DNA of 64,000 nt, taken from positions 257,172-321,171 of the forward strand of contig NW_003314349.1 in the NCBI RefSeq assembly GCF_000143415.4, given 5' to 3'. The notes beneath the pieces are model-generated. The model saw only the letters and a list, made by a program, of their open reading frames with translations, was not told the origin of the DNA and ran no database searches. Of this stretch, positions 1-64,000 are shown in pieces. This stretch comes from Selaginella moellendorffii. Taxonomy: Eukaryota; Plantae; Lycopodiophyta. The position numbers and the translations under genes were made by a program. The first letter of the stretch is position 1. Every line of letters begins with the position of its first letter.

Positions 1-1105
1 ATTAATGGATTACTATTTATAGAATGAATGATCCAGATGCAGGAGTTCTCCATCAGCTTTCCACGTTAACTAGAAGATCATTTATAATTATGACAAGAGA
101 TATTGGATACTATCGGCTGAGAATCTTTGTATACTTTATGCTTAGCATCGTTATTGGCAGTATATATTTTAATGTTGGCACTAAATACAACTCCATTGCA
201 GTAAGAGAATACCAAAAAATATTCCTAACCATGGTTAAGCTCGTTTGTTTTTTTTTTAAGGCAAGGATTGGCTGTATGGCTTTTATTGGTAAATTTCTTA
301 CATTTATGTCAATTGGAGGTTTTCCATCTTTCATTGAAGAGATTAAGGTATAGGATAGTTCTCAATTGTCTTGCTTTCATATCCAGTGATATTTTCTTCA
401 GGTTTTTAATCATGAGAAACAAAATGGTTACTATGGTCTCATTGTGTTTACTCTCTCAAACACACTTTCTTCCATTCCTTATATCCTTCATATTTCATTG
501 ATATAAACAAGTGTATTTTATAATATGGTTAAACTCCACCCAGGCTTTGATCACTTCATTTTTTTTTGTGTTGAAATTATTTGCAACTGTGACTGTGGTG
601 GAGAGCTTGATGATGTGTGTAGGATCAATTGTTCCCAATTTTCTCATGGGAATAATTACAGGATCTGGAATCTTGGTAAAATCTCTTTATATTTCTTAAA
701 CTGTTTCTAATGCGATTTTTCAGGGGTTATTCATGCTTGTTGACGGATTTTTTAAACTTGCTAATGAACTGCCAAAAGGCTTTTGGAAATATCCAATGCA
801 TTATATAGCATTTCAAACATATTTATTTCAGGTTAAACAAATATTATTTATTTTCCAAAAAATTATAACAGGGTCTTTATGAAAATGATTTTCAAGGGCT
901 TGAGTTTCTATCTGGAACAACAATTCTTAAACAATATCAAATAGATCTCTCAAGATCTAAATGGTTGAACTTTATAATCCTGTTAAGCATGATTTTGGTT
1001 TATCGAGGAATTTTTATTACTATCATCAAACTCACTCAGCTCATAGATGGGAAAATTCTGATGTTTAAAATTAATAGTAGGACCTCTAAGAAAATAAATG
1101 CTTAA
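1..1105 (+). pseudogene. ABCG half-transporter, 3' part (TMD exons), frameshifted copy
   Basis: Near-identical to 18071-19215 but with a 7-nt deletion near 40 (gatgc|aggag vs gatgcctcaagcaggag), an extra T in the poly-T near 560, and a deletion near 908. Stop TAA at 1103-1105. The 5' part lies outside the window. Confidence 0.85.
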
Positions 1106-1634
1106 AATTAAAAGTATGGCTTCGTGAGCTTGTCATTCACGTTTCACTTGTCATATTTATAAATGATCTTCTGGCATCTAGTAAGTGTCACCCAAATTGT
1201 CTTCAACCTTCACCTAACTTTTGTGTGGGGTGGAGTTCAAATGCAAACTGAGAACTAGAACATAATATGCTTTTGTAAGAAATGCATTTGTAAGCACTTT
1301 GATTGCTTCGTAATTATCTTTTGAGTTAGCCAAATGCCTTAGTCTAATATCTTCCTGTTCAGATCATTAAGAAAAATTTCCTAAAAAGCTATACAGATGA
1401 AAATACCTTAAACACTGTCAAAGTCCAAGTCGATAATTCTAAGAAGAATACCATGCTATCTTCCATGGTATTTCCAAAATATACACTTGAGAGATTAAGA
1501 AAAGATTATTAAACTGCTAAAACACTTTGCTACTTGTCTGATGAATTTGACATGATAAAAGTGCGCCTACATTTGCACAGAAAATCATCAAATAAATCAG
1601 ACATAATAATTACTTCTCTAAACCACTAAGACAT

Positions 1635-1980
1635 GACTGCGTTTGAGTGTCCAAAGCAATGCTCACTCTTCATTTCTTCCCTCCACTCAATCCATGCGAG
1701 AACCACTGTCTCCAAGCCCCATCTCACTGTCAACCATCTCCTCTTTTGGCTGCGTGGTAGGCTGCCTCAAATAAGCAGAGTAAGTGATTGTCTCCAGAAC
1801 AGTGAGCTTTCCCAGCAAAGCATGCTCTTGATTTACATAAGCATCTGATAGAAAGCTTGAGAATCACTAAATCAAATGTTTATACACACCGCAGTTCCAT
1901 GCCTCATGTTTGTCTGGAAATTCCCATTGGATCCTTCTCGCGTACCTGTGATGAACGACAATGCAAGAATCTTAGTCTCA
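1635..1980 (-). pseudogene. Inverted degenerate fragment of ABCG exons 2-3 (NBD)
   Basis: Reverse complement matches 16975-17365 (gagattcttgcattgtcgttcatcacagg..., ggagacaatcacttactctgc, ggattgagtggaggg) with deletions. Confidence 0.8.
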
Positions 1981-2136
1981 AACACATGATCAATCTTTAG
2001 AAAACTCTCAGAATGTACGTCGAGCAAGGTTTGACTTTCCTGATCTCAAGATTTAAAAGTCGACAAACAAAACTAGCAAGAGGCCAATTCTTTTCAAACT
2101 TTCTAAAGGTTTGTCCCATCCAGTCTTGCCGTGGCT

Positions 2137-3629
2137 ATGGCTTCTCAAGGTACGTCGTCTCCAAATATTCATGTCCTCGCATTTCCCGTCCCAGGCCAGG
2201 GACACATCACTCCGATGATGCATCTCTGTAAAAAGATCGCCGCTCGAGATGGATTCACCGTCTCGTTCGTCAATGTCGACAGCCTCCACGACGAGATGAT
2301 CAAGCACTGGAGAGCTCCACCCAATACGGACCTCCGCCTCGTCTCAATCCCACTCTCCTGGAAGATCCCACACGGCCTGGATGCTTACACTCTCACTCAC
2401 TTGGGTGAGTTCTTCAAGACCACCACCGAGATGATCCCAGCTCTCGAGCATCTCGTCTCCAAACTCTCTCTCGAGATCTCGCCGGTCCGCTGCATAATCT
2501 CGGACTACTTCTTCTTCTGGACCCAGGACGTTGCTGATAAGTTCGGGATTCCAAGGATTGTTCTGTGGCCTGGATCCGCTGCCTGGACCACGATTGAGTA
2601 TCACATACCCGAGCTCATCGCCGGAGGCCATGTCTTTCCCAGCTTGACCGAAGGTAACTCCACTTTCAATGGCATTCACATACGCCTCAAAATTTTGCAG
2701 CGAAGAAGCTTGTCGCGGATGAATCTGTAGTGGGGATTATCAAGGGACTGGGACCTCTTCATCAAGCCGACATACCTCTCTACTTGCAAGCTGACGATCA
2801 TCTCTGGGCGGAGTACTCCGTGCAGCGAGTCCCCTACATCCGCAAGGCCTCCTGCGTGCTCGTCAACTCCTTTTACGATCTGGAGCCGGAAGCTTCCGAC
2901 TTCATGGCGGCCGAGCTCCGCAAAGGTGGCACGGAGTTTCTCTCCGTCGGTCCGATGTTTCTCCTGGACGAGCAGACCTCCGAGATCGGACCAACCAACG
3001 TGGTGCTCAGGAACGAGGACGACGAGTGCCTGCGGTGGCTCGACAAGCAGGAAAAGGCTTCCGTTCTCTACATATCTTTTGGCAGCATTGCGGTCGTGAC
3101 TGTCGAACAGTTTGAGGAGATTGCGGTGGGACTGGAAGCAATCGGAAAGCCTTTCCTGTGGGTTTTACGGCCAGAACTTCTCATTGGCAATCCGGTAGAG
3201 AAGTATAAGGAATTCTGCGAACGTACCTCCAAGCAGGGATTTACTGTGTCCTGGGCACCGCAGCTACGAGTTCTGAAACACCCCTCCATCGCTGCGCACC
3301 TCAGTCACTGCGGCTGGAACTCGGTGCTGGAAAGTATCAGCAATGGAGTGCCCCTCATGTGTTGCCCTTGGGGAGCTGAGCAAAACACCAACGCAAAGCT
3401 GGTTATACATGACTGGAAGATTGGAGCTGGATTTGCAAGAGGGGCGAATGGACTGATCGGCAGAGGCGACATCGAAAAGACGCTGCGGGAGGTGATGGAT
3501 GGGGAAAGAGGGAAGCAGATGAAAGACGCTGTTGAGGTGCTGAAGTGCAAGGCAAGGAAAGCTGTGGAGAGTGATGGTCGATCCGCTGCGAGCTTGGATG
3601 ATTTTCTTAAAGGCCTCAGCAGCCAGTGA
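2137..3629 (+). CDS. UDP-glycosyltransferase (GT family 1), 2 exons (2137-2653, 2701-3629), ~481 aa
   Basis: N-terminal HVLAFPVPGQGHITPM with catalytic His, CIISDYFFFW, and PSPG box WAPQLRVLKHPSIAAHLSHCGWNSVLESISNGVPLMCCPWGAEQ. A 47-bp GT-AG intron joins the two ORFs in frame. Confidence 0.95.
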
Positions 3630-3944
3630 TGCGATGATAAGTTATCACTGCAAGTGCTAGTGTGAGATGGCAAACATGTGAAAAACTTACATGCCACGAA
3701 TCTGTCAAGCTTGACAAAACATGAAGAGAATAAAATAGTCGTCTAGCTTGCAACGCCTTTGTTGACTGGAGAAAACAAGACAGAATCCACCGTTGAATAG
3801 CGCTGACCACTTGTAAATGCCTTGATGTGCCAGTGTTTGATCAGGCCACGACGAGGCATGGGCTAGAGCAGTGAAGGCTGAAAAGGAACAGTAGGAATAG
3901 TGCCACTACGTTAAGTGCCTGCTTGTTCTATATGGACATCATGC

Positions 3945-4770
3945 CATCCTATGTGTTTGCAAAATATCTCAAATCTGCCATGTGGCTTGCCTAGGTAAGT
4001 CCTTCTAAGAAATGTGGAAGCAACTATAGCAAGGGAGGTTAGGCAATACAAGGCTACCCAACTCGCTTGTTGGCCAAAAAGACTAATTGGTCGAGCTAAA
4101 AAGTGCATAAAAAATCTTGTGTGAGAGAGGAGGATGTAATGTGATTAGAGAGACTTTAAGCCACCATGTTTCCACCAGCCAGCCACAAGCCATTCTAGAA
4201 CTGGGAAGATGGGGGCTCCAAAGCACCAAAAAAGGTGCATTTGCCCCAATTGCCCCACACATTTGCAGGGAAGAGCCTGAAAACATTATCTTACTAATCA
4301 GATATGCTTAGGGCCACTATGTTACTGCCAATAGACCATGAGCCTCTCTTTTCTATTCTAGAATTTTCCCTCAATCTCTCTCAATCCTCTCATTAGAACA
4401 CTTTGAAAATATGACTCCTCAAGAACACTTTTAAAATTAAGATTATTGTCTTAGGGCCACTATGTTGCTAGAGAAATCTCACAGCTTACAAGTGGCAACA
4501 TGGTGGCCCTAAGTTTGTGTGTGAGCATTTCATGGCTGACTAGAAAACACTCTCCATTCTAAGATCTACCAGAACATTATTAAACACTTGATCTACCAGA
4601 ACATTATTAAACACTTTTAAATGCTTCTAGAAAAGTGAGGTCTAACCTATTACTATCACCATCCTCCTCATTATATCCCTAAAGTTGGATTGCAAGTCTT
4701 CATCCACACTATGTCTCATAGTGAAGATATTAGGCACCTAAATCACAAAAGAATATCCTAATAGATCTCA
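3945..4770 (+). repeat. Diverged repeat (probably retroelement-derived), inverted partner of 7840-8525
   Basis: Shared blocks such as ctagaatt(t/c)tccctcaatctctctcaatcc...cctcaagaacactttta and aaatcacaaaagaatatcctaat occur reverse-complemented at 7840-8525. Confidence 0.7.
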
Positions 4771-5374
4771 TTTCCTTACTTTAGTGCCAGATGATTAAAA
4801 CACGCTATTGACTATAGATAGTACAACTATATTATCTTGCCACCACTTAGGATGTAATGCTAATTGCATCCTCACCAAAATCTTACTCAATTTATAAATT
4901 CCACTCTAATTGACAAATATAAAATTTTCTGTCTTGAAAGTTGCTATTCTGGCATCACTTTGCTTCCTTTAGCTATTCTCTTTTATTAAACTTATAAATT
5001 CCTTTTCAGCTTGCATCCCAAAAATCTTTGCATCCAAGGAAATTATTTTCTTTTTGTTACAACATCTTTTTCATCTCAAGCTTAACCATTTGGGATCTCC
5101 TTTCAACTTCTTGTCTATTCATTACCACTTTTGGCTCTTTATATCTGTCTACTCCTAATGTTCAAATTTTTTTTTTCTTTAGCTTTACATGTTTACTAAT
5201 GTATAAAACAGACTAAAAGGCAAGATACCTAGGGCTCCAATTCATATTCATTTTTTTCCTGAGCATGTATCAAATATTAAAGACAAAAGATATTCTATGA
5301 TGGTCATTGTAACAGCTACCCAAAAATTCTAAACAATCACTTTTCGTTCTGATCTCGTCTTACCAGCTTGCCAA

Positions 5375-5859
5375 ATCAAAGCATGCTATACTGCTCCATG
5401 TTTGTGTAGAAGGCGAGCGATGGCTGGTATCCCCCGTTAGCTTTGGACGGCGTGCATGCAGCGAGGTGCTTCATGTCGATCAATCCATCATCGGTCAGAA
5501 TAACCTGTAGTTTAAACAGTTGACAGATTGTCAGCAAGACTTTGCCTCGGGGAAGATGATGTTCGTTACAAACGGCACACACCGCCGAAACCCCTCACGA
5601 GCAGACACACAGCTCGGCGGAGGTCTGCTCGACACGGGGGACACGGGCGGTTATGAACACCTGTCATCGATGCCACGGATGAGTCTCTCATTTGGGGTGG
5701 CACCGACAAGCCCAAAAGTTCGTGGAGCTTTTTCACAGCTGCAGTGGTTCCAGAGTCGCAGAAGAAGAGAGCATCGTCCTTGGTTCCTCCAAGGGACTCC
5801 TTGACATAACTCGTGGCCAGTTTCACCATCCGGGTGGTCTTCTCTCCGACGTAGCTGTC
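5375..5859 (-). pseudogene. Internal fragment of the class-V aminotransferase/cysteine desulfurase-like gene
   Basis: DSYVGEKTTRMVKLATSYVKESLGGTKDDALFFCDSGTTAAVKKLHELLGL, with frameshifts downstream. 5187-5859 is an inverted copy of 22037-22710. Confidence 0.85.
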
Positions 5860-7430
5860 TAACGAAAGGTGAAACCGTGTGATGGTGCTCAAGATCCGTC
5901 ATAGCATATATGGAATGGAAAATGTACATATGTGTGACATGGTGAACCGGTGAAGACTCGTGTCTCTCCACGTGGACTAGCCACGTGGCACAGGGCCACT
6001 CTCAACACTCCCACTGGCACTGTGGCCATCAAATTCAATCGCCAAATCGTGGAGCCAGCATGTTGTGAAAGCTCGCACGCCAGGGTCTTGGCAACCACGG
6101 CAGTGGAGAAAGTCCCAGCCCTTCGCGATGGACTTGAAATCGATCTCGGGGTAGTGCTTTTGTGAAGATATCTGCAACCTGAGTGGTCGTGTCGCAGTAG
6201 ATCAGCTCAATTGTGCCATCTTCCACTTTCTCACGAACAAAATGATGATGAATCCCAAAGTGTTTGGTGCGTGAATGAAAGTGAGGATTGGCCGCTAACG
6301 CAATGCAGCTTTGATTGTCACAGAAGAGGCGAGTGGGAGTCTTCACACTCACACCAAGGTTAGAAAGTAGTGAGCGTAACCACACACCTTCTTTGGTAGC
6401 TTGTGAGGCTGCCAAATATTCTGCTTCAGTACTAGAGGTTGCCACTGTACTTTGCTTCCTGCTGCACCACGAGACTGTCGCACTGCCCAGGGAAAACGAA
6501 TAGCCAGAGGTGGACTTGCGTGTGTCACAGTCTCCCCCAAAATCAGCATCACAGTAGCCCGTGAGGGTAAGCGCTTTTCCCTGGTAGCACAATCCAAGGT
6601 AAGGAGTACCTCGAAGGTACCTGAAGATGCGTTTCACCGCTGCCCAATGTTGAGATCCAGGATTAGCCAGGAATTGGCTAACTTTGCTCACGGCAAAAGA
6701 AATATCTGGGCACGTACAAACAGCTGGATACATGAGACTGCCAACAGCTTGTCTGTAAGGGATGGAGTCCATGGCTCTCTTGTCGTCCTCTGTCTCAGGA
6801 GACATGGCTCGTGAAAGCTGGCAGCCTAGTTCCATTGGTGTCGCCACTGGATTAGAGCTCGTCATAGAAAACCTGGCCAGCATCTCTTCTATATACTTGG
6901 CTTGGTGAAGATAGATAGTGCGTTGAGAGCGATCACACACAAGTTCCATGCCAAGAAAGTAGGAAGCCGAGCCAAGAGTTTTCATCTCAAATTGGCTGCA
7001 AAGATCTCGCTTAACCTGGAGAAACATTAAGCGATGATTATGGATGACAAGAGTATCATCAACATAAAGAGCGATGATCACAAATGATTCACCCTCCACC
7101 CGAATATAAAGATTCGGGTCTGCCTCGCTACGGGAAAAGCCCACACTTAGTATAAAATCATCAAAGCGTTTGTACCAAGATCTGGGTGCTTGTTTCAAGC
7201 CGTAGACAGCTTTCTTGAGAAGCCAGAGATGATCCTCTTTTCCAGCGGCTAGAAATCCTTCTGGCTGTGCCATATAGATTTCTTCTTCAAGCGCGCCATA
7301 AAGAAACGCCGTGGTCACATCCATCTGTTCCAGATCAAAGTCTCCCACCGCAGCAAAATTAATCAAGGAACGAAGAGTAGAATGCTTAACCACTAGAGCA
7401 AAGGTGTTGTTGTAGTCAGGTCCAGGAACT
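5860..7430 (-). mobile_element. Ty1/Copia retrotransposon 3' part (RT-RNase H ORF ending at 6035, PPT, short 3' LTR ~5860-6007), 5'-truncated
   Basis: QMDVTTAFLYG, LKKAVYGLKQAPRSWY, LYVDD, YRQAVGSLMY, GYCDADFGGD, SSTEAEY, CDNQSCI, RTKHF, QVADIFTKAL. On the minus strand a purine tract gtgggag is followed by TGTTGA at 6007. Confidence 0.92.
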
Positions 7431-7439
7431 TTCGAGCAT

Positions 7440-7785
7440 CCTTTCGAGCTGCAACTCTCACAAGAGCCTTGCTCTCTTGACACCCTACCCCTCAGGTCAA
7501 GCCTAGCTGGGAGCAAACTAAACTTACCAAATATCAATCAATATGTGGTGTGATTCCCTTAGCGAACCAATAAAGTCGAACCCAAGACTTTTTTGATACC
7601 AAATATAAGCTTCTAAATTTGGACTTCCCGACCCAATATTATTCAAACCCAAGGATATTTAACCCCATTATCCTAAAACCCTTAATCGATTGGAAAAAGG
7701 GATGCACTTTTGTTTATGAGCCTTTTCCTTCTATATTTGAACCTCTATAGTTCATCTCTCAAATCATTCCCTTTGGTTGTTTACA
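7440..7785 (-). mobile_element. Cassandra-like TRIM remnant: LTR 7604-7785, tRNA-Met PBS, internal segment
   Basis: LTR is homologous to 63107-63301. gatacca (reverse complement of TGGTATC) abuts the LTR. Internal ctctcttgacaccctaccc is shared with 47440-47535. Confidence 0.7.
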
Positions 7786-7839
7786 CTCTAATACTGTCCA
7801 AACTAGAAACAGTTGAAATGGCAGTAAGGCAAGGAGAGG

Positions 7840-8525
7840 AGATCCATTAGGATATTCTTTTGTGATTTGGGTGCCAAGATCTTCACTATAAAACAAAGTG
7901 TAAATAAAGATTTACAATCAGGTTTTAGGGATTTAGAAAGGAGGATGACTCCAAAAAGGGTTAGACTAGGCCTCACCCCTTTCCAAAAGCATTTAAAGTG
8001 TTTAATAATGTTCTTGTAAAACTTAGAATGGAGAGTGTTTTCCAAAGAGATATCACAACTAGTGAATAATAACATGATGGCTATGAGCTTGTGTATGAGC
8101 TAGCTAATGGCAACACAATGGCCTTGGGACAGTAATCTTGATTCTAAAAGTGTTCTTGAGGACTCATATCTTCAAAGTGTTCTCTTGGAAGGATTGAGAG
8201 AGATTGAGGGAGAATTCTAGAGTAGGAAAGAGAGGCTCATAGTCTGTTGGCAGCAATATAGTGGCTTTAAGCATATTTGAGTAGCAAGAGGGTGTTTTTA
8301 AGCTCTTTCCTACAAGTGTGTATGATAGTGAAACAATTAGATGCAATATTCCTTCTACACAATGCAATAAAGAATTAGCACTCCTAGCTTGATTAGTTGG
8401 TTTTTTTAGCAATGAATGCCTTGGATTTGCTTGGCCTCCCCTTTTATAGCCACTTTTGCATTTCTTGGAGGGACTTGCCTAGACAAGCCATGTGGAAGAT
8501 TTGAGATATTCAGCAAACATATGGG
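7840..8525 (-). repeat. Diverged repeat, inverted partner of 3945-4770
   Basis: Reverse-complement similarity to 3945-4770 over several blocks. Confidence 0.7.
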
Positions 8526-9130
8526 CAAATTTAATTGTTAGGTTTGCCTTAATATCAGAGGAGAAGAGTTTTACATCCTACACATATGGATATAGTGGAA
8601 GAGTTTGGAAGATATTACTATTCTCTAATCTAGAGAGTAGTGAGTTGGTTCAGGAAGATTCTCAAAAGAAAGTATTTGTAAGAATAGTAGGTAAGAGTTC
8701 AATTCTAGGAGCATCAAAGGTCATGAACAGGATTTTATCAAGATTTTCTTTAAAAGAAGTGAGTAGAGATTTCTTGAGGACATAAGAAATATATAATATA
8801 TGGATAGTGGTATCATATAAGATGCCTTAGTCAAAAGATGGGTAAAGAAATAAGGTATACCCTTTTCGTGAAAAAATGAGGAATCATAATATATCTTTTA
8901 CAGTATAAATAAGAAGATAGAAAAGAACCATTCTCTACAAAGGAGTGTAGAATAGAAGTAGATATGACAAAGATGAGTGCAAAAGCTTTTGGAAAGGGGG
9001 ATAAAGTGGAATGAGTCTAGACAAGCTTTTGAGATTTCAATAATGAAGGGTTGATTGTTGAGGAGATAAGTGGGTGGAAAAGCAATAGTGACTATAGAAA
9101 TTACAAGTCACAAAGGAGTTATGAAAATTC

Positions 9131-10700
9131 CTATTCCATATTTATAGCATGAAGCCTCTCAACTGCTTTGTCTGGCAAAAACTCAATTAACACATAAGGT
9201 GATTTATATATTCCAAACATAGGCAAAAATTGAGTTATAACTCTTATTCTAATAATTGTATAATTTTGCCTATATGCAAAATATTGACTATCTGGGAATT
9301 ATCTTTTGTAAGGAGGTTTACGTCTCACAAAGGGTCACACCTTACAAAAGGTGTTTCATGCCTAAAGTGATGAGTATTTCCCCTCTTTATATAATAGATA
9401 AGCTTTGATTAATTCGTTTAAGTGTACTAAACATAAAGTGGTTTGAACGGTTATAATGGTTCATAATAACTATTTCCAAATTTTCAATTTTATGAGTTTT
9501 GTTTGAGTCTTATAAGTTTTTGTAATATGCATAGAAGACTTAAACTCGGGACAAGTCTATTCTAAAACTGTATATAAGTAGTAGTTAATGCTAAAGGACC
9601 TTGGATCAAAGTCTTGAGACAACACAATGTTTTAATTATGATTTTGCTTCTATTAAAGCCTCATAAGATTTGGATGAATAGTTCCTCAATTTATTCTTCA
9701 CTAAGACTGGCTTTAACTCTCTTTAAACTGGAGTCAAAAACAAAAGTTATAAGTGCCCAATTTTCCTACTTATGTATGCCTAGAAAAATTGTGACACGCT
9801 ACTAAAAAAAGTGTCTTTTAAAAATCTAAGTGAGAATTTGCTTAGAGGGAAAGAATTCTAGAGTAGTTGATTGTGTCTTCCATATCAAACAAACTCCATT
9901 CCTTTTTTTTTATAGATTTTTCTCAAGAAATTGTCAGTAAAACAATTTAAACTTGAGTTTTTTAGTAATGTATGTTGTACTTCAATTTTAAACTTGTCCT
10001 ATGCTCTATAGCTTTAGTGATAGTTGAAAAACTATATTTCTTATGTTGTTTAGGCACTAAGCCACTGCAATTACTAAAAGACATTTTTCGTTCATTGTTG
10101 TCTAGGCTTAAGGCCTTTAGAATCATTGAAATGATCTACTTATGAATCCTAATGCTTGACATGTTTGGAATTCACAAGGAATTTTCTCTCAATTGTTTTT
10201 CAAGCTAAAGAGTGATGGCTTATCCTACCATAGTTGTTAAAAGTGAGTAAGGTTTTTTCTACCTGTACTCATGTTCTTGCCCATGCTTGCAAAATAGTGA
10301 CAAAAAACATAGATGAGAATGTAAAAAAAAAAAAGTGAAGAAGATAGAAAATAATAGAACTCAGCCTCAAACCCCAAAGGCGTGAGTAATAATAAGTATA
10401 TGTCATTTTTTAACTTTACTTTGTACAAACAATCATAAATGGGAGAAAAAATGGTTAATTCAATGCAAATGCATACAATAGTGAGCGAGGGTTGTTTTTT
10501 AGCACGTCTAAGTGTTATTTATATACTACATGATTTTATAACTGTTTTTAACTATTTCATGTTTGTCTATGACAAGCATTGCTTAAGTCAAGTTTTCTTT
10601 TTTGGATACTTAAGCTTAGGCATAATCTCATTTCATCTAAACTTCCTTCTTCTGCTCTGCTTGGGAAGATATACAAAATAAAACATTTACCTCTTCATCA
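9131..10700 (-). mobile_element. Gypsy 5' end: 5' LTR 10244-10700 plus degenerate leader/gag, truncated
   Basis: 457-bp TG...CA LTR homologous to 26938-27394 and 53633-54091, followed by AACAT (TSD variant). 9131-10700 duplicates 25611-27394. Confidence 0.7.
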
Positions 10701-10919
10701 AACATTGCCAAAGTCTGAATTGATAATTCTAAGAAGAATACCATGCTATCTTCCATGGTATTTCCAAAATATACAAGTCACTTTGCTTGAGAGGTTAAGC
10801 AAAGATTATTAAACTGCTAAAACATTGATAAAAGTGCACCTAGATCTAATCACATATCAAGCCACAGAAAATCATCAAATAAATCAGACATAATAATTAC
10901 TTCTCTAAACCACTAAAAG

Positions 10920-11280
10920 ATGACTGTGTTTGGGTGTCCAAAGCAATGCTCAGTCTTCATTTCTTCCCTCCACTCAATCCATGCAAGAACCACTATCTTC
11001 AAGCCCCATCTCACTGTCAACCATCTCCTCTTTTGGCTGCGTGGTAGGCTGCCTCAAATAAGCAGAGTAAGTGATTGTCTCCAGAACAGTGAGCTTTCCC
11101 AGCAAAACATGCTCTTGATTTACATAAGCATCTGATAGAAAGCTTCAGAATCACTAAATCAAATGTTTATACACACAGCAGTCCCATGCCTCATGTTTGT
11201 CTGGAAATTCCCATTGGATCCTTCTCGCCCCACAATCTACCTGTGATGAACGACAATGCAAGAATCTTAGTCTCAAACAC
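10920..11280 (-). pseudogene. Inverted degenerate ABCG exon 2-3 fragment
   Basis: Same fragment as 1635-1980. Contains the uninterrupted MULE target ccatCTCCTCTTttggc. Confidence 0.8.
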
Positions 11281-11418
11281 GTGCTCAATCTTTAGAGAGT
11301 CTTGCGAAGTCACTGAAAGACTCGTTGACTTTGGAGATGGGTTGCGTAAAGTATATATATCCCACCACACAAACTTTTGTTTGAATTGATGCGAAAACGA
11401 ATATAGCGCTCAAGAATC

Positions 11419-13476
11419 CTAGAGTCGGAAGGTAACGAGCTCGGGATCAATGCCGGCGGGCGCCGTGCTGCCCTGCCCTGGATCGTGAGCCAGTTGCTTG
11501 GCAATCGCCATAGCGGTACCCAGGTAATCTTTATGCTGCTGGAGCAGTGGGAGTTTGGTCCATTCCTTGTGTAATGTGGCCTTGGCGGTGGTGTTGATGC
11601 TGTTCTTCTCCTCGTATTTCCAGTTCCCAGACTGCCACTCGAACTCGTAGAGGGGGAGAAAGCGCTGGCCATAGTCCGCCACGAACTCTATGGCGCACAG
11701 CAAGAAATGGAACTCTTCCTTGGAGAGGAAGTATGCGAAGTTCAAGCGCGTCCATCCAGGTTTGACACCGCTATATCCCTGTGAGAAAAAAAAAAAGTTC
11801 TTTCCTCGTTAGAAAAAGCTTCTTGGCGAAACCTTCTATTGTTTTGCTTCTCAACCTCTTGAATTGCTGCTCGAAATTTCAGGGAGAGCTCATCACTGAC
11901 TTTGAGAAGCGAGTGGCCGTAAGGACCAGCACACGAGCACCCTCCTCTCGACTGGATCCCAAACAAATCGTTGAGGAGCTTGGCTACAAACCGGCCTTGC
12001 AGCACGGTTTGCTGGATTCCACCGTTGGAATCAGTGGTCCGGACGAGGAACGAGACGATCGCTGCTCGTTTCACTTGCTTGTTCCCGAGCACCACTATCT
12101 TTCGGTTCTTGGACAACCTTTTCAACGCGGTGGTGATGAAGATGTGCTCTCTCGACTCGATGAGACGGTATCCCATTTCTTCTTGGACAGTGAAGACAAT
12201 CCCGGCTTTTATCCGCTGGAGTATGGAAGGTGTTCCAGCGTCTTCTCGGCTTTCAATGTCCTCCAGGTAGAGTGTGTCCTGGTATGAGTTTGTTTAGTGT
12301 TGGTTTACTTTTTTCTTTCGCTGGAAAGGGAACTGACCTCTTTGTTGTAGTTGACGAAGTCTACCACTCCTCCACCTGTTGTCGACGGTGCGTGATCCTT
12401 GAGCTTGTAAAGCTTTTTGTTCATGCAAAGCAGGCCCGGTGTTCCTGGCCCTCCGACATACTTGTGTGGACTCAGCATCACAGCATCATATCCATCAGCT
12501 TTTCGCGATCGCATGTCGATCTTCACGTATGGACCGCTGTTGATCAGATTAGCTTATTTTCGTCCTTGGTAAAAGATCTCGTCTTACCAGCTTGCGAAAT
12601 CAAAACATGCTAATGCTCCATGTTTGTGTAGAAGGCGAGCGATGGCTCTAGTGTCCGCTAAAACTCCCGTGACATTACTGCAAGCGGAGAAGGAGCCAAG
12701 CATTGGACGATCTGCGTGCTTGGGATTTTGCAGCTCCTCTTCGAGGTACTTCATGTCAATCAATCCATCCTCGGTCATTGGAACTTGAATAACCTGTGGT
12801 TTAAACAGTTGACAGATTGAAAGAAACTAAAAAGTCCAACCTCGGCAAGACTTTGCCTCCAGGGAAGAAGGTTGGAATGATGCTCGTATGGGCCTATGAA
12901 CACCAGCCATCTCTTCCTGTCATCGATCGCTGCCACGGCTGACTCTCTCATTTGGGGCGGCACAGACAAGCCCAAAAGTTCGTGGAGCTTTTTCACAGCT
13001 GCAGTGGTTCCAGAGCCGCAGAAGAAGAGAGCATCATCCTCGGTTCCTCTCAGGGACTCCTTGACATAACTCGTGGCCAGTTTCACCATCCGGGTGGTCT
13101 TCTCTCCGACGTAGCTGTCCTCGGCATGCGTGTTCCCTGAAACAGAATGCAGCGGGTCCAGATATGCAGAAGAGAATTCACGGCTTCACTCACCGTAGGA
13201 CGGCATGACGTGCTTGATGAGGAAGTTTTCTATATAGAACAAGCAGCGGCCAGAGGCAGTGTAATCGGCATAAGTGAGAAGCCTGCTGCCGAATGGTGTG
13301 GAGATTTGGAGCTGGGAGCCGATGATCTGGGATCTCAGCCAGACACACTTTTGCTCATCGTCAAAGGGCCTGAAGAACTTGAAAGGATTGGGCTTGAAGT
13401 CTGGCTGCCAATCCTCCTCGATGCTGGGAGTTACCTCGCCGACCTTGGAAGCCGACTTTGGAACAAAGCACCTCAT
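11419..13476 (-). CDS. PLP-dependent aminotransferase class V / cysteine desulfurase-like protein, multi-exon
   Basis: YADYTASGR, GNTHAEDSYVG, GPYEHHSNLLPW, FSACSNVTG, FDFA, PLP-lysine SPHK, RGGCSCAGPYG, KPGWTRLNF, with short GT-AG introns. A probable upstream exon (ATG 13581) is frameshifted, so the start is uncertain. Confidence 0.88.
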
Positions 13477-14014
13477 CGTCTTACCAGTGAGCCTCTCCTA
13501 CTTTGCTTGTGATACGTTCGCTAGTAGGACATCGTTTGCAAACTTACCTTGTTCTTAACACTCCATCTCCTCTTCAGCCATCACAAATATCCTGTTTTAG
13601 TGCACGAAAATGTCTTCACAGATGCCCAGTGGATTTCTGTCCTATTTGTCCAGATCACTTTAGGAGAAACATGGTCAGTTACGATGCTGGGAGTTACATT
13701 GCTGACCTTGGAAGTCGACTTTGAAGCAAATCACTTCATTGTCTTATTGGTGAGCACTCTTTTGATACGATCACTATTTATAATTTATAATGAATTTTGT
13801 GGTAGCAGGATTTTACTACCTGTAGTATTTGTACTTCATTTTACTATTAATTACTATAAGTTAATATATTTGTATGCTTCAATTAGTTTTATTGTCTATA
13901 AATATGGTAAAGATGGTTTGTTTTGTCAAGCTTAATAAATTCTAAGGGACTTATCACCTAAGTGGGCTTGATTATGAAGTCTTAGTCTTTTGTTGACCTT
14001 AGAGATATTTGAAG

Positions 14015-15952
14015 GTATTATTCAAATTTAAGGATGTTATATCCCAAGATTTTTAACTAATTGGAAAAGGGGTGTATTCTTATTCATAGGCTTTTTTTTT
14101 ATACATTTGAACATTTATGGATTATCTCTCAAATCATTTACTTTAATTGTTTGCAACCATTATGCTTCCTTATGAACAAAAGTTGAGAGTCATAACTTTC
14201 TCTCGAGCCCCTGTAATGCACCCTATCTCTCTTCCCTTAGGCCAACTGAAAAAGAGGCAATTATTTAATGAGAAAGCTTTTAGTGGCTATTTTATCTCCA
14301 TTTATCCCCCAAGGTTCCAAGGATCCACGGTGACAGTATATCCAAATCTCATCCCATGATCATATGCGCTACACTCACCCCCCTTTTAGAGATGTCAATG
14401 TCTTCATTGATTATTGACTAGCAACCCCTACTGAGCCAAGGGGAACCAACACCTCTATTTCCACACTGAATCTACCAATCTTTCCATTGTGTAAATTAGC
14501 TATTCCATGTGAAGCAACTAGTCATCCACCCGTACCGCAGTCCCACGGACGAAGTGACAGTGTGAGGCAAATAGTCATCCACCCGTACCGTAGTCCCACA
14601 GACGAAATGATAGTATATCCAAATCTCATCCTATGATCACATGCACTACACTCACCCCCCTGGGACTGCGAAGTGACAGTATATTCAAATCTCATCCTAT
14701 GATCACATGCACTACACTCACCCCCCCTTTAGAGATGTCAATGTCCTCCCACGAACGAAGTGATAGTGTGAGGCAATTAGTCATCCACCCGTACCGCAGT
14801 CCCATGAACGAAGTGACAGTGTAAGGCAACTAGTCATCCACCCGTACCGCAATCTCACGGACGAAGTAACAGTATATCCAAATCTCATCCTATGATCACA
14901 TGCGCTACACTCACCCCCCTGGGACTGCGAAGTGATAGTATATTCAAATTTCATCCTATGATCACATGCATTACACTCACCCCCCCTTTAGAGATGTCAA
15001 TGTCCTCCCACGAATGAAGTGACAGTGTGAGGCAATTAGTCATCCACCCGTACTGCAGTCCCATGGACGAAGTGACAGTGTAAGGCAACTAGTCATCCAC
15101 CCGTACCCACGGACGAAGTGATAGTATATCCAAATCTCATCCTATGATCACATGCGCTACACTCACCCCCCTCTAATACTAACTGTACCGCATCCTATCT
15201 CTCTCCCCTTAAGCCAACTGGAAAAGGGGCAATTGTTTGATGAGAGAGCCCTTAGTGGCTATTTTATCCCCATTTATCCCCCAAGGTTCCAAGGATCACG
15301 GTGACAATATATTTAAATCTCATCTTATGATCACATGCGCTACAGCCCCACTTTCTTGACACTTTAATTCTCAGGTTAAACTCATAATGTGACAAGTCTA
15401 AATATCAATCTTAACATCAATTGAAAAAAAAAAGGTGCACTCTTATTTGTGGGCCCTTTCCCTTTATATTTGAACTTTTATGGATTCTCTTTTATGTCAT
15501 TCTTTTTGGTTGTTTATAATCTATGATACTTCCTTGTAAGCTTCCTCATTAATGGAAGTTAAAAGCTGTAACTCTCTTGAGAAGTCTACTCTCTTGACAC
15601 CTTATTTGCCCATCCAAAGGTAAATTGGACCAGACTTCTTTGTGGACTTCCTCATGAATGGAAGTCAAGAGTTGTAACTTTCTTAAAAGGTTTGCTCTCT
15701 TGACACTTTACCCCTTGGGTCGAGCCCACTTAGAGGCAAATTAAACCTACCAAATGTTAATTTTAACATGTAATATGATTCTCTTAGTTTCCTGAAAAAT
15801 CACCCAACCTAACACTATTCAAACTAGGATGTTTAACATAAATATTTTAAGACCCTTAATCAATTGAAAAAAAAAATGCAATGAACCATTTCCCTCTATA
15901 TTTAAATCATTATGAATCATCTCTAAAATTTTATTCTCTTTGGTTACTTACA
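14015..15952 (-). mobile_element. Degenerate tandem Cassandra-like LTR/internal fragments, host of a nested TRIM
   Basis: Partial LTR copies (tattcaaa...ggaaaagggg.tgcactctt...ttggtt.cttaca) at ~14015-14157, ~15400-15520 and ~15810-15952, separated by internal-region sequence. Confidence 0.6.
14212..15344 (-). mobile_element. TRIM (non-autonomous LTR element): LTRs 14212-14373 and 15184-15344, TSD GCCCC, internal tandem repeats
   Basis: ~161-bp direct repeats TGTA...TACA. GCCCC at 14207-14211 and 15345-15349. PPT (reverse complement of ctcacccccc) and a decayed PBS (ctctaatacta) give minus orientation. Confidence 0.88.
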
Positions 15953-16776
15953 GAAACAAGATGTTATAAAACATCTTTTGCAAACTTACCTTGTTTTTAA
16001 CAAAATGGTTGCCTAAAATGCACTCTAAGTTCCCTTTAACCATCACAAATATCCTACTTTAGTGCACCATGTGAGGAAAATGTCTTCACAAGTGCTTAGT
16101 GGATTATGTCTTATTTTTCCAGTTCACTTTAGAAGAAATATACTCAAGGAAACAACATGTTTTGTCAAGCTTGACAAATTTGAAGGGACCCACCACCTAC
16201 ACATCCAATGCACTTGTAAACACCAATCAACATCCACATCGAGATCAGTGGGATCAAAAACAAGGTTGTCCATTGAGTAGGCTTTCCACTGCTGCCAGTT
16301 GGAGATATCCTGATGCACTTGGTGCATATAATTGGCCTCACAGTGTCGTGCGCCAACTTGCCTCTAACGTGATCATTGACACCGGCCTGTTATAGTTATC
16401 AGTCAGAACTATAGGACCTGCTGGAGTCATTCTTGATTATGAAGCCCTTGTCTTTTGTTGACCCTTAGAGATATTTGAGGTGGGAAGAACTTCATGGGGA
16501 GTTACCTTTGGGAAAGACAAGATATGTCTAGGGAGTGGTCCTTGGAATGCCAAATTTCCTGAGAAGATGACACTTGAGAGTTTCAAGAATTTCGAGACTT
16601 CTGGACAGACTTTGAATGGGAACAACACAAGAAAGAAATTAAACAATAATTTACACTATTAATCTCCTACGAGTCTAAGATCTTACCGTGTTACAGTAGC
16701 TGAAAGTCCAAGTCCAACCTGGAGAGCTATAAATCTTACCCAAGTTTTCATGAGAAAGGAGAACAGATATATTATT

Positions 16777-19215
16777 ATGGATGTCGCATGGAAGGATTTG
16801 AGTGTGAGCGCGAGAAATGGACGAGTGTTGCTGGAGACTATGTGTGGCTATGCCCAGAGCGGCCAAATCACGGCGATCATGGGTCCTTCGGGATCCGGAA
16901 AGTCCACCTTGCTCGATGCGCTTGCTGGTATAGTTTTCCAAGATTGATTTGGGTTGGGCAATAGATTAAAGCTCGAGATTCTTGCATTGTCGTTCATCAC
17001 AGGTAGATTGGCCAAGAACGCGAGGCGAGAAGGATCCATTTTTGTGAATGGGAATCTCCAGACGAACATGAGGCATGGGACTGCGGTGTGTATATAAACA
17101 TTTGATTCTGTGATTCTCAAACTTTCTGTCATAGGCCTATGTGAAACAAGAAGATGTTTTGCTAGGAACACTCACTGTCTTAGAGACAATCACTTACTCT
17201 GCTCAATTGAGGCTGCCTCACTCACTGCCGCAAAGCCAAAAGATGGAGATGGTTGAGAGTGTGATCACTGAGATGGGGCTTGGAGATTGCAGGCATACAG
17301 TGGTGGGAGGTTGGTTCTCGCATGGATTGAGCGGAGGGGAGAAACGAAGAGTGAGCATTGCTTTGGAGATTCTAACTCAGCCATCTCTTTTGTTCATGGA
17401 CGAACCAACCAGTGGTTTAGACAGGTGAATATTTATATGATTTTTAAGTCCGGTTTATTGTAATTTTTATTTGATGTTTTCTTTGCAGTGCATCTGCGTT
17501 TTATGTGATTAAAACAATTAAGAACCTAGCTACTTCAAAACGCACTGTTATTATGTCAATTCACCAGCCAAGCAGCGAAGTGTTTGAGCAGTTTGATAAT
17601 CTTTGCCTACTATCTCAGGGAGCACTTGTATATTTTGGAGATGCCATGGAAGCTAGCACGGTACTTTTCTCAAATTTGATATTCTTTATGTTTTATATTT
17701 TATTTTAGTTCTTCGAGAGTGCTGGATTTCCTTGTCCTCTCCGAAGAAATCCATCAGACCACTATCTTAGAGTTATTAATTCTGATTTTGACAATGTTCA
17801 AAACAAGTTTAAGGTATTAATTTGTACTATTTTCTGGAGATTTTTTTCTTAATATTCATCTCAATTTGAACAGGAAGATATTGAAACTCAAGAAAAAGTT
17901 CCAGCTTCTGAAGCAATCAAAGTGCTTACAAATGCATTTCAGAATTTGCATTTGAGATCCCTCCACACAAAAGTTGACATTCTTTGTGTGACTAAGGTGA
18001 ACCTTCTAGACAGTTTGTGTGACACACCTGGTGCAAAGGTAAATGACTTGATTTTTTAAAACATTATGATTATTAATGGATTACTATTTATAGAATGAAT
18101 GCATCCAGATGCCTCAAGCAGGAGTTCTCCATCAGCTTTCCACGTTAACTAGAAGATCATTTCTAAATATGACAAGAGATATTGGATACTATTGGCTGAG
18201 AATCTTTGTGTACTTTATGCTTAGCATCGTTATTGGCAGTATATATTTTAATGTTGGCACTAAATACAACTCCATTGCAGTAAGAGAATACCAAAAAATA
18301 TTCCTAACCATGGTTAAGCTCGTTTGTTTTTTTTAAGGCAAGGATTGGCTGTATGGCTTTTATTGGTAAATTTCTTACGTTTATGTCAATTGGAGGTTTT
18401 CCATCTTTCATTGAAGAGATTAAGGTATGGGATAGTTCTGAATTGTCTTGTTTTCATATCCAGTGATATTTTCTTCAGGTTTTTAATCATGAGAAACAAA
18501 ATGGTTACTATGGTCCCATTGTGTTTACTCTCGCAAACACACTCTCTTCCATTCCTTATCTCCTTCTTATTTCATTGATATCAACAAGTGTATTTTATAA
18601 TATGGTTAAACTCCACCCAGGCTTTGATCACTTCATATTTTTTATGTTGAACTTATTTGCATCTGTGACCGTCGTGGAGAGCTTGATGATGTGTGTAGCA
18701 TCAATTGTTCCCAATTTTCTCATGGGAATAATTACAGGATCTGGAATCTTGGTAAATCTCTTTATATTTCTTAAACCGTTTCTAATGCGATTTTTCAGGG
18801 GTTATTCATGCTTGTTGACGGATTTTTTAAACTTGCTAATGAACTGCCAAAAGGTTTTTGGAAATATCCAATGCATTATATAGCATTTCAAACATATTTA
18901 CTTCAGGTAAAACAAATATTATTTATTTTCTTGAAATTAAAAAAACTATAATAGGGTCTTTATGAAAATGATTTTCAAGGGCTTGAGTTTGATAATAATG
19001 ATATATCTGAAGGAAAGCTATCAGGAACAACAATTCTTAAACAGTATCAAGTAGATCTCTCAAGATCTAAATGGTTGAACTTTATAATCCTGTTAAGCAT
19101 GATTTTGGTTTATCGAGCAATTTTTATTACTATCATCAAACTCACTCAGCTCATAGATGGGAAAACTCTGATGTTTAAAATTAATAGTAAGACCTTTAAG
19201 AAAATAAATGCTTAA
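16777..19215 (+). CDS. ABCG half-size transporter (WBC type, ABCG11/12/15-like), 11 exons
   Basis: Walker [10 protein letters not shown], signature [12 protein letters not shown], Walker [44 protein letters not shown] and [17 protein letters not shown] introns, no lesion noticed. Confidence 0.92.
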
Positions 19216-19559
19216 AATTAAAAGTATGGCTTCATGAGCTTGTCATTCACGTTTCACTTGTCATATTTATAAATGATCTTCTGGCATCTAGTAAGTGTCA
19301 CGCAAATTGTCTTCAACCTTCATGTAACTTTTGTGTGGAGCAGAATTCAAATGCAAACTGAGAACTGAAACACAATATGCTTTTGTAAGAAATGCATTTG
19401 TAAGCGCTTTGATTGCTTCGTAATTATCTTTTGAGTTAGCCAAATGCCTTAGTCATGTAATTAGTGACACCCATGAATGGGATTCCCACTGATGCTCTGC
19501 ACAGAAAATAATCAAATAAATCAGACATAATAATTACTTCTCTAAATAACTAAAAGATG

Positions 19560-19910
19560 ATTGCGTTTGGGTTTCCAAAGCAATGCTCAGTCTTCATTTC
19601 TTCCCTCCACTCAATCCATGCGAGAACCACTGTCTCCAAGCCCCATCTCACTGTCAACCATCTCCTCTTTTGGCTGCGTGGTAGGCTGCCTCAAATAAGC
19701 AGAGTAAGTGATTGTCTCCAGAACAGTGAGCTTTTCCAGCAAAACATGCTCTTGATTTACATAAGCATCTGATAGAAAGCTTCAGAATCACTAAATCAAA
19801 TGTTTATACACACCGCAGTTTCATGCCTCATGTTTGTCTGGAAATTCCCATTGGATCCTTCTCGCCTACCTATGATGAACGACAATGCAAGAATCTTAGT
19901 CTCAAACACA
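19560..19910 (-). pseudogene. Inverted degenerate ABCG exon 2-3 fragment
   Basis: Same fragment as 1635-1980, between the ABCG 3' end and the UGT start. Confidence 0.8.
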
Positions 19911-20074
19911 TGATCAATCTTTAGAAAACTCTATCAGAATGCACGTCGAGCAAGGTTTGACTTTCCCGAGCCTGGCTGGACCCTGATCTGAAGATTTAAA
20001 AGTCGACAAAACTAGCAAGAGGCCAATTCTTTTCAAACTTTCTAAAGGTTTGTCCCATCCAGTCTTGCCGTGCT

Positions 20075-21582
20075 ATGGCTTCTCAAGGTACGTCGTCTCC
20101 AAAGATCCATGTCCTCGCATTTCCCGTCAAAGGCCAGGGACACATCACTCCGATGATGCATCTCTGTAAAAAGATCGCCGCTCGAGATGGATTCACCGTC
20201 TCGTTCGTCAATGTCGACAGCCTCCACGACGAGATGATCAAGCACTGGAGAGCTCCACCCAATACGGACCTCCGCCTCGTCTCAATCCCACTCTCCTGGA
20301 AGATCCCACACGGCCTGGATGCTCACACTCTCACTCACTTGGGTGAGTTCTTCAAGACCACCACCGAGATGATCCCAGCTCTCGAGCACCTCGTCTCCAA
20401 ACTCTCTCTCGAGATCTCGCCGGTCCGCTGCATCATCTCGGACTACTTCTTCTTCTGGACCCAGGACGTTGCTGATAAGTTCGGGATTCCAAGGATTGTT
20501 CTGTGGCCTGGATCCACTGCCTGGACCACGATTGAGTATCACATACCCGAGCTCATCGCCGGAGGCCATGTCTTTCCCAGCTTGACCGAAGGTAACTCCA
20601 ATTTAAGTTTAAGTTCTGCCAATGGCAGTCACGTACGCCTCGAAACTTTGCAGCGAAGAAGCTTGTCGCGGATGAATCTGTAGTGGGCATTATCAAGGGA
20701 CTGGGACCTCTTCATCAAGCCGACGTACCTCTCTACTTGCAAGCTGACGATCATCTCTGGGCGGAGTACTCCGTGCAGCGAGTCCCCTACATCCGCAAGG
20801 CCTCCTGCGTGCTCGTCAACTCCTTTTACGATCTGGAGCCGGAAGCTTCCGACTTCATGGCCGCCGAGCTCCGGAAAGGTGGCACGGAGTTTCTCTCTGT
20901 CGGTCCCATGTTTCTCCTGGACGAGCAGACGTCCGAGATCGGACCAACCAACGTGGTGCTCAGGAACGAGGACGGCGAGTGCCTGCGGTGGCTCGACAAG
21001 CAGGAAAAGGCTTCCGTTCTCTACATATCTTTTGGCAGCATCGCGGTCGTGACTGTCGAACAGTTTGAGGAGCTTGCGGTGGGACTGGAAGCAATCGGAA
21101 AGCCTTTCTTGTGGGTGTTACGGCCAGAACTTCTCATTGGAAATCCGGTAGAGAAGTATAAGGAATTCTGCGAACGTACCTCCAAGCAGGGATTTACTGT
21201 GTCCTGGGCACCGCAGCTACGAGTTCTGAAACACCCCTCCATCGCTGCGCACCTCAGTCACTGCGGCTGGAACTCGGTGCTGGAAAGTATCAGCAATGGA
21301 GTGCCTCTCATGTGTTGGCCTTGGGGAGCTGAGCAAAACACCAACGCAAAGCTGGTTATACACGACTGGAAGATTGGAGCTGGATTTGCAAGAGGGGCGA
21401 ATGGACTGATCGGCAGAGGCGACATCGAAAAGACGCTGCGGGAGGTGATGGATGGGGAAAGAGGGAAGCAGATGAAAGACACGGTTGAGGTGCTGAAGTG
21501 CAAGGCAAGGAAAGCTGTGGAGAGTGGTGGTCGATCCGCTGCGAGCTTGGATGATTTTCTTAAAGGCCTCAGCAGCCAGTGA
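20075..21582 (+). CDS. UDP-glycosyltransferase (GT family 1), 2 exons (20075-20591, 20654-21582)
   Basis: Close paralog of 2137-3629. PSPG box WAPQ...HCGWNSVLES...CWPWGAEQ, 62-bp intron. Confidence 0.95.
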
Positions 21583-21946
21583 TGCAATGATAAGTTATCA
21601 CTGCAAGTGCTAGCGTGAGATGGCAAACATGTGAAAAACTTACATGCCGCGAATTTGTCAAGCTTGACAAAACATGAAGCGAATAAAATATTCGTCTACC
21701 TTGCAACGCCTTTGTTGACTGGAAAAAACAGGACCGAAATCCACCGTTGAATAGCACTGATCTCTTTCTCATCACATGTAAATGCCGTGATCGATCGCGC
21801 CGTGTTTGATCAGCCACGACAGAGCAGGATTCTTAGTGAAGGCTGAAAAGGAGCAGCAGGAATAGTGCCACAGCATTAAGGATAGGCTCCCATCGTAGCA
21901 GGCTTCTCCTTGCTTCTCATTACACTGCCTCTTCCTTGTTCTCTAT

Positions 21947-22535
21947 AGAAAACTTCCTCATCAAGCACGTCGCCCTAGGGTGAGTAATCTCTTCTGCATA
22001 TCCTGGAATTCTGTTTCAGGGAACACGCATGCCGAGGACAGCTACGTCGGAGAGAAGACCACCCGGATGGTGAAACTGGCCACGAGTTATGTCAAGGAGT
22101 CCCTTGGAGGAACCAAGGACGATGCTCTCTTCTTCTGCGACTCTGGAACCACTGCAGCTGTGAAAAAGCTCCACGAACTTTTGGGCTTGTCGGTGCCACC
22201 CCAAATGAGAGACTCATCCGTGGCATCGATGACAGGTGTTCATAACCGCCTGTGTCCCCCGTGTCGAGCAAACCTCCGCCGAGCTGTGTGTCTGCTCGTG
22301 AGGGGTTTCGGTGGTGTGTGCCGTTTGTAACAAACATCATCTTCCCCAAGGCAAAGTCTTGCCGACAATCTGTCAACTGTTTAAACTACAGGTTATTCTG
22401 ACCGATGATGGATTGATCGACATGAAGCACCTCGCTGCACGCACGCCGTCCAAAGCTAACGGGGGATACCAGCCATCGCTCGCCTTCTACACAAACATGG
22501 AGCAGTATAGCATGCTTTGATTTGGCAAGCTGGTA
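21947..22535 (+). pseudogene. Internal fragment of the class-V aminotransferase gene (opposite orientation to full copies)
   Basis: IENFLIKHV...GNTHAEDSYVGEKTTRMVKLATSYVKES..., frameshifted downstream. Confidence 0.85.
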
Positions 22536-22759
22536 AGACGAGATCAGAACGAAAAGTGATTGTTTAGAATTTTTGGGTAGCTGTTACAATGACCATCATA
22601 GAATATCTTTTGTCTTTAATATTTGATACATGCTCAGGAAAAAAATGAATATGAATTGGAGCCCCTAGGTATCTTGCCTTTTAGTCCGTTTTATACATTA
22701 GTAAACATGTGTATACACAAATTTAGTTTTTTTATAAGATCGATTTTATATATGTACAC

Positions 22760-25700
22760 AAATTTAGTTTTTTTATAAGATTGATTTTTGATACACCAAA
22801 TCCCTTATTTGAGATTGATTTGCAATTTCAGACTTCTTAAACGACTAGTTTCCTTGTCTATAAAGATTGTATTTTTGTCTGACTTCACCATATTTACCAT
22901 TTCATATTGTTTTATGAGATTTTGGTACGCAATAATAGTTTTTTTAAGTCATCAAAATTTATATGAGCTCTCTTTATCACATATTCACGATAAATTTTAA
23001 TGTATAAATGTAGGTGCATTTTGTCTGATACTAAGTCTTTACAATGTTTATAACATTTAATTAAGTTGTATATTCCTTGATTGTTTCAGATTTTCCTTGA
23101 TAAAGTTTTTGTAGTTCATCATAATTTTCTCCTGGGTTTGTTTCCATGAAAAAATCTTTAAGGAAAATTTTTGTTTGTTTATCAAATGTGCCAAGCTTTT
23201 TGACATCATTATTATAATACTAATCTTTGGCTTGCCTTTTTAGTGTATAGGGGAAAAGAATTTTTTCTGTATATCTACTTGATTAAGCTTAATTGCTTCT
23301 ATGTATTTCTCAATATACAGTTGTGGGTCTTTTCCTTTAATCTTAGAAAAGGATGGATATGTGATGATGGTATTTATTGCTATTCCTGCAATTGCCATCA
23401 TGTTCATTGCAATTTGATATAAAATGCTCTATTTTGCAACTAATATAGACAAAATAGGTATTTGGTTCCTAGATCATCGTTAGAGGGTTTATAAATTTAA
23501 CTTTTCTGCCTTTTATAGGGTATTACTTTAATTGTTTTATGTTCCACTATTCTCAGTTGAACTAGAGGCATTTTCTATGTGCCAATGCTGCTAAAGAGAA
23601 TAGCATATGGATTTACGTATTTTGGATGATTATCAAAGTCGTATTGGGATTTTTAATCTCCTTTTCATTGAGGTGTACTTAATATGCTTTCAGCTCACTC
23701 TCTTTCAAATTTTTCTCTAGTTTGGTTAAGCAATGATTTAGTTTGTTATGAAGGGAGGTCAAGATTGCAAATATCATGAGCAAGTACTCTATAATCTCGT
23801 TTTAGATCTTGTGAATATTTCTTTTCAGACTACCTTTTACTATTCAGATTGTGAGGGAAATATTGTATATCTATTACCTTATTTGGTATAGACAGTGATA
23901 ATTTTATATATAGGGACTATTCCTTTTAAAGCTTTATAGGTAAGATCAATTGTTAGTTTATGCTTATATATTTCCAGGTTTGTTGGCATTGTTACTATGG
24001 CAAGCCTAGTTATTATGCCTCGTTCGTGGAGTGAGTGGTACAAAGTTTTAGTATGAATTGATTCCCTTTGTAAATTAGCCTATTAATCATTCTTATGAGC
24101 AAACACTTAACTTCTCAGTCAATTTTGAAATGGGGATGGCTTTCCTTTAGAGGCCAAATGTCTAGGACATTGCTTATACGAAAGTTCTAGGAATTTCTCG
24201 AGCAAAAAATATTATTTTTCATAGCATATTTGTCTTACTTAAGTGTGGTCCACTTTAAAAGATTTTAACTCCACAAAATTTTGTTGCCTATCAATCTAAA
24301 TTTAGAATTGATCTAACATCTATTAGCCCAATTATCAGTAAGTGTATTTCTACCTATGGGTATCTAAGCTTTATTGTGGACCATTAAAGTTCCTATAATA
24401 GTGTCTTTACCTAAGATTGCATAGAATTCTAGTAATTGTCTAGTAGGTAAATTTTTAAAATCATTTGCAAGTTATAATACTCAAGATTTGCATCTAGCTC
24501 GGATAGACAAACTATCTCTCTATCTAGGAAGAATCCTAGTACTATTTTATTTTTGTATAGGTAACTCCTAGATATAAGTCTTGATTACACTATGTACCTA
24601 CAAAGTAATCTAAGTGTATTATCACACCTTTTTTGACAATAATAAAGGTACCAAGAGTCAGACTTCTATATGCCTTGAGCAGAATACTGTCAAGTATTTC
24701 AGTCGGTAATTCATCGAGCTATTTAAGTAATTTTGTTAAATCTATCATTTGTTGGCATAGTTAAGTATACAAAATAGTTTAGTTTTTGCTTTTTTATACT
24801 TTTGCCTAGTCACACAGAGTGGAGATCAGCCAGCTTCCATCTAATTCTATAAGAAAAATGTATCTTTTGATAGGTGTGGTGAATTGCTGGTAAACATTCT
24901 TATTTTGTCTACCCTAATTCCCCCATTCAACTTAGTAGAGGGTCGTCAATCCTTAATCTCTCCACCTATGTGTGCAGGAAGTCCTCCCTTTTTTTCCTGT
25001 GTTTAGTGTAGTTAAGATTAATTTAGTGCAAAGTCTCTATACCCAATTCTAGAGTAGTTTGCCTACTTTGGCTTATAACTAACCTTGCCCTTATAACTAT
25101 AGAATTAAAAAGAGTATTCAATTGTTCTTGGCAAATCTTGAGCAAACCTCTTTTAAATGGTTCAACACTAGGGACTAATTTGAATGGGGCATGGAGATCA
25201 ATCTGTGAAATTTCATTATATAATCAATACAAAAGTTAAATTATTTAGCACATGATAGTTGTTCTAGATCAATTTGCTTGTGGAATGACTTTAGATAGCT
25301 TTTCAAACATGTGATAACTAATTTGTGGAAGATTTTGCTTTAGATGTAGACAAAAATTGTTTTTTAAGGTAAGTTTTTCTCTAGCTTATTCACCAACAGT
25401 CAATTATGGTCAATACAAATCTTTGTTCAAGCTTGTATGATAAATTTTTAGCTTTGCAATGTATTTCAAAATTTCTGGAAGTGTCTAAGGTTATTTCACC
25501 TTTTTAGACAAAACCCTTATCTAATATCTTTAAGCTTATTTTAGCTCTTTAAAGATCAAAGTGTGTCTCCAAGATTGATACATTTGCCTAACAACAAGTT
25601 CTATAGCTCTCTATTCCATGTTTATAGCATGAAGCCTCTCAACTGCTTTGTCTAGCAAAAACTCAATTAACACATAAGGTGATTTATATATTCCAAACAT

Positions 25701-27394
25701 AGGCAAGATTGAGTTACAACTCTTATTGTAATAGTTGTATAATTTTGCCTATATGCAAAATATTGACTATCTGAGAATTATCTTTTGTAAGGAGGTTTAC
25801 GTTTCACAAAGGGTGGTTCACACCTTGCAAAAGGTGTTTCATGCCTAAAGTGATGAGTATTTCCCTTAACAATTTAGTGTTGCTTAACTAGTTTGAAAAA
25901 TGAATTTTCATGTCTATTCACTTGTATAAGGAGAAATCAAAGGCAATCACGTGAAATATGCCCTATATCCCCTGAAATGAGGTCTAGACAAAGAGTAAAT
26001 AGGGCTAGATGTTATGTGAATGCTCTCAGAATCTATAGGAGAGTGATAACTTTCACACTAAACAGTGTTTGCAAGCTCTCTTTATATAATAGATAAGCTT
26101 TGATTAATTCGTTTAAGTGTACTAGACATAAAGTGGTTTGAATGGTTATAGTGGTTCATGATAACTATTTCCAAATTTTCAATTTTATGAGTCTTGTTTG
26201 AATTTTATAAGCTCTTATAATATGCATAGAAGACTTAAACTCGGGACAAGTCTATTCTAAAACTGTATATGAGTAGTAGTTAATGTTAAAGGACCTTGGA
26301 TCAAAGTCTTGAGACAACACAATGTTTTAATTATGATTTTTCTTTTATTAAAGCCTCATAAGATTTGGATGAATAGTTCCTCAATTTATTCTTCACTAAG
26401 ACTGGCTTTAACTCTCTTTAAACTGGAGTCAAAAACAAAAGTTATAAGTGCCCAATTTTCCTACTTATGTATGCCTAGAAAAATTGTGACACGCTACTAA
26501 AAAAAGTGTGTTTTAAAAACCCAAGTGAGAATTTACTCAGAAGGAAAGAATTCTAGAGTAGTTGATTGTGTCTTCCATATCAAACAAACTCCATTCCTTT
26601 TTTTTTTGGATTTTTCTCAAGAAATTGTCAGTAAAACAATTTAAACTTGAGTTTTTTAGTAATATATGTTGTACTTCAATTTTAAACTCGTCCTATGCTC
26701 TATGGCTTTAGTGATAGTTGAAAAACTATATTTCTTATGTTGCCTAGGCACTAAGCCACTGCAATCACTAAAAGACATTTTTCGTTCATTGTTGTCTAGG
26801 CTTAAGGGCTTTAGAATTATTGAAATGATCTACTTGTGAATCCTAATGTTTGACATGTTTGAAATTCATAAGGAATTTTCTCTCAATTGTTTTTCAAGCT
26901 AAAGAGTGATGGCTTATCCTACCATAGTTGTTAAAAGTGAGTAAGGCTTTTTCTACCTGTACTCATGTTCTTGCCCATACCTGCAAAATAGTGATAAAAA
27001 ACATAGATGAGAATGTAAAAGAAAAAGAGAGAAGAAGATAGAAAATAATAAAATTTAGCCTCAAACCCCAAAGGTGTGAGTAATAATAAGTATATGTCAT
27101 TTTTTAACTTTACTTTGTACAAACAATCATAAATGGGAGAAAAAATGGTTAATTCAATGCAAATGCATACAATAGTGAGCGAGGGTTGTTTTTTAGCACG
27201 TCTAAGTGTTATTTATATACTACATGATTTTATAACTGTTTTTAACTATTTCATGATTGTCTATGACAAGCATTGCTTAAGTCAAGTTTTCTTTTTTGGA
27301 TACTTAAGCTTAGGCATAATCTCATTTCATCTAAACTTCCTTCTTCTGCTTTGCTTGGGAAGATATACAAAATAAAACATTTACCTCTTCATCA
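22760..27394 (-). mobile_element. Gypsy 5' half: 5' LTR 26938-27394 plus highly decayed gag/protease region
   Basis: TG...CA LTR homologous to 53633-54091 and followed by AACAT. The interior is AT-rich and stop-ridden, with faint gag-, knuckle- and protease-like remnants. The left boundary is approximate. Confidence 0.55.
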
Positions 27395-27624
27395 AACATT
27401 GCCAAAGTCTGAATTGATAATTCTAAGAAGAATACCATGCTATCTTTCATGGTATTTCCAAAATATACAAGTCACTTTGCTTGAGAGGTTAAGCAAAGAT
27501 TATTAAACTGCTAAAACACTGTTTGACATGATAAAAGTGCACCTAGATCTAATCACATATCAAGCCACAGAAAATCATCAAATAAATCAGACATAATAAT
27601 TACTTCTCTAAACCACTAAAAGAT

Positions 27625-27735
27625 GACTGCGTTTTGGTGTCCAAAGCAATGCTCAGTCTTCATTTCTTCCCTCCACTCAATCCATGCGAGAACCACTATC
27701 TCCAAGCCCCATCTCACTGTCAACCATCTCCTCTT
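27625..27735 (-). pseudogene. Inverted ABCG fragment, left part (continues at 47753-48010 after the transposon)
   Basis: Matches 10920-11032 up to the target site. The remainder resumes at 47753. Confidence 0.85.
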
Positions 27736-27796
27736 GAGCGTGGACCATACTTGAGCTCACGAGCTGAAGAGTTGAGCTCACGAGTTGAGCTCAATT
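27736..27796 (+). repeat. Left TIR
   Basis: GAGCGTGGACCATACTTGAG matches the right end at 14/20. Inner block 27769-27796 is the 28/28 reverse complement of 47708-47735. Three TGAGCTCA palindromes. Confidence 0.9.
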
Positions 27797-28369
27797 TTCA
27801 ATTGTAATTTAGTACAAACATTATAAACTTTAAAATTTTAAAGTTATGGCGAACTTAATAATTTCATAACTCTCTATATATTATATAGATAAAAATGTTC
27901 TAAAGGACACTTCTTGTTCTAATAATTTAAATATTTACTACATGCAATAATAGAGACATTTGTTAAAATATAAAATAAAATGTTTGCAAAAAGAGTATTC
28001 TTGTCACTTCTTTAAATTTGTACTCTGTGCTTTCTAGCTAGTAAATGTCAGGTTCGTCAGAATTTTAAAATTATTAAATTTGAATTAAGATTCTATATAA
28101 GGCCATATAACCATTTGAAAGGAAAAAAAAACAACTGTGATGGTACATATGCTCTCACAATACATTGTAACATCATACACCCGAAAGACTATCACAAAAT
28201 ATATTTTGAGAAGGTAAAGACAAAAATGGAGACTCATAAATACTATGGGCAGTATTGCGAAAAGAACCTCACAAGTATATGAAATGAAAAGTGAAATAAT
28301 AAAATATTTTTATTAATTATATAAGTTTATATTATTGATAGAGAATAAACATCGATAGTGCTGGAAAAT

Positions 28370-31300
28370 CTAATTAGCTCCAAAAGTTTTCTGCAACTCG
28401 GCAATAGTAAGGCTTGCTTGGTGTATATGAATATCCACTTTAGGATCCTGGTGCAAGATGTTGATGAAGATGTAGTACATATGCTTGCAAGGAGCATATG
28501 CCTTCCCATGTTCCTTGCGCTTCGTAAAGTCTGGACATGTGCAAGAAGGAAAGTCTTGAATGGCAATTGTGTACTCTCCACCTTCTGTTTTGATTGTGTA
28601 CTCCTTTGCGAGTGCAGTGATGTATTTCGTGGAGAGAATCTCACACTCAAGTGTTTGAGCCAAGTTTATTTTACCTTGCTTCTGCTTGGAGACGGTACCA
28701 ATAAATTTAACTGCCTTACCTTTTCGTGCTGGCCTTTTGTGCATCTCTGTAGGAATAGTCCTGGTTCTGTCACTCATATCTCCAACTCTTCTCTCAAGAT
28801 TGAAACCAGATTTCTCAAGGTTTTCAATCTCATCCGAGCTGAGCGCAACCCCATTAGCAACCGGCCATTCTTTAGGTACTGCATCAGGTTTAGTCACTAT
28901 AGTGTCTTCAAGCCGCTTTGTATGGTTGACATCAGAGTTGCAGCAATATAACCAACACCATCTTGAAAATCCTGCTTGCTTTCGTTCCCCATGGAAACAT
29001 GGGGCTAGAACAGAAGCAGACTTATCACCACGGATCCAAGCCCAACACTTGCCCCTTGGAAGCATCCCCACACACCTTACATTTGATTTCGCTGGCACTC
29101 GACGGATTGCCCATTGCTTCGGCTCCACACTACGATAAGCAATTTCAACCTGCTGTGATGCACTTTCTTCATCAGCCACTTGAGGTGGTTCGGTTCTGGG
29201 GCGATGTCTTGGAGCAGAATGATACTCAACATCAGGCCTGTAAGAGCTTTTTGCTCCAAGATCCGTGCCAACATCTTCACCAGCAAAGGAAAATCGACGC
29301 TTTGAGCGGACGGTCTTCATATCACCAACAGAAGCCCGAGGAGTGTACTCCATAGATGTGCCGCGGACCACTTCCTCCACTGCAGTTGCCATTGTTCGTG
29401 CTGGTGGAGTCACTTTCTTCTTCATTCGATCGTGTAACATCTCAACCGAAGGTCCTGTTCCCATGTATCTTCTTTCCTCAAATGCCAAGGCTTTTGAAGA
29501 TTGCTCTACAGCGCGTATCAAATCTGATAGACATGCTTCATATAGACTCATCTTCCCTTTCCCTGCCTCAGAGGAACGTCAGCTCCAATGTTTACTCTCT
29601 GAGAGATTCACAGTTGGGGTGTATGCAAGATCCTCAAGTGGTTGATCCTTATAAAAAGATGATATTAAAAAGCAAAAAAAAGAGAGGAAAAAAAGAAAAA
29701 CCAACCTGAAAAGAGTGATGTCCCCATTGGAACATTCTAACTTCCCACCACCCCAACCACGACTCAAGTTGTGGTAGACAACTTACGTCAATATGGCCAT
29801 CTTCACGCCACCACATTCAGATCTCGTTTGCTTTTGCCTCATGCTCTTCTTCAGAAGGTGCAGCCTGCCATTGTTTGCACAACTCCTTAAATGCTAATTG
29901 GAAATTTGGCTTGATAAGGTGGCAGTGTTGGTTTAGGCTCTGAGCCCAATGGAACTCACAAGTCCTCTCACGACCTTCTAGGGGTAGACCATTCCCAAAG
30001 ACTGCCCGGACACCATTCCAATTAGCCCCAGCCCCATCTGCCATGAAACTGCGAAAGTTGGCAGGCTTACCAGTCCGCTTCAATACAATGTCGGAGAGGG
30101 ACTTCCAAAATATTTCTTGAGCCATCTGGTCTTGTACTTTAAACTCTGCCATTGCAATTGTCAAGTTACAATGTAGCCTGTGAAAAGTGCAATGTTTAAA
30201 ACCATTTTAAGATAATGAGAAAAAAAACTACCTCGGATCATACACATGAGCTCCCATGGTTGTCCAACCCGCCACCCGCTCCATATGGTCAAAATGTACC
30301 TATGCATTAGCAAGGTCACTCGACCCAGACATATCCATTCGGGAAACAAGATCCACACCAAAGGCAGGGCCCATGGTAGACATTTTGAAAACGAAGGGGC
30401 GCTCTTGCTCCCTAACGACTTGATCTAGAAATAAACTCCCATAGATAAACTCATAGGGACAAGTCTGTTTTAGTTCAAGGATTGAGTCGATTTTTTATTG
30501 GAGTTTCCCCTCTCGAGATTCACACATCCAAGACTTTATCCTAAATAAAACAAAATGTAAGAGAGATATTATTAAAGAGTATGTAATAATATTTTCATAC
30601 CTCCTGAGGCTAGTTGCAGGTTGCACATGTCGTAGTAACTCCCGCAAGTTAGCCTCATCCAGTTGAGTATTCTTGTAGTCCGGATCAAGTAATGTATTTG
30701 CAATAAAATCCTTGAGCACTGTCTTTTGAACATGCTTCGGAGTTGCAAATGAGTTTCTCACAGTCTCTATCTGCACTGCATCTTTGAAATGGTTGACTGA
30801 ACTCCTTTGTATCCCTTCTTGCATTGGATGTGTGTGCGTGCTAATATGTACTGTAGCTCTACCAACCTCTCCATCCCGTGGAAGAAAATAGTACATCTTG
30901 GCCCCGCAGATGGCACGACACAATGGAGCATTCTTGCAAAACCAACACTTGAATCCAACACCAATAGTGTCACAGAGGGGAGGATTGGTTGCAGATCCTT
31001 CAAAAAATATGGAGTTTTTACCGCGCTCTTGATTGCATGCTTTATTCACACAATCCAAATAACCACCACAATGAACCATGGACACTGTGCCTTCGAAATG
31101 CTGGAAATGTGTGGTCTTGATCTTGCACCAGTTGTGGACATCCTGCTTCGTCTCCATCCCCTTTCGTTTTGAGCTGACAAGAGGTGGTAGTTCAAAGAAG
31201 ATATTGCCATTGTATGTAGATGGGAGCTCGCTAACAGGCCTATGCAGAAAGGAACGAATATTGATAGAGAGGCGGGAAAACTGGAAAGTGTTGCAAACAG

Positions 31301-31580
31301 CTTGGAATATCAGTGAAGTTGGAGTTTGGAAATTCTTGGCTCGCACTGGACTAACATCTCCACTAGAACTAAAAGAGGAAGAAATGATGACGACCGACTC
31401 TTGCTTCACATTCACTTTAGCAGGATCACAACCTCGCACTTTGATTGGAGATCCAAAAACTCGAATCTCTTTCGACTTGGAATGTTGCAAATCCCAATGT
31501 TGTCCACCTTCACCTACACCCGAAAGAAGAAACTCCGATCTTTCAACTACACCAATGTTGTTGCGAATCACAGCTTCCAA
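28370..31580 (-). pseudogene. MULE-type DDE transposase (GCM-like Zn domain, MULE catalytic domain, SWIM finger); exons 31580-30601, 30540-30232, 30177-29706, 29647-28370; ~1010 aa with 4 in-frame stops
   Basis: Phase-consistent splicing. GCM-like W..HCGGYLDC...C...CWFC...C...HISTHTHP. D1 VHFDHMERVAGWTT, D2 FMADGAGANWNGVRAVF, CxxH TCEFHW, WLGWW..R, E in PTVNLSESKH, SWIM CTCPDF...CKH. Stops at 30495, 30300, 29817 and 29579. Start codon uncertain. Confidence 0.88.
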
Positions 31581-32529
31581 TGAAATAGAACCGAGAGAAA
31601 GATCGAAACGTCGGCAAAGAAAACTTTATGAAATAAGACTTTGGGAGAAAGAAAGCGGTGGGTGATCTTGGTAATGCAAAAGAAAACCCTCCATTTTGTT
31701 GCCTTTAGGTTTTGGAACTCTGAACTTTTATAACGAAATGTCACCTCACATGTGCTATGCCATTATGTGAAAAGATAGGGGGATTTTATTCTAGGATCTA
31801 ACATCGAATAATGTTGTTATAATAAATTCTGTATGAAGTATATAGGACTATGTTGTACCATATTAAAAGTCTATATACATTGAATTAAAAAACATACTCA
31901 AATTTATTATATGCACTAACTTTTGGTAGAATGGAAAGAAATATCACCTCAAGCATGTGCCATAATATGAAAGATAGGAATGATTTTATTCTAGGATCTA
32001 CCATCAACCAATTGTTGCCAAATAAATTAAATATTGTACATATTTTCAGTACTTCATTAAAGCTAGAAATCATCACATTCTTCTGAACTCATTTAAATAT
32101 ATTCCATCTTTGTACTACCATCTATCACCTATAGTAAATTATCTATATACATTGCTTTGGAAATAACACCTTATGATTTAATAATCTTATATTTTCTAAC
32201 AGTTTCGTATTGTGATCAATTCAACACATGTGTCTGTGACATTATTTCACATTATGACATAGTCATATTAGAGCACACCTCCATTATTAAATTACAATTC
32301 AAAAGGACTTTGTCACGTGATCAAATCTAGGGCGGAATAGAAATTGTACAGTGCTAGATTTATTATTTATTGTACAGTGAAGATTTACTGCATCCACGAT
32401 GAATGGCTGTGATGAAAGTTAGGTTAGGGTTAGGGCAGCTGCCGGCGTTAGGGTTTTACAGAAAGTAGAGCGGGAGATTGGGAGTGACTGCGGGAACAGA
32501 ATGCCGCCAAGAGTAAGTTTTTTCTCCTC

Positions 32530-33370
32530 CTCCACTCCCTCTCCTCCCCGCCCAGCGCCGCCGCGCCCAGCGCCCCTGCACCCACGCCACGCCAAGCACC
32601 GCCACGCCCAGCACTACTGCGCCCACACCACGCCACGCTCAGCACCGCCACTGCCCAGGGCTGCCAAGCACCGCCCATTGCCATGCCACGCCCAGCGCAG
32701 CGCTGCCTAGGTCCACCGCTGCCCAGCACCGCCGCTGCCATGCCGCCGCTGCCTAGGTCCGCCGCTGCCCAGCACCGCCGCTGCCATGCCACCGCTGCCG
32801 TTCTGCCGCTGCCCAGCATCGCCCACACCATGCCATGCCACGCCAGTGCTGCGCTACCTAGGGCCACCGCTGCTGCCAAGTGCCCAGGCCGGGCATTTGG
32901 CTGGGCACTCCGCCTGGGCCGGCCATGGCAGGCCGGTACGCCGGCAAACCAGTGCCAGAGCAAACTGCCCGTGCCAAGTCCGCGCAGGCCGGCCAAGGTG
33001 CTTGGCCGGCAAAAGCGCCAAGTGCTTGTGCCAAATGCCCACGCTGGGCATTTGGCACGAGCCAGCCAAGTCCAAGCGCCAAGGCCAACCGCCCGCGAGC
33101 CAGCCTTGGAGCTTGAGGTGGGCCGGTTCGCCCGGGCATTTGGCCCGAGCCGGCCTTGGCACTTGGAGGCGGACCGGCGCCCGCACCAAGTGCCAAGGCC
33201 AACCGCCCATGAGCCGGCCTTGGCGCTTGGAGGTGGGCCGGTTCGCCAGCGAACCGGCCCGCCTCCAAGCGCCAAGGCAAGGTTCTCGGGCAGTTGGCCT
33301 TGGCATGGGCCGGCCAAGGTGCTTGGGGGCGTCCCAGTTCGCCGGCGAACCAGCGCCTGCACTGAGCCCA
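32530..33370. repeat. GC-rich repetitive/palindromic tract inside the 914-bp first intron; ~56-bp-stem hairpin at 33191-33305
   Basis: Arms tgccaaggccaaccgccc...gggccggttcgc and gcgaaccggccc...gttggccttggca are separated by 2 nt. Repeated GCCAAG/CTTGGC and GGCC motifs. Confidence 0.85.
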
Positions 33371-33582
33371 CGCCCTGTTCCCCTCTTATGCATTTATAAT
33401 TTATAATGTTTTTTTTTTTTTTTCAGAAACGGAAGCAACTACAAAAGGAGAGGGATGTTGGATCAAAGAGATGACATGAGGAAGATGAGATCCAAGACGA
33501 CAATCAAGTTGACATTTAGATAGAGATTTCCACAGCGACAACTCTACCATCTTCCCAACCAGATAGCTCCAATCCACATGCA

Positions 33583-33830
33583 CCCCCACCATTGCCATCG
33601 ATGCCACCACCACCATTACCACCGCCACCACCTTCACCACCATTACCACCACCGCCACCTTTACCTTCATCACCACCATTACCACCACTGTCATCACCAC
33701 CATTACCATCACCACCATTACCACCACCACTGTCATCACCACCATTACCACCACCACCGCCACCATCATCACCACCACCAACGCAACCATTGTCATCACT
33801 ACCATTGCTGCCACAACCACAAATGCCACT
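33583..33830 (+). repeat. (CCA)n-type low-complexity tract encoding poly-proline in exon 2
   Basis: ccaccattacca/ccaccacc repeats, in frame with the downstream ParB-like region. Confidence 0.85.
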
Positions 33831-36800
33831 ACTCTTAACATATTCACAAAATATGGCAGAAACGGAGCAGTGCCCAAGTGCGCTTGATGCCGGTGTTGGG
33901 CCAGAGTCAGGGGCTAGATCTGATAATGGTGCTACTGGAGGTGTAGCTGAAGCTGAAAGAGAAGTGGAGCTACCTGAACACATTGTCGACAAGCGCTTCC
34001 AAGAGACAGTTTTGAGAACTAAAGAGAAGGCCATTCACACGACTCTAAAGTCTCTCAAGTGGGAAGGCCCGGGGCATATGATCTGAGAAATCCCACTATG
34101 TCGATTCACTCAGACAAGCATCGTTCGGTCTGCTTCACCGCACTTCGTCAACATGGACATCTATAGTTTGTACAAACAAAATGGCCTTGGGACAAGCATA
34201 GGTATGTTCCTTGTTTCGGTCTTCAAGCCAGGAACGACAAATACCCTCTCGGTGTCACTGGAAATCGAGAGGGATTGGGATGACATTTGGAAAATGAAGT
34301 CCCGCGAATTTGACATCAAGCTTATGAGCCATCCTGAGACTCAACAATTTGTGGGGAAAATGTTCTACATTATCAATGGGAATCATCGCTGGTGCGCGTG
34401 GATGAAGTGCATTCGAGAATGCTTCCGAGATGATCCTGTCTATCACATCAATGTTCTGGTTGGACATGTACACGCGAGAGGATCTCTAGATGTGGCAAGG
34501 CTTGTGATAGCTTGCCACAAAATTAATGCGTAAGTACCTCTCCCTCTTCACTTTTAACAATTTGTGTTTTGCAGGCTGGGACAGTTTGCAGTGCAGAAAC
34601 AAAGCCTAGTACATGATATCGAGTAGATCCGGTTTCTTGCCAATCTCGACGAGGATGCAGTCCGCAGCCACTATGGTGATGATTTAGCATCACTTATTCG
34701 GCATCAACGAAGTCGTCAGGATGCCAATAGATGGTACAAGAATCCAGTGGCTTTTATGACAGCTGTGTGGAGTAAGGTATGTTCTTTCAAGTATACTTCT
34801 TATCATAGAATGTTTATGTTGTCTTCAGCCATTGGTGAAGGTTAAGCAAGATGCATATGCACAGTCGCATCGAGCTGAAAATGATCAAGAACTCTTAGAG
34901 CATTTAGCTGCAATTGACAAGAAAATCAACAACACAAAGAAGACAAAGGTAAAAAAATTACTTAGTGTGGCTGACCCTCGACGCCCAAAGGAGTGGTTCG
35001 ATATTATAACAGAGATTGCTTGTCATGAAAGTAAGTATTGTTTGTGTTTACATGAAGGTTCTCACAAAAGTTATTTTTTAGTGGGCAAGACTCCATATGA
35101 GATTATTTACAACATCTCAAAGTCAAAGCTTACATATGAGGAATAGATACACATTCTGAACGACCTCAATAGCAGACTCAGGGAAGGAGAAAAAGGTTTG
35201 GACAGTATGATGGAGACTGTGATGAGGAGGACCGTCTACATTTCACAAACTGTATATGAAGGGGAGATGTTTCTAGTGCCTTTCATAGGGGATGATCCTG
35301 AGCAACTTCCATTTAAGGACTTCGTCACCATTGAGCTTACAAAACTCGGAGAGGACTGGCTGCCAAAGAAGGCCACAAGCACGACTCCATTTGATAAACA
35401 ACTTGGCCAACCTTACTTCATGCGTCGAGCGGCTTTCAGGTAACATACAATTTCTCAACTATACTCAATTGTTTATATTCTATTATAGGTATCTCCAATA
35501 TAGAGGCGTTCCTCTCGAAACACCGGTATGCACACGCCTCCTGAGGCATGGTGTGAGAGATGGAGGCATGTACCCGACAACAATGAAGTTTCTAGCAGCA
35601 ATAAAGCGCGCTTGTCCTTGGGAATTGGAGATGCCAGATTATGAACCAACCCACCATGAGGCTGCAAGAGGCAACAATGATGACGAAGAGAATGTCGACC
35701 CTGTTGGTGCCAATGGCGAGCAAAGTGAAGATGGTGGCGAGAACGAGATTCTTCGAGACGAAGTCGAGCAAGAGAACCAGAACGTCCAAGAAGTTCTACC
35801 TCGACGAAAGCGTGCAAATCCATATCTGGAGGAATTAGTCAACAGTGATGATGATCGTCCAAGACGTCCCCGTAACCGAGGAACTTCTCGAGGTATATTT
35901 CTTTTAATTCTCTCATTTTCTTAGTTCCTCAAAATGGTTGCAGCAAAAACTGTCGGGAGTAACTTCATTCCAGCTCGTCTTGATGCTCGAGAAGAGGACT
36001 TGGAGGAACTTACATCTACCACACGCCACATGACGGTATGTAAATTTTTCTTAAGTTCACATCTTATCTTTGTCTTCTCCCCCTAGATTCGCCCTGTATC
36101 TCCAGTGGTATTCCGTGGTGAAGTTGGGATCTTTATTGGCTCTTATAGTTCATTGATGGCATTTTTTGAGGAAGATGCTGAGAATATGGCTATCCGGCAA
36201 AAGTGGGAGCACTTTTGTCAGAAGATCCATAGGCGACCGCTCAAGAGCACAAACTTCATGCTCTTTGATATGCCAGATGGTCTTCCAGACGCTAATGGTG
36301 ATGTCCCAAGCTGGAACAACCTAACTAAAGACCACTTGAAGGATGCATTCCTTTTGGCAGCAATTCTCCTTCACACAACTGGTCAAGTAGCCTTCATTCT
36401 CCCGAATGACCCCCATTGGATGTCCTGCCTTATGAGGTATGCAACTCGAGTCAACTTCAAGAGGTTCTCTTCCGGATGCATCATGGATAGTGTTGGGGTC
36501 GAGACCAAAGGTGTCCTAGGCATGCCAGAGAAGGTAAGAAATCATTTTCTGTTTTGGTTGTCTCTAAAGTTTTATTATTCAGGTTATGATGTGGACCTAC
36601 CATGTGTTCTGCAGAAAAGAAAATGACGGTTTTCGTGATAGCGAGCGTGCTGCAAGGGTTTTGCCAGGGTATGATAGCTTTACTGACATCATACCAAATC
36701 TCATAGACGACGACATCCGCAACACATTGTCTGGGTATCGGTTCCGATCTCCATCGGTGATGCATGTCCTACTTGAGCTTTATTGCCCAACTAGGGGTGT

Positions 36801-37370
36801 TGTCATCAATTGCACAGCAGGTAGTGGTTCGATGGTCGAAGCAGCACGTGACTCTGGTAGATCGGTGTTTGCGATTGAAGAATATAAGTTCTTCAAACGC
36901 CATCTTCGAGGTTTTCGTCCTTCTCTATCAGTTGCTTCTAGAAGGTAATTTATGATGTTTTAAAAACTTATAAATAATATATATTTAATTTTCTAGAAGT
37001 CTTCCTAGGTATGTATGGCACATCATATGCAATGTGTAAATTGAGGAGTGGTATGAAAAATCTATTTATTAATGATACATTAAAAGACAATTGAATGCAT
37101 CCACTTGCAAAGAAAGATGTGTCACATGTCAATGTGATAATGATTGTGACACTGATAGTGTCAGTGCAGCAGATAGCGACAGTGATAGTGTCAGTGACAG
37201 AGACAGTGTCAGTGTCAGAGATGACAAAGTTACAGTGTCAATCTGTCAAATTTCATAATTACTAGTATTATCAGTTTATTATCTATAGGTAATACAATTT
37301 TGTTAATAAAAAAAAGGCGAGGGGCGGATGAATAATATCATAGTGTAAGAATTATTAGTGGCTGGAATTT

Positions 37371-37919
37371 TCAGTAGGATGGCCTAAAAATACCATATTC
37401 AGCACTTGTGGATGTAGTATCTACTAACGGAATATTGTTCCTCACCATGAAATGATAATGATTGTGTGTTCTTAACTCTTTCTTGATTTTCTTATACATC
37501 CATTTATACACACCTTCCACACTAGTTCTTGGGCAGTTGTGACAGTGTTCTAGAAAAGTTTCTAAACCCATACAGCCTTCCGTTTTATCTAAATAAAAGT
37601 AGCAGATGGGACACTGGAGATAATATGTGTTCATTCTTTCAAAAGTTTCAACCATATCAGGAGCAAGATCTTGAAGAAACATCTGGCATCGCTCTTGAAG
37701 CACATGAGGCAATCCATCTTTAGTAGCAACATCTAAAACATTATCTGGAAGAGGGATCTCTTGTTCAGTCACACTTGGGGTTACAAAAGAAAAAGCCTCA
37801 CAACAATTGATGTATGGAGGGAAGGGTGGAATGTTAGTAGAAGTTGGAGACGGAGGTGGAGACTCATATGAAATGCATGGGGGCCAAGTGCGAGTAGCAA
37901 TAGCATTTTCCCTAGCCAT
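37371..37919 (-). CDS. Small transposon cargo protein (182 aa) with zf-XS-like zinc finger
   Basis: Intact ATG-to-stop ORF containing YLQCPICYFYLDKTEGCMGLETFLEHCHNC...YKWMYKKIKKEL. Its conserved paralog next door supports coding status. Confidence 0.65.
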   Translation of the reverse strand: MARENAIATRTWPPCISYESPPPSPTSTNIPPFPPYINCCEAFSFVTPSVTEQEIPLPDNVLDVATKDGLPHVLQERCQMFLQDLAPDMVETFERMNTYYLQCPICYFYLDKTEGCMGLETFLEHCHNCPRTSVEGVYKWMYKKIKKELRTHNHYHFMVRNNIPLVDTTSTSAEYGIFRPSY

Positions 37920-38177
37920 TCCTACACTCTAAACAAACTAAAATTTCAATGTTGAAAGCATCCCTTGTTGGTATTTATACTAAGAAAAGATCTAGGGGTT
38001 TTTGAAAGTTTAAATTGTCAGTCTCAAAAATGGGACTTCAGAATTATAACAGTGTCAGAACCACTTGTATATATAATAATATCTTTATACATGTTAGAAT
38101 AATATCATTCTCGAAAATATAAGATTCTCCACTTTACTCATAAAGAATTAACCTTTTGAAAAAATTATGCATGACTT

Positions 38178-38732
38178 TCACATTACATTAAAAGGTGGCC
38201 TAAATATCCCATATTCAGCCCTTACTGATGCAGTGTTCACCAATAGAATATTGTTCTCCACCATGAAATCATAATAGCTGTGTGTTTTTAATTCTTTCTT
38301 GATTTTTTTATACATCCACGCGTGCACACCTTCCAAACCCGCTTTTGGGCATTTGCGACAATGCTCAATAAAATTTACCAAACCCATGCAACCATCTGTC
38401 TTGTTTAAATAAAAGTTGCATATAGGACACTGAAGATAATATGTATCTACATTAAGCTCCCCTGCCATATCTGGAGCAAGATCTTGAAGAAAATATTGAC
38501 ATCACTCTTGAAGCATTGGAGGCAATCCAACTTTTTTAACAACATCATAAGAAAGGAGTTCTTGTTCAGTTGCACTCGAGGTCGCAAATGGAAGAGCCTC
38601 ACAACAGCCCTCAAAATGAAAAAGAAGATTGTTGCGTAGAGGTGAAGGTGGATTATTGGTTGAGATTGGAGATGGAGGTGGAGACTTATATGAGAGGCTT
38701 TCGGGACCAAAAGTAAACTTCTTCCTAACCAT
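38178..38732 (-). pseudogene. Paralog of 37371-37919 with one in-frame TGA (38502-38504)
   Basis: LQE*CQYFLQDLAPDM aligns to LQERCQMFLQDLAPDM (CGA in the paralog). Retains CPIC...EHC...GVHAW...KKEL. Confidence 0.75.
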
Positions 38733-38912
38733 TGCAACACACAAGAAGAATTAAACTTCCTAGCAATAAGAATTCTCTCATTAATATACTATATTTCAAT
38801 ATCGGGAATGATGTTTTATTATGACATGACACTATATTGAATGATAATTGTCAGTCTTAGTAATTACAACCTACTATAAGAGACAAGTGGCTATAGGGTT
38901 TCAGAAGCTAAA

Positions 38913-39462
38913 TGTGAGACACAAAATCCCTAGGCCGAGCCGGAAGGGCGCCACGTGGTAGTGGCCGAAGCGAGAGCCAAACGAGCGTAACACGTTTGGA
39001 CCAAAAGCTCCGACTTGAAAAGTCAAGAGCGGGAGTGGAACTCCCAACGAAGTGCTCAAGGAACGAGCACGAAACGAGCCATAGGCGAGGCTCCAAAAAG
39101 GGACCCAAAAGGACCAACACATGACACGTGGAAGTGTCTAAGATGGAGTCCGATATGGAGTCCGAGATGGACCCGAAGTGGAGTCCGAGATGGAGTCTGA
39201 GATGGAGTCCGAGATGGACCCGAGATGGAGTCCGAGATGGACCCGAGAAGGAGTCCGAGATGGAGTCCGAGATGGACCCGAGAAGGAGTCCGAGATGGAG
39301 TCCGAGATGGACCCGAGATGGAGTCCGAGGTGGAGTCCGAGGTGGACCCGAGGTGGACCCGAAATGGAGTCCGAGATGGAGTCCGAGATGGACCCGAGAT
39401 GGAGTCCGAGATGGAGTCCGAGATGGACCCGAGATGGAGTCCGAAGTCGAGACCGAGACCGG

Positions 39463-39506
<44 letters not shown>

Positions 39507-40614
39507 TCGGGACTGAGACCGAGCCCGAGGCCGAGGCCGAGACCGAGCCCGAGCCCGAGCCCGAGTCCGAGTCCGAGTCCGAGTCCGAGTCCGAGTCTGA
39601 GTCCGAGTTCGAGTTTGAGAGGGTGAAAGCCCAAAGCGTTCGTCTCCCAGACCCTGGGGGGTTTGGTGAGCTCCAAAAGTATAGTAGGGGGAGGACTGCA
39701 GTGGAGCCAGTTTGGCCAGGAAAGGCCAGTTTGGCCCAGGAAGGCCGGACCCAGTGTTGGGTGAGGAGCTGCCCACTGGGAAGTCCAAGACTAGAGTGAA
39801 CACGGACCGACAAGCGGGGTAGCTTGGTGAAGTGTTCAAGAGCCGGCTCTAGTTCCCCCGGGAGATCGACTGGCCGATGCTCCCAGTCCAAGTGTGGGTG
39901 GCACTACCTACTTGGATACCAGGTGTGGCTCAACGGAACCTCGCTCTAAGCCCATGGCTAGAGCACCTAAAGGCGATAGGTGGGGAGAGTACCCAGGTGG
40001 CTCGCGTAAGGCCACGGTGTTCCGAAATGTTGTCCCAAAGGCCCAGACTGTGGAAAGGAAGAGGAGCAGTCCTCTGGAGCAGTGACCAAGGACGCAGTCG
40101 TGTGGTGAGGAAGTCCCAGAGGACCGTGGGACTTAGTGGTCGGGCCTGTGGGCCTCGATCCAGTGGCAGTGTTGGCAAACACGGCCAAGGGCAGAAAGGG
40201 ACTTAGTGGGGACTGACAGAGGGATATTGGGGAAGGCTAATCCCCATGTCAGTGGGCATCCTAAGGATGCTAAGGAGTGGATCTGGGATGATCACTCATG
40301 GATGGATGGCCCAGTCTTTGAGTGACAGGACTGGGATGCAGGTGGTGTCAGACCATAGGTGTGACCAAGGTGAATGGGCATGGCCTTAGCGTAACGGGCC
40401 GATACGTCGGTGGTACCTTGGGGTGTCGATCATGGGATCGGACACGGGGAGCACTTGGACCAAGTGCTAAGGTTGAGTGGCATGGATGCCATTCTCGGGG
40501 CTGGCAAGCCCCAAGTCCTGAGTTGGACTTATGGAGGTTGTGAATGAGACTCCTCCAAGTGGTCGGAGGTGTGGTTAAGTGACTAAAGTAAAATGGAAAA
40601 ATTAGTCGCTTACA
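38913..40614 (+). repeat. 5' LTR (1702 bp) with 11-12-bp (GGAGTCCGAGAT/GGACCCGAGAT) and 6-bp (CCGAGN) tandem arrays at ~39140-39615
   Basis: Direct repeat of 44722-46458. Confidence 0.95.
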
Positions 40615-43600
40615 ACTTGGTATCGGAGCTGTTCCTTAGTCCGACTTTTATTGGTGCTCAAGTATATCACCACTAGTGTTGGCATCGGAAGGTCCGAGGA
40701 GTGGGCCTATCTTTGAGGAGTAGCAAGTCGGGAAGACATGGCTCTCCATTACAGTTCATGTGTGAACTTGTAGACAAGGTGGTGGATAGAAAAGGGCCAA
40801 TAATGGAACGACTTTGGGATCTTGGGAACAGTGCAATGTTTTCCTCATTGAGTTGAGGATGTGATCCGGATGAGCATTTGCCTCAGCAAATTGGCTAAGG
40901 TAGTTGTGGTAAACAACTATAGTTGGGATCATGGGAAAGATAGAGACTCCAAAACAATAAAGGAGTCACAAGATTGTCCTCGTATAGTTGAGGTTGGTGC
41001 TCATGAATGTGAGACCAGAGGTAATGACCGTGGGAGGTCAAGTATGGATGAGGACACGAGTCCTCGAAATGGTAGCCGGGGCTACCTCTAATAAATGCTG
41101 GAACAACCCAAGGAGTTGGGGGTGTATTAAGTGGATGAGTTGGTATTCTCATCACATGGACAAGTAGTCCTAAGGGGCAAAGGTTGCCCCCAGAGAAAAA
41201 AATCAAGTGTCAGAGTAACACTTGTGAAAATAGTCCTTTTGAGTAGGACAGGAATGCAAGAAGTGTATTCCAGTGAGCTAGTGCCTCACAAGTAGGACCT
41301 TACGGGTCTGTGGATTAACCAAGTCCAAAACTGCTGGATGACTCAAGTAGAGTCAAGGGATGGTCCTAAAAGGACCGATGGAAGCATTTGGACTGAGGTG
41401 TGTTGTACCCCACAAAGGATGGGGGGGGGATCATAGGATCCAAGGATGAGAACAGAGGGTATCTCATCGATGGCAAAATGTGCCATGCTAAAGTCGTGGG
41501 AAAAGTGTTCCCAAAAAGAAAACAACTTTGACACAAAGTTGTGTGTGACCTCTATGATGCAGTGCTAACAGATGGTTGGCATGAGAAAGAGTGGTATTGG
41601 TCTTGGCAAAGACTTAGACACAAAGAAAAAGTGTCATAGAGGTAGGCTCGTGGAGCCGATGGTGTGAAGACACCAAATATGCCAAGGTGTGATACCTTGA
41701 GGCTAGGTTGGTGGGTTCATGAGAACCCCTTGCCAAGGGAATCCCAATAGAAATGGGAATGGCATAGCCTAAGTTGCAGAGCATGCAGTTGGAGTGTGGT
41801 GACCCAGATAATGATGGAGGTGTGGAAGCACCAGCAATGAGTTGTAGGACTTGACAACTACAAGGCAACTAAGCAAGAGGTGCAAAATAATTGGTTAAAC
41901 GGGTAGAAGGTAGCTACCCAAGCCTTCTTAATGGCATAGGGAAGTTGGATATACCCTTACGGGGGATAATTGTTTATGTTGCGATATAGTAAGTCAATGT
42001 CATAAAAGGAAATACTCATTGTCAAGGAAGCCGTCATTGGGACACCCGAACACTCTAGAACACCAGGAGGTGGTGTTTGATGTCGCGAGGGCAGTAGATA
42101 AGGCCCAAGGGACTAAGTCCCTAGCGAATGATGGATAGTAGGTGCTATCCAAATGTCCAAGGTGGCAGAGACAGGAGAAGACTGTCTACTCGAATTGGAC
42201 AAAGCCAAAAGTGGAATTTTGGCAAGGCTAGCGATGGGCATACAAAGGCCCGTAAGCAACAACGTAATCCCGGTGTGTGGGATTATAAGGTGAGCATACC
42301 TGGATTGAGGAACCACTCCCTAGGCTATCGAGTAGGTTCATCCCTAAGAATACTTGCTAAGGCATGATAGAAAGTGCAAAGCTATCCTCCTGGTCTGGAG
42401 GAGAATGACCGAAGGAAAGGTGTGAAGCCAAAAGCAAAAAGTAAGGGGATAGAACCGAACTATAGGAATCAAAGGGCATAACCAAAGTGGTTATGCCAGT
42501 TGGGAGTGGAGAATCAAGTGGGGGCTCGAGGGTGTTGCCGCTAGCAACCGTGATGCCATGGAGAGTCTAAAATATGGAATTGTCCATGTTAGACTATATG
42601 GTAATTGGAAAGCTTGCCAAAAAGGGGGGGCCTTAGCAAGCTAAGGGACAGAGTTCCTTCAAATTTCCCAAAGAGGATTCTAGGTAGCTTAGTACCTAGA
42701 AAGGCCAAGTGTAAATGGTTCAAGGAACGCGCGAAATCAGAGTGGCGCAGCAGAAGCGTGGTCTTGAAGCTTGCCATGAGGCAAGGCTATCAAGGTTAGG
42801 GAAGTAGTTCCCGAGTGTTCAAAGAAAGGGCTTTGAACGAAAGTCGATGGTCAAGGACTTTCACGCTTATGCATGAACCATGTTACAGTGGTCGGAGGAC
42901 TTGCCAAGCAAGACTGGCAAGTCGGGGGAACAAATACCCTGTTGAAGGTGATAACTTCAAAAAGGGTGGGCCATGGGGCCAAGCATGGAGGAGTCCATGC
43001 ATGATCACAGACTTGTCAAGTGAGAGGACTTGGCAATGTGGAGGAACTAGGTTCCTAAGCTGTGATCTGAAGTGCGCTTTAAATATAGGTTGGTGCACCG
43101 GTGTGGGGAGTCATGCCAGGCATCCGGTGTGATGCCGTCCGTAGATGCATATACGGAGGTTGGGTTTGAGTCCCGACCCTCTAGTGCTTGGGTTCGAGTC
43201 CCAAATCACTAGGGCGTGGTGATGGTTTGGAATATGAGGACACTCATATTTCGGTGGTCATGGACTCTCAGTGGGGAGACTGGTTTGGGCACACCGCCAA
43301 GCGAGGGATGCCTCGGAGTCGTGATGCACGGTTAGATTGCTTAGTGTGAAAGCTCGGCATATCTAACTTGAACACTTTGGTGCACGTGGCACCAAGGACG
43401 TGGTGAGTGAGATGGGGACACCTAATCTCAGTTGCTATGGACCCTTGGCCGGAAGGGCTGGCTTGGGCGCACCGCCAAGTGTGGGGGATGCCCCCGGGGT
43501 CGTAGTTAACAAGTTAAAGGTCTGGAAGACCTAGTACCTATTGGCAAACCTGTTAAGGTGCCGAGGTGAGATCACTAGGTGATCTTGTGGCTAAATAAGG

Positions 43601-44721
43601 ACAAGGTCCTTGTTTGGGCTAAGGAATAAGGTTCCTAGTTCAAAGTGTTGATTTGAACTATTGATGATGGTGTGGCTTGGTCAAGGTGACCAAGTGGGAA
43701 AAGCACCTTAGGGAAATGAGCTATGTCATTGCGATGGCATAGTGTGTCCAAGGAAAGTAGTCTCTAAAGAGACCCATGGGAGGGTCACAAAGTTGGGCCG
43801 TGGATAGAGCCCACTGCAGAAGATGCTAAAGAGACTTACTAGGGGTGAACACCCTAGTCTTGGCAAAGCAGAGCCTTTGCTATGGAATCAAAAGAATACC
43901 TCAAGGAGGGAGGTAGAGATTCAGTGTTGCTTGGTGCAACAATCAACGGATAGGAGCAAAAGATGAGTGGCCAAGATAGGGCCGTGGAATCCCTTGGAAG
44001 GAATCCAAGTGGCAAAGTTCGGCGAGGAACACTAATGTGTTGGACGCTAACAAATTGCGGGAAAGGAAGCGAGTTTCCAAGGATGGATTCCAAATTGCTC
44101 CGGTTTGGCGAAAGGGGAAGCTCCGAGGGAGGGAGCGGTAAAGTAGCCAAATGATAGGGCCATGGACAACCCTAGCACAAAGTATGATAACTGGAACTTA
44201 GTGCCCAAGGTGGCACGAAATAGAAGAGAGGATGATGGTGCCCTCAAGTAGAGAACTTCCTAGGATGAGGGAGTGGAGTTGCACAATATGTGCAATGCAA
44301 GGTGTTGGAGACACCTAGGGAATTGACTTCCAGAAGTCAAAGAGTAAAAGTTCCAAGGTGCAAACGTTCAATCAATGGAAATTGAGACTACTCGAGAAGG
44401 AGTAGTGGTATTGACTTAGAAAAGGGTCTCTAAAAGGTTTAGCAAGAACTAAATCAATAAAAGGAGAGAACCACTGCATGTGGTCTAATCAGTCTCTAAG
44501 TTGGAGAGACTACCCTCCTTAGAGGAAGGGCAAGGCATGGAGAGCCTATGGTGTCAAACCATTGACGAGTATGGAGAAGGCATGGTGAGCCTTCAATGTC
44601 AAACCATTGACGAATATTGGCTAGGTGCCAAGGATGGAAATAGTAACACATGCGGGTGTTACTTTATAAAATGGTTTACCGTTCGATGAGGACATCGAAC
44701 TTCGTCTATGGGTGGTGGAGT

Positions 44722-45306
44722 TGTGAGACACAAAATCCCTAGGCCGAGCCGGAAGGGCGCCACGTGGTAGTGGCCGAAGCGAGAGCCAAACGAGCGTAAC
44801 ACGTTTGGACCAAAAGCTCCGACTTGAAAAGTCAAGAGTGGGAGTGGAACTCCCAACGAAGTGCTCAAGGAACGAGCACGAAACGAGCCATAGGCGAGGC
44901 TCCAAAAAGGGACCCAAAAGGACCAACACATGACACATGGAAGTGTCTAAGATGGAGTCCGATATGGAGTCCGAGATGGACCCGAAGTGGAGTCCGAGAT
45001 GGAGTCTGAGATGGAGTCCGAGATGGACCCGAGATGGAGTCCGAGATGGACCCGAGAAGGAGTCCGAGATGGAGTCCGAGATGGACCCGAGAAGGAGTCC
45101 GAGATGGAGTCCGAGATGGACCCGAGAAGGAGTCCGAGATGGAGTCCGAGATGGACCCGAGATGGAGTCCGAGGTGGAGTCCGAGGTGGACCCGAGGTGG
45201 ACCCGAAATGGAGTCCGAGATGGAGTCCGAGATGGACCCGAGATGGAGTCCGAGATGGAGTCCGAGATGGACCCGAGATGGAGTCCGAAGTCGAGACCGA
45301 GACCGG

Positions 45307-45338
<32 letters not shown>

Positions 45339-46458
45339 TCGGGACTGAGACTGAGCCCGAGGCCGAGGCCGAGACCGAGCCCGAGCCCGAGCCCGAGTCC
45401 GAGTCCGAGTCCGAGTCCGAGTCCGAGTCCAAGTCCGAGTCCGAGTCCGAGTTCGAGTCTGAGAGGGTGAAAGCCCAAAGCGTTCGTCTCCCAGACCCTG
45501 GGGGGTTTGGTGAGCTCCAAAAGTATAGTAGGGGGAGGACTGCAGTGGAGCCAGTTTGGCCAGGAAAGGCCAGTTTGGCCCAGGAAGGCCGGACCCAGTG
45601 TTGGGTGAGGAGCTGCCCACTGGGAAGTCCAAGACTAGAGTGAACACGGACCAACAAGCGGGGTAGCTTGGTGAAGTGTTCAAGAGCCGGCTCTAGTTCC
45701 CCCGGGAGATCGACTGGCCGATGCTCCCAGTCCAAGTGTGGGTGGCACTACCTACTTGGATACCAGGTGTGGCTCAACGGAACCTCGCTCTAAGCCCATG
45801 GCTAGAGCACCTAAAGGCGATAGGTGGGGAGAGTACCCAGGTGGCTCGCGTAAGGCCACGGTGTTCCGAAATGTTGTCCCAAAGGCCCAGACTGTGGAAA
45901 GGAAGAGGAGCAGTCCTCTGGAGCAGTGACCAAGGACGCAGTCGTGTGGTGAGGAAGTCCCAAAGGACCGTGGGACTTAGTGGTCGGGCCTGTGGGCCTC
46001 GATCCAGTGGCAGTGTTGGCAAACACGGCCAAGGGCAGAAAGGGACTTAGTGGGGACTGACAGAGGGATATTGGGGAAGGCTAATCCCCATGTCAGTGGG
46101 CATCCTAAGGATGCTAAGGAGTGGATCTGGGATGATCACTCATGGATGGATGGCCCAGTCTTTGAGTGACAGAACTGGGATGCAAGTGGTGTCAGACCAT
46201 AGGTGTGACCAAGGTGAATGGGCATGGCCTTAACGTAACGGGCCGATACGTCGGTGGTACCTTGGGGTGTCGATCATGGGATCGGACACGGGGAGCACTT
46301 GGACCAAGTGCTAAGGTTGAGTGGCATGGATGCCATTCTCGGGGCTGGCAAGCCCCAAGTCCTGAGTTGGACTTATGGAGGTTGTGAATGAGACTCCTCC
46401 AAGTGGTCGGAGGTGTGGTTAAGTGACTAAAGTAAAATGGAAAAATTAGTCGCTTACA
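44722..46458 (+). repeat. 3' LTR (1737 bp)
   Basis: Direct repeat of 38913-40614 with few substitutions and a different tandem-unit count. Confidence 0.95.
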
Positions 46459-46726
46459 CTAAAAACTAGCATATAATTAATACGGAGCCTTATTTTATAT
46501 AGTTGGCCTGCCATATATAATAATGGCGAATACACACAAGCACATGAGTATGCCTTTTTGCAAGATTACCTTTCAATCCCAAAATCATATATAGATTTAA
46601 ATCTTTGATTTGTCCACATCATATATCTTTGCAAAGACAAAACATATCAAAAGGAATAAGATATATATATAAAAAACTTACATTTTTTTATAATATTTTA
46701 GTGGATTACAAAAGCCATTGAAAGGT

Positions 46727-46972
46727 TTATAGAGTGGATTTATTAGTGCTTTCCGCTGTGCTGTCCATTTCTTTTTTTCTTTTGCTCTGGATTGTTGTTT
46801 CGGAAGTAACAGGAGCATTTTTATCAATAGTGACAGTGGTCTCCACATTCCCGGATGGGTAATAAGGATCAGGCGTGTAATATGGAGATTGTGGTAGTGA
46901 AACAAAATTAACATTCTCACATTTCTGTATGCTAGAACTACTTACAGATTTTTTGTCTTCCTTGCTTCCCAT
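46727..46972 (-). pseudogene. Possible further decayed cargo gene (S/T/P-rich N-terminus)
   Basis: ORF MGSKEDKK... continues through TAA codons to a gtaagt donor near 46681. No recognisable domain. Confidence 0.3.
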
Positions 46973-47290
46973 CTCTGTAAACACTAAAGAATGAACGAGT
47001 GAATCAGTGTTTCAAATTATTTATATATTTTTGGTCAATTGTTGAAATGTTAAAATGTTGAAATGTACAATAGAAATTTTAGGTTCATTCGAACTTCAAT
47101 ATTCCCATTTTATTTGGGACCAATAAAGCCCAAAAATTTCTATGGGTTCAGATGAACTTCTAATTCTAGAAATTGTATAAATTGCATTAGAAAGATTCAA
47201 AAAATAGAAATCTCTCTGAACCATTGATACTTAAATTCATAAATTTCAAGTTCACCAAAGAATAACATTTTTCTGACTTAATATTTCCTA

Positions 47291-47704
47291 TACTATTCAA
47301 ACCCAAGGACGCTTAACCCCAAATATCCCAAGACCCTTAACCGATTGGAAAAGGGGGTGCACTCTTGTTCATGGGCCCTTTCCCTCTATATTTGAACCCC
47401 ATGGATCGTCTCTCGAGTCGTTCCTTTTGGTTGCTTACAATCCACCACGCTTCCCTGCAAGTTCACGCCCTCATGAACGGAAGCTAAGAGCCGTAGCTCT
47501 CCCGAGAGCCCTGCTTTCTTGACACCCTACCCTCCCGGGAGGTCACCCAGCCCAGTACTATTCAAACCCAAGGACGCTTAACCCCAAATATCCCAAGACC
47601 CTTAACCGATTGGAAAAGGGGGTGCATTCTTGTTCATGGGCCCTTTCCCTCTATATTTAAACCCCATGGATTGTCTCTCAAGTCATTCCCTTTGGTTGCT
47701 TACA
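47291..47704 (-). mobile_element. Cassandra-like TRIM (two partial LTRs plus short internal segment) next to the right TIR
   Basis: LTR copies at 47291-47439 and ~47532-47704, the second with 5S-like ggaggtcacccagcccagtacta. PPT-like gggaagcgtggtgga on the minus strand. Confidence 0.8.
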
Positions 47705-47707
47705 CTG

Positions 47708-47752
47708 AATTGAGCTCAACTCGTGAGCTCAACTCAACTTTGGACCATCCCC
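47708..47752 (-). repeat. Right TIR
   Basis: Reverse complement reads GGGGATGGTCCAAAGTTGAGTTGAGCTCACGAGTTGAGCTCAATT. Confidence 0.9.
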
Positions 47753-48010
47753 CTCCTCTTTTGGCTGCGTGGTAGGCTGCCTCAAATAAGCAGAGTAAGT
47801 GATTGTCTCCAGAACAGTGAGCTTTCCCAGCAAAACATGCTCTTGATTTACATAAGCATCTGATAGAAAGCTTGAGAATCACTAAATCAAATGTTTATAC
47901 ACACCACAGTCCCATGCCTCATGTTTGTCTGGAGATTCCCATTGGATCCTTCTCGCCCCACAATCTACCTGTGATGAACGACAATGCAAGAATCTTAGTC
48001 TCAAACACGT
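47753..48010 (-). pseudogene. Inverted ABCG fragment, right part
   Basis: Continues 27625-27735 and matches 11025-11285. Confidence 0.85.
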
Positions 48011-48155
48011 GCTCAATCTTTAGAGAGTCTTGCGAAGTCACTGAAAGACTCGTTGACTTTGGAGATGGGTTGCGTAAAGTATATATATCCCACCACACAA
48101 ACTTTTGTTTGAATTGATGCGAAACGAATATACTAGTACATAGCGCTCAAGAACC

Positions 48156-50212
48156 CTAGAATCGGAAGGTAACGAGCTCGGGATCAATGCCGGCGGGCGC
48201 CGTGCTGCTCTGCCCTGGATCGTGAGCCAGTTGCTTGGCAATCGCCATAGCGGTACCCAGGTAATCTTTATGCTGCTGGAGCAGTGGGAGTTTCGTCCAT
48301 TCCTTGTGTAATGTGGCCTTGGCGGTGGTGTTGATGCTGTTCTTCTCCTCGTATTTCCAGTTCCCAGTCTGCCACTCGAATTCGTAGAGGGGGAGAAAGC
48401 GTTGGCCATAGTCCGCCACGAACTCTATGGCGCACAGCAAGAAATGGAACTCTTCCTTGGAGAGGAAGTATGCGAAGTTCAAGCGCGTCCATCCAGGTTT
48501 GACACCGCTATATCCCTGTGAGAAAAAAAAAAGTCCTTTCCTCGTTAGAAAAAGCTCCTTGGCGAAACCTTCTATTGTTTTACTTCTCAACCTCTTGAAT
48601 TGCCGCTCGAAATTTCAGGGAGAGCTCATCACTGACTTTGAGAAGCTTGTGGCCGTAAGGACCGGCACACGAGCACCCTCCTCTCGACTGGATCCCAAAC
48701 AAATCGTTGAGGAGCTTGGCTACAAACCGGCCTTGCAGCACGGTTTGCTGGATTCCACCGTTGGAATCAGTGGTCCAGACGACGAACGAGACGATCGCTG
48801 CTCGTTTCACTTGCTTGTTCCCGAGCACCACTATCTTTCGGTTCTTGGACAACCTTTTCAACGCGGTGGTGATGAAGTTGTGCTCTCTCGACTCGATGAG
48901 ACGGTATCCCATTTCTTCTTGGACAGTGAAGACAATCCCGGCTTTTATCCGCTGGAGTATGGAAGGTGTTCCAGCGTCTTCTCGGCTTTCAATGTCCTCC
49001 AGGTAGAGTGTGTCCTGGTATGAGTTTGTTTAGTGTTGGTTTACTTTTTTCTTTCGCTGGAAAGGGAACTGACCTCTTTGTTGTAGTTGACGAAGTCTAC
49101 CACTCCTCCACCTGTTGTCGACGGTGCGTGATCCTTGAGCTTGTAAAGCTTTTTGTTCATGCAAAGCAGGCCCGGTGTTCCTGGCCCTCCGACATACTTG
49201 TGTGGACTCAGCATCACAGCATCGTATCCATCAGCTTTTCGCGATCGCATGTCGATCTTCACGTATGGACCGCTGTTGATCAGATTAGCTTATTTTCGTC
49301 CTTGGTAAAAGATCTCGTCTTACCAGCTTGCGAAATCAAAACATGCTAATGCTCCATGTTTGTGTAGAAGGCGAGCGATGGCTCTAGTGTCCGCTAAAAC
49401 TCCCGTGACATTACTGCAAGCGGAGAAGGACCCAAGCATTGGACGATCTGCGTGCTTGGGATTTTGCAGCTCCTCTTCGAGGTACTTCATGTCAATCAAT
49501 CCATCCTCGGTCATTGGAACTTGAATAACCTGTGGTTTAAACAGTTGACAGATTGAGAGAAACTAAAAAGTCCAACCTCGGCAAGACTTTGCCTCCAGGG
49601 AAGAAGGTTGGAATGATGCTCGTATGGGCCTATGAACACCAGCCATCTCTTCCTGTCATCGATCGCTGCCACGGCTGACTCTCTCATTTGGGGCGGCACA
49701 GACAAGCCCAAAAGTTCGTGGAGCTTTTTCACAGCTGCAGTGGTTCCAGAGCCGCAGAAGAAGAGAGCATCATCCTCGGTTCCTCCCAGGGACTCCTTGA
49801 CATAACTCGTGGCCAGTTTCACCATCCGGGTGGTCTTCTCTCCGACGTAGCTGTCCTCGGCATGCGTGTTCCCTGAAACAGAATGCAGCGGGTCCAGATA
49901 TGCAGAAGAGAATTCACGGCTTCACTCACCGTAGGACGGCATGACCTGCTTGATGAGGAAGTTTTCTATATAGAACAAGCAGCGGCCAGAGGCAGTGTAA
50001 TCGGCATAAGTGAGAAGCCTGCTGCCGAATGGTGTGGAGATTTGGAGCTGGGAGCCGATGATCTGGGATCTGAGCCAGACACACTTTTGCTCATCGTCAA
50101 AGGGCCTGAAGAACTTGAAAGGATTGGGCTTGAAGATTGGCTGCCAATCCTCCTCGATGCTGGGAGTTACCTTGCCGACCTTGGAAGCCGACTTTGGAGC
50201 AAAGCACCTCAT
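48156..50212 (-). CDS. PLP-dependent aminotransferase class V / cysteine desulfurase-like protein, second copy
   Basis: Near-identical to 11419-13476 with the same motifs and introns. The upstream exon (ATG 50365) has a 1-nt deletion. Confidence 0.88.
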
Positions 50213-50864
50213 CGTCTTACCGGTGAGCCTCTCCTACTTTGATTGTGATACGTTCGCTACACATCATTACGGTATGAGACGAGATGCTGTAAGACATCGT
50301 TTGCAAACTTACCTGTTCTTAACGAAGTGGCTGCCTCGAATGCACTCCTGCTCCTCTTCAGCCATCACAAATATCCTGTTTTAGTGCACCGCGTGAGGAA
50401 AATGTCTTCACAGATGCCGGGTGGATTTCTGTCCTATTTTTCCAGATCACTTTAGGAGAAACATGGTCAAGGAAACGAGATTTTTTGTCAAGTTTGACAA
50501 ATTCTAAGGATAAGTCGAGAGGTGTCGGCTTGATTATGAAGTCGTAGTCTTTTGTTGACAAGCTTCTTCCTTGCAGAGCATTGAGGCGTGACATGGAAGA
50601 ACTTAATGGGGAGTTACCTTTGGGAAAGACAAGATATGTCTAGAGAGCGGTCCTTGGAATGCCAAATTTCCTGAGAAGAGAAGGACAGACTTCGAATGGG
50701 AAAGTCAAGTCAACACAAGAAAGAAAGTACACAATATTTTACACTCTTAATCTCCTACGAATCTAAGATCTTACCGTGTTACAGTAGCTGAAAGTCCAAG
50801 TCCAACTTGGAGAGCTATAAATCTTACCAAAGTTTTCATGAGAAAGAAGAACTGATATATTATT

Positions 50865-53273
50865 ATGGATGTGGCATGGAAGGATTTGAGTGTGAGCGCG
50901 AGCAATGGACGAGTGTTGCTGGAGAGTATGTGCGGCTATGCCCAGAGCGGCCAAATCACGGCGATCATGGGTCCTTCGGGATCCGGAAAGTCCACCTTGC
51001 TCGATGCGCTTGCTGGTATAGTTTTCCAAGATTGATCTGGGTGCAATAGATTAAAGCTCGAGATTCTTGCATTGTCGTTCATCACAGGTAGATTGGCCAA
51101 GAACGCGAGGCGAGAAGGATCCATTTTTGTCAATGGGAATCTCCAGACGAACATGAGGCATGGGACTGCGGTGTGTATATAAACATTTGATTCTGTGATT
51201 CTCAAACTTTCTGTCGTAGGCCTATGTGAAACAAGAAGATGTTTTGCTAGGAACACTCACTGTCTTGGAGACAATCACTTACTCTGCTCAATTGAGGCTG
51301 CCTCACTCGCTGCCGCGAAGCCAAAAGATGGAGATGGTTGAGAGTGTGATCACTGAGATGGGGCTTGGAGATTGCAAGCATACAGTGGTGGGAGGTTGGT
51401 TCTCGCGTGGATTGAGCGGAGGGGAGAAACGAAGAGTGAGCATTGCTCTGGAGATTCTAACTCAGCCATCTCTTTTGTTCATGGACGAACCAACCAGTGG
51501 TTTAGACAGGTGAATATTTCGGTTTATCGTAATTTTTATTTGATGTTTTTCTTTGCAGTGCATCCGCGTTTTATGTGATTAAAACAATTAAGAACCTCGC
51601 TACTTCAAAACGCACCGTTATTATGTCAATTCACCAGCCAAGTAGCGAAGTGTTTGAGCAGTTTGATAATCTTTGCCTACTATCTCAGGGTGCACTTGTA
51701 TATTTTGGAGATGCCATGGAAGCTAGCACGGTACTTTTCTCAAATCTCATATTCTTTATGGTTTTTATTTTATTTTAGTTCTTCGACAGTGCTGGATTTC
51801 CTTGCCCTCTCCGAAGAAATCCATCAGACCATTATCTTAGAGTTACTAATTCCGATTTTGACAATGTTCAAAACAAGTTTAAGGTATTCATTTGTCTGTT
51901 TTCTAGAGATTTATTTCTTAATAGTCATCTCAATTTGAACAGGAAGATATTGAAACTCAAGAAATAGTTCCAGCTTCTGAAGCAATCAAAGTGCTTACAA
52001 ATGCATTTCAAAATTTGCATTTGAGATCCCTCCACACAAAAGTTGACATTCTTTGTGTGACTAAGGTGAACCTTCTAAACAGTTTGTGTGACACACCTGG
52101 TGCAAAGGTAAATGACTTGATTTTTTAAAATATTATGATTAATAATGGATTAATATTTATAGAATGAATGCATCCAGATGCCTCAAGCAGGAGTTCTCCA
52201 TCAGCTTTCCATGTTAACTAAAAGATCATTTCTAAATATGACAAGAGATATTGGATACTATTGGCTGAGAATCTTTGTGTACTTTATGCTTAGCATCGTT
52301 ATTGGCAGTATATATTTTAATGTCGGCACTAAATACAACTCCATTGCAGTAAGAGAATACCAAAAAAAATTCCTAACCATGGTTAAGCTCTTTTGGTTAT
52401 TTTTAGGCAAGGATTGGCTGTATGGCTTTTATTGGTAAATTTCTTACATTCATGTCAATTGGAGGTTTTCCATCTTTCATTGAAGAGATTAAGGTATGGG
52501 ATAGTTCTAGAATTGTCTTGTTTTCATATCCAGTGCTATTTTCTTCAGGTTTTTAATCATGAGAAACAAAATGGTTACTATGGTCCCATTGTGTTTACTC
52601 TCGCAAACACACTCTCTTCCATGCCTTATCTCCTTCTTATTTCATTGATATCAACAAGTGTGTTTTATAATATGGTTAAACTCCACCCGGGATTTGATCA
52701 CTTCATATTTTTTGTGTTGAACTTATTTGCATCTGTGACTGTGGTGGAGAGCTTGATGATGTGTGTAGCATCAATTGTTCCCAATTTTCTCATGGGAATA
52801 ATTACAGGATCTGGAATCTTGGTAAAATCTCTTTATATTTATTAAACCGTTTCTAATACAATTTTTCAGGGGTTATTCATGCTTGTTGATGGATTTTTTA
52901 AACTTGCTAATGAACTGCCAAAAGGCTTTTGGAAATATCCAATGCATTATATAGCATTTCAAACATATTTACTTCAGGTAAACAAATATTATCTATTTTC
53001 TTGAAATTAAAAAAATTATAACAGGGTCTTTATGAAAATGATTTTCAAGGGCTTGAGTTTGATAATAATGATATTTCTGAAGGAAAGCTATCAGGAACAA
53101 CAGTTCTTAAACAGTATCAAGTAGATCTCTCAAGATCTAAATGGTTGAACTTTATAATCCTGTTAAGCATGATTTTGGTTTATCGAGCAACTTTTATTAC
53201 TATCATCAAACTCACTCAGCTCATAGATGGTAAAACTCTGAGGTTTAGGACCTCTAAGAAAATAAATGCTTAA
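50865..53273 (+). CDS. ABCG half-size transporter, second full copy, 11 exons
   Basis: Close paralog of 16777-19215 with all NBD motifs. Stop TAA at 53271-53273. Confidence 0.92.
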
Positions 53274-55064
53274 AATTAAAAGTATGGCTTCATGAGCTTG
53301 TCATTCACGTTTCACTTGTCATATTTATAAATGATCTTCTAGCATCTTGATGCATTAGTAATCATAATTTTATAAAAAGTTTATGTGTCAAATTGTCTTC
53401 AAACTTCACCTAACTTTTGTGTGGAGCGAGTTCAAATGCAAATTGAAACACAATATGCTTTTGTAAGAAATGCATTTGTAAGCACTTTGATTGGTTCATA
53501 TTATCTTTTGAGTTAGCCAAATGCCTTAGTTATGTAATTAGTGACACCCATGAATGGGATTCCCACTACCCCTATGATTATCTTCTTGTTCAGATTATTA
53601 AGAAAAAAGCTATACAGAAATACCTTAAACACTAAGTAAGGCTTTTTCTGCCTGTACTCATGTTCTTGCCTTATTTGCAAAATAGTGATAAAAAAATAAA
53701 GACGAGAACATAGAAGAAGAAAAGAGAAGAGAAGAAGATAAAAGAGAATAGAATTTAGCCTCAAACCCTAAACGCATGAGTAAGGATAACCATATATCAC
53801 TTTTTTAATTCTACTTTGCACAAACAATCATAAACAGGAGAAATGATGGTTAATTCAATGTAATGCATACAATAGTGAATTGGGGTTGTTTTTTAGCATG
53901 TCAAGTGTTACTTATATAGTAAATGATTTTATAACTGTTCATAATTTTTTCACACTTATCTATGATGAACGTTCTTTAGATTAGGTTTTTTTTTGAATGC
54001 CTAACCTTAAACATAATTCCATTTCACCTAAGCTTCCTTCTTTTGCTCTACTTGAGAAGATATACAAAATAAAACATTTACCTTTTCATCATTCCCCCAC
54101 AACAAAGGTATTACTTGTCCTCAGGTAATCAAATTCTCCAAATCCTGCTCTTGGTTGCTGACCAAGGTCTTCATAGTGACAAACTCAACACTTTGGCATA
54201 GATGGTTGAATTCCTGATGCATGATTTAATTCTCCTAGTTGAGTATAGTAATGCACTGGTCCTGGCGGCTAATGCGCTCTACATTAGTGGTTGAGGACGT
54301 TGGGATTGCACTCTTGAACTCTTGGATTATGTGGCATTGATGATTCTAGTCACCCATGACTCCATCCACTTTCTTAGTGATTGTCTTGAGGTAGCTCAAG
54401 ACTTACATGTGGTACTTCATAGTTTCCTCATCTTCTACCTGCTGCATTGGCTCATCAACTAGCTACTTGCCTCCTTTGATATGTTGAGCAAACTCTTCCA
54501 TGAAGCTTTGGACTATTAGCTGGCTAGGTTGACTTGCAGACTTGTGCACGAAGGCACAGTTAGCCTTGACCTTAAAGTGCTGCTGTAGCGTCTGCTGCTA
54601 CTGTGGCTGCCTCATCTCGCTAGACTTGTTGGCAGAGGGAGTGTCGCTGTCAGATGTATAAGTGGACTAGAGAAAAATTAACCCATACTCCTCCAGTTCA
54701 CTTAGACTCTCTTTTGTAACCTTGTCCTCTTTGTCTCATTTAGTTTCTTGGCTATGATCTTCTTAGCCTACACTCACTTCATTGGGCTACAGCCAATGGT
54801 TTTGCAACATCTGTAGGCCCATTGTGTGTTAAACCTTATGGCTTAAGTTCTAAAATTTCTTCCACAACTTTGGCATCCATCATTCACCTAGTGTTGTCCA
54901 TTTGTACTCGTCACTTCTTTAATTCTTGAAGAGATTTATGTAGGCATTAGAGTTGTCTCTATATACATAGATGAGTTGCAACTTTATTTCCGATATGGGC
55001 ATGGCGTTTTATCACCATACTTGCTACGTCTAGCTTTTTTGCAGCATATTTGACTACTGGATTT

Positions 55065-56150
55065 CTACGGAATGAACCCTGGAGGTCTCATAGTTTGGAT
55101 TTTTGGATTCAGGTAGTGTTCCCTTTTAAAGGGAGAATTTTCCTTGCTTAAATTTGTATCATTAGGATTCTCCTCCGCTTCTACATCCCTCGCTATCTCC
55201 CTCAGAGGAGATACTGAAGATGGTGGCTCAATGGCAAGATGCGGTATGGGATCCACTTGAGTGGTGTAATGTTCATAGATGCGCCACAAAAAGATGAAAA
55301 TTCTTATTTTCACTTGCCTTCCCTTGCTTACCTATAAGGCAATATTTTTCATTTCAGCCACAAATCCATTGTAAGTGAAATGAGTTATGTTTATTTGCCA
55401 TCCAGTCTCGATAACTTCCAATAAACAGGCTATTTTAATGCTACTATTTTGTGCAATTGTCTTCCCATTGATGATGGCACACAACACTTTAAACTTAGCA
55501 TAATAGTTAGGCTTAAAGTAAGTGAAGTTGCCTCCTCGTCTGGATGTGTAATTTGAGAGGACATCTTGTTTGGGTATGTGATCCTTCTTGCTCATCGTGA
55601 TTATTTTGCTCTCGTTGTCTAGGTGAAAAATCTGAGCAAACTGGGTGAGTCTAAAGGGATGGACTCGCCCGTAGAAAAGAAAAATATGCTCCTTTGGGTA
55701 CCACTTCTTTATAAGCTCGATCCCCAACTTGACCGTTATTTCTCCTTCGAGCAGTTTTGCATAGGTAAGTAACCTAAAAGCATTAAGCCAAAACTTCTTA
55801 TAAGGAGAAAGCACAAGCTCCCTAGGTTGAGATTTGTAAGCGAAACACTCAATGTTAGGCAACCAAGAGACGGAGTGTGGTGCTAATGTAGGTGCCCAAA
55901 AGAGATTTTGCGTCAACGGTGCAAGAGTGGAGTCAACGACTTGTGGCAATGGCATGAGGACAAATCTGCTCGACCCAATAGGCAGCGACAATAACGTTTG
56001 CTCTTGCGCAGCCTTAAGCGGCATTTGAGTTGCCATACATTGCTTCAGAGCTAAACTTGGAATATCAATGCCTCTTGGCGAAGGTGTAAGCGTAGATTGA
56101 GTGAGAGGGAAAGAGTGAGAGAGAAAAAAAAGCTCCCTAGCCACCTCCAA
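55065..56150 (-). pseudogene. Extra ORF between integrase and 3' LTR (plant-transposon-protein / env-position ORF)
   Basis: 272-aa plus 82-aa frames in the same sense as pol. Only loose resemblance to plant transposon accessory domains. Confidence 0.4.
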
Positions 56151-58570
56151 GTTACTTAAGTTGCCTTTTCGTTAGCCTTAAGATTTATCTTTTTGCCTTT
56201 GTTTGTTTTTGTATGCAAATGTATTGTGGAATTTTTTTTTCCTTGTTGGCTTAGTAATCTCTACTCATCAATCCTCATGGTTTATTGGCAGAGTTTATAG
56301 AATGGGGCAAGAAAAATGTAAACATTACTTTTAGAGTATTTCCCCTTTATTTCTTTTTTTTAAGTATTGTATTGCCTAAAGAAAATTTCTATAAACCATT
56401 CTAGCAAGATTTTGAAGGAAGGCCTGCTCCAAAAAAAGAAATATCTATCTAATGTATCCCTTGATTTCTTTTTTTGGAACATTCATGTGAAAAAAAGCAC
56501 TTAGATATATGAGGGTTTCTCTAGCATAAAGATGAATCTTTCCCAAGGGATATTTATTTTCCCTTTGTTCTAAATGAATAGATAAGCTTCTCAAAAAAGA
56601 TTACTCCTTTCCAATTCCCTTTATGGGAAGATAAAAAAAACTTGGAAATAAGATCTTGAGTGATCTTAATATCCCTTCTATCTATTTTAAAAACCAATTT
56701 TATAAGATCCCATAATTGAAGAATCAATTTGCCTTCCTATAGTTCTACAAAGTTTAATGTCACTTTGTAGAATTTTTCTAGACCTCTATCCTTCATCCAG
56801 TTGGCCATTTTATTTATGCATTTAGGTAGTTCATCATGATGAATCCCTACAAGGGCTTCATCTACGAGCTTATCCATAGTTTTGTACCCTAAGATATAAA
56901 TAATATTTATGTTTATATCTTCATGATACTTCCTTAAACAATTTAAATTTATTATTGTAGTACCGTCCCTGTTTAAAGTGTGCACTTCAATCGTTCCTAG
57001 AGCTGATATATTAGACAAAATAAATAGACTATTCCATTTTCTCTTGAATTTATTTCCAAGAGCATTTATTTTGCCTTGATATTAAAGGACTTTATCTCTT
57101 GATTTAAGCTCGTAAGAAATTTATAATTGTCTACCATGCCTAGTTTTTTTGGCTTTTTGAATTACATGCAAGGTTCAAATTGCTCTAAGTTTAAGTTTGT
57201 CTAAATTTTTTATTTTGGCAAGTCTTTGCTTCTTTTTCATGTAAGCCATTTTTAATTGCAATATGTAAAGAAGAAATTATAAATTCCATAAGCATTAAAG
57301 TTTTCTGGCTATAAGTGAGATGAAATGGTGTCATGCATATGGATACTATATATGTAGTCTTATAAGCCCACAAAGCATCTAGAATTTTTCTCATCCTAGT
57401 CTTTTTGATTATTTTTTACAAATTTTCAGGATATTCTTAAGTACTTTGTTAGTAGATTTAATCTGACCATTCCCTTGTAAGTAATATGGCATGGACTTTT
57501 TATGCATAAGGATGAATTCTTATATAAAACTTTTTATTGTTTCATTGATGAAATTTGTGCCTTTATCTGTGACAATTTCCTTCAGTAAACTAAATCTTAC
57601 AATGATATTTTCATATAGGAATTTGGATGTGTTAGCAGCTAAGGTTTATTTCATAAGCATACCTTCTACCCATTTAGTCACATAATCAGTGGCGAATAAA
57701 ATGCATTTGTTCTTCTTATTACTTGTACTATAGGACTAACAAAATCTAATTTCTATTTGTGAAATGCTTTATATGGATATATAGGATTTAGTTTGTGAAT
57801 TTACTTTTTAGGTGGGAGTTTATGCATTTGGCAAATTGCCATTTTTGCAAAAAATTGTTGTATCTTTCCAAAGTGTAGGCCACCACAACCCTATTTGTAA
57901 GACTTTCTTAACAGTGATTTCAATTGGAAAATGGCTTTTTGATGGGCTTGAGTGAGCTTCCCTTAAGATTTCATTTCGTTCTTTGTGCCTATTAACATAT
58001 TTCTTTAGTGTTTCATTGATGTTTAATTTATATAGGCGCTCTCCCACGACAGAGTAATGTCATGTCCTCAAAACAAACAATTTCTTTTTTTTACTAAATT
58101 ATAGTAAGGTGGAATTATGCCTATAGAGAGATAAATTTGTATATCTTCCAACCAAATGGTGGGTAAAGAGATTGCAAATAAATGAGCATTTGGGAGTTTG
58201 TCAACCTTAGTATTAAGTGACTTTCATGTAGTGATGTAGTTTAGGCAATCGGATTGTTCATAAAAATTTTCAGGTCTATATAATATTTCAAGATTATATT
58301 CTTGTAATAGTAAAAACCATCTAGTTAGTTGAGTAGATATGCACAACTTGTTGATAAGATATAAGAAAGCTTTATGGTCAACAAAGACAATTACTTTTGT
58401 TACTAAAGATAATGTCTAAATTTTTGTAAAGCGTAAACTACGTCTAAGCCTTTTTTTTTTTCAGTTGTTATATAGTTATACTCAATAGAATTTAAGCATC
58501 TGCTGACATAGTAATCACCTTGTCTCTGGGATAATATTGCACATATGGCCATATTATAAGTATCCACCTG

Positions 58571-58764
58571 TATAAACTGCTGAGTTTGGACTTCCTAGGA
58601 GGTCACCTAGCCCAATACTATTCAAATTCAAAAACATTTAACCCCAAATATCCTAATATCCTTAACCAATTGGAAAAAGGGGTGCACTCTTGTTCATGGG
58701 CCTTTTCCCTCTATATTTAAACCCTATGGATCGTCTCTCGAGTAGTTCCCTTTGGTTGCTTACA
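58571..58764 (-). mobile_element. Cassandra-like solo LTR inserted at the Gypsy RT/RNase H region
   Basis: Homolog of 63107-63301. Flanks acctg/acttg form a TSD with one mismatch. It splits EFHLQ|VDT. Confidence 0.82.
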
Positions 58765-61391
58765 ACTTGTAGGTGAAATTCCTTTGTCTAGTCAAGCTTA
58801 ATAAGTATATATGCTTATTTGAGGCATTATTTAAGCCTTAAAAATACTTTTAAACAATTTTTGTTCCATATAAATGGAGATCTTTCTTTAAAAGATTAGT
58901 AAATGGCTTTGTAATTTTTGCATAAGCTTTTATAAATTGCTTGTGATAGCCAACTTTGCCTAGAAAGCAACGGAGACTTTTTAAGTTGTGTGGTGGAGAC
59001 ATTGTCTTAATATCTTGTCTTTGTCTACAAGAAAACCTTCCTTGCATACAATATAACCTAAAAGTATGCCTGAATTTACAAAAAAAATACATTTCTCTAG
59101 ATTAAGAAATGTATTTTTTTGTAAATTCGGGCATACATTTCATTAGAAATACTATGTTCTCTGCATTTTTGAAAATATTTTTGCAAAAAAACTAAATGTT
59201 CCTTTCTAAAGTTGAAGACACTAAAATCATCCATGAAAACTCTCATGAAATCAATGAAATACTCTCTAAATGTGTTCATAACAACTCTTTGAAATGTAAA
59301 TAAAGCATTGCATAAGCTAAAAGGCATTTTGCAATAGGTATAAGTTCCCTATAGACTTATAAAAATTGTTTTGTGTTAATCTTCAGATGTTACTTCCATC
59401 TGATTATAGCCAAAGAATTCATTTAAAAATGAATACATCTCATAACTTACTACTGAGTTTGTGAGTGCTTGGAATATGGAAAGGGAATATAGAAAGTGTG
59501 CATATCAATTAGCCCAAAAACCCTAGCTTATATACAAGAGTGAATGGTCCGAATTGAAACCAATCTGACTACTACCAAAATCTCACTATGCTAATTTTAG
59601 TATATGGCATTGTAGCCATACACTTGGCCCTCACATCATCCCCTCCTCTTGTAGACGGGCCGGGATCTAGAGGAATGTCAGGAGGAGGCATCGGTGGATC
59701 TGTAGGTGGTATTAACTGCTCCTGATCCCTTTGTATGAAGTGCTTCAACTGTTGCACATGCATAATCTCTAGAGGATCAACTTGTTGGACGTCATGCCGT
59801 ACCTCATAAACTTGTGGTCCAACTTGCTGCAACACCCGATACGGTCCTTTCCACTGTGCAAGAAGCCTTTAGATAAACCACGTACCGTAAGATGGGGAAA
59901 ACAGACTAACACCAAATCATCCACTTTGTACTCAGTAGGTGAACAATGATGGGAGTTGTAGCGCCGTTGTTGTCCCACTTGTATGCGGCCTAAGTGTTCA
60001 ATAGACTTTGCTCAGACAAGTGGAAGAATGCTCGTCAAATACTGATCCCATGACCTAGCATTGGCAGCTCGTGGCAATCGCGAAGGTAAACCCAGCTCTG
60101 TTGGTAATAATGGATCATGACCATATAAGATTTTATATGGTAAAGCACCAATAGAACTCTGCACCCTATGACATATGCATACCGAAGAGATGACAAATAA
60201 CCATCCCAATCCAAATGCTGAAAGTTCACATACTTCGCAATCATTCCTTTGAATGTCTGAACAAGCCATTTCGCTAGACTGTCTGATTGTGGATGATAAA
60301 CACTTGTGAAAGTGTGGCGTATCCCCAACCAAGACGTCAAAACATGAAATGCCTCAGCCATAAATGTGGGACCATTATCCGAAAGAATCCGCTCTGAACA
60401 AGAATGCTAGAACACCACTTGATTGAGGAGGAAAGTATCCAACAGCAATTGCAAAGGCACTAGCAAGAGTACCAACTTCCACCCAACGAGTCAAGTAATC
60501 AAAACCAATAATAACATACTCATTGCTAGCAATCGACCGTGGAAAAGGTCCCATAAGATCAAATGCCACCAACTCAAACAGACGGAAACTATAATTGACT
60601 CCAACCATCCTTTTGTGGCACAAGGGGGAGCTTACGAGCTTGGCACCAAACGCAACTATGTATATGCTGCATAACATCATGTCGCATCTTCAGCCAATAG
60701 AAAGACCTGCGCAGCTTCTCGACTATATGACAATGTCCTATATGCCCACCTAGAATAGGAGAATTATGGTAGACATGGAGAAACTACGGAATAAAGACAG
60801 AAAGCACCACCAACCGTAAATGATTATCAAGATCTGTCCCCACAAAATAAAGAAGGCCATCTTCAAAGCGATATTGAGAATGTAAATGCCGGAAAGGCAA
60901 GTCATCAATAAGTGATGCAGGATTCTCAAACCCATCTTGAAGTCTTCGTATCCACTACTCTAGCTTTTGAGCTTCGCGAACTTCATCAAGAGAAGGTAGA
61001 TCCTACTCTACACCTTGCAGACACTGAATGTCAAGTATAGCAATCGTCGATGGCACAAAATCCTCATCTAAAAAATCCATAAACGCTGGAACAACAGGTT
61101 CGTCAAAAACATGAGAAGAAAGAGGAGAAGGAAGAGGAGCTCAAGAAAGGGCATCAACATCAGTCATAAAACTCCCAAGGCGACGAACAATATCAAAATC
61201 ATATATCTAAAACTTCAAAGCCCACCGAGTAGTATGACCAACTAGGTTCTTTTGCTTCAATAATGAAGTAACGGCAGCATGATCACCTTCAAGTAATCCT
61301 CGACCCCCATGTAGATATGCATGAAGTTTCTCGAAACCCCAAAAAGCTGCTAAACACTCCTCATCTATTGTGGAGTAATTCACCTCTCCTG

Positions 61392-62087
61392 NNNNNNNNN
61401 NNNNNNNNNNNNNNNNNNNNNNNNNNNNNNNNNNNNNNNNNNNNNNNNNNNNNNNNNNNNNNNNNNNNNNNNNNNNNNNNNNNNNNNNNNNNNNNNNNNN
61501 NNNNNNNNNNNNNNNNNNNNNNNNNNNNNNNNNNNNNNNNNNNNNNNNNNNNNNNNNNNNNNNNNNNNNNNNNNNNNNNNNNNNNNNNNNNNNNNNNNNN
61601 NNNNNNNNNNNNNNNNNNNNNNNNNNNNNNNNNNNNNNNNNNNNNNNNNNNNNNNNNNNNNNNNNNNNNNNNNNNNNNNNNNNNNNNNNNNNNNNNNNNN
61701 NNNNNNNNNNNNNNNNNNNNNNNNNNNNNNNNNNNNNNNNNNNNNNNNNNNNNNNNNNNNNNNNNNNNNNNNNNNNNNNNNNNNNNNNNNNNNNNNNNNN
61801 NNNNNNNNNNNNNNNNNNNNNNNNNNNNNNNNNNNNNNNNNNNNNNNNNNNNNNNNNNNNNNNNNNNNNNNNNNNNNNNNNNNNNNNNNNNNNNNNNNNN
61901 NNNNNNNNNNNNNNNNNNNNNNNNNNNNNNNNNNNNNNNNNNNNNNNNNNNNNNNNNNNNNNNNNNNNNNNNNNNNNNNNNNNNNNNNNNNNNNNNNNNN
62001 NNNNNNNNNNNNNNNNNNNNNNNNNNNNNNNNNNNNNNNNNNNNNNNNNNNNNNNNNNNNNNNNNNNNNNNNNNNNNNNNNNNNNNN
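61392..62087. other. Assembly gap (N run)
   Basis: 696 consecutive N. Confidence 1.
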
Positions 62088-63106
62088 CCCAAGATAAATC
62101 GTGTCCTTGGACCCAAACACGCATTTCGGCCCCTTCAGCTTTAAACAAACGTCCCGTAGCTGATCCAACACTTTACACACATCATGAATGTGCTCCTCCC
62201 ACGTCCCCTCCGAGTGAATCAAGACATCATCAATGAAGTTTGTAGTCACCTCTGGCATATCACAAAGAACCTCGTCCATCATCCGCTGGAAAATTGCTGG
62301 AGCATTGTTCAAACCAAACGGCATCACCAAGAACTCGTACAAACCAAACGATATACGAAAAGCAGTTTTAGGAATATCTTCTTTGGCCATCAATACTTGC
62401 CAGTACCCAGAAGCAAAATCTAACTTAGTGAACTAACTACTTTGCCCCAGACGATCCAAGAGATCAACAGTGTGAAGAAGAGGGTACACATTCGAGATTG
62501 TCACTTCATTTAACAGATGATAGTCGATGTAGAAATGAATACTCCCATTAGGTTTCATCACAAGATAAAGTTCATATGCCCAAAGACTTCACAACTTCCG
62601 AATAACACCCTTCTCTAACATCTCTTTGACGTTTGCATGTAAAATCTTGATCTCTTTGAGTGACTAACGACAAATAAGAACCTTGATTGGACGCGCATCC
62701 CCGGTTGGAATAGGATGACATGTGGCAATCTTAGCCCCATATAATATATCAAATTCAAAGAGATCAAAATACTCCTTCATGAGCTGGTTAACCACTGCAA
62801 CACAAAGATTGTTGGAGGGATCAGAAAAGGAAAGAGCAGAGCAAGATGGAAACATAGGAGAAAGGAGTGGGGGGACAAAAGTAATGGAAACAGAGGTAGA
62901 AGTAAAGGGACGAAGAGGTATTGAAGTGAGAGGAATGGGTGAAATATAAGGTAGGATGAGACAAGGGGGAGAAGCCTCAAAGTCACATTTGGCATGATTG
63001 TGTTGGAACCAATCTATACCAGGGATGAGGTCAAAAGCTTGACTTGGCACCACCCACAATAACTACAACCTAAGCTCGAAATTACCCACATGCACAATTA
63101 GGTTCG

Positions 63107-63301
63107 TGTAAGCTCCTGAGTTTGGACTTCTCGGGAGGTCACCCATCCCAGTACTATTCAAACCCAAGGACGCTTAACCCCAAATATCCCAAGACCCTTA
63201 ACCGATTGGAAAAGGGGGTGCACTCTTGTTCATGGGCCCTTTCCCTCTATATTTGAACCCCTATGGACCGTCTCTCGAATCGTTCCCTTTGGTTGCTTAC
63301 A
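63107..63301 (-). mobile_element. Cassandra-like solo LTR (195 bp) with 5S rRNA internal-promoter segment; TSD GTTCG
   Basis: TGTAAGC...GCTTACA termini. GTTCG at 63102-63106 and 63302-63306. Reverse complement of 63124-63178 is gttaagcgtccttggg...tagtactgggatgggtgacctcccgagaagtcc, the 5S box A to box C region. Confidence 0.9.
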
Positions 63302-64000
63302 GTTCGCCTCATCCCGTGCACATGCATGTGTATAGCCATTGCCATAAAGAATATAAATTGGCTCTGTCGCACGACGCAAGTGTAGACGGCAACGTGTGGC
63401 AATAGGTTGAGCAATAGAAGATAAGTTTGAACTTGTATCAATAAACACGAAGAGAATAATAGGAGATATTTTGTTATAAAAATGAACTTGGAAAGTAAAC
63501 ACTGGATGAATTGGTGCCAAGTGAACCCCTTGATGATACTCTTGAAAGAAAGATAGAGGGGTCACTGACTTATTTGCACAAGGTCCCTCCATTACTCATG
63601 CAACTCTTCATTTCCCGAATGCATCTTGGTGTCTAGGCCTTCCACGGCACCAACAGGACGTTGTTGATGCCAAGGTCTCCACCTAGGAAATGGAGGTCAC
63701 CAATCTGGAAAATGCCGACAATGCCGATAAGTGTGACCAACTTCATCACATGCCCAACAGTGAATATCACGGCCACAACCACGTCCTTGCCCTTGTCCTT
63801 GGACTCGAGCAATAACAACATCAACCTCCATTGGAACAGGACCATTGCCTATAGGAAGTGGAGCAAAAGGACATGCAACGAGAAGTGGAAGAGACGACGT
63901 CTCATAATGTTGTGCTAGGCGAAGAGCGTCATCAAGGGTGGCTGGAACAAGTGCATGCACAAGTCCAACAAAATCTTGATGAAGTGTTGGCCACAACATT

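Follow-up and report, generated by a model that had tools for sequence, protein, structure and literature searches.

A Selaginella DNA transposon carries a decayed gene joining a putative ParB/DGQHR-like domain to a DNA amino-methyltransferase-like fold

Introduction

The DNA methyltransferases of plant hosts (MET1, CMT and DRM) are of the C5 type. A first-pass annotation of a 64,000-nt stretch of the Selaginella moellendorffii genome (here called the window) placed at 32501-36948 an intron-containing gene that joins a ParB-like domain to a DNA amino-methyltransferase of prokaryotic type, which raised the question of whether it belongs to a transposon, what it encodes and what its intact relatives may do.

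Results and Discussion

The gene lies within a 20-kb transposon insertion

The two flanks of a 20-kb insertion (27736-47752, plus strand) can be aligned to a paralogue that lacks the insertion, where they overlap by 8 bp. The 8-mer CTCCTCTT occurs singly at this empty paralogous site (about 11018-11040, ...CAACCAT CTCCTCTT TTGGCTG...) and on both sides of the insertion as a perfect target-site duplication (27728-27735 and 47753-47760). The empty site proves that the gene lies inside a transposon insertion, and hence that the element was mobile. The insertion has imperfect terminal inverted repeats (GAGCGTGGACC... and ...GGTCCATCCCC), subterminal GAGTTGAGCTCACGAGTTGAGCTCAATT repeats and a 28-nt inverted repeat of 100% complementarity (27769-27796 and 47708-47735), and its termini resemble those of the Selaginella element.

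The remains of a transposase-like gene (28382-31706, minus strand) are oriented divergently to the methyltransferase-bearing gene and are collinear with positions 2335-5707 of the Selaginella locus L001, with 50-68% amino-acid identity (tblastx). They encode an N-terminal Cys/His-rich domain, an FMAD...C/DxxH core that was not recognised by Pfam and a C-terminal SWIM finger with a weak match (E 0.006). Later nested insertions are present within the 20-kb element; a retrotransposon-like one (38912-46458, plus strand), lying outside the gene, has direct repeats of about 1.46 kb that are 99% identical (38913-40376 and 44722-46220).

The window copy is a pseudogene

The nine exons of the proposed gene (32501-32512, 33427-34529, 34575-34776, 34829-35030, 35082-35439, 35489-35892, 35944-36035, 36087-36533 and 36583-36948, plus strand) join in phase to 3183 nt, that is, 1061 codons followed by TAA. 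All eight introns are of the GT-AG type, seven of them 45-52 nt long and one 914 nt long. The exon chain was retraced by tblastn with the Selaginella proteins P0001/P0005, and intron positions are common to the window gene and an intact Selaginella copy. A search of 1.84 billion representatives with exon 9 returned P0001 (E 2.9e-30) and P0002 (E 1.2e-28) and no convincing match beyond these two; the ParB-like half was found in P0005.

The order of domains given by the first-pass annotation was borne out, and the motifs that it quoted (IPLCRF, FYIINGNHRWCAW, HKIN, FDMPDG, VINCTAGSGS and AARDSGRSVFAIE) are all at their sites. The ParB/DGQHR-like domain (34087-34529) shares its exon (33427-34529) with a low-complexity stretch rich in Pro. 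Five exons (34575-36035) encode the helical middle region and the acidic linker, as delineated by tblastn with P0001/P0005, the splice model and the intron positions. The first methyltransferase-like exon (36087-36533), placed by alignment with phage methyltransferases and by fold matches, comprises an N-terminal IGSYxxL helix, strand 4 with the motif IV-like FDMPDG and a PSW motif. The second (36583-36948), placed by a sub-threshold Pfam match, the phage alignment and the Selaginella matches, has motif X in a degenerate form (YRFRSP), together with motif I (TAGSGS), motif II (...AIE) and the TAA.

Five in-frame stops interrupt the gene, three in the ParB-like exon (33472 TGA, 33517 TAG and 34084 TGA) and two in the middle region (34624 TAG and 35144 TAG). 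The window copy is therefore a pseudogene, which cannot make a protein and has no function today. The splicing scheme of the nine-exon model was reproduced, but no homology support was found for exon 1, the 914-nt "intron" or the basic start described as NLS-like, and in intact relatives this stretch is a palindrome-bearing spacer upstream of the gene.

The gene pair is conserved in Selaginella and Riccia

Transposase and accessory gene are collinear in L001. Over 8.85 kb, five S. moellendorffii copies share 99.4-99.9% identity, the intact ones retaining the open frame, and copy L004 has terminal inverted repeats and an 8-bp target duplication. A second Selaginella subfamily has the same gene pair at about 50% protein identity, and the liverwort Riccia has the same divergent arrangement. 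The explanation that we favour, and regard as well founded taken as a whole, is that these are two-gene cut-and-paste DNA transposons of lycophytes and liverworts, of whose accessory gene 32501-36948 is a decayed copy. Such an element has inverted ends, an 8-bp target duplication, a SWIM-finger, putatively Mutator/Zisupton-like transposase and a divergent, intron-bearing accessory gene of about 860-1060 codons. From its Pro-rich start, the predicted accessory protein runs through a ParB/DGQHR-like domain, then a helical region and an acidic linker, to a PF01555-type methyltransferase fold.

The first-pass annotation had a prokaryotic or phage module acquiring introns and being spread by a transposon. 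The introns and the DNA transposon, with its empty site and target duplication, agree with this. The donor does not appear: our searches found no prokaryotic or phage donor or close relative of the plant protein, stand-alone phage methyltransferases having weak similarity alone to the methyltransferase-like domain.

The C-terminal domain has a beta-class DNA methyltransferase fold

According to structure prediction, the C-terminal two exons encode a beta-class (PF01555-type) DNA amino-methyltransferase fold. An AF2 model of a Selaginella homologue, obtained with family members alone as input (pTM 0.64, core pLDDT 70-88), matched CcrM, M.BceJIV, MboIIA, PvuII and the rotifer N4CMT in Foldseek (E 3e-10 to 1e-7). 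The model has the strand VDFVFFD followed by the MPDG loop. The beta-class order, with motif IV preceding motif I, was also seen in the alignment with phage methyltransferases and in the fold matches. In profile searches, the window exon aligned to positions 170-217 of Pfam N6_N4_Mtase below the threshold (E 0.028, 14.8 bits versus 26.7). The C-terminal exon of the Riccia homologue, which is homologous to the window (E 1e-6) and to P0001 (3e-9), exceeded it with 31.9 bits. PF01555 clusters were also the nearest by Atlas features (score 0.96).

Two rival readings of what the gene is were weighed. It could have been captured by chance from host or foreign DNA by one copy, as in Pack-MULEs, without serving the element; Mutator-like elements often take up gene fragments (PMC6431247), and the nested insertions show foreign DNA accumulating in the window element. 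This is hardly credible, as it is contradicted by the synteny in both Selaginella subfamilies and Riccia, by the shared intron positions and by the open frame kept in intact copies. It is also very unlikely that an ordinary plant methyltransferase of RNA or protein makes up the C-terminal domain and that the N-terminal one is unrelated to ParB, for which the lack of significant matches of the ParB-like part in Pfam and PDB sequence searches might speak. The top structural matches are all beta-class N6A/N4C DNA enzymes (VIA Z 16-18 over 192-228 residues versus about 12 for MT-A70 RNA enzymes) and PF01555 is the sole Pfam family matched, which rules out an ordinary methyltransferase; the families recurring weakly for the N-terminal domain are DGQHR and ParB-like alone.

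The N-terminal domain is weakly ParB/DGQHR-like

In alignment A6 of the ParB-like domain, an R and the G-N-H-R residues are invariant. Two profiles matched this DGNHR region weakly, TIGR03187 DGQHR (E 0.003, 3 of 15 members) and phrog_1033 "ParB-like" (E 0.007, 5 of 15 members). The AF2 model of the domain was of low confidence (pLDDT 42), which speaks against the call. Its Atlas neighbours were DUF3723 clusters (0.95-0.96) and a cluster with ParB_N in 11% of its members (0.91-0.92). The earlier ParB/Srx call is thus weakly suggested by convergent matches at the invariant motif, the Pfam and PDB sequence searches giving no significant match. The CTP-binding box of ParB is the arginine-rich GERRxRA. 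The proposed action as a nucleotide-dependent clamp is disfavoured because the family motif, DGNHR(L/W)xA, is of the DGQHR/DndB type.

Motif IV is non-canonical in the relatives read

Motif IV of beta-class enzymes reads (D/S)PP(Y/F), and its aromatic fourth residue stacks on the flipped base. The family has DMPD or DLPD in Selaginella and DLSS in Riccia, and the canonical form was absent from every relative read; the earlier caution that DMPD might mean inactivity or altered specificity holds. Given such a motif IV, normal 6mA/4mC writing by intact members seems doubtful. The homologues retain the SAM-binding GxG and motif-II Glu, and their motif X differs from that of phage enzymes. In intact members, the domain would thus keep the residues for SAM binding but lack the motif IV aromatic residue and, in motif X, HPxxKP. 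It is more probably a pseudo-enzyme that binds SAM or DNA, or else an enzyme acting on an unusual substrate, and less probably a standard 6mA/4mC writer.

Palindrome arrays separate the two genes

The GC-rich spacer (32520-33390), earlier taken for intron 1, contains 18-23-bp palindromes starting at 32877, 32917, 32988, 33032 and 33237, plus GTTCGCCGGCGAAC at 33337. Its positional equivalents are the arrays of L001 (6061-6716) and of Riccia L007 (7836-8957), and palindromes of 20-23 bp lie between the genes in the Selaginella copies and Riccia. The arrays comprise 5-6 palindromes in the window, 12-13 in Riccia and 6-7 in L001, where chance would give 0.38 motif matches over the locus as a whole; the window has two copies of the exact GTTC..GAAC motif, a number that by itself does not exceed chance. 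One further palindrome of the array type is subterminal in L001. As partners of the palindromes, the ParB-like protein and the transposase are both candidates. We infer for intact members, with confidence just short of even, that the protein would probably bind these element-specific 20-23-bp palindromes as a dimer via its ParB-like/helical half and act on the DNA or chromatin of its own element, which might mean promoter control, anti-silencing or help in transposition.

Two other views of the function were considered. That intact members are active DNA N6-adenine/N4-cytosine methyltransferases, directed by the ParB-like domain to mark their own element, as the first-pass annotation had suggested for the marking, agrees with the whole beta-class fold being predicted, with the GxG, GR and motif-II Glu being invariant with phage enzymes, and with the D[ML]PDG and PxW motifs being kept between lineages of only 32-40% identity in the first methyltransferase-like exon. 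Of motif IV, Selaginella moreover retains Asp and Pro, and DIPY is tolerated in phage relatives. Such activity is nevertheless unlikely, considering the Asp at the fourth position in Selaginella, the DLSS of Riccia and the replacement of HPTQKP by YR(Y/F/H)RSP. It is a serious possibility, with a likelihood below even, that the arrays serve to bind the transposase or as promoter elements and have nothing to do with the ParB-like protein, which would then act elsewhere, e.g., on host chromatin: the arrays lie in a bidirectional promoter region, and the subterminal palindrome of L001 sits where transposases usually bind. However, parS sites classically take the form of palindrome arrays beside a ParB-like gene, and the palindrome sequence shifts with element lineage while the layout stays constant. 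In red-algal Plavaka elements, too, inverted-repeat arrays were noted to adjoin a ParB-like gene, PAG3 (bioRxiv 10.1101/2025.02.11.637652).

Relation to known systems

The plant gene is a new land-plant form of a cargo described in 2025 in red-algal transposons. In Bostrychia and Chondrus, the PAG2 and PAG3 genes of Plavaka/Mutator/Zisupton elements encode a PF01555 methylase and a ParB-like domain (bioRxiv 10.1101/2025.02.11.637652). The likeness, compared by description, extends to eukaryotic cut-and-paste transposons, the PF01555 and ParB-like domains and the repeat arrays. In red algae, each domain has a gene of its own and a fusion partner there, SET in PAG2 and a 2OG oxygenase in PAG3, whereas the plant family has both in one protein without these partners, a land-plant host, 8-bp duplications and a non-canonical motif IV. 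Transposon cargo of a ParB-like domain and a DNA amino-methyltransferase had until now been reported from red algae alone.

In prokaryotic fusions of phages and plasmids, ParB likewise precedes the methyltransferase (Iyer et al. 2016, PMC4738411). Phage methyltransferases such as gp43 of Lactobacillus phage Lrm1 share with the plant protein the PF01555 fold, the order IV...X-I-II, GxG/GR/Glu and P(S/T)W following motif IV. DIPY or DPPY and HPTQKP in the phage enzymes stand against DMPD and YRFRSP in the plant protein, which also has eight introns and, separating its two domains, a long insert of helical and acidic sequence. Bdelloid rotifer N4CMT (8s9m, Z 16.0) and Marchantia MpDN4MT1 have the same beta-class fold but are host genes with demonstrated 4mC activity, a retained catalytic motif (TSPPY in Marchantia) and no ParB-like domain.

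METTL14 retains a methyltransferase fold with substituted catalytic residues and has a proposed binding or scaffolding role. For the methyltransferase domain of the DIRS1 retrotransposon, in which the fold is kept and the catalytic residues are substituted, a binding or scaffold role was proposed (PMC4738411). The plant domain resembles both in this respect, but they belong to other methyltransferase clades (PCIF1-like and MT-A70) and an RNA context. VANC of VANDAL elements, TET/JBP of fungal KDZ/Plavaka elements and DUF3723 of Starships are similarly encoded by elements and thought to act on their own chromatin or DNA; their folds and chemistry are unrelated, apart from a possible link between DUF3723 and the ParB-like domain, a lead provided by a language model.

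Gene structure and decay of the window copy

Three-frame translation of the 33.4–37.0 kb region of the window revealed a run of open segments on the plus strand, in which all motifs quoted in the first-pass annotation were present. The nine exons proposed there for the gene at 32501–36948 (+) joined to 3183 nt, or 1061 codons, plus a TAA stop codon, reproducing the annotated length exactly. All eight introns had GT–AG borders; seven of them were 45–52 nt long and one was 914 nt. The frame contained five internal stop codons, at positions 33472, 33517, 34084, 34624 and 35144. Because the last three fall within homology-supported exons, the gene was classified as a pseudogene, and the window copy is inert. 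The first two stops fall in a region without homology support, as do exon 1, which is 12 nt long, and the GC-rich "intron" of 914 nt; in intact relatives, the counterpart of this exon 1/"intron" stretch is the spacer that precedes the gene.

Two tandem TTAGGG units were noticed at 32420–32436, just 5' of the proposed exon 1. Two paralogous ORFs on the minus strand, 37371–37919 and 38178–38468, were located between the pseudogene and a nested element further downstream; they had a common Cys/His-rich motif, YYLQCPIC...HC..CP, and no Pfam match.

Carriage by a transposon

A UDP-glycosyltransferase gene is duplicated in the window, and its upstream unit is intact at ~11.0 kb and split at 27735/47753. 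The sequence CTCCTCTT occurred once at the empty site and, at the filled site, on either side of an insert of 20,017 bp (27736–47752). The insert had related inverted ends and a perfect 28-nt subterminal inverted repeat. An 8-bp target site duplication was detected in the window element and in another Selaginella copy (L004), and the terminal inverted repeats of the window and Selaginella elements were related. The S. moellendorffii element represented by copy L001 is ~8.85 kb long, is bordered by terminal inverted repeats and occurs in at least five copies of 99.4–99.9% identity. Window region 28382–31706 (-) was collinear with L001 positions 2335–5707, as was 34135–36915 with positions 7531–10436; the pair of transposase-like and accessory genes is therefore conserved, at ~50–68% protein identity. 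The same divergent pair of transposase-like and ParB/MTase-like genes was found in the liverwort Riccia. Carriage of the gene by a transposon, as claimed from the sequence in the first-pass annotation, was thus confirmed by the empty site, the duplication, the inverted ends and the collinear element. Host-gene origin, contamination and chance capture of the gene were rejected on the basis of its introns, whose positions are common to the window gene and L001, the synteny and the copy number.

In the transposase-like protein, an FMAD...(C/D)xxH core was recognized by eye and a C-terminal SWIM-type CxC...CxH pattern was visible, with SWIM profile scores of 16.5–18.0 bits (E 0.006 and 0.002), below the threshold of 19.6 bits. 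No match to Pfam MULE or Transposase_mut was obtained for the window, Selaginella or Riccia ORFs. As the catalytic domain was not recognized by Pfam, the superfamily was left as Mutator/Zisupton-like; Zisupton target duplications are 8 bp long (PMC12730594). Lanisha, a bryophyte transposon superfamily, was rejected on account of its CA..TG ends and 2–5-bp duplications.

The remainder of the 20 kb consisted of later insertions, chiefly one 7.5-kb element nested at 38912–46458. Its 1.46-kb direct repeats were 99% identical, and the element accordingly resembles a young insertion of the LTR type. Its identity was 80–84% to the inverted-orientation sequences flanking the L001 element.

Relatives of the gene

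When exon 9 was searched exhaustively with HMMER against 1.84 billion representatives, only three credible relatives emerged: two proteins of Selaginella moellendorffii (E 2.9e-30 and 1.2e-28) and a PF01555 fragment from a bacterium (E 6e-4). The fourth match, P0003, a bacterial repeat protein of 4060 aa, was dismissed as spurious. A second model (P0005) of the Selaginella gene encoding P0001 possessed an N-terminal half with IPLCRL...VR and VVDGNHRLLAW, and the two-part architecture is therefore common to the window gene and this gene. With a profile of the N-terminal domain, 20 more proteins were found at E <= 0.001, comprising Selaginella fragments, one Riccia sorocarpa protein and environmental or transcript contigs. 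One Logan contig (SRR327455, 2372 bp) encoded a full-length ParB-like family member of 189 aa, with additional short ORFs after it.

The gene encoding P0001/P0005 (LOC9661604, at 10001–13177 of the locus extracted from GL377567.1) is a stand-alone, apparently intact ParB-like/MTase-like gene among host genes, its neighbors being ribosomal L29, CLE, PH_SMPa, Sina/TRAF, GSHPx and an ABC transporter. No transposase homologue was found within 10 kb of it, and no palindromes were detected. LOC9661604 is a candidate domesticated copy.

The methyltransferase domain

The comparison of the MTase part of the window gene with Pfam PF01555 detected motifs I–III alone (14.8 bits, E 0.028). The window score and those of the Selaginella proteins P0001 (13.8 bits) and P0002 (20.2 bits) were under the gathering threshold of 26.7 bits, whereas the last exon of the Riccia homologue exceeded it with 31.9 bits. 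This exon was homologous to the window exon (E 1e-6) and to P0001 (E 3e-9). A word-indexed protein search with the domain gave no match, and phmmer and hmmsearch against the PDB gave nothing significant (2zie, E 0.11, motif I only). The nearest neighbors in language-model features were PF01555 clusters, with a score of 0.96.

An AlphaFold2 model of P0001 residues 340–627, to which the window MTase exons were 32–56% identical, was built from family members alone and had a pTM of 0.64 and a core pLDDT of 70–88. Its top matches were exclusively beta-class DNA amino-methyltransferases. Foldseek retrieved CcrM, M.BceJIV, M1.HpyAVI, TTHA0409, MboIIA, rotifer N4CMT, RsrI and PvuII with E from 3e-10 to 1e-7, and VIA-align gave Z of 16–18 over 192–228 residues with beta-class enzymes, the match at Z 18 taking in almost the entire domain, versus ~12 with MT-A70 enzymes. 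The MTase call of the first-pass annotation was upheld as to the beta-class fold, by the best of these values and by the Riccia score over the Pfam cut-off.

The motifs were compared with those of two phage MTases to which the Riccia exon had led. The permuted order was evident from the window gene, in which FDMPDG (36264–36281) precedes TAGSGS/AIE (near 36810–36880), in alignment with the phage enzymes. The GxG, GR and Glu of motif II did not vary among the window, Selaginella, Riccia and phage sequences, and the Phe of motif I (FxGxG-like) was replaced by Thr. Motif IV read DIPY in the phage MTases, DMPD in the window gene and P0001, DLPD in the second Selaginella subfamily (L001) and DLSS in Riccia; the canonical (D/N/S)PP(Y/F/W/H) was absent from all four plant sequences. 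A P(S/T)W motif following motif IV was common to phage and plant sequences, and the HPTQKP of motif X was replaced by YR(Y/F/H)RSP. The fold and its SAM pocket seem to be retained, but the catalytic loop is non-canonical in every member read.

The ParB-like domain

The G-N-H-R residues and an upstream Arg were invariant in all 15 family members, and IPLCR...VR was nearly so. By resemblance, the G-N-H-R box may be equated with the ParB box. Neither Pfam, a PDB profile search, phage tblastn nor a viral-contig scan gave a match to the domain, and its AF2 model was unusable (pLDDT 42). The only families matched by more than one of the 15 members were TIGR03187, the "DGQHR domain" (E 0.0033 in three members, far under its cut-off), and phrog_1033, a "ParB-like partition protein" (E 0.0069 in five members), both on the DGNHR stretch. 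Atlas neighbors of two different members were DUF3723 clusters (0.95–0.96), followed by a cluster with ParB_N in 11% of its members (0.91–0.92); the top-ranked of the DUF3723 clusters had a model that resembled ParB_N models with TM of 0.42–0.61. Fungal Starship elements carry DUF3723 as a conserved accessory gene.

The motif pattern, the weak TIGR03187 and phrog_1033 matches and the Atlas neighbors make the ParB call plausible overall, if less secure than the MTase call, and the N-terminal domain probably belongs to the ParB/Srx superfamily, in a DGQHR-like form. The canonical CTP-binding box of clamp-forming ParB is GERRxRA. This is not matched by the family, in which the box reads DGNHR(L/W)xA with a single Arg. 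The CTP-clamp idea (a nucleotide-dependent clamp in the first-pass annotation) is not favored, as the family lacks the arginine-rich ParB box.

Palindrome arrays beside the ParB-like gene

Arrays of 20–23-bp palindromes were detected between the two genes in L001, Riccia and the window, adjoining the ParB-like gene. In L001 the motif GTCGGTTCG(C/T)G(C/T)GCGAACCGAC occurred six or seven times in the array, and one further site was subterminal; seven matches to the motif stood against 0.38 expected. In Riccia, 12–13 copies of TTCCGGCGAGnCTCGCCGGAA were present. The window array comprised five 18–23-bp palindromes in 400 bp, plus a second GTTCGCC-GGCGAAC core. The layout was conserved across the elements and the sequence differed by lineage, as would be expected of sites recognized by a dimeric protein that the element encodes. 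The arrangement is reminiscent of parS in that a ParB-like gene lies beside a palindrome array, and of PAG3, an accessory gene of red-algal Plavaka elements, in that inverted-repeat arrays lie beside a ParB-like gene.

Comparison with known systems and possible function

Among published cases, the nearest is the red-algal cargo cassette (bioRxiv 10.1101/2025.02.11.637652), in which PAG2 combines PF01555 with SET, and PAG3 a ParB-like domain with a 2OG oxygenase. The two domains are thus separate in the red algae, whereas the land-plant family has a single ParB-like plus PF01555-like fusion. The gene of the window element is a new land-plant form of this recently noted kind of transposon cargo. 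Many amino-MTases have been acquired by eukaryotes, some from phage ParB-terminase loci (Iyer et al. 2016, PMC4738411); neither Selaginella nor a land-plant ParB fusion came up in a text search of the paper. No description of a land-plant occurrence of the element was found in a literature search. Marchantia DN4MT1 and rotifer N4CMT are host genes with SPPY-type motifs, in contrast to the plant transposon family with its altered motif IV. Taken as a whole, the first-pass observation was real, with the MTase fold and transposon carriage holding, while its enzymatic and clamp ideas are conjectural and partly disfavored by the non-canonical motif IV and the missing GERRxRA.

Land-plant cut-and-paste transposons might keep a ParB/parS-like module, in which the ParB-like protein would sit on element-specific palindromes and bring a repurposed MTase fold, shielding the element from silencing or organizing its DNA, with LOC9661604 as a domesticated member. 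We regard this as a tentative proposal that is rather unlikely to hold. If true, the bacterial toolkit for partition and modification would have been put to a chromatin-level use in eukaryotes, and this reuse would be conserved from liverworts through to lycophytes. Few transposons encode proteins acting on their own DNA or chromatin, the known cases being VANDAL VANC, fungal TET/JBP elements and, putatively, the red-algal PAG genes; the ParB/MTase family would add a land-plant case of different architecture. This family has a candidate cis-element (the palindrome array) and a possible domesticated paralogue, and intact, near-identical copies remain in a small sequenced genome and were probably active recently. 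It also bears on the existence of 6mA/4mC writers in vascular plants, for which the suggested answer is cautionary: the fold is present and the catalytic motif is absent.

Other features of the window

The UDP-glycosyltransferase unit forms segmental duplications of 96–98% identity (2131–3629 and 20075–21582, with repeats at 1574, 10861, 19498 and 27564/47746), one unit of which is the empty site of the transposon. An ABC-2 transporter fragment was repeated at ~39–1207, 18118–19317 and 52187–53387. A short dispersed repeat of ~170–196 bp, which may be a MITE, was located at 47268–47439, 47533–47704, 58593–58764, 63107–63302 and 7658–7785, with up to 94% nucleotide identity to positions 13552–13746 of another S. 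moellendorffii locus (L002). At 6035–7537 (-) lay a reverse transcriptase ORF of Copia type (RVT_2, E 3e-54), and at 14330–15376 a complex tandem array of interleaved 53-, 76- and 82-nt units. The kilobase at 61001–62000 was extremely AT-rich, with a GC content of 0.16.
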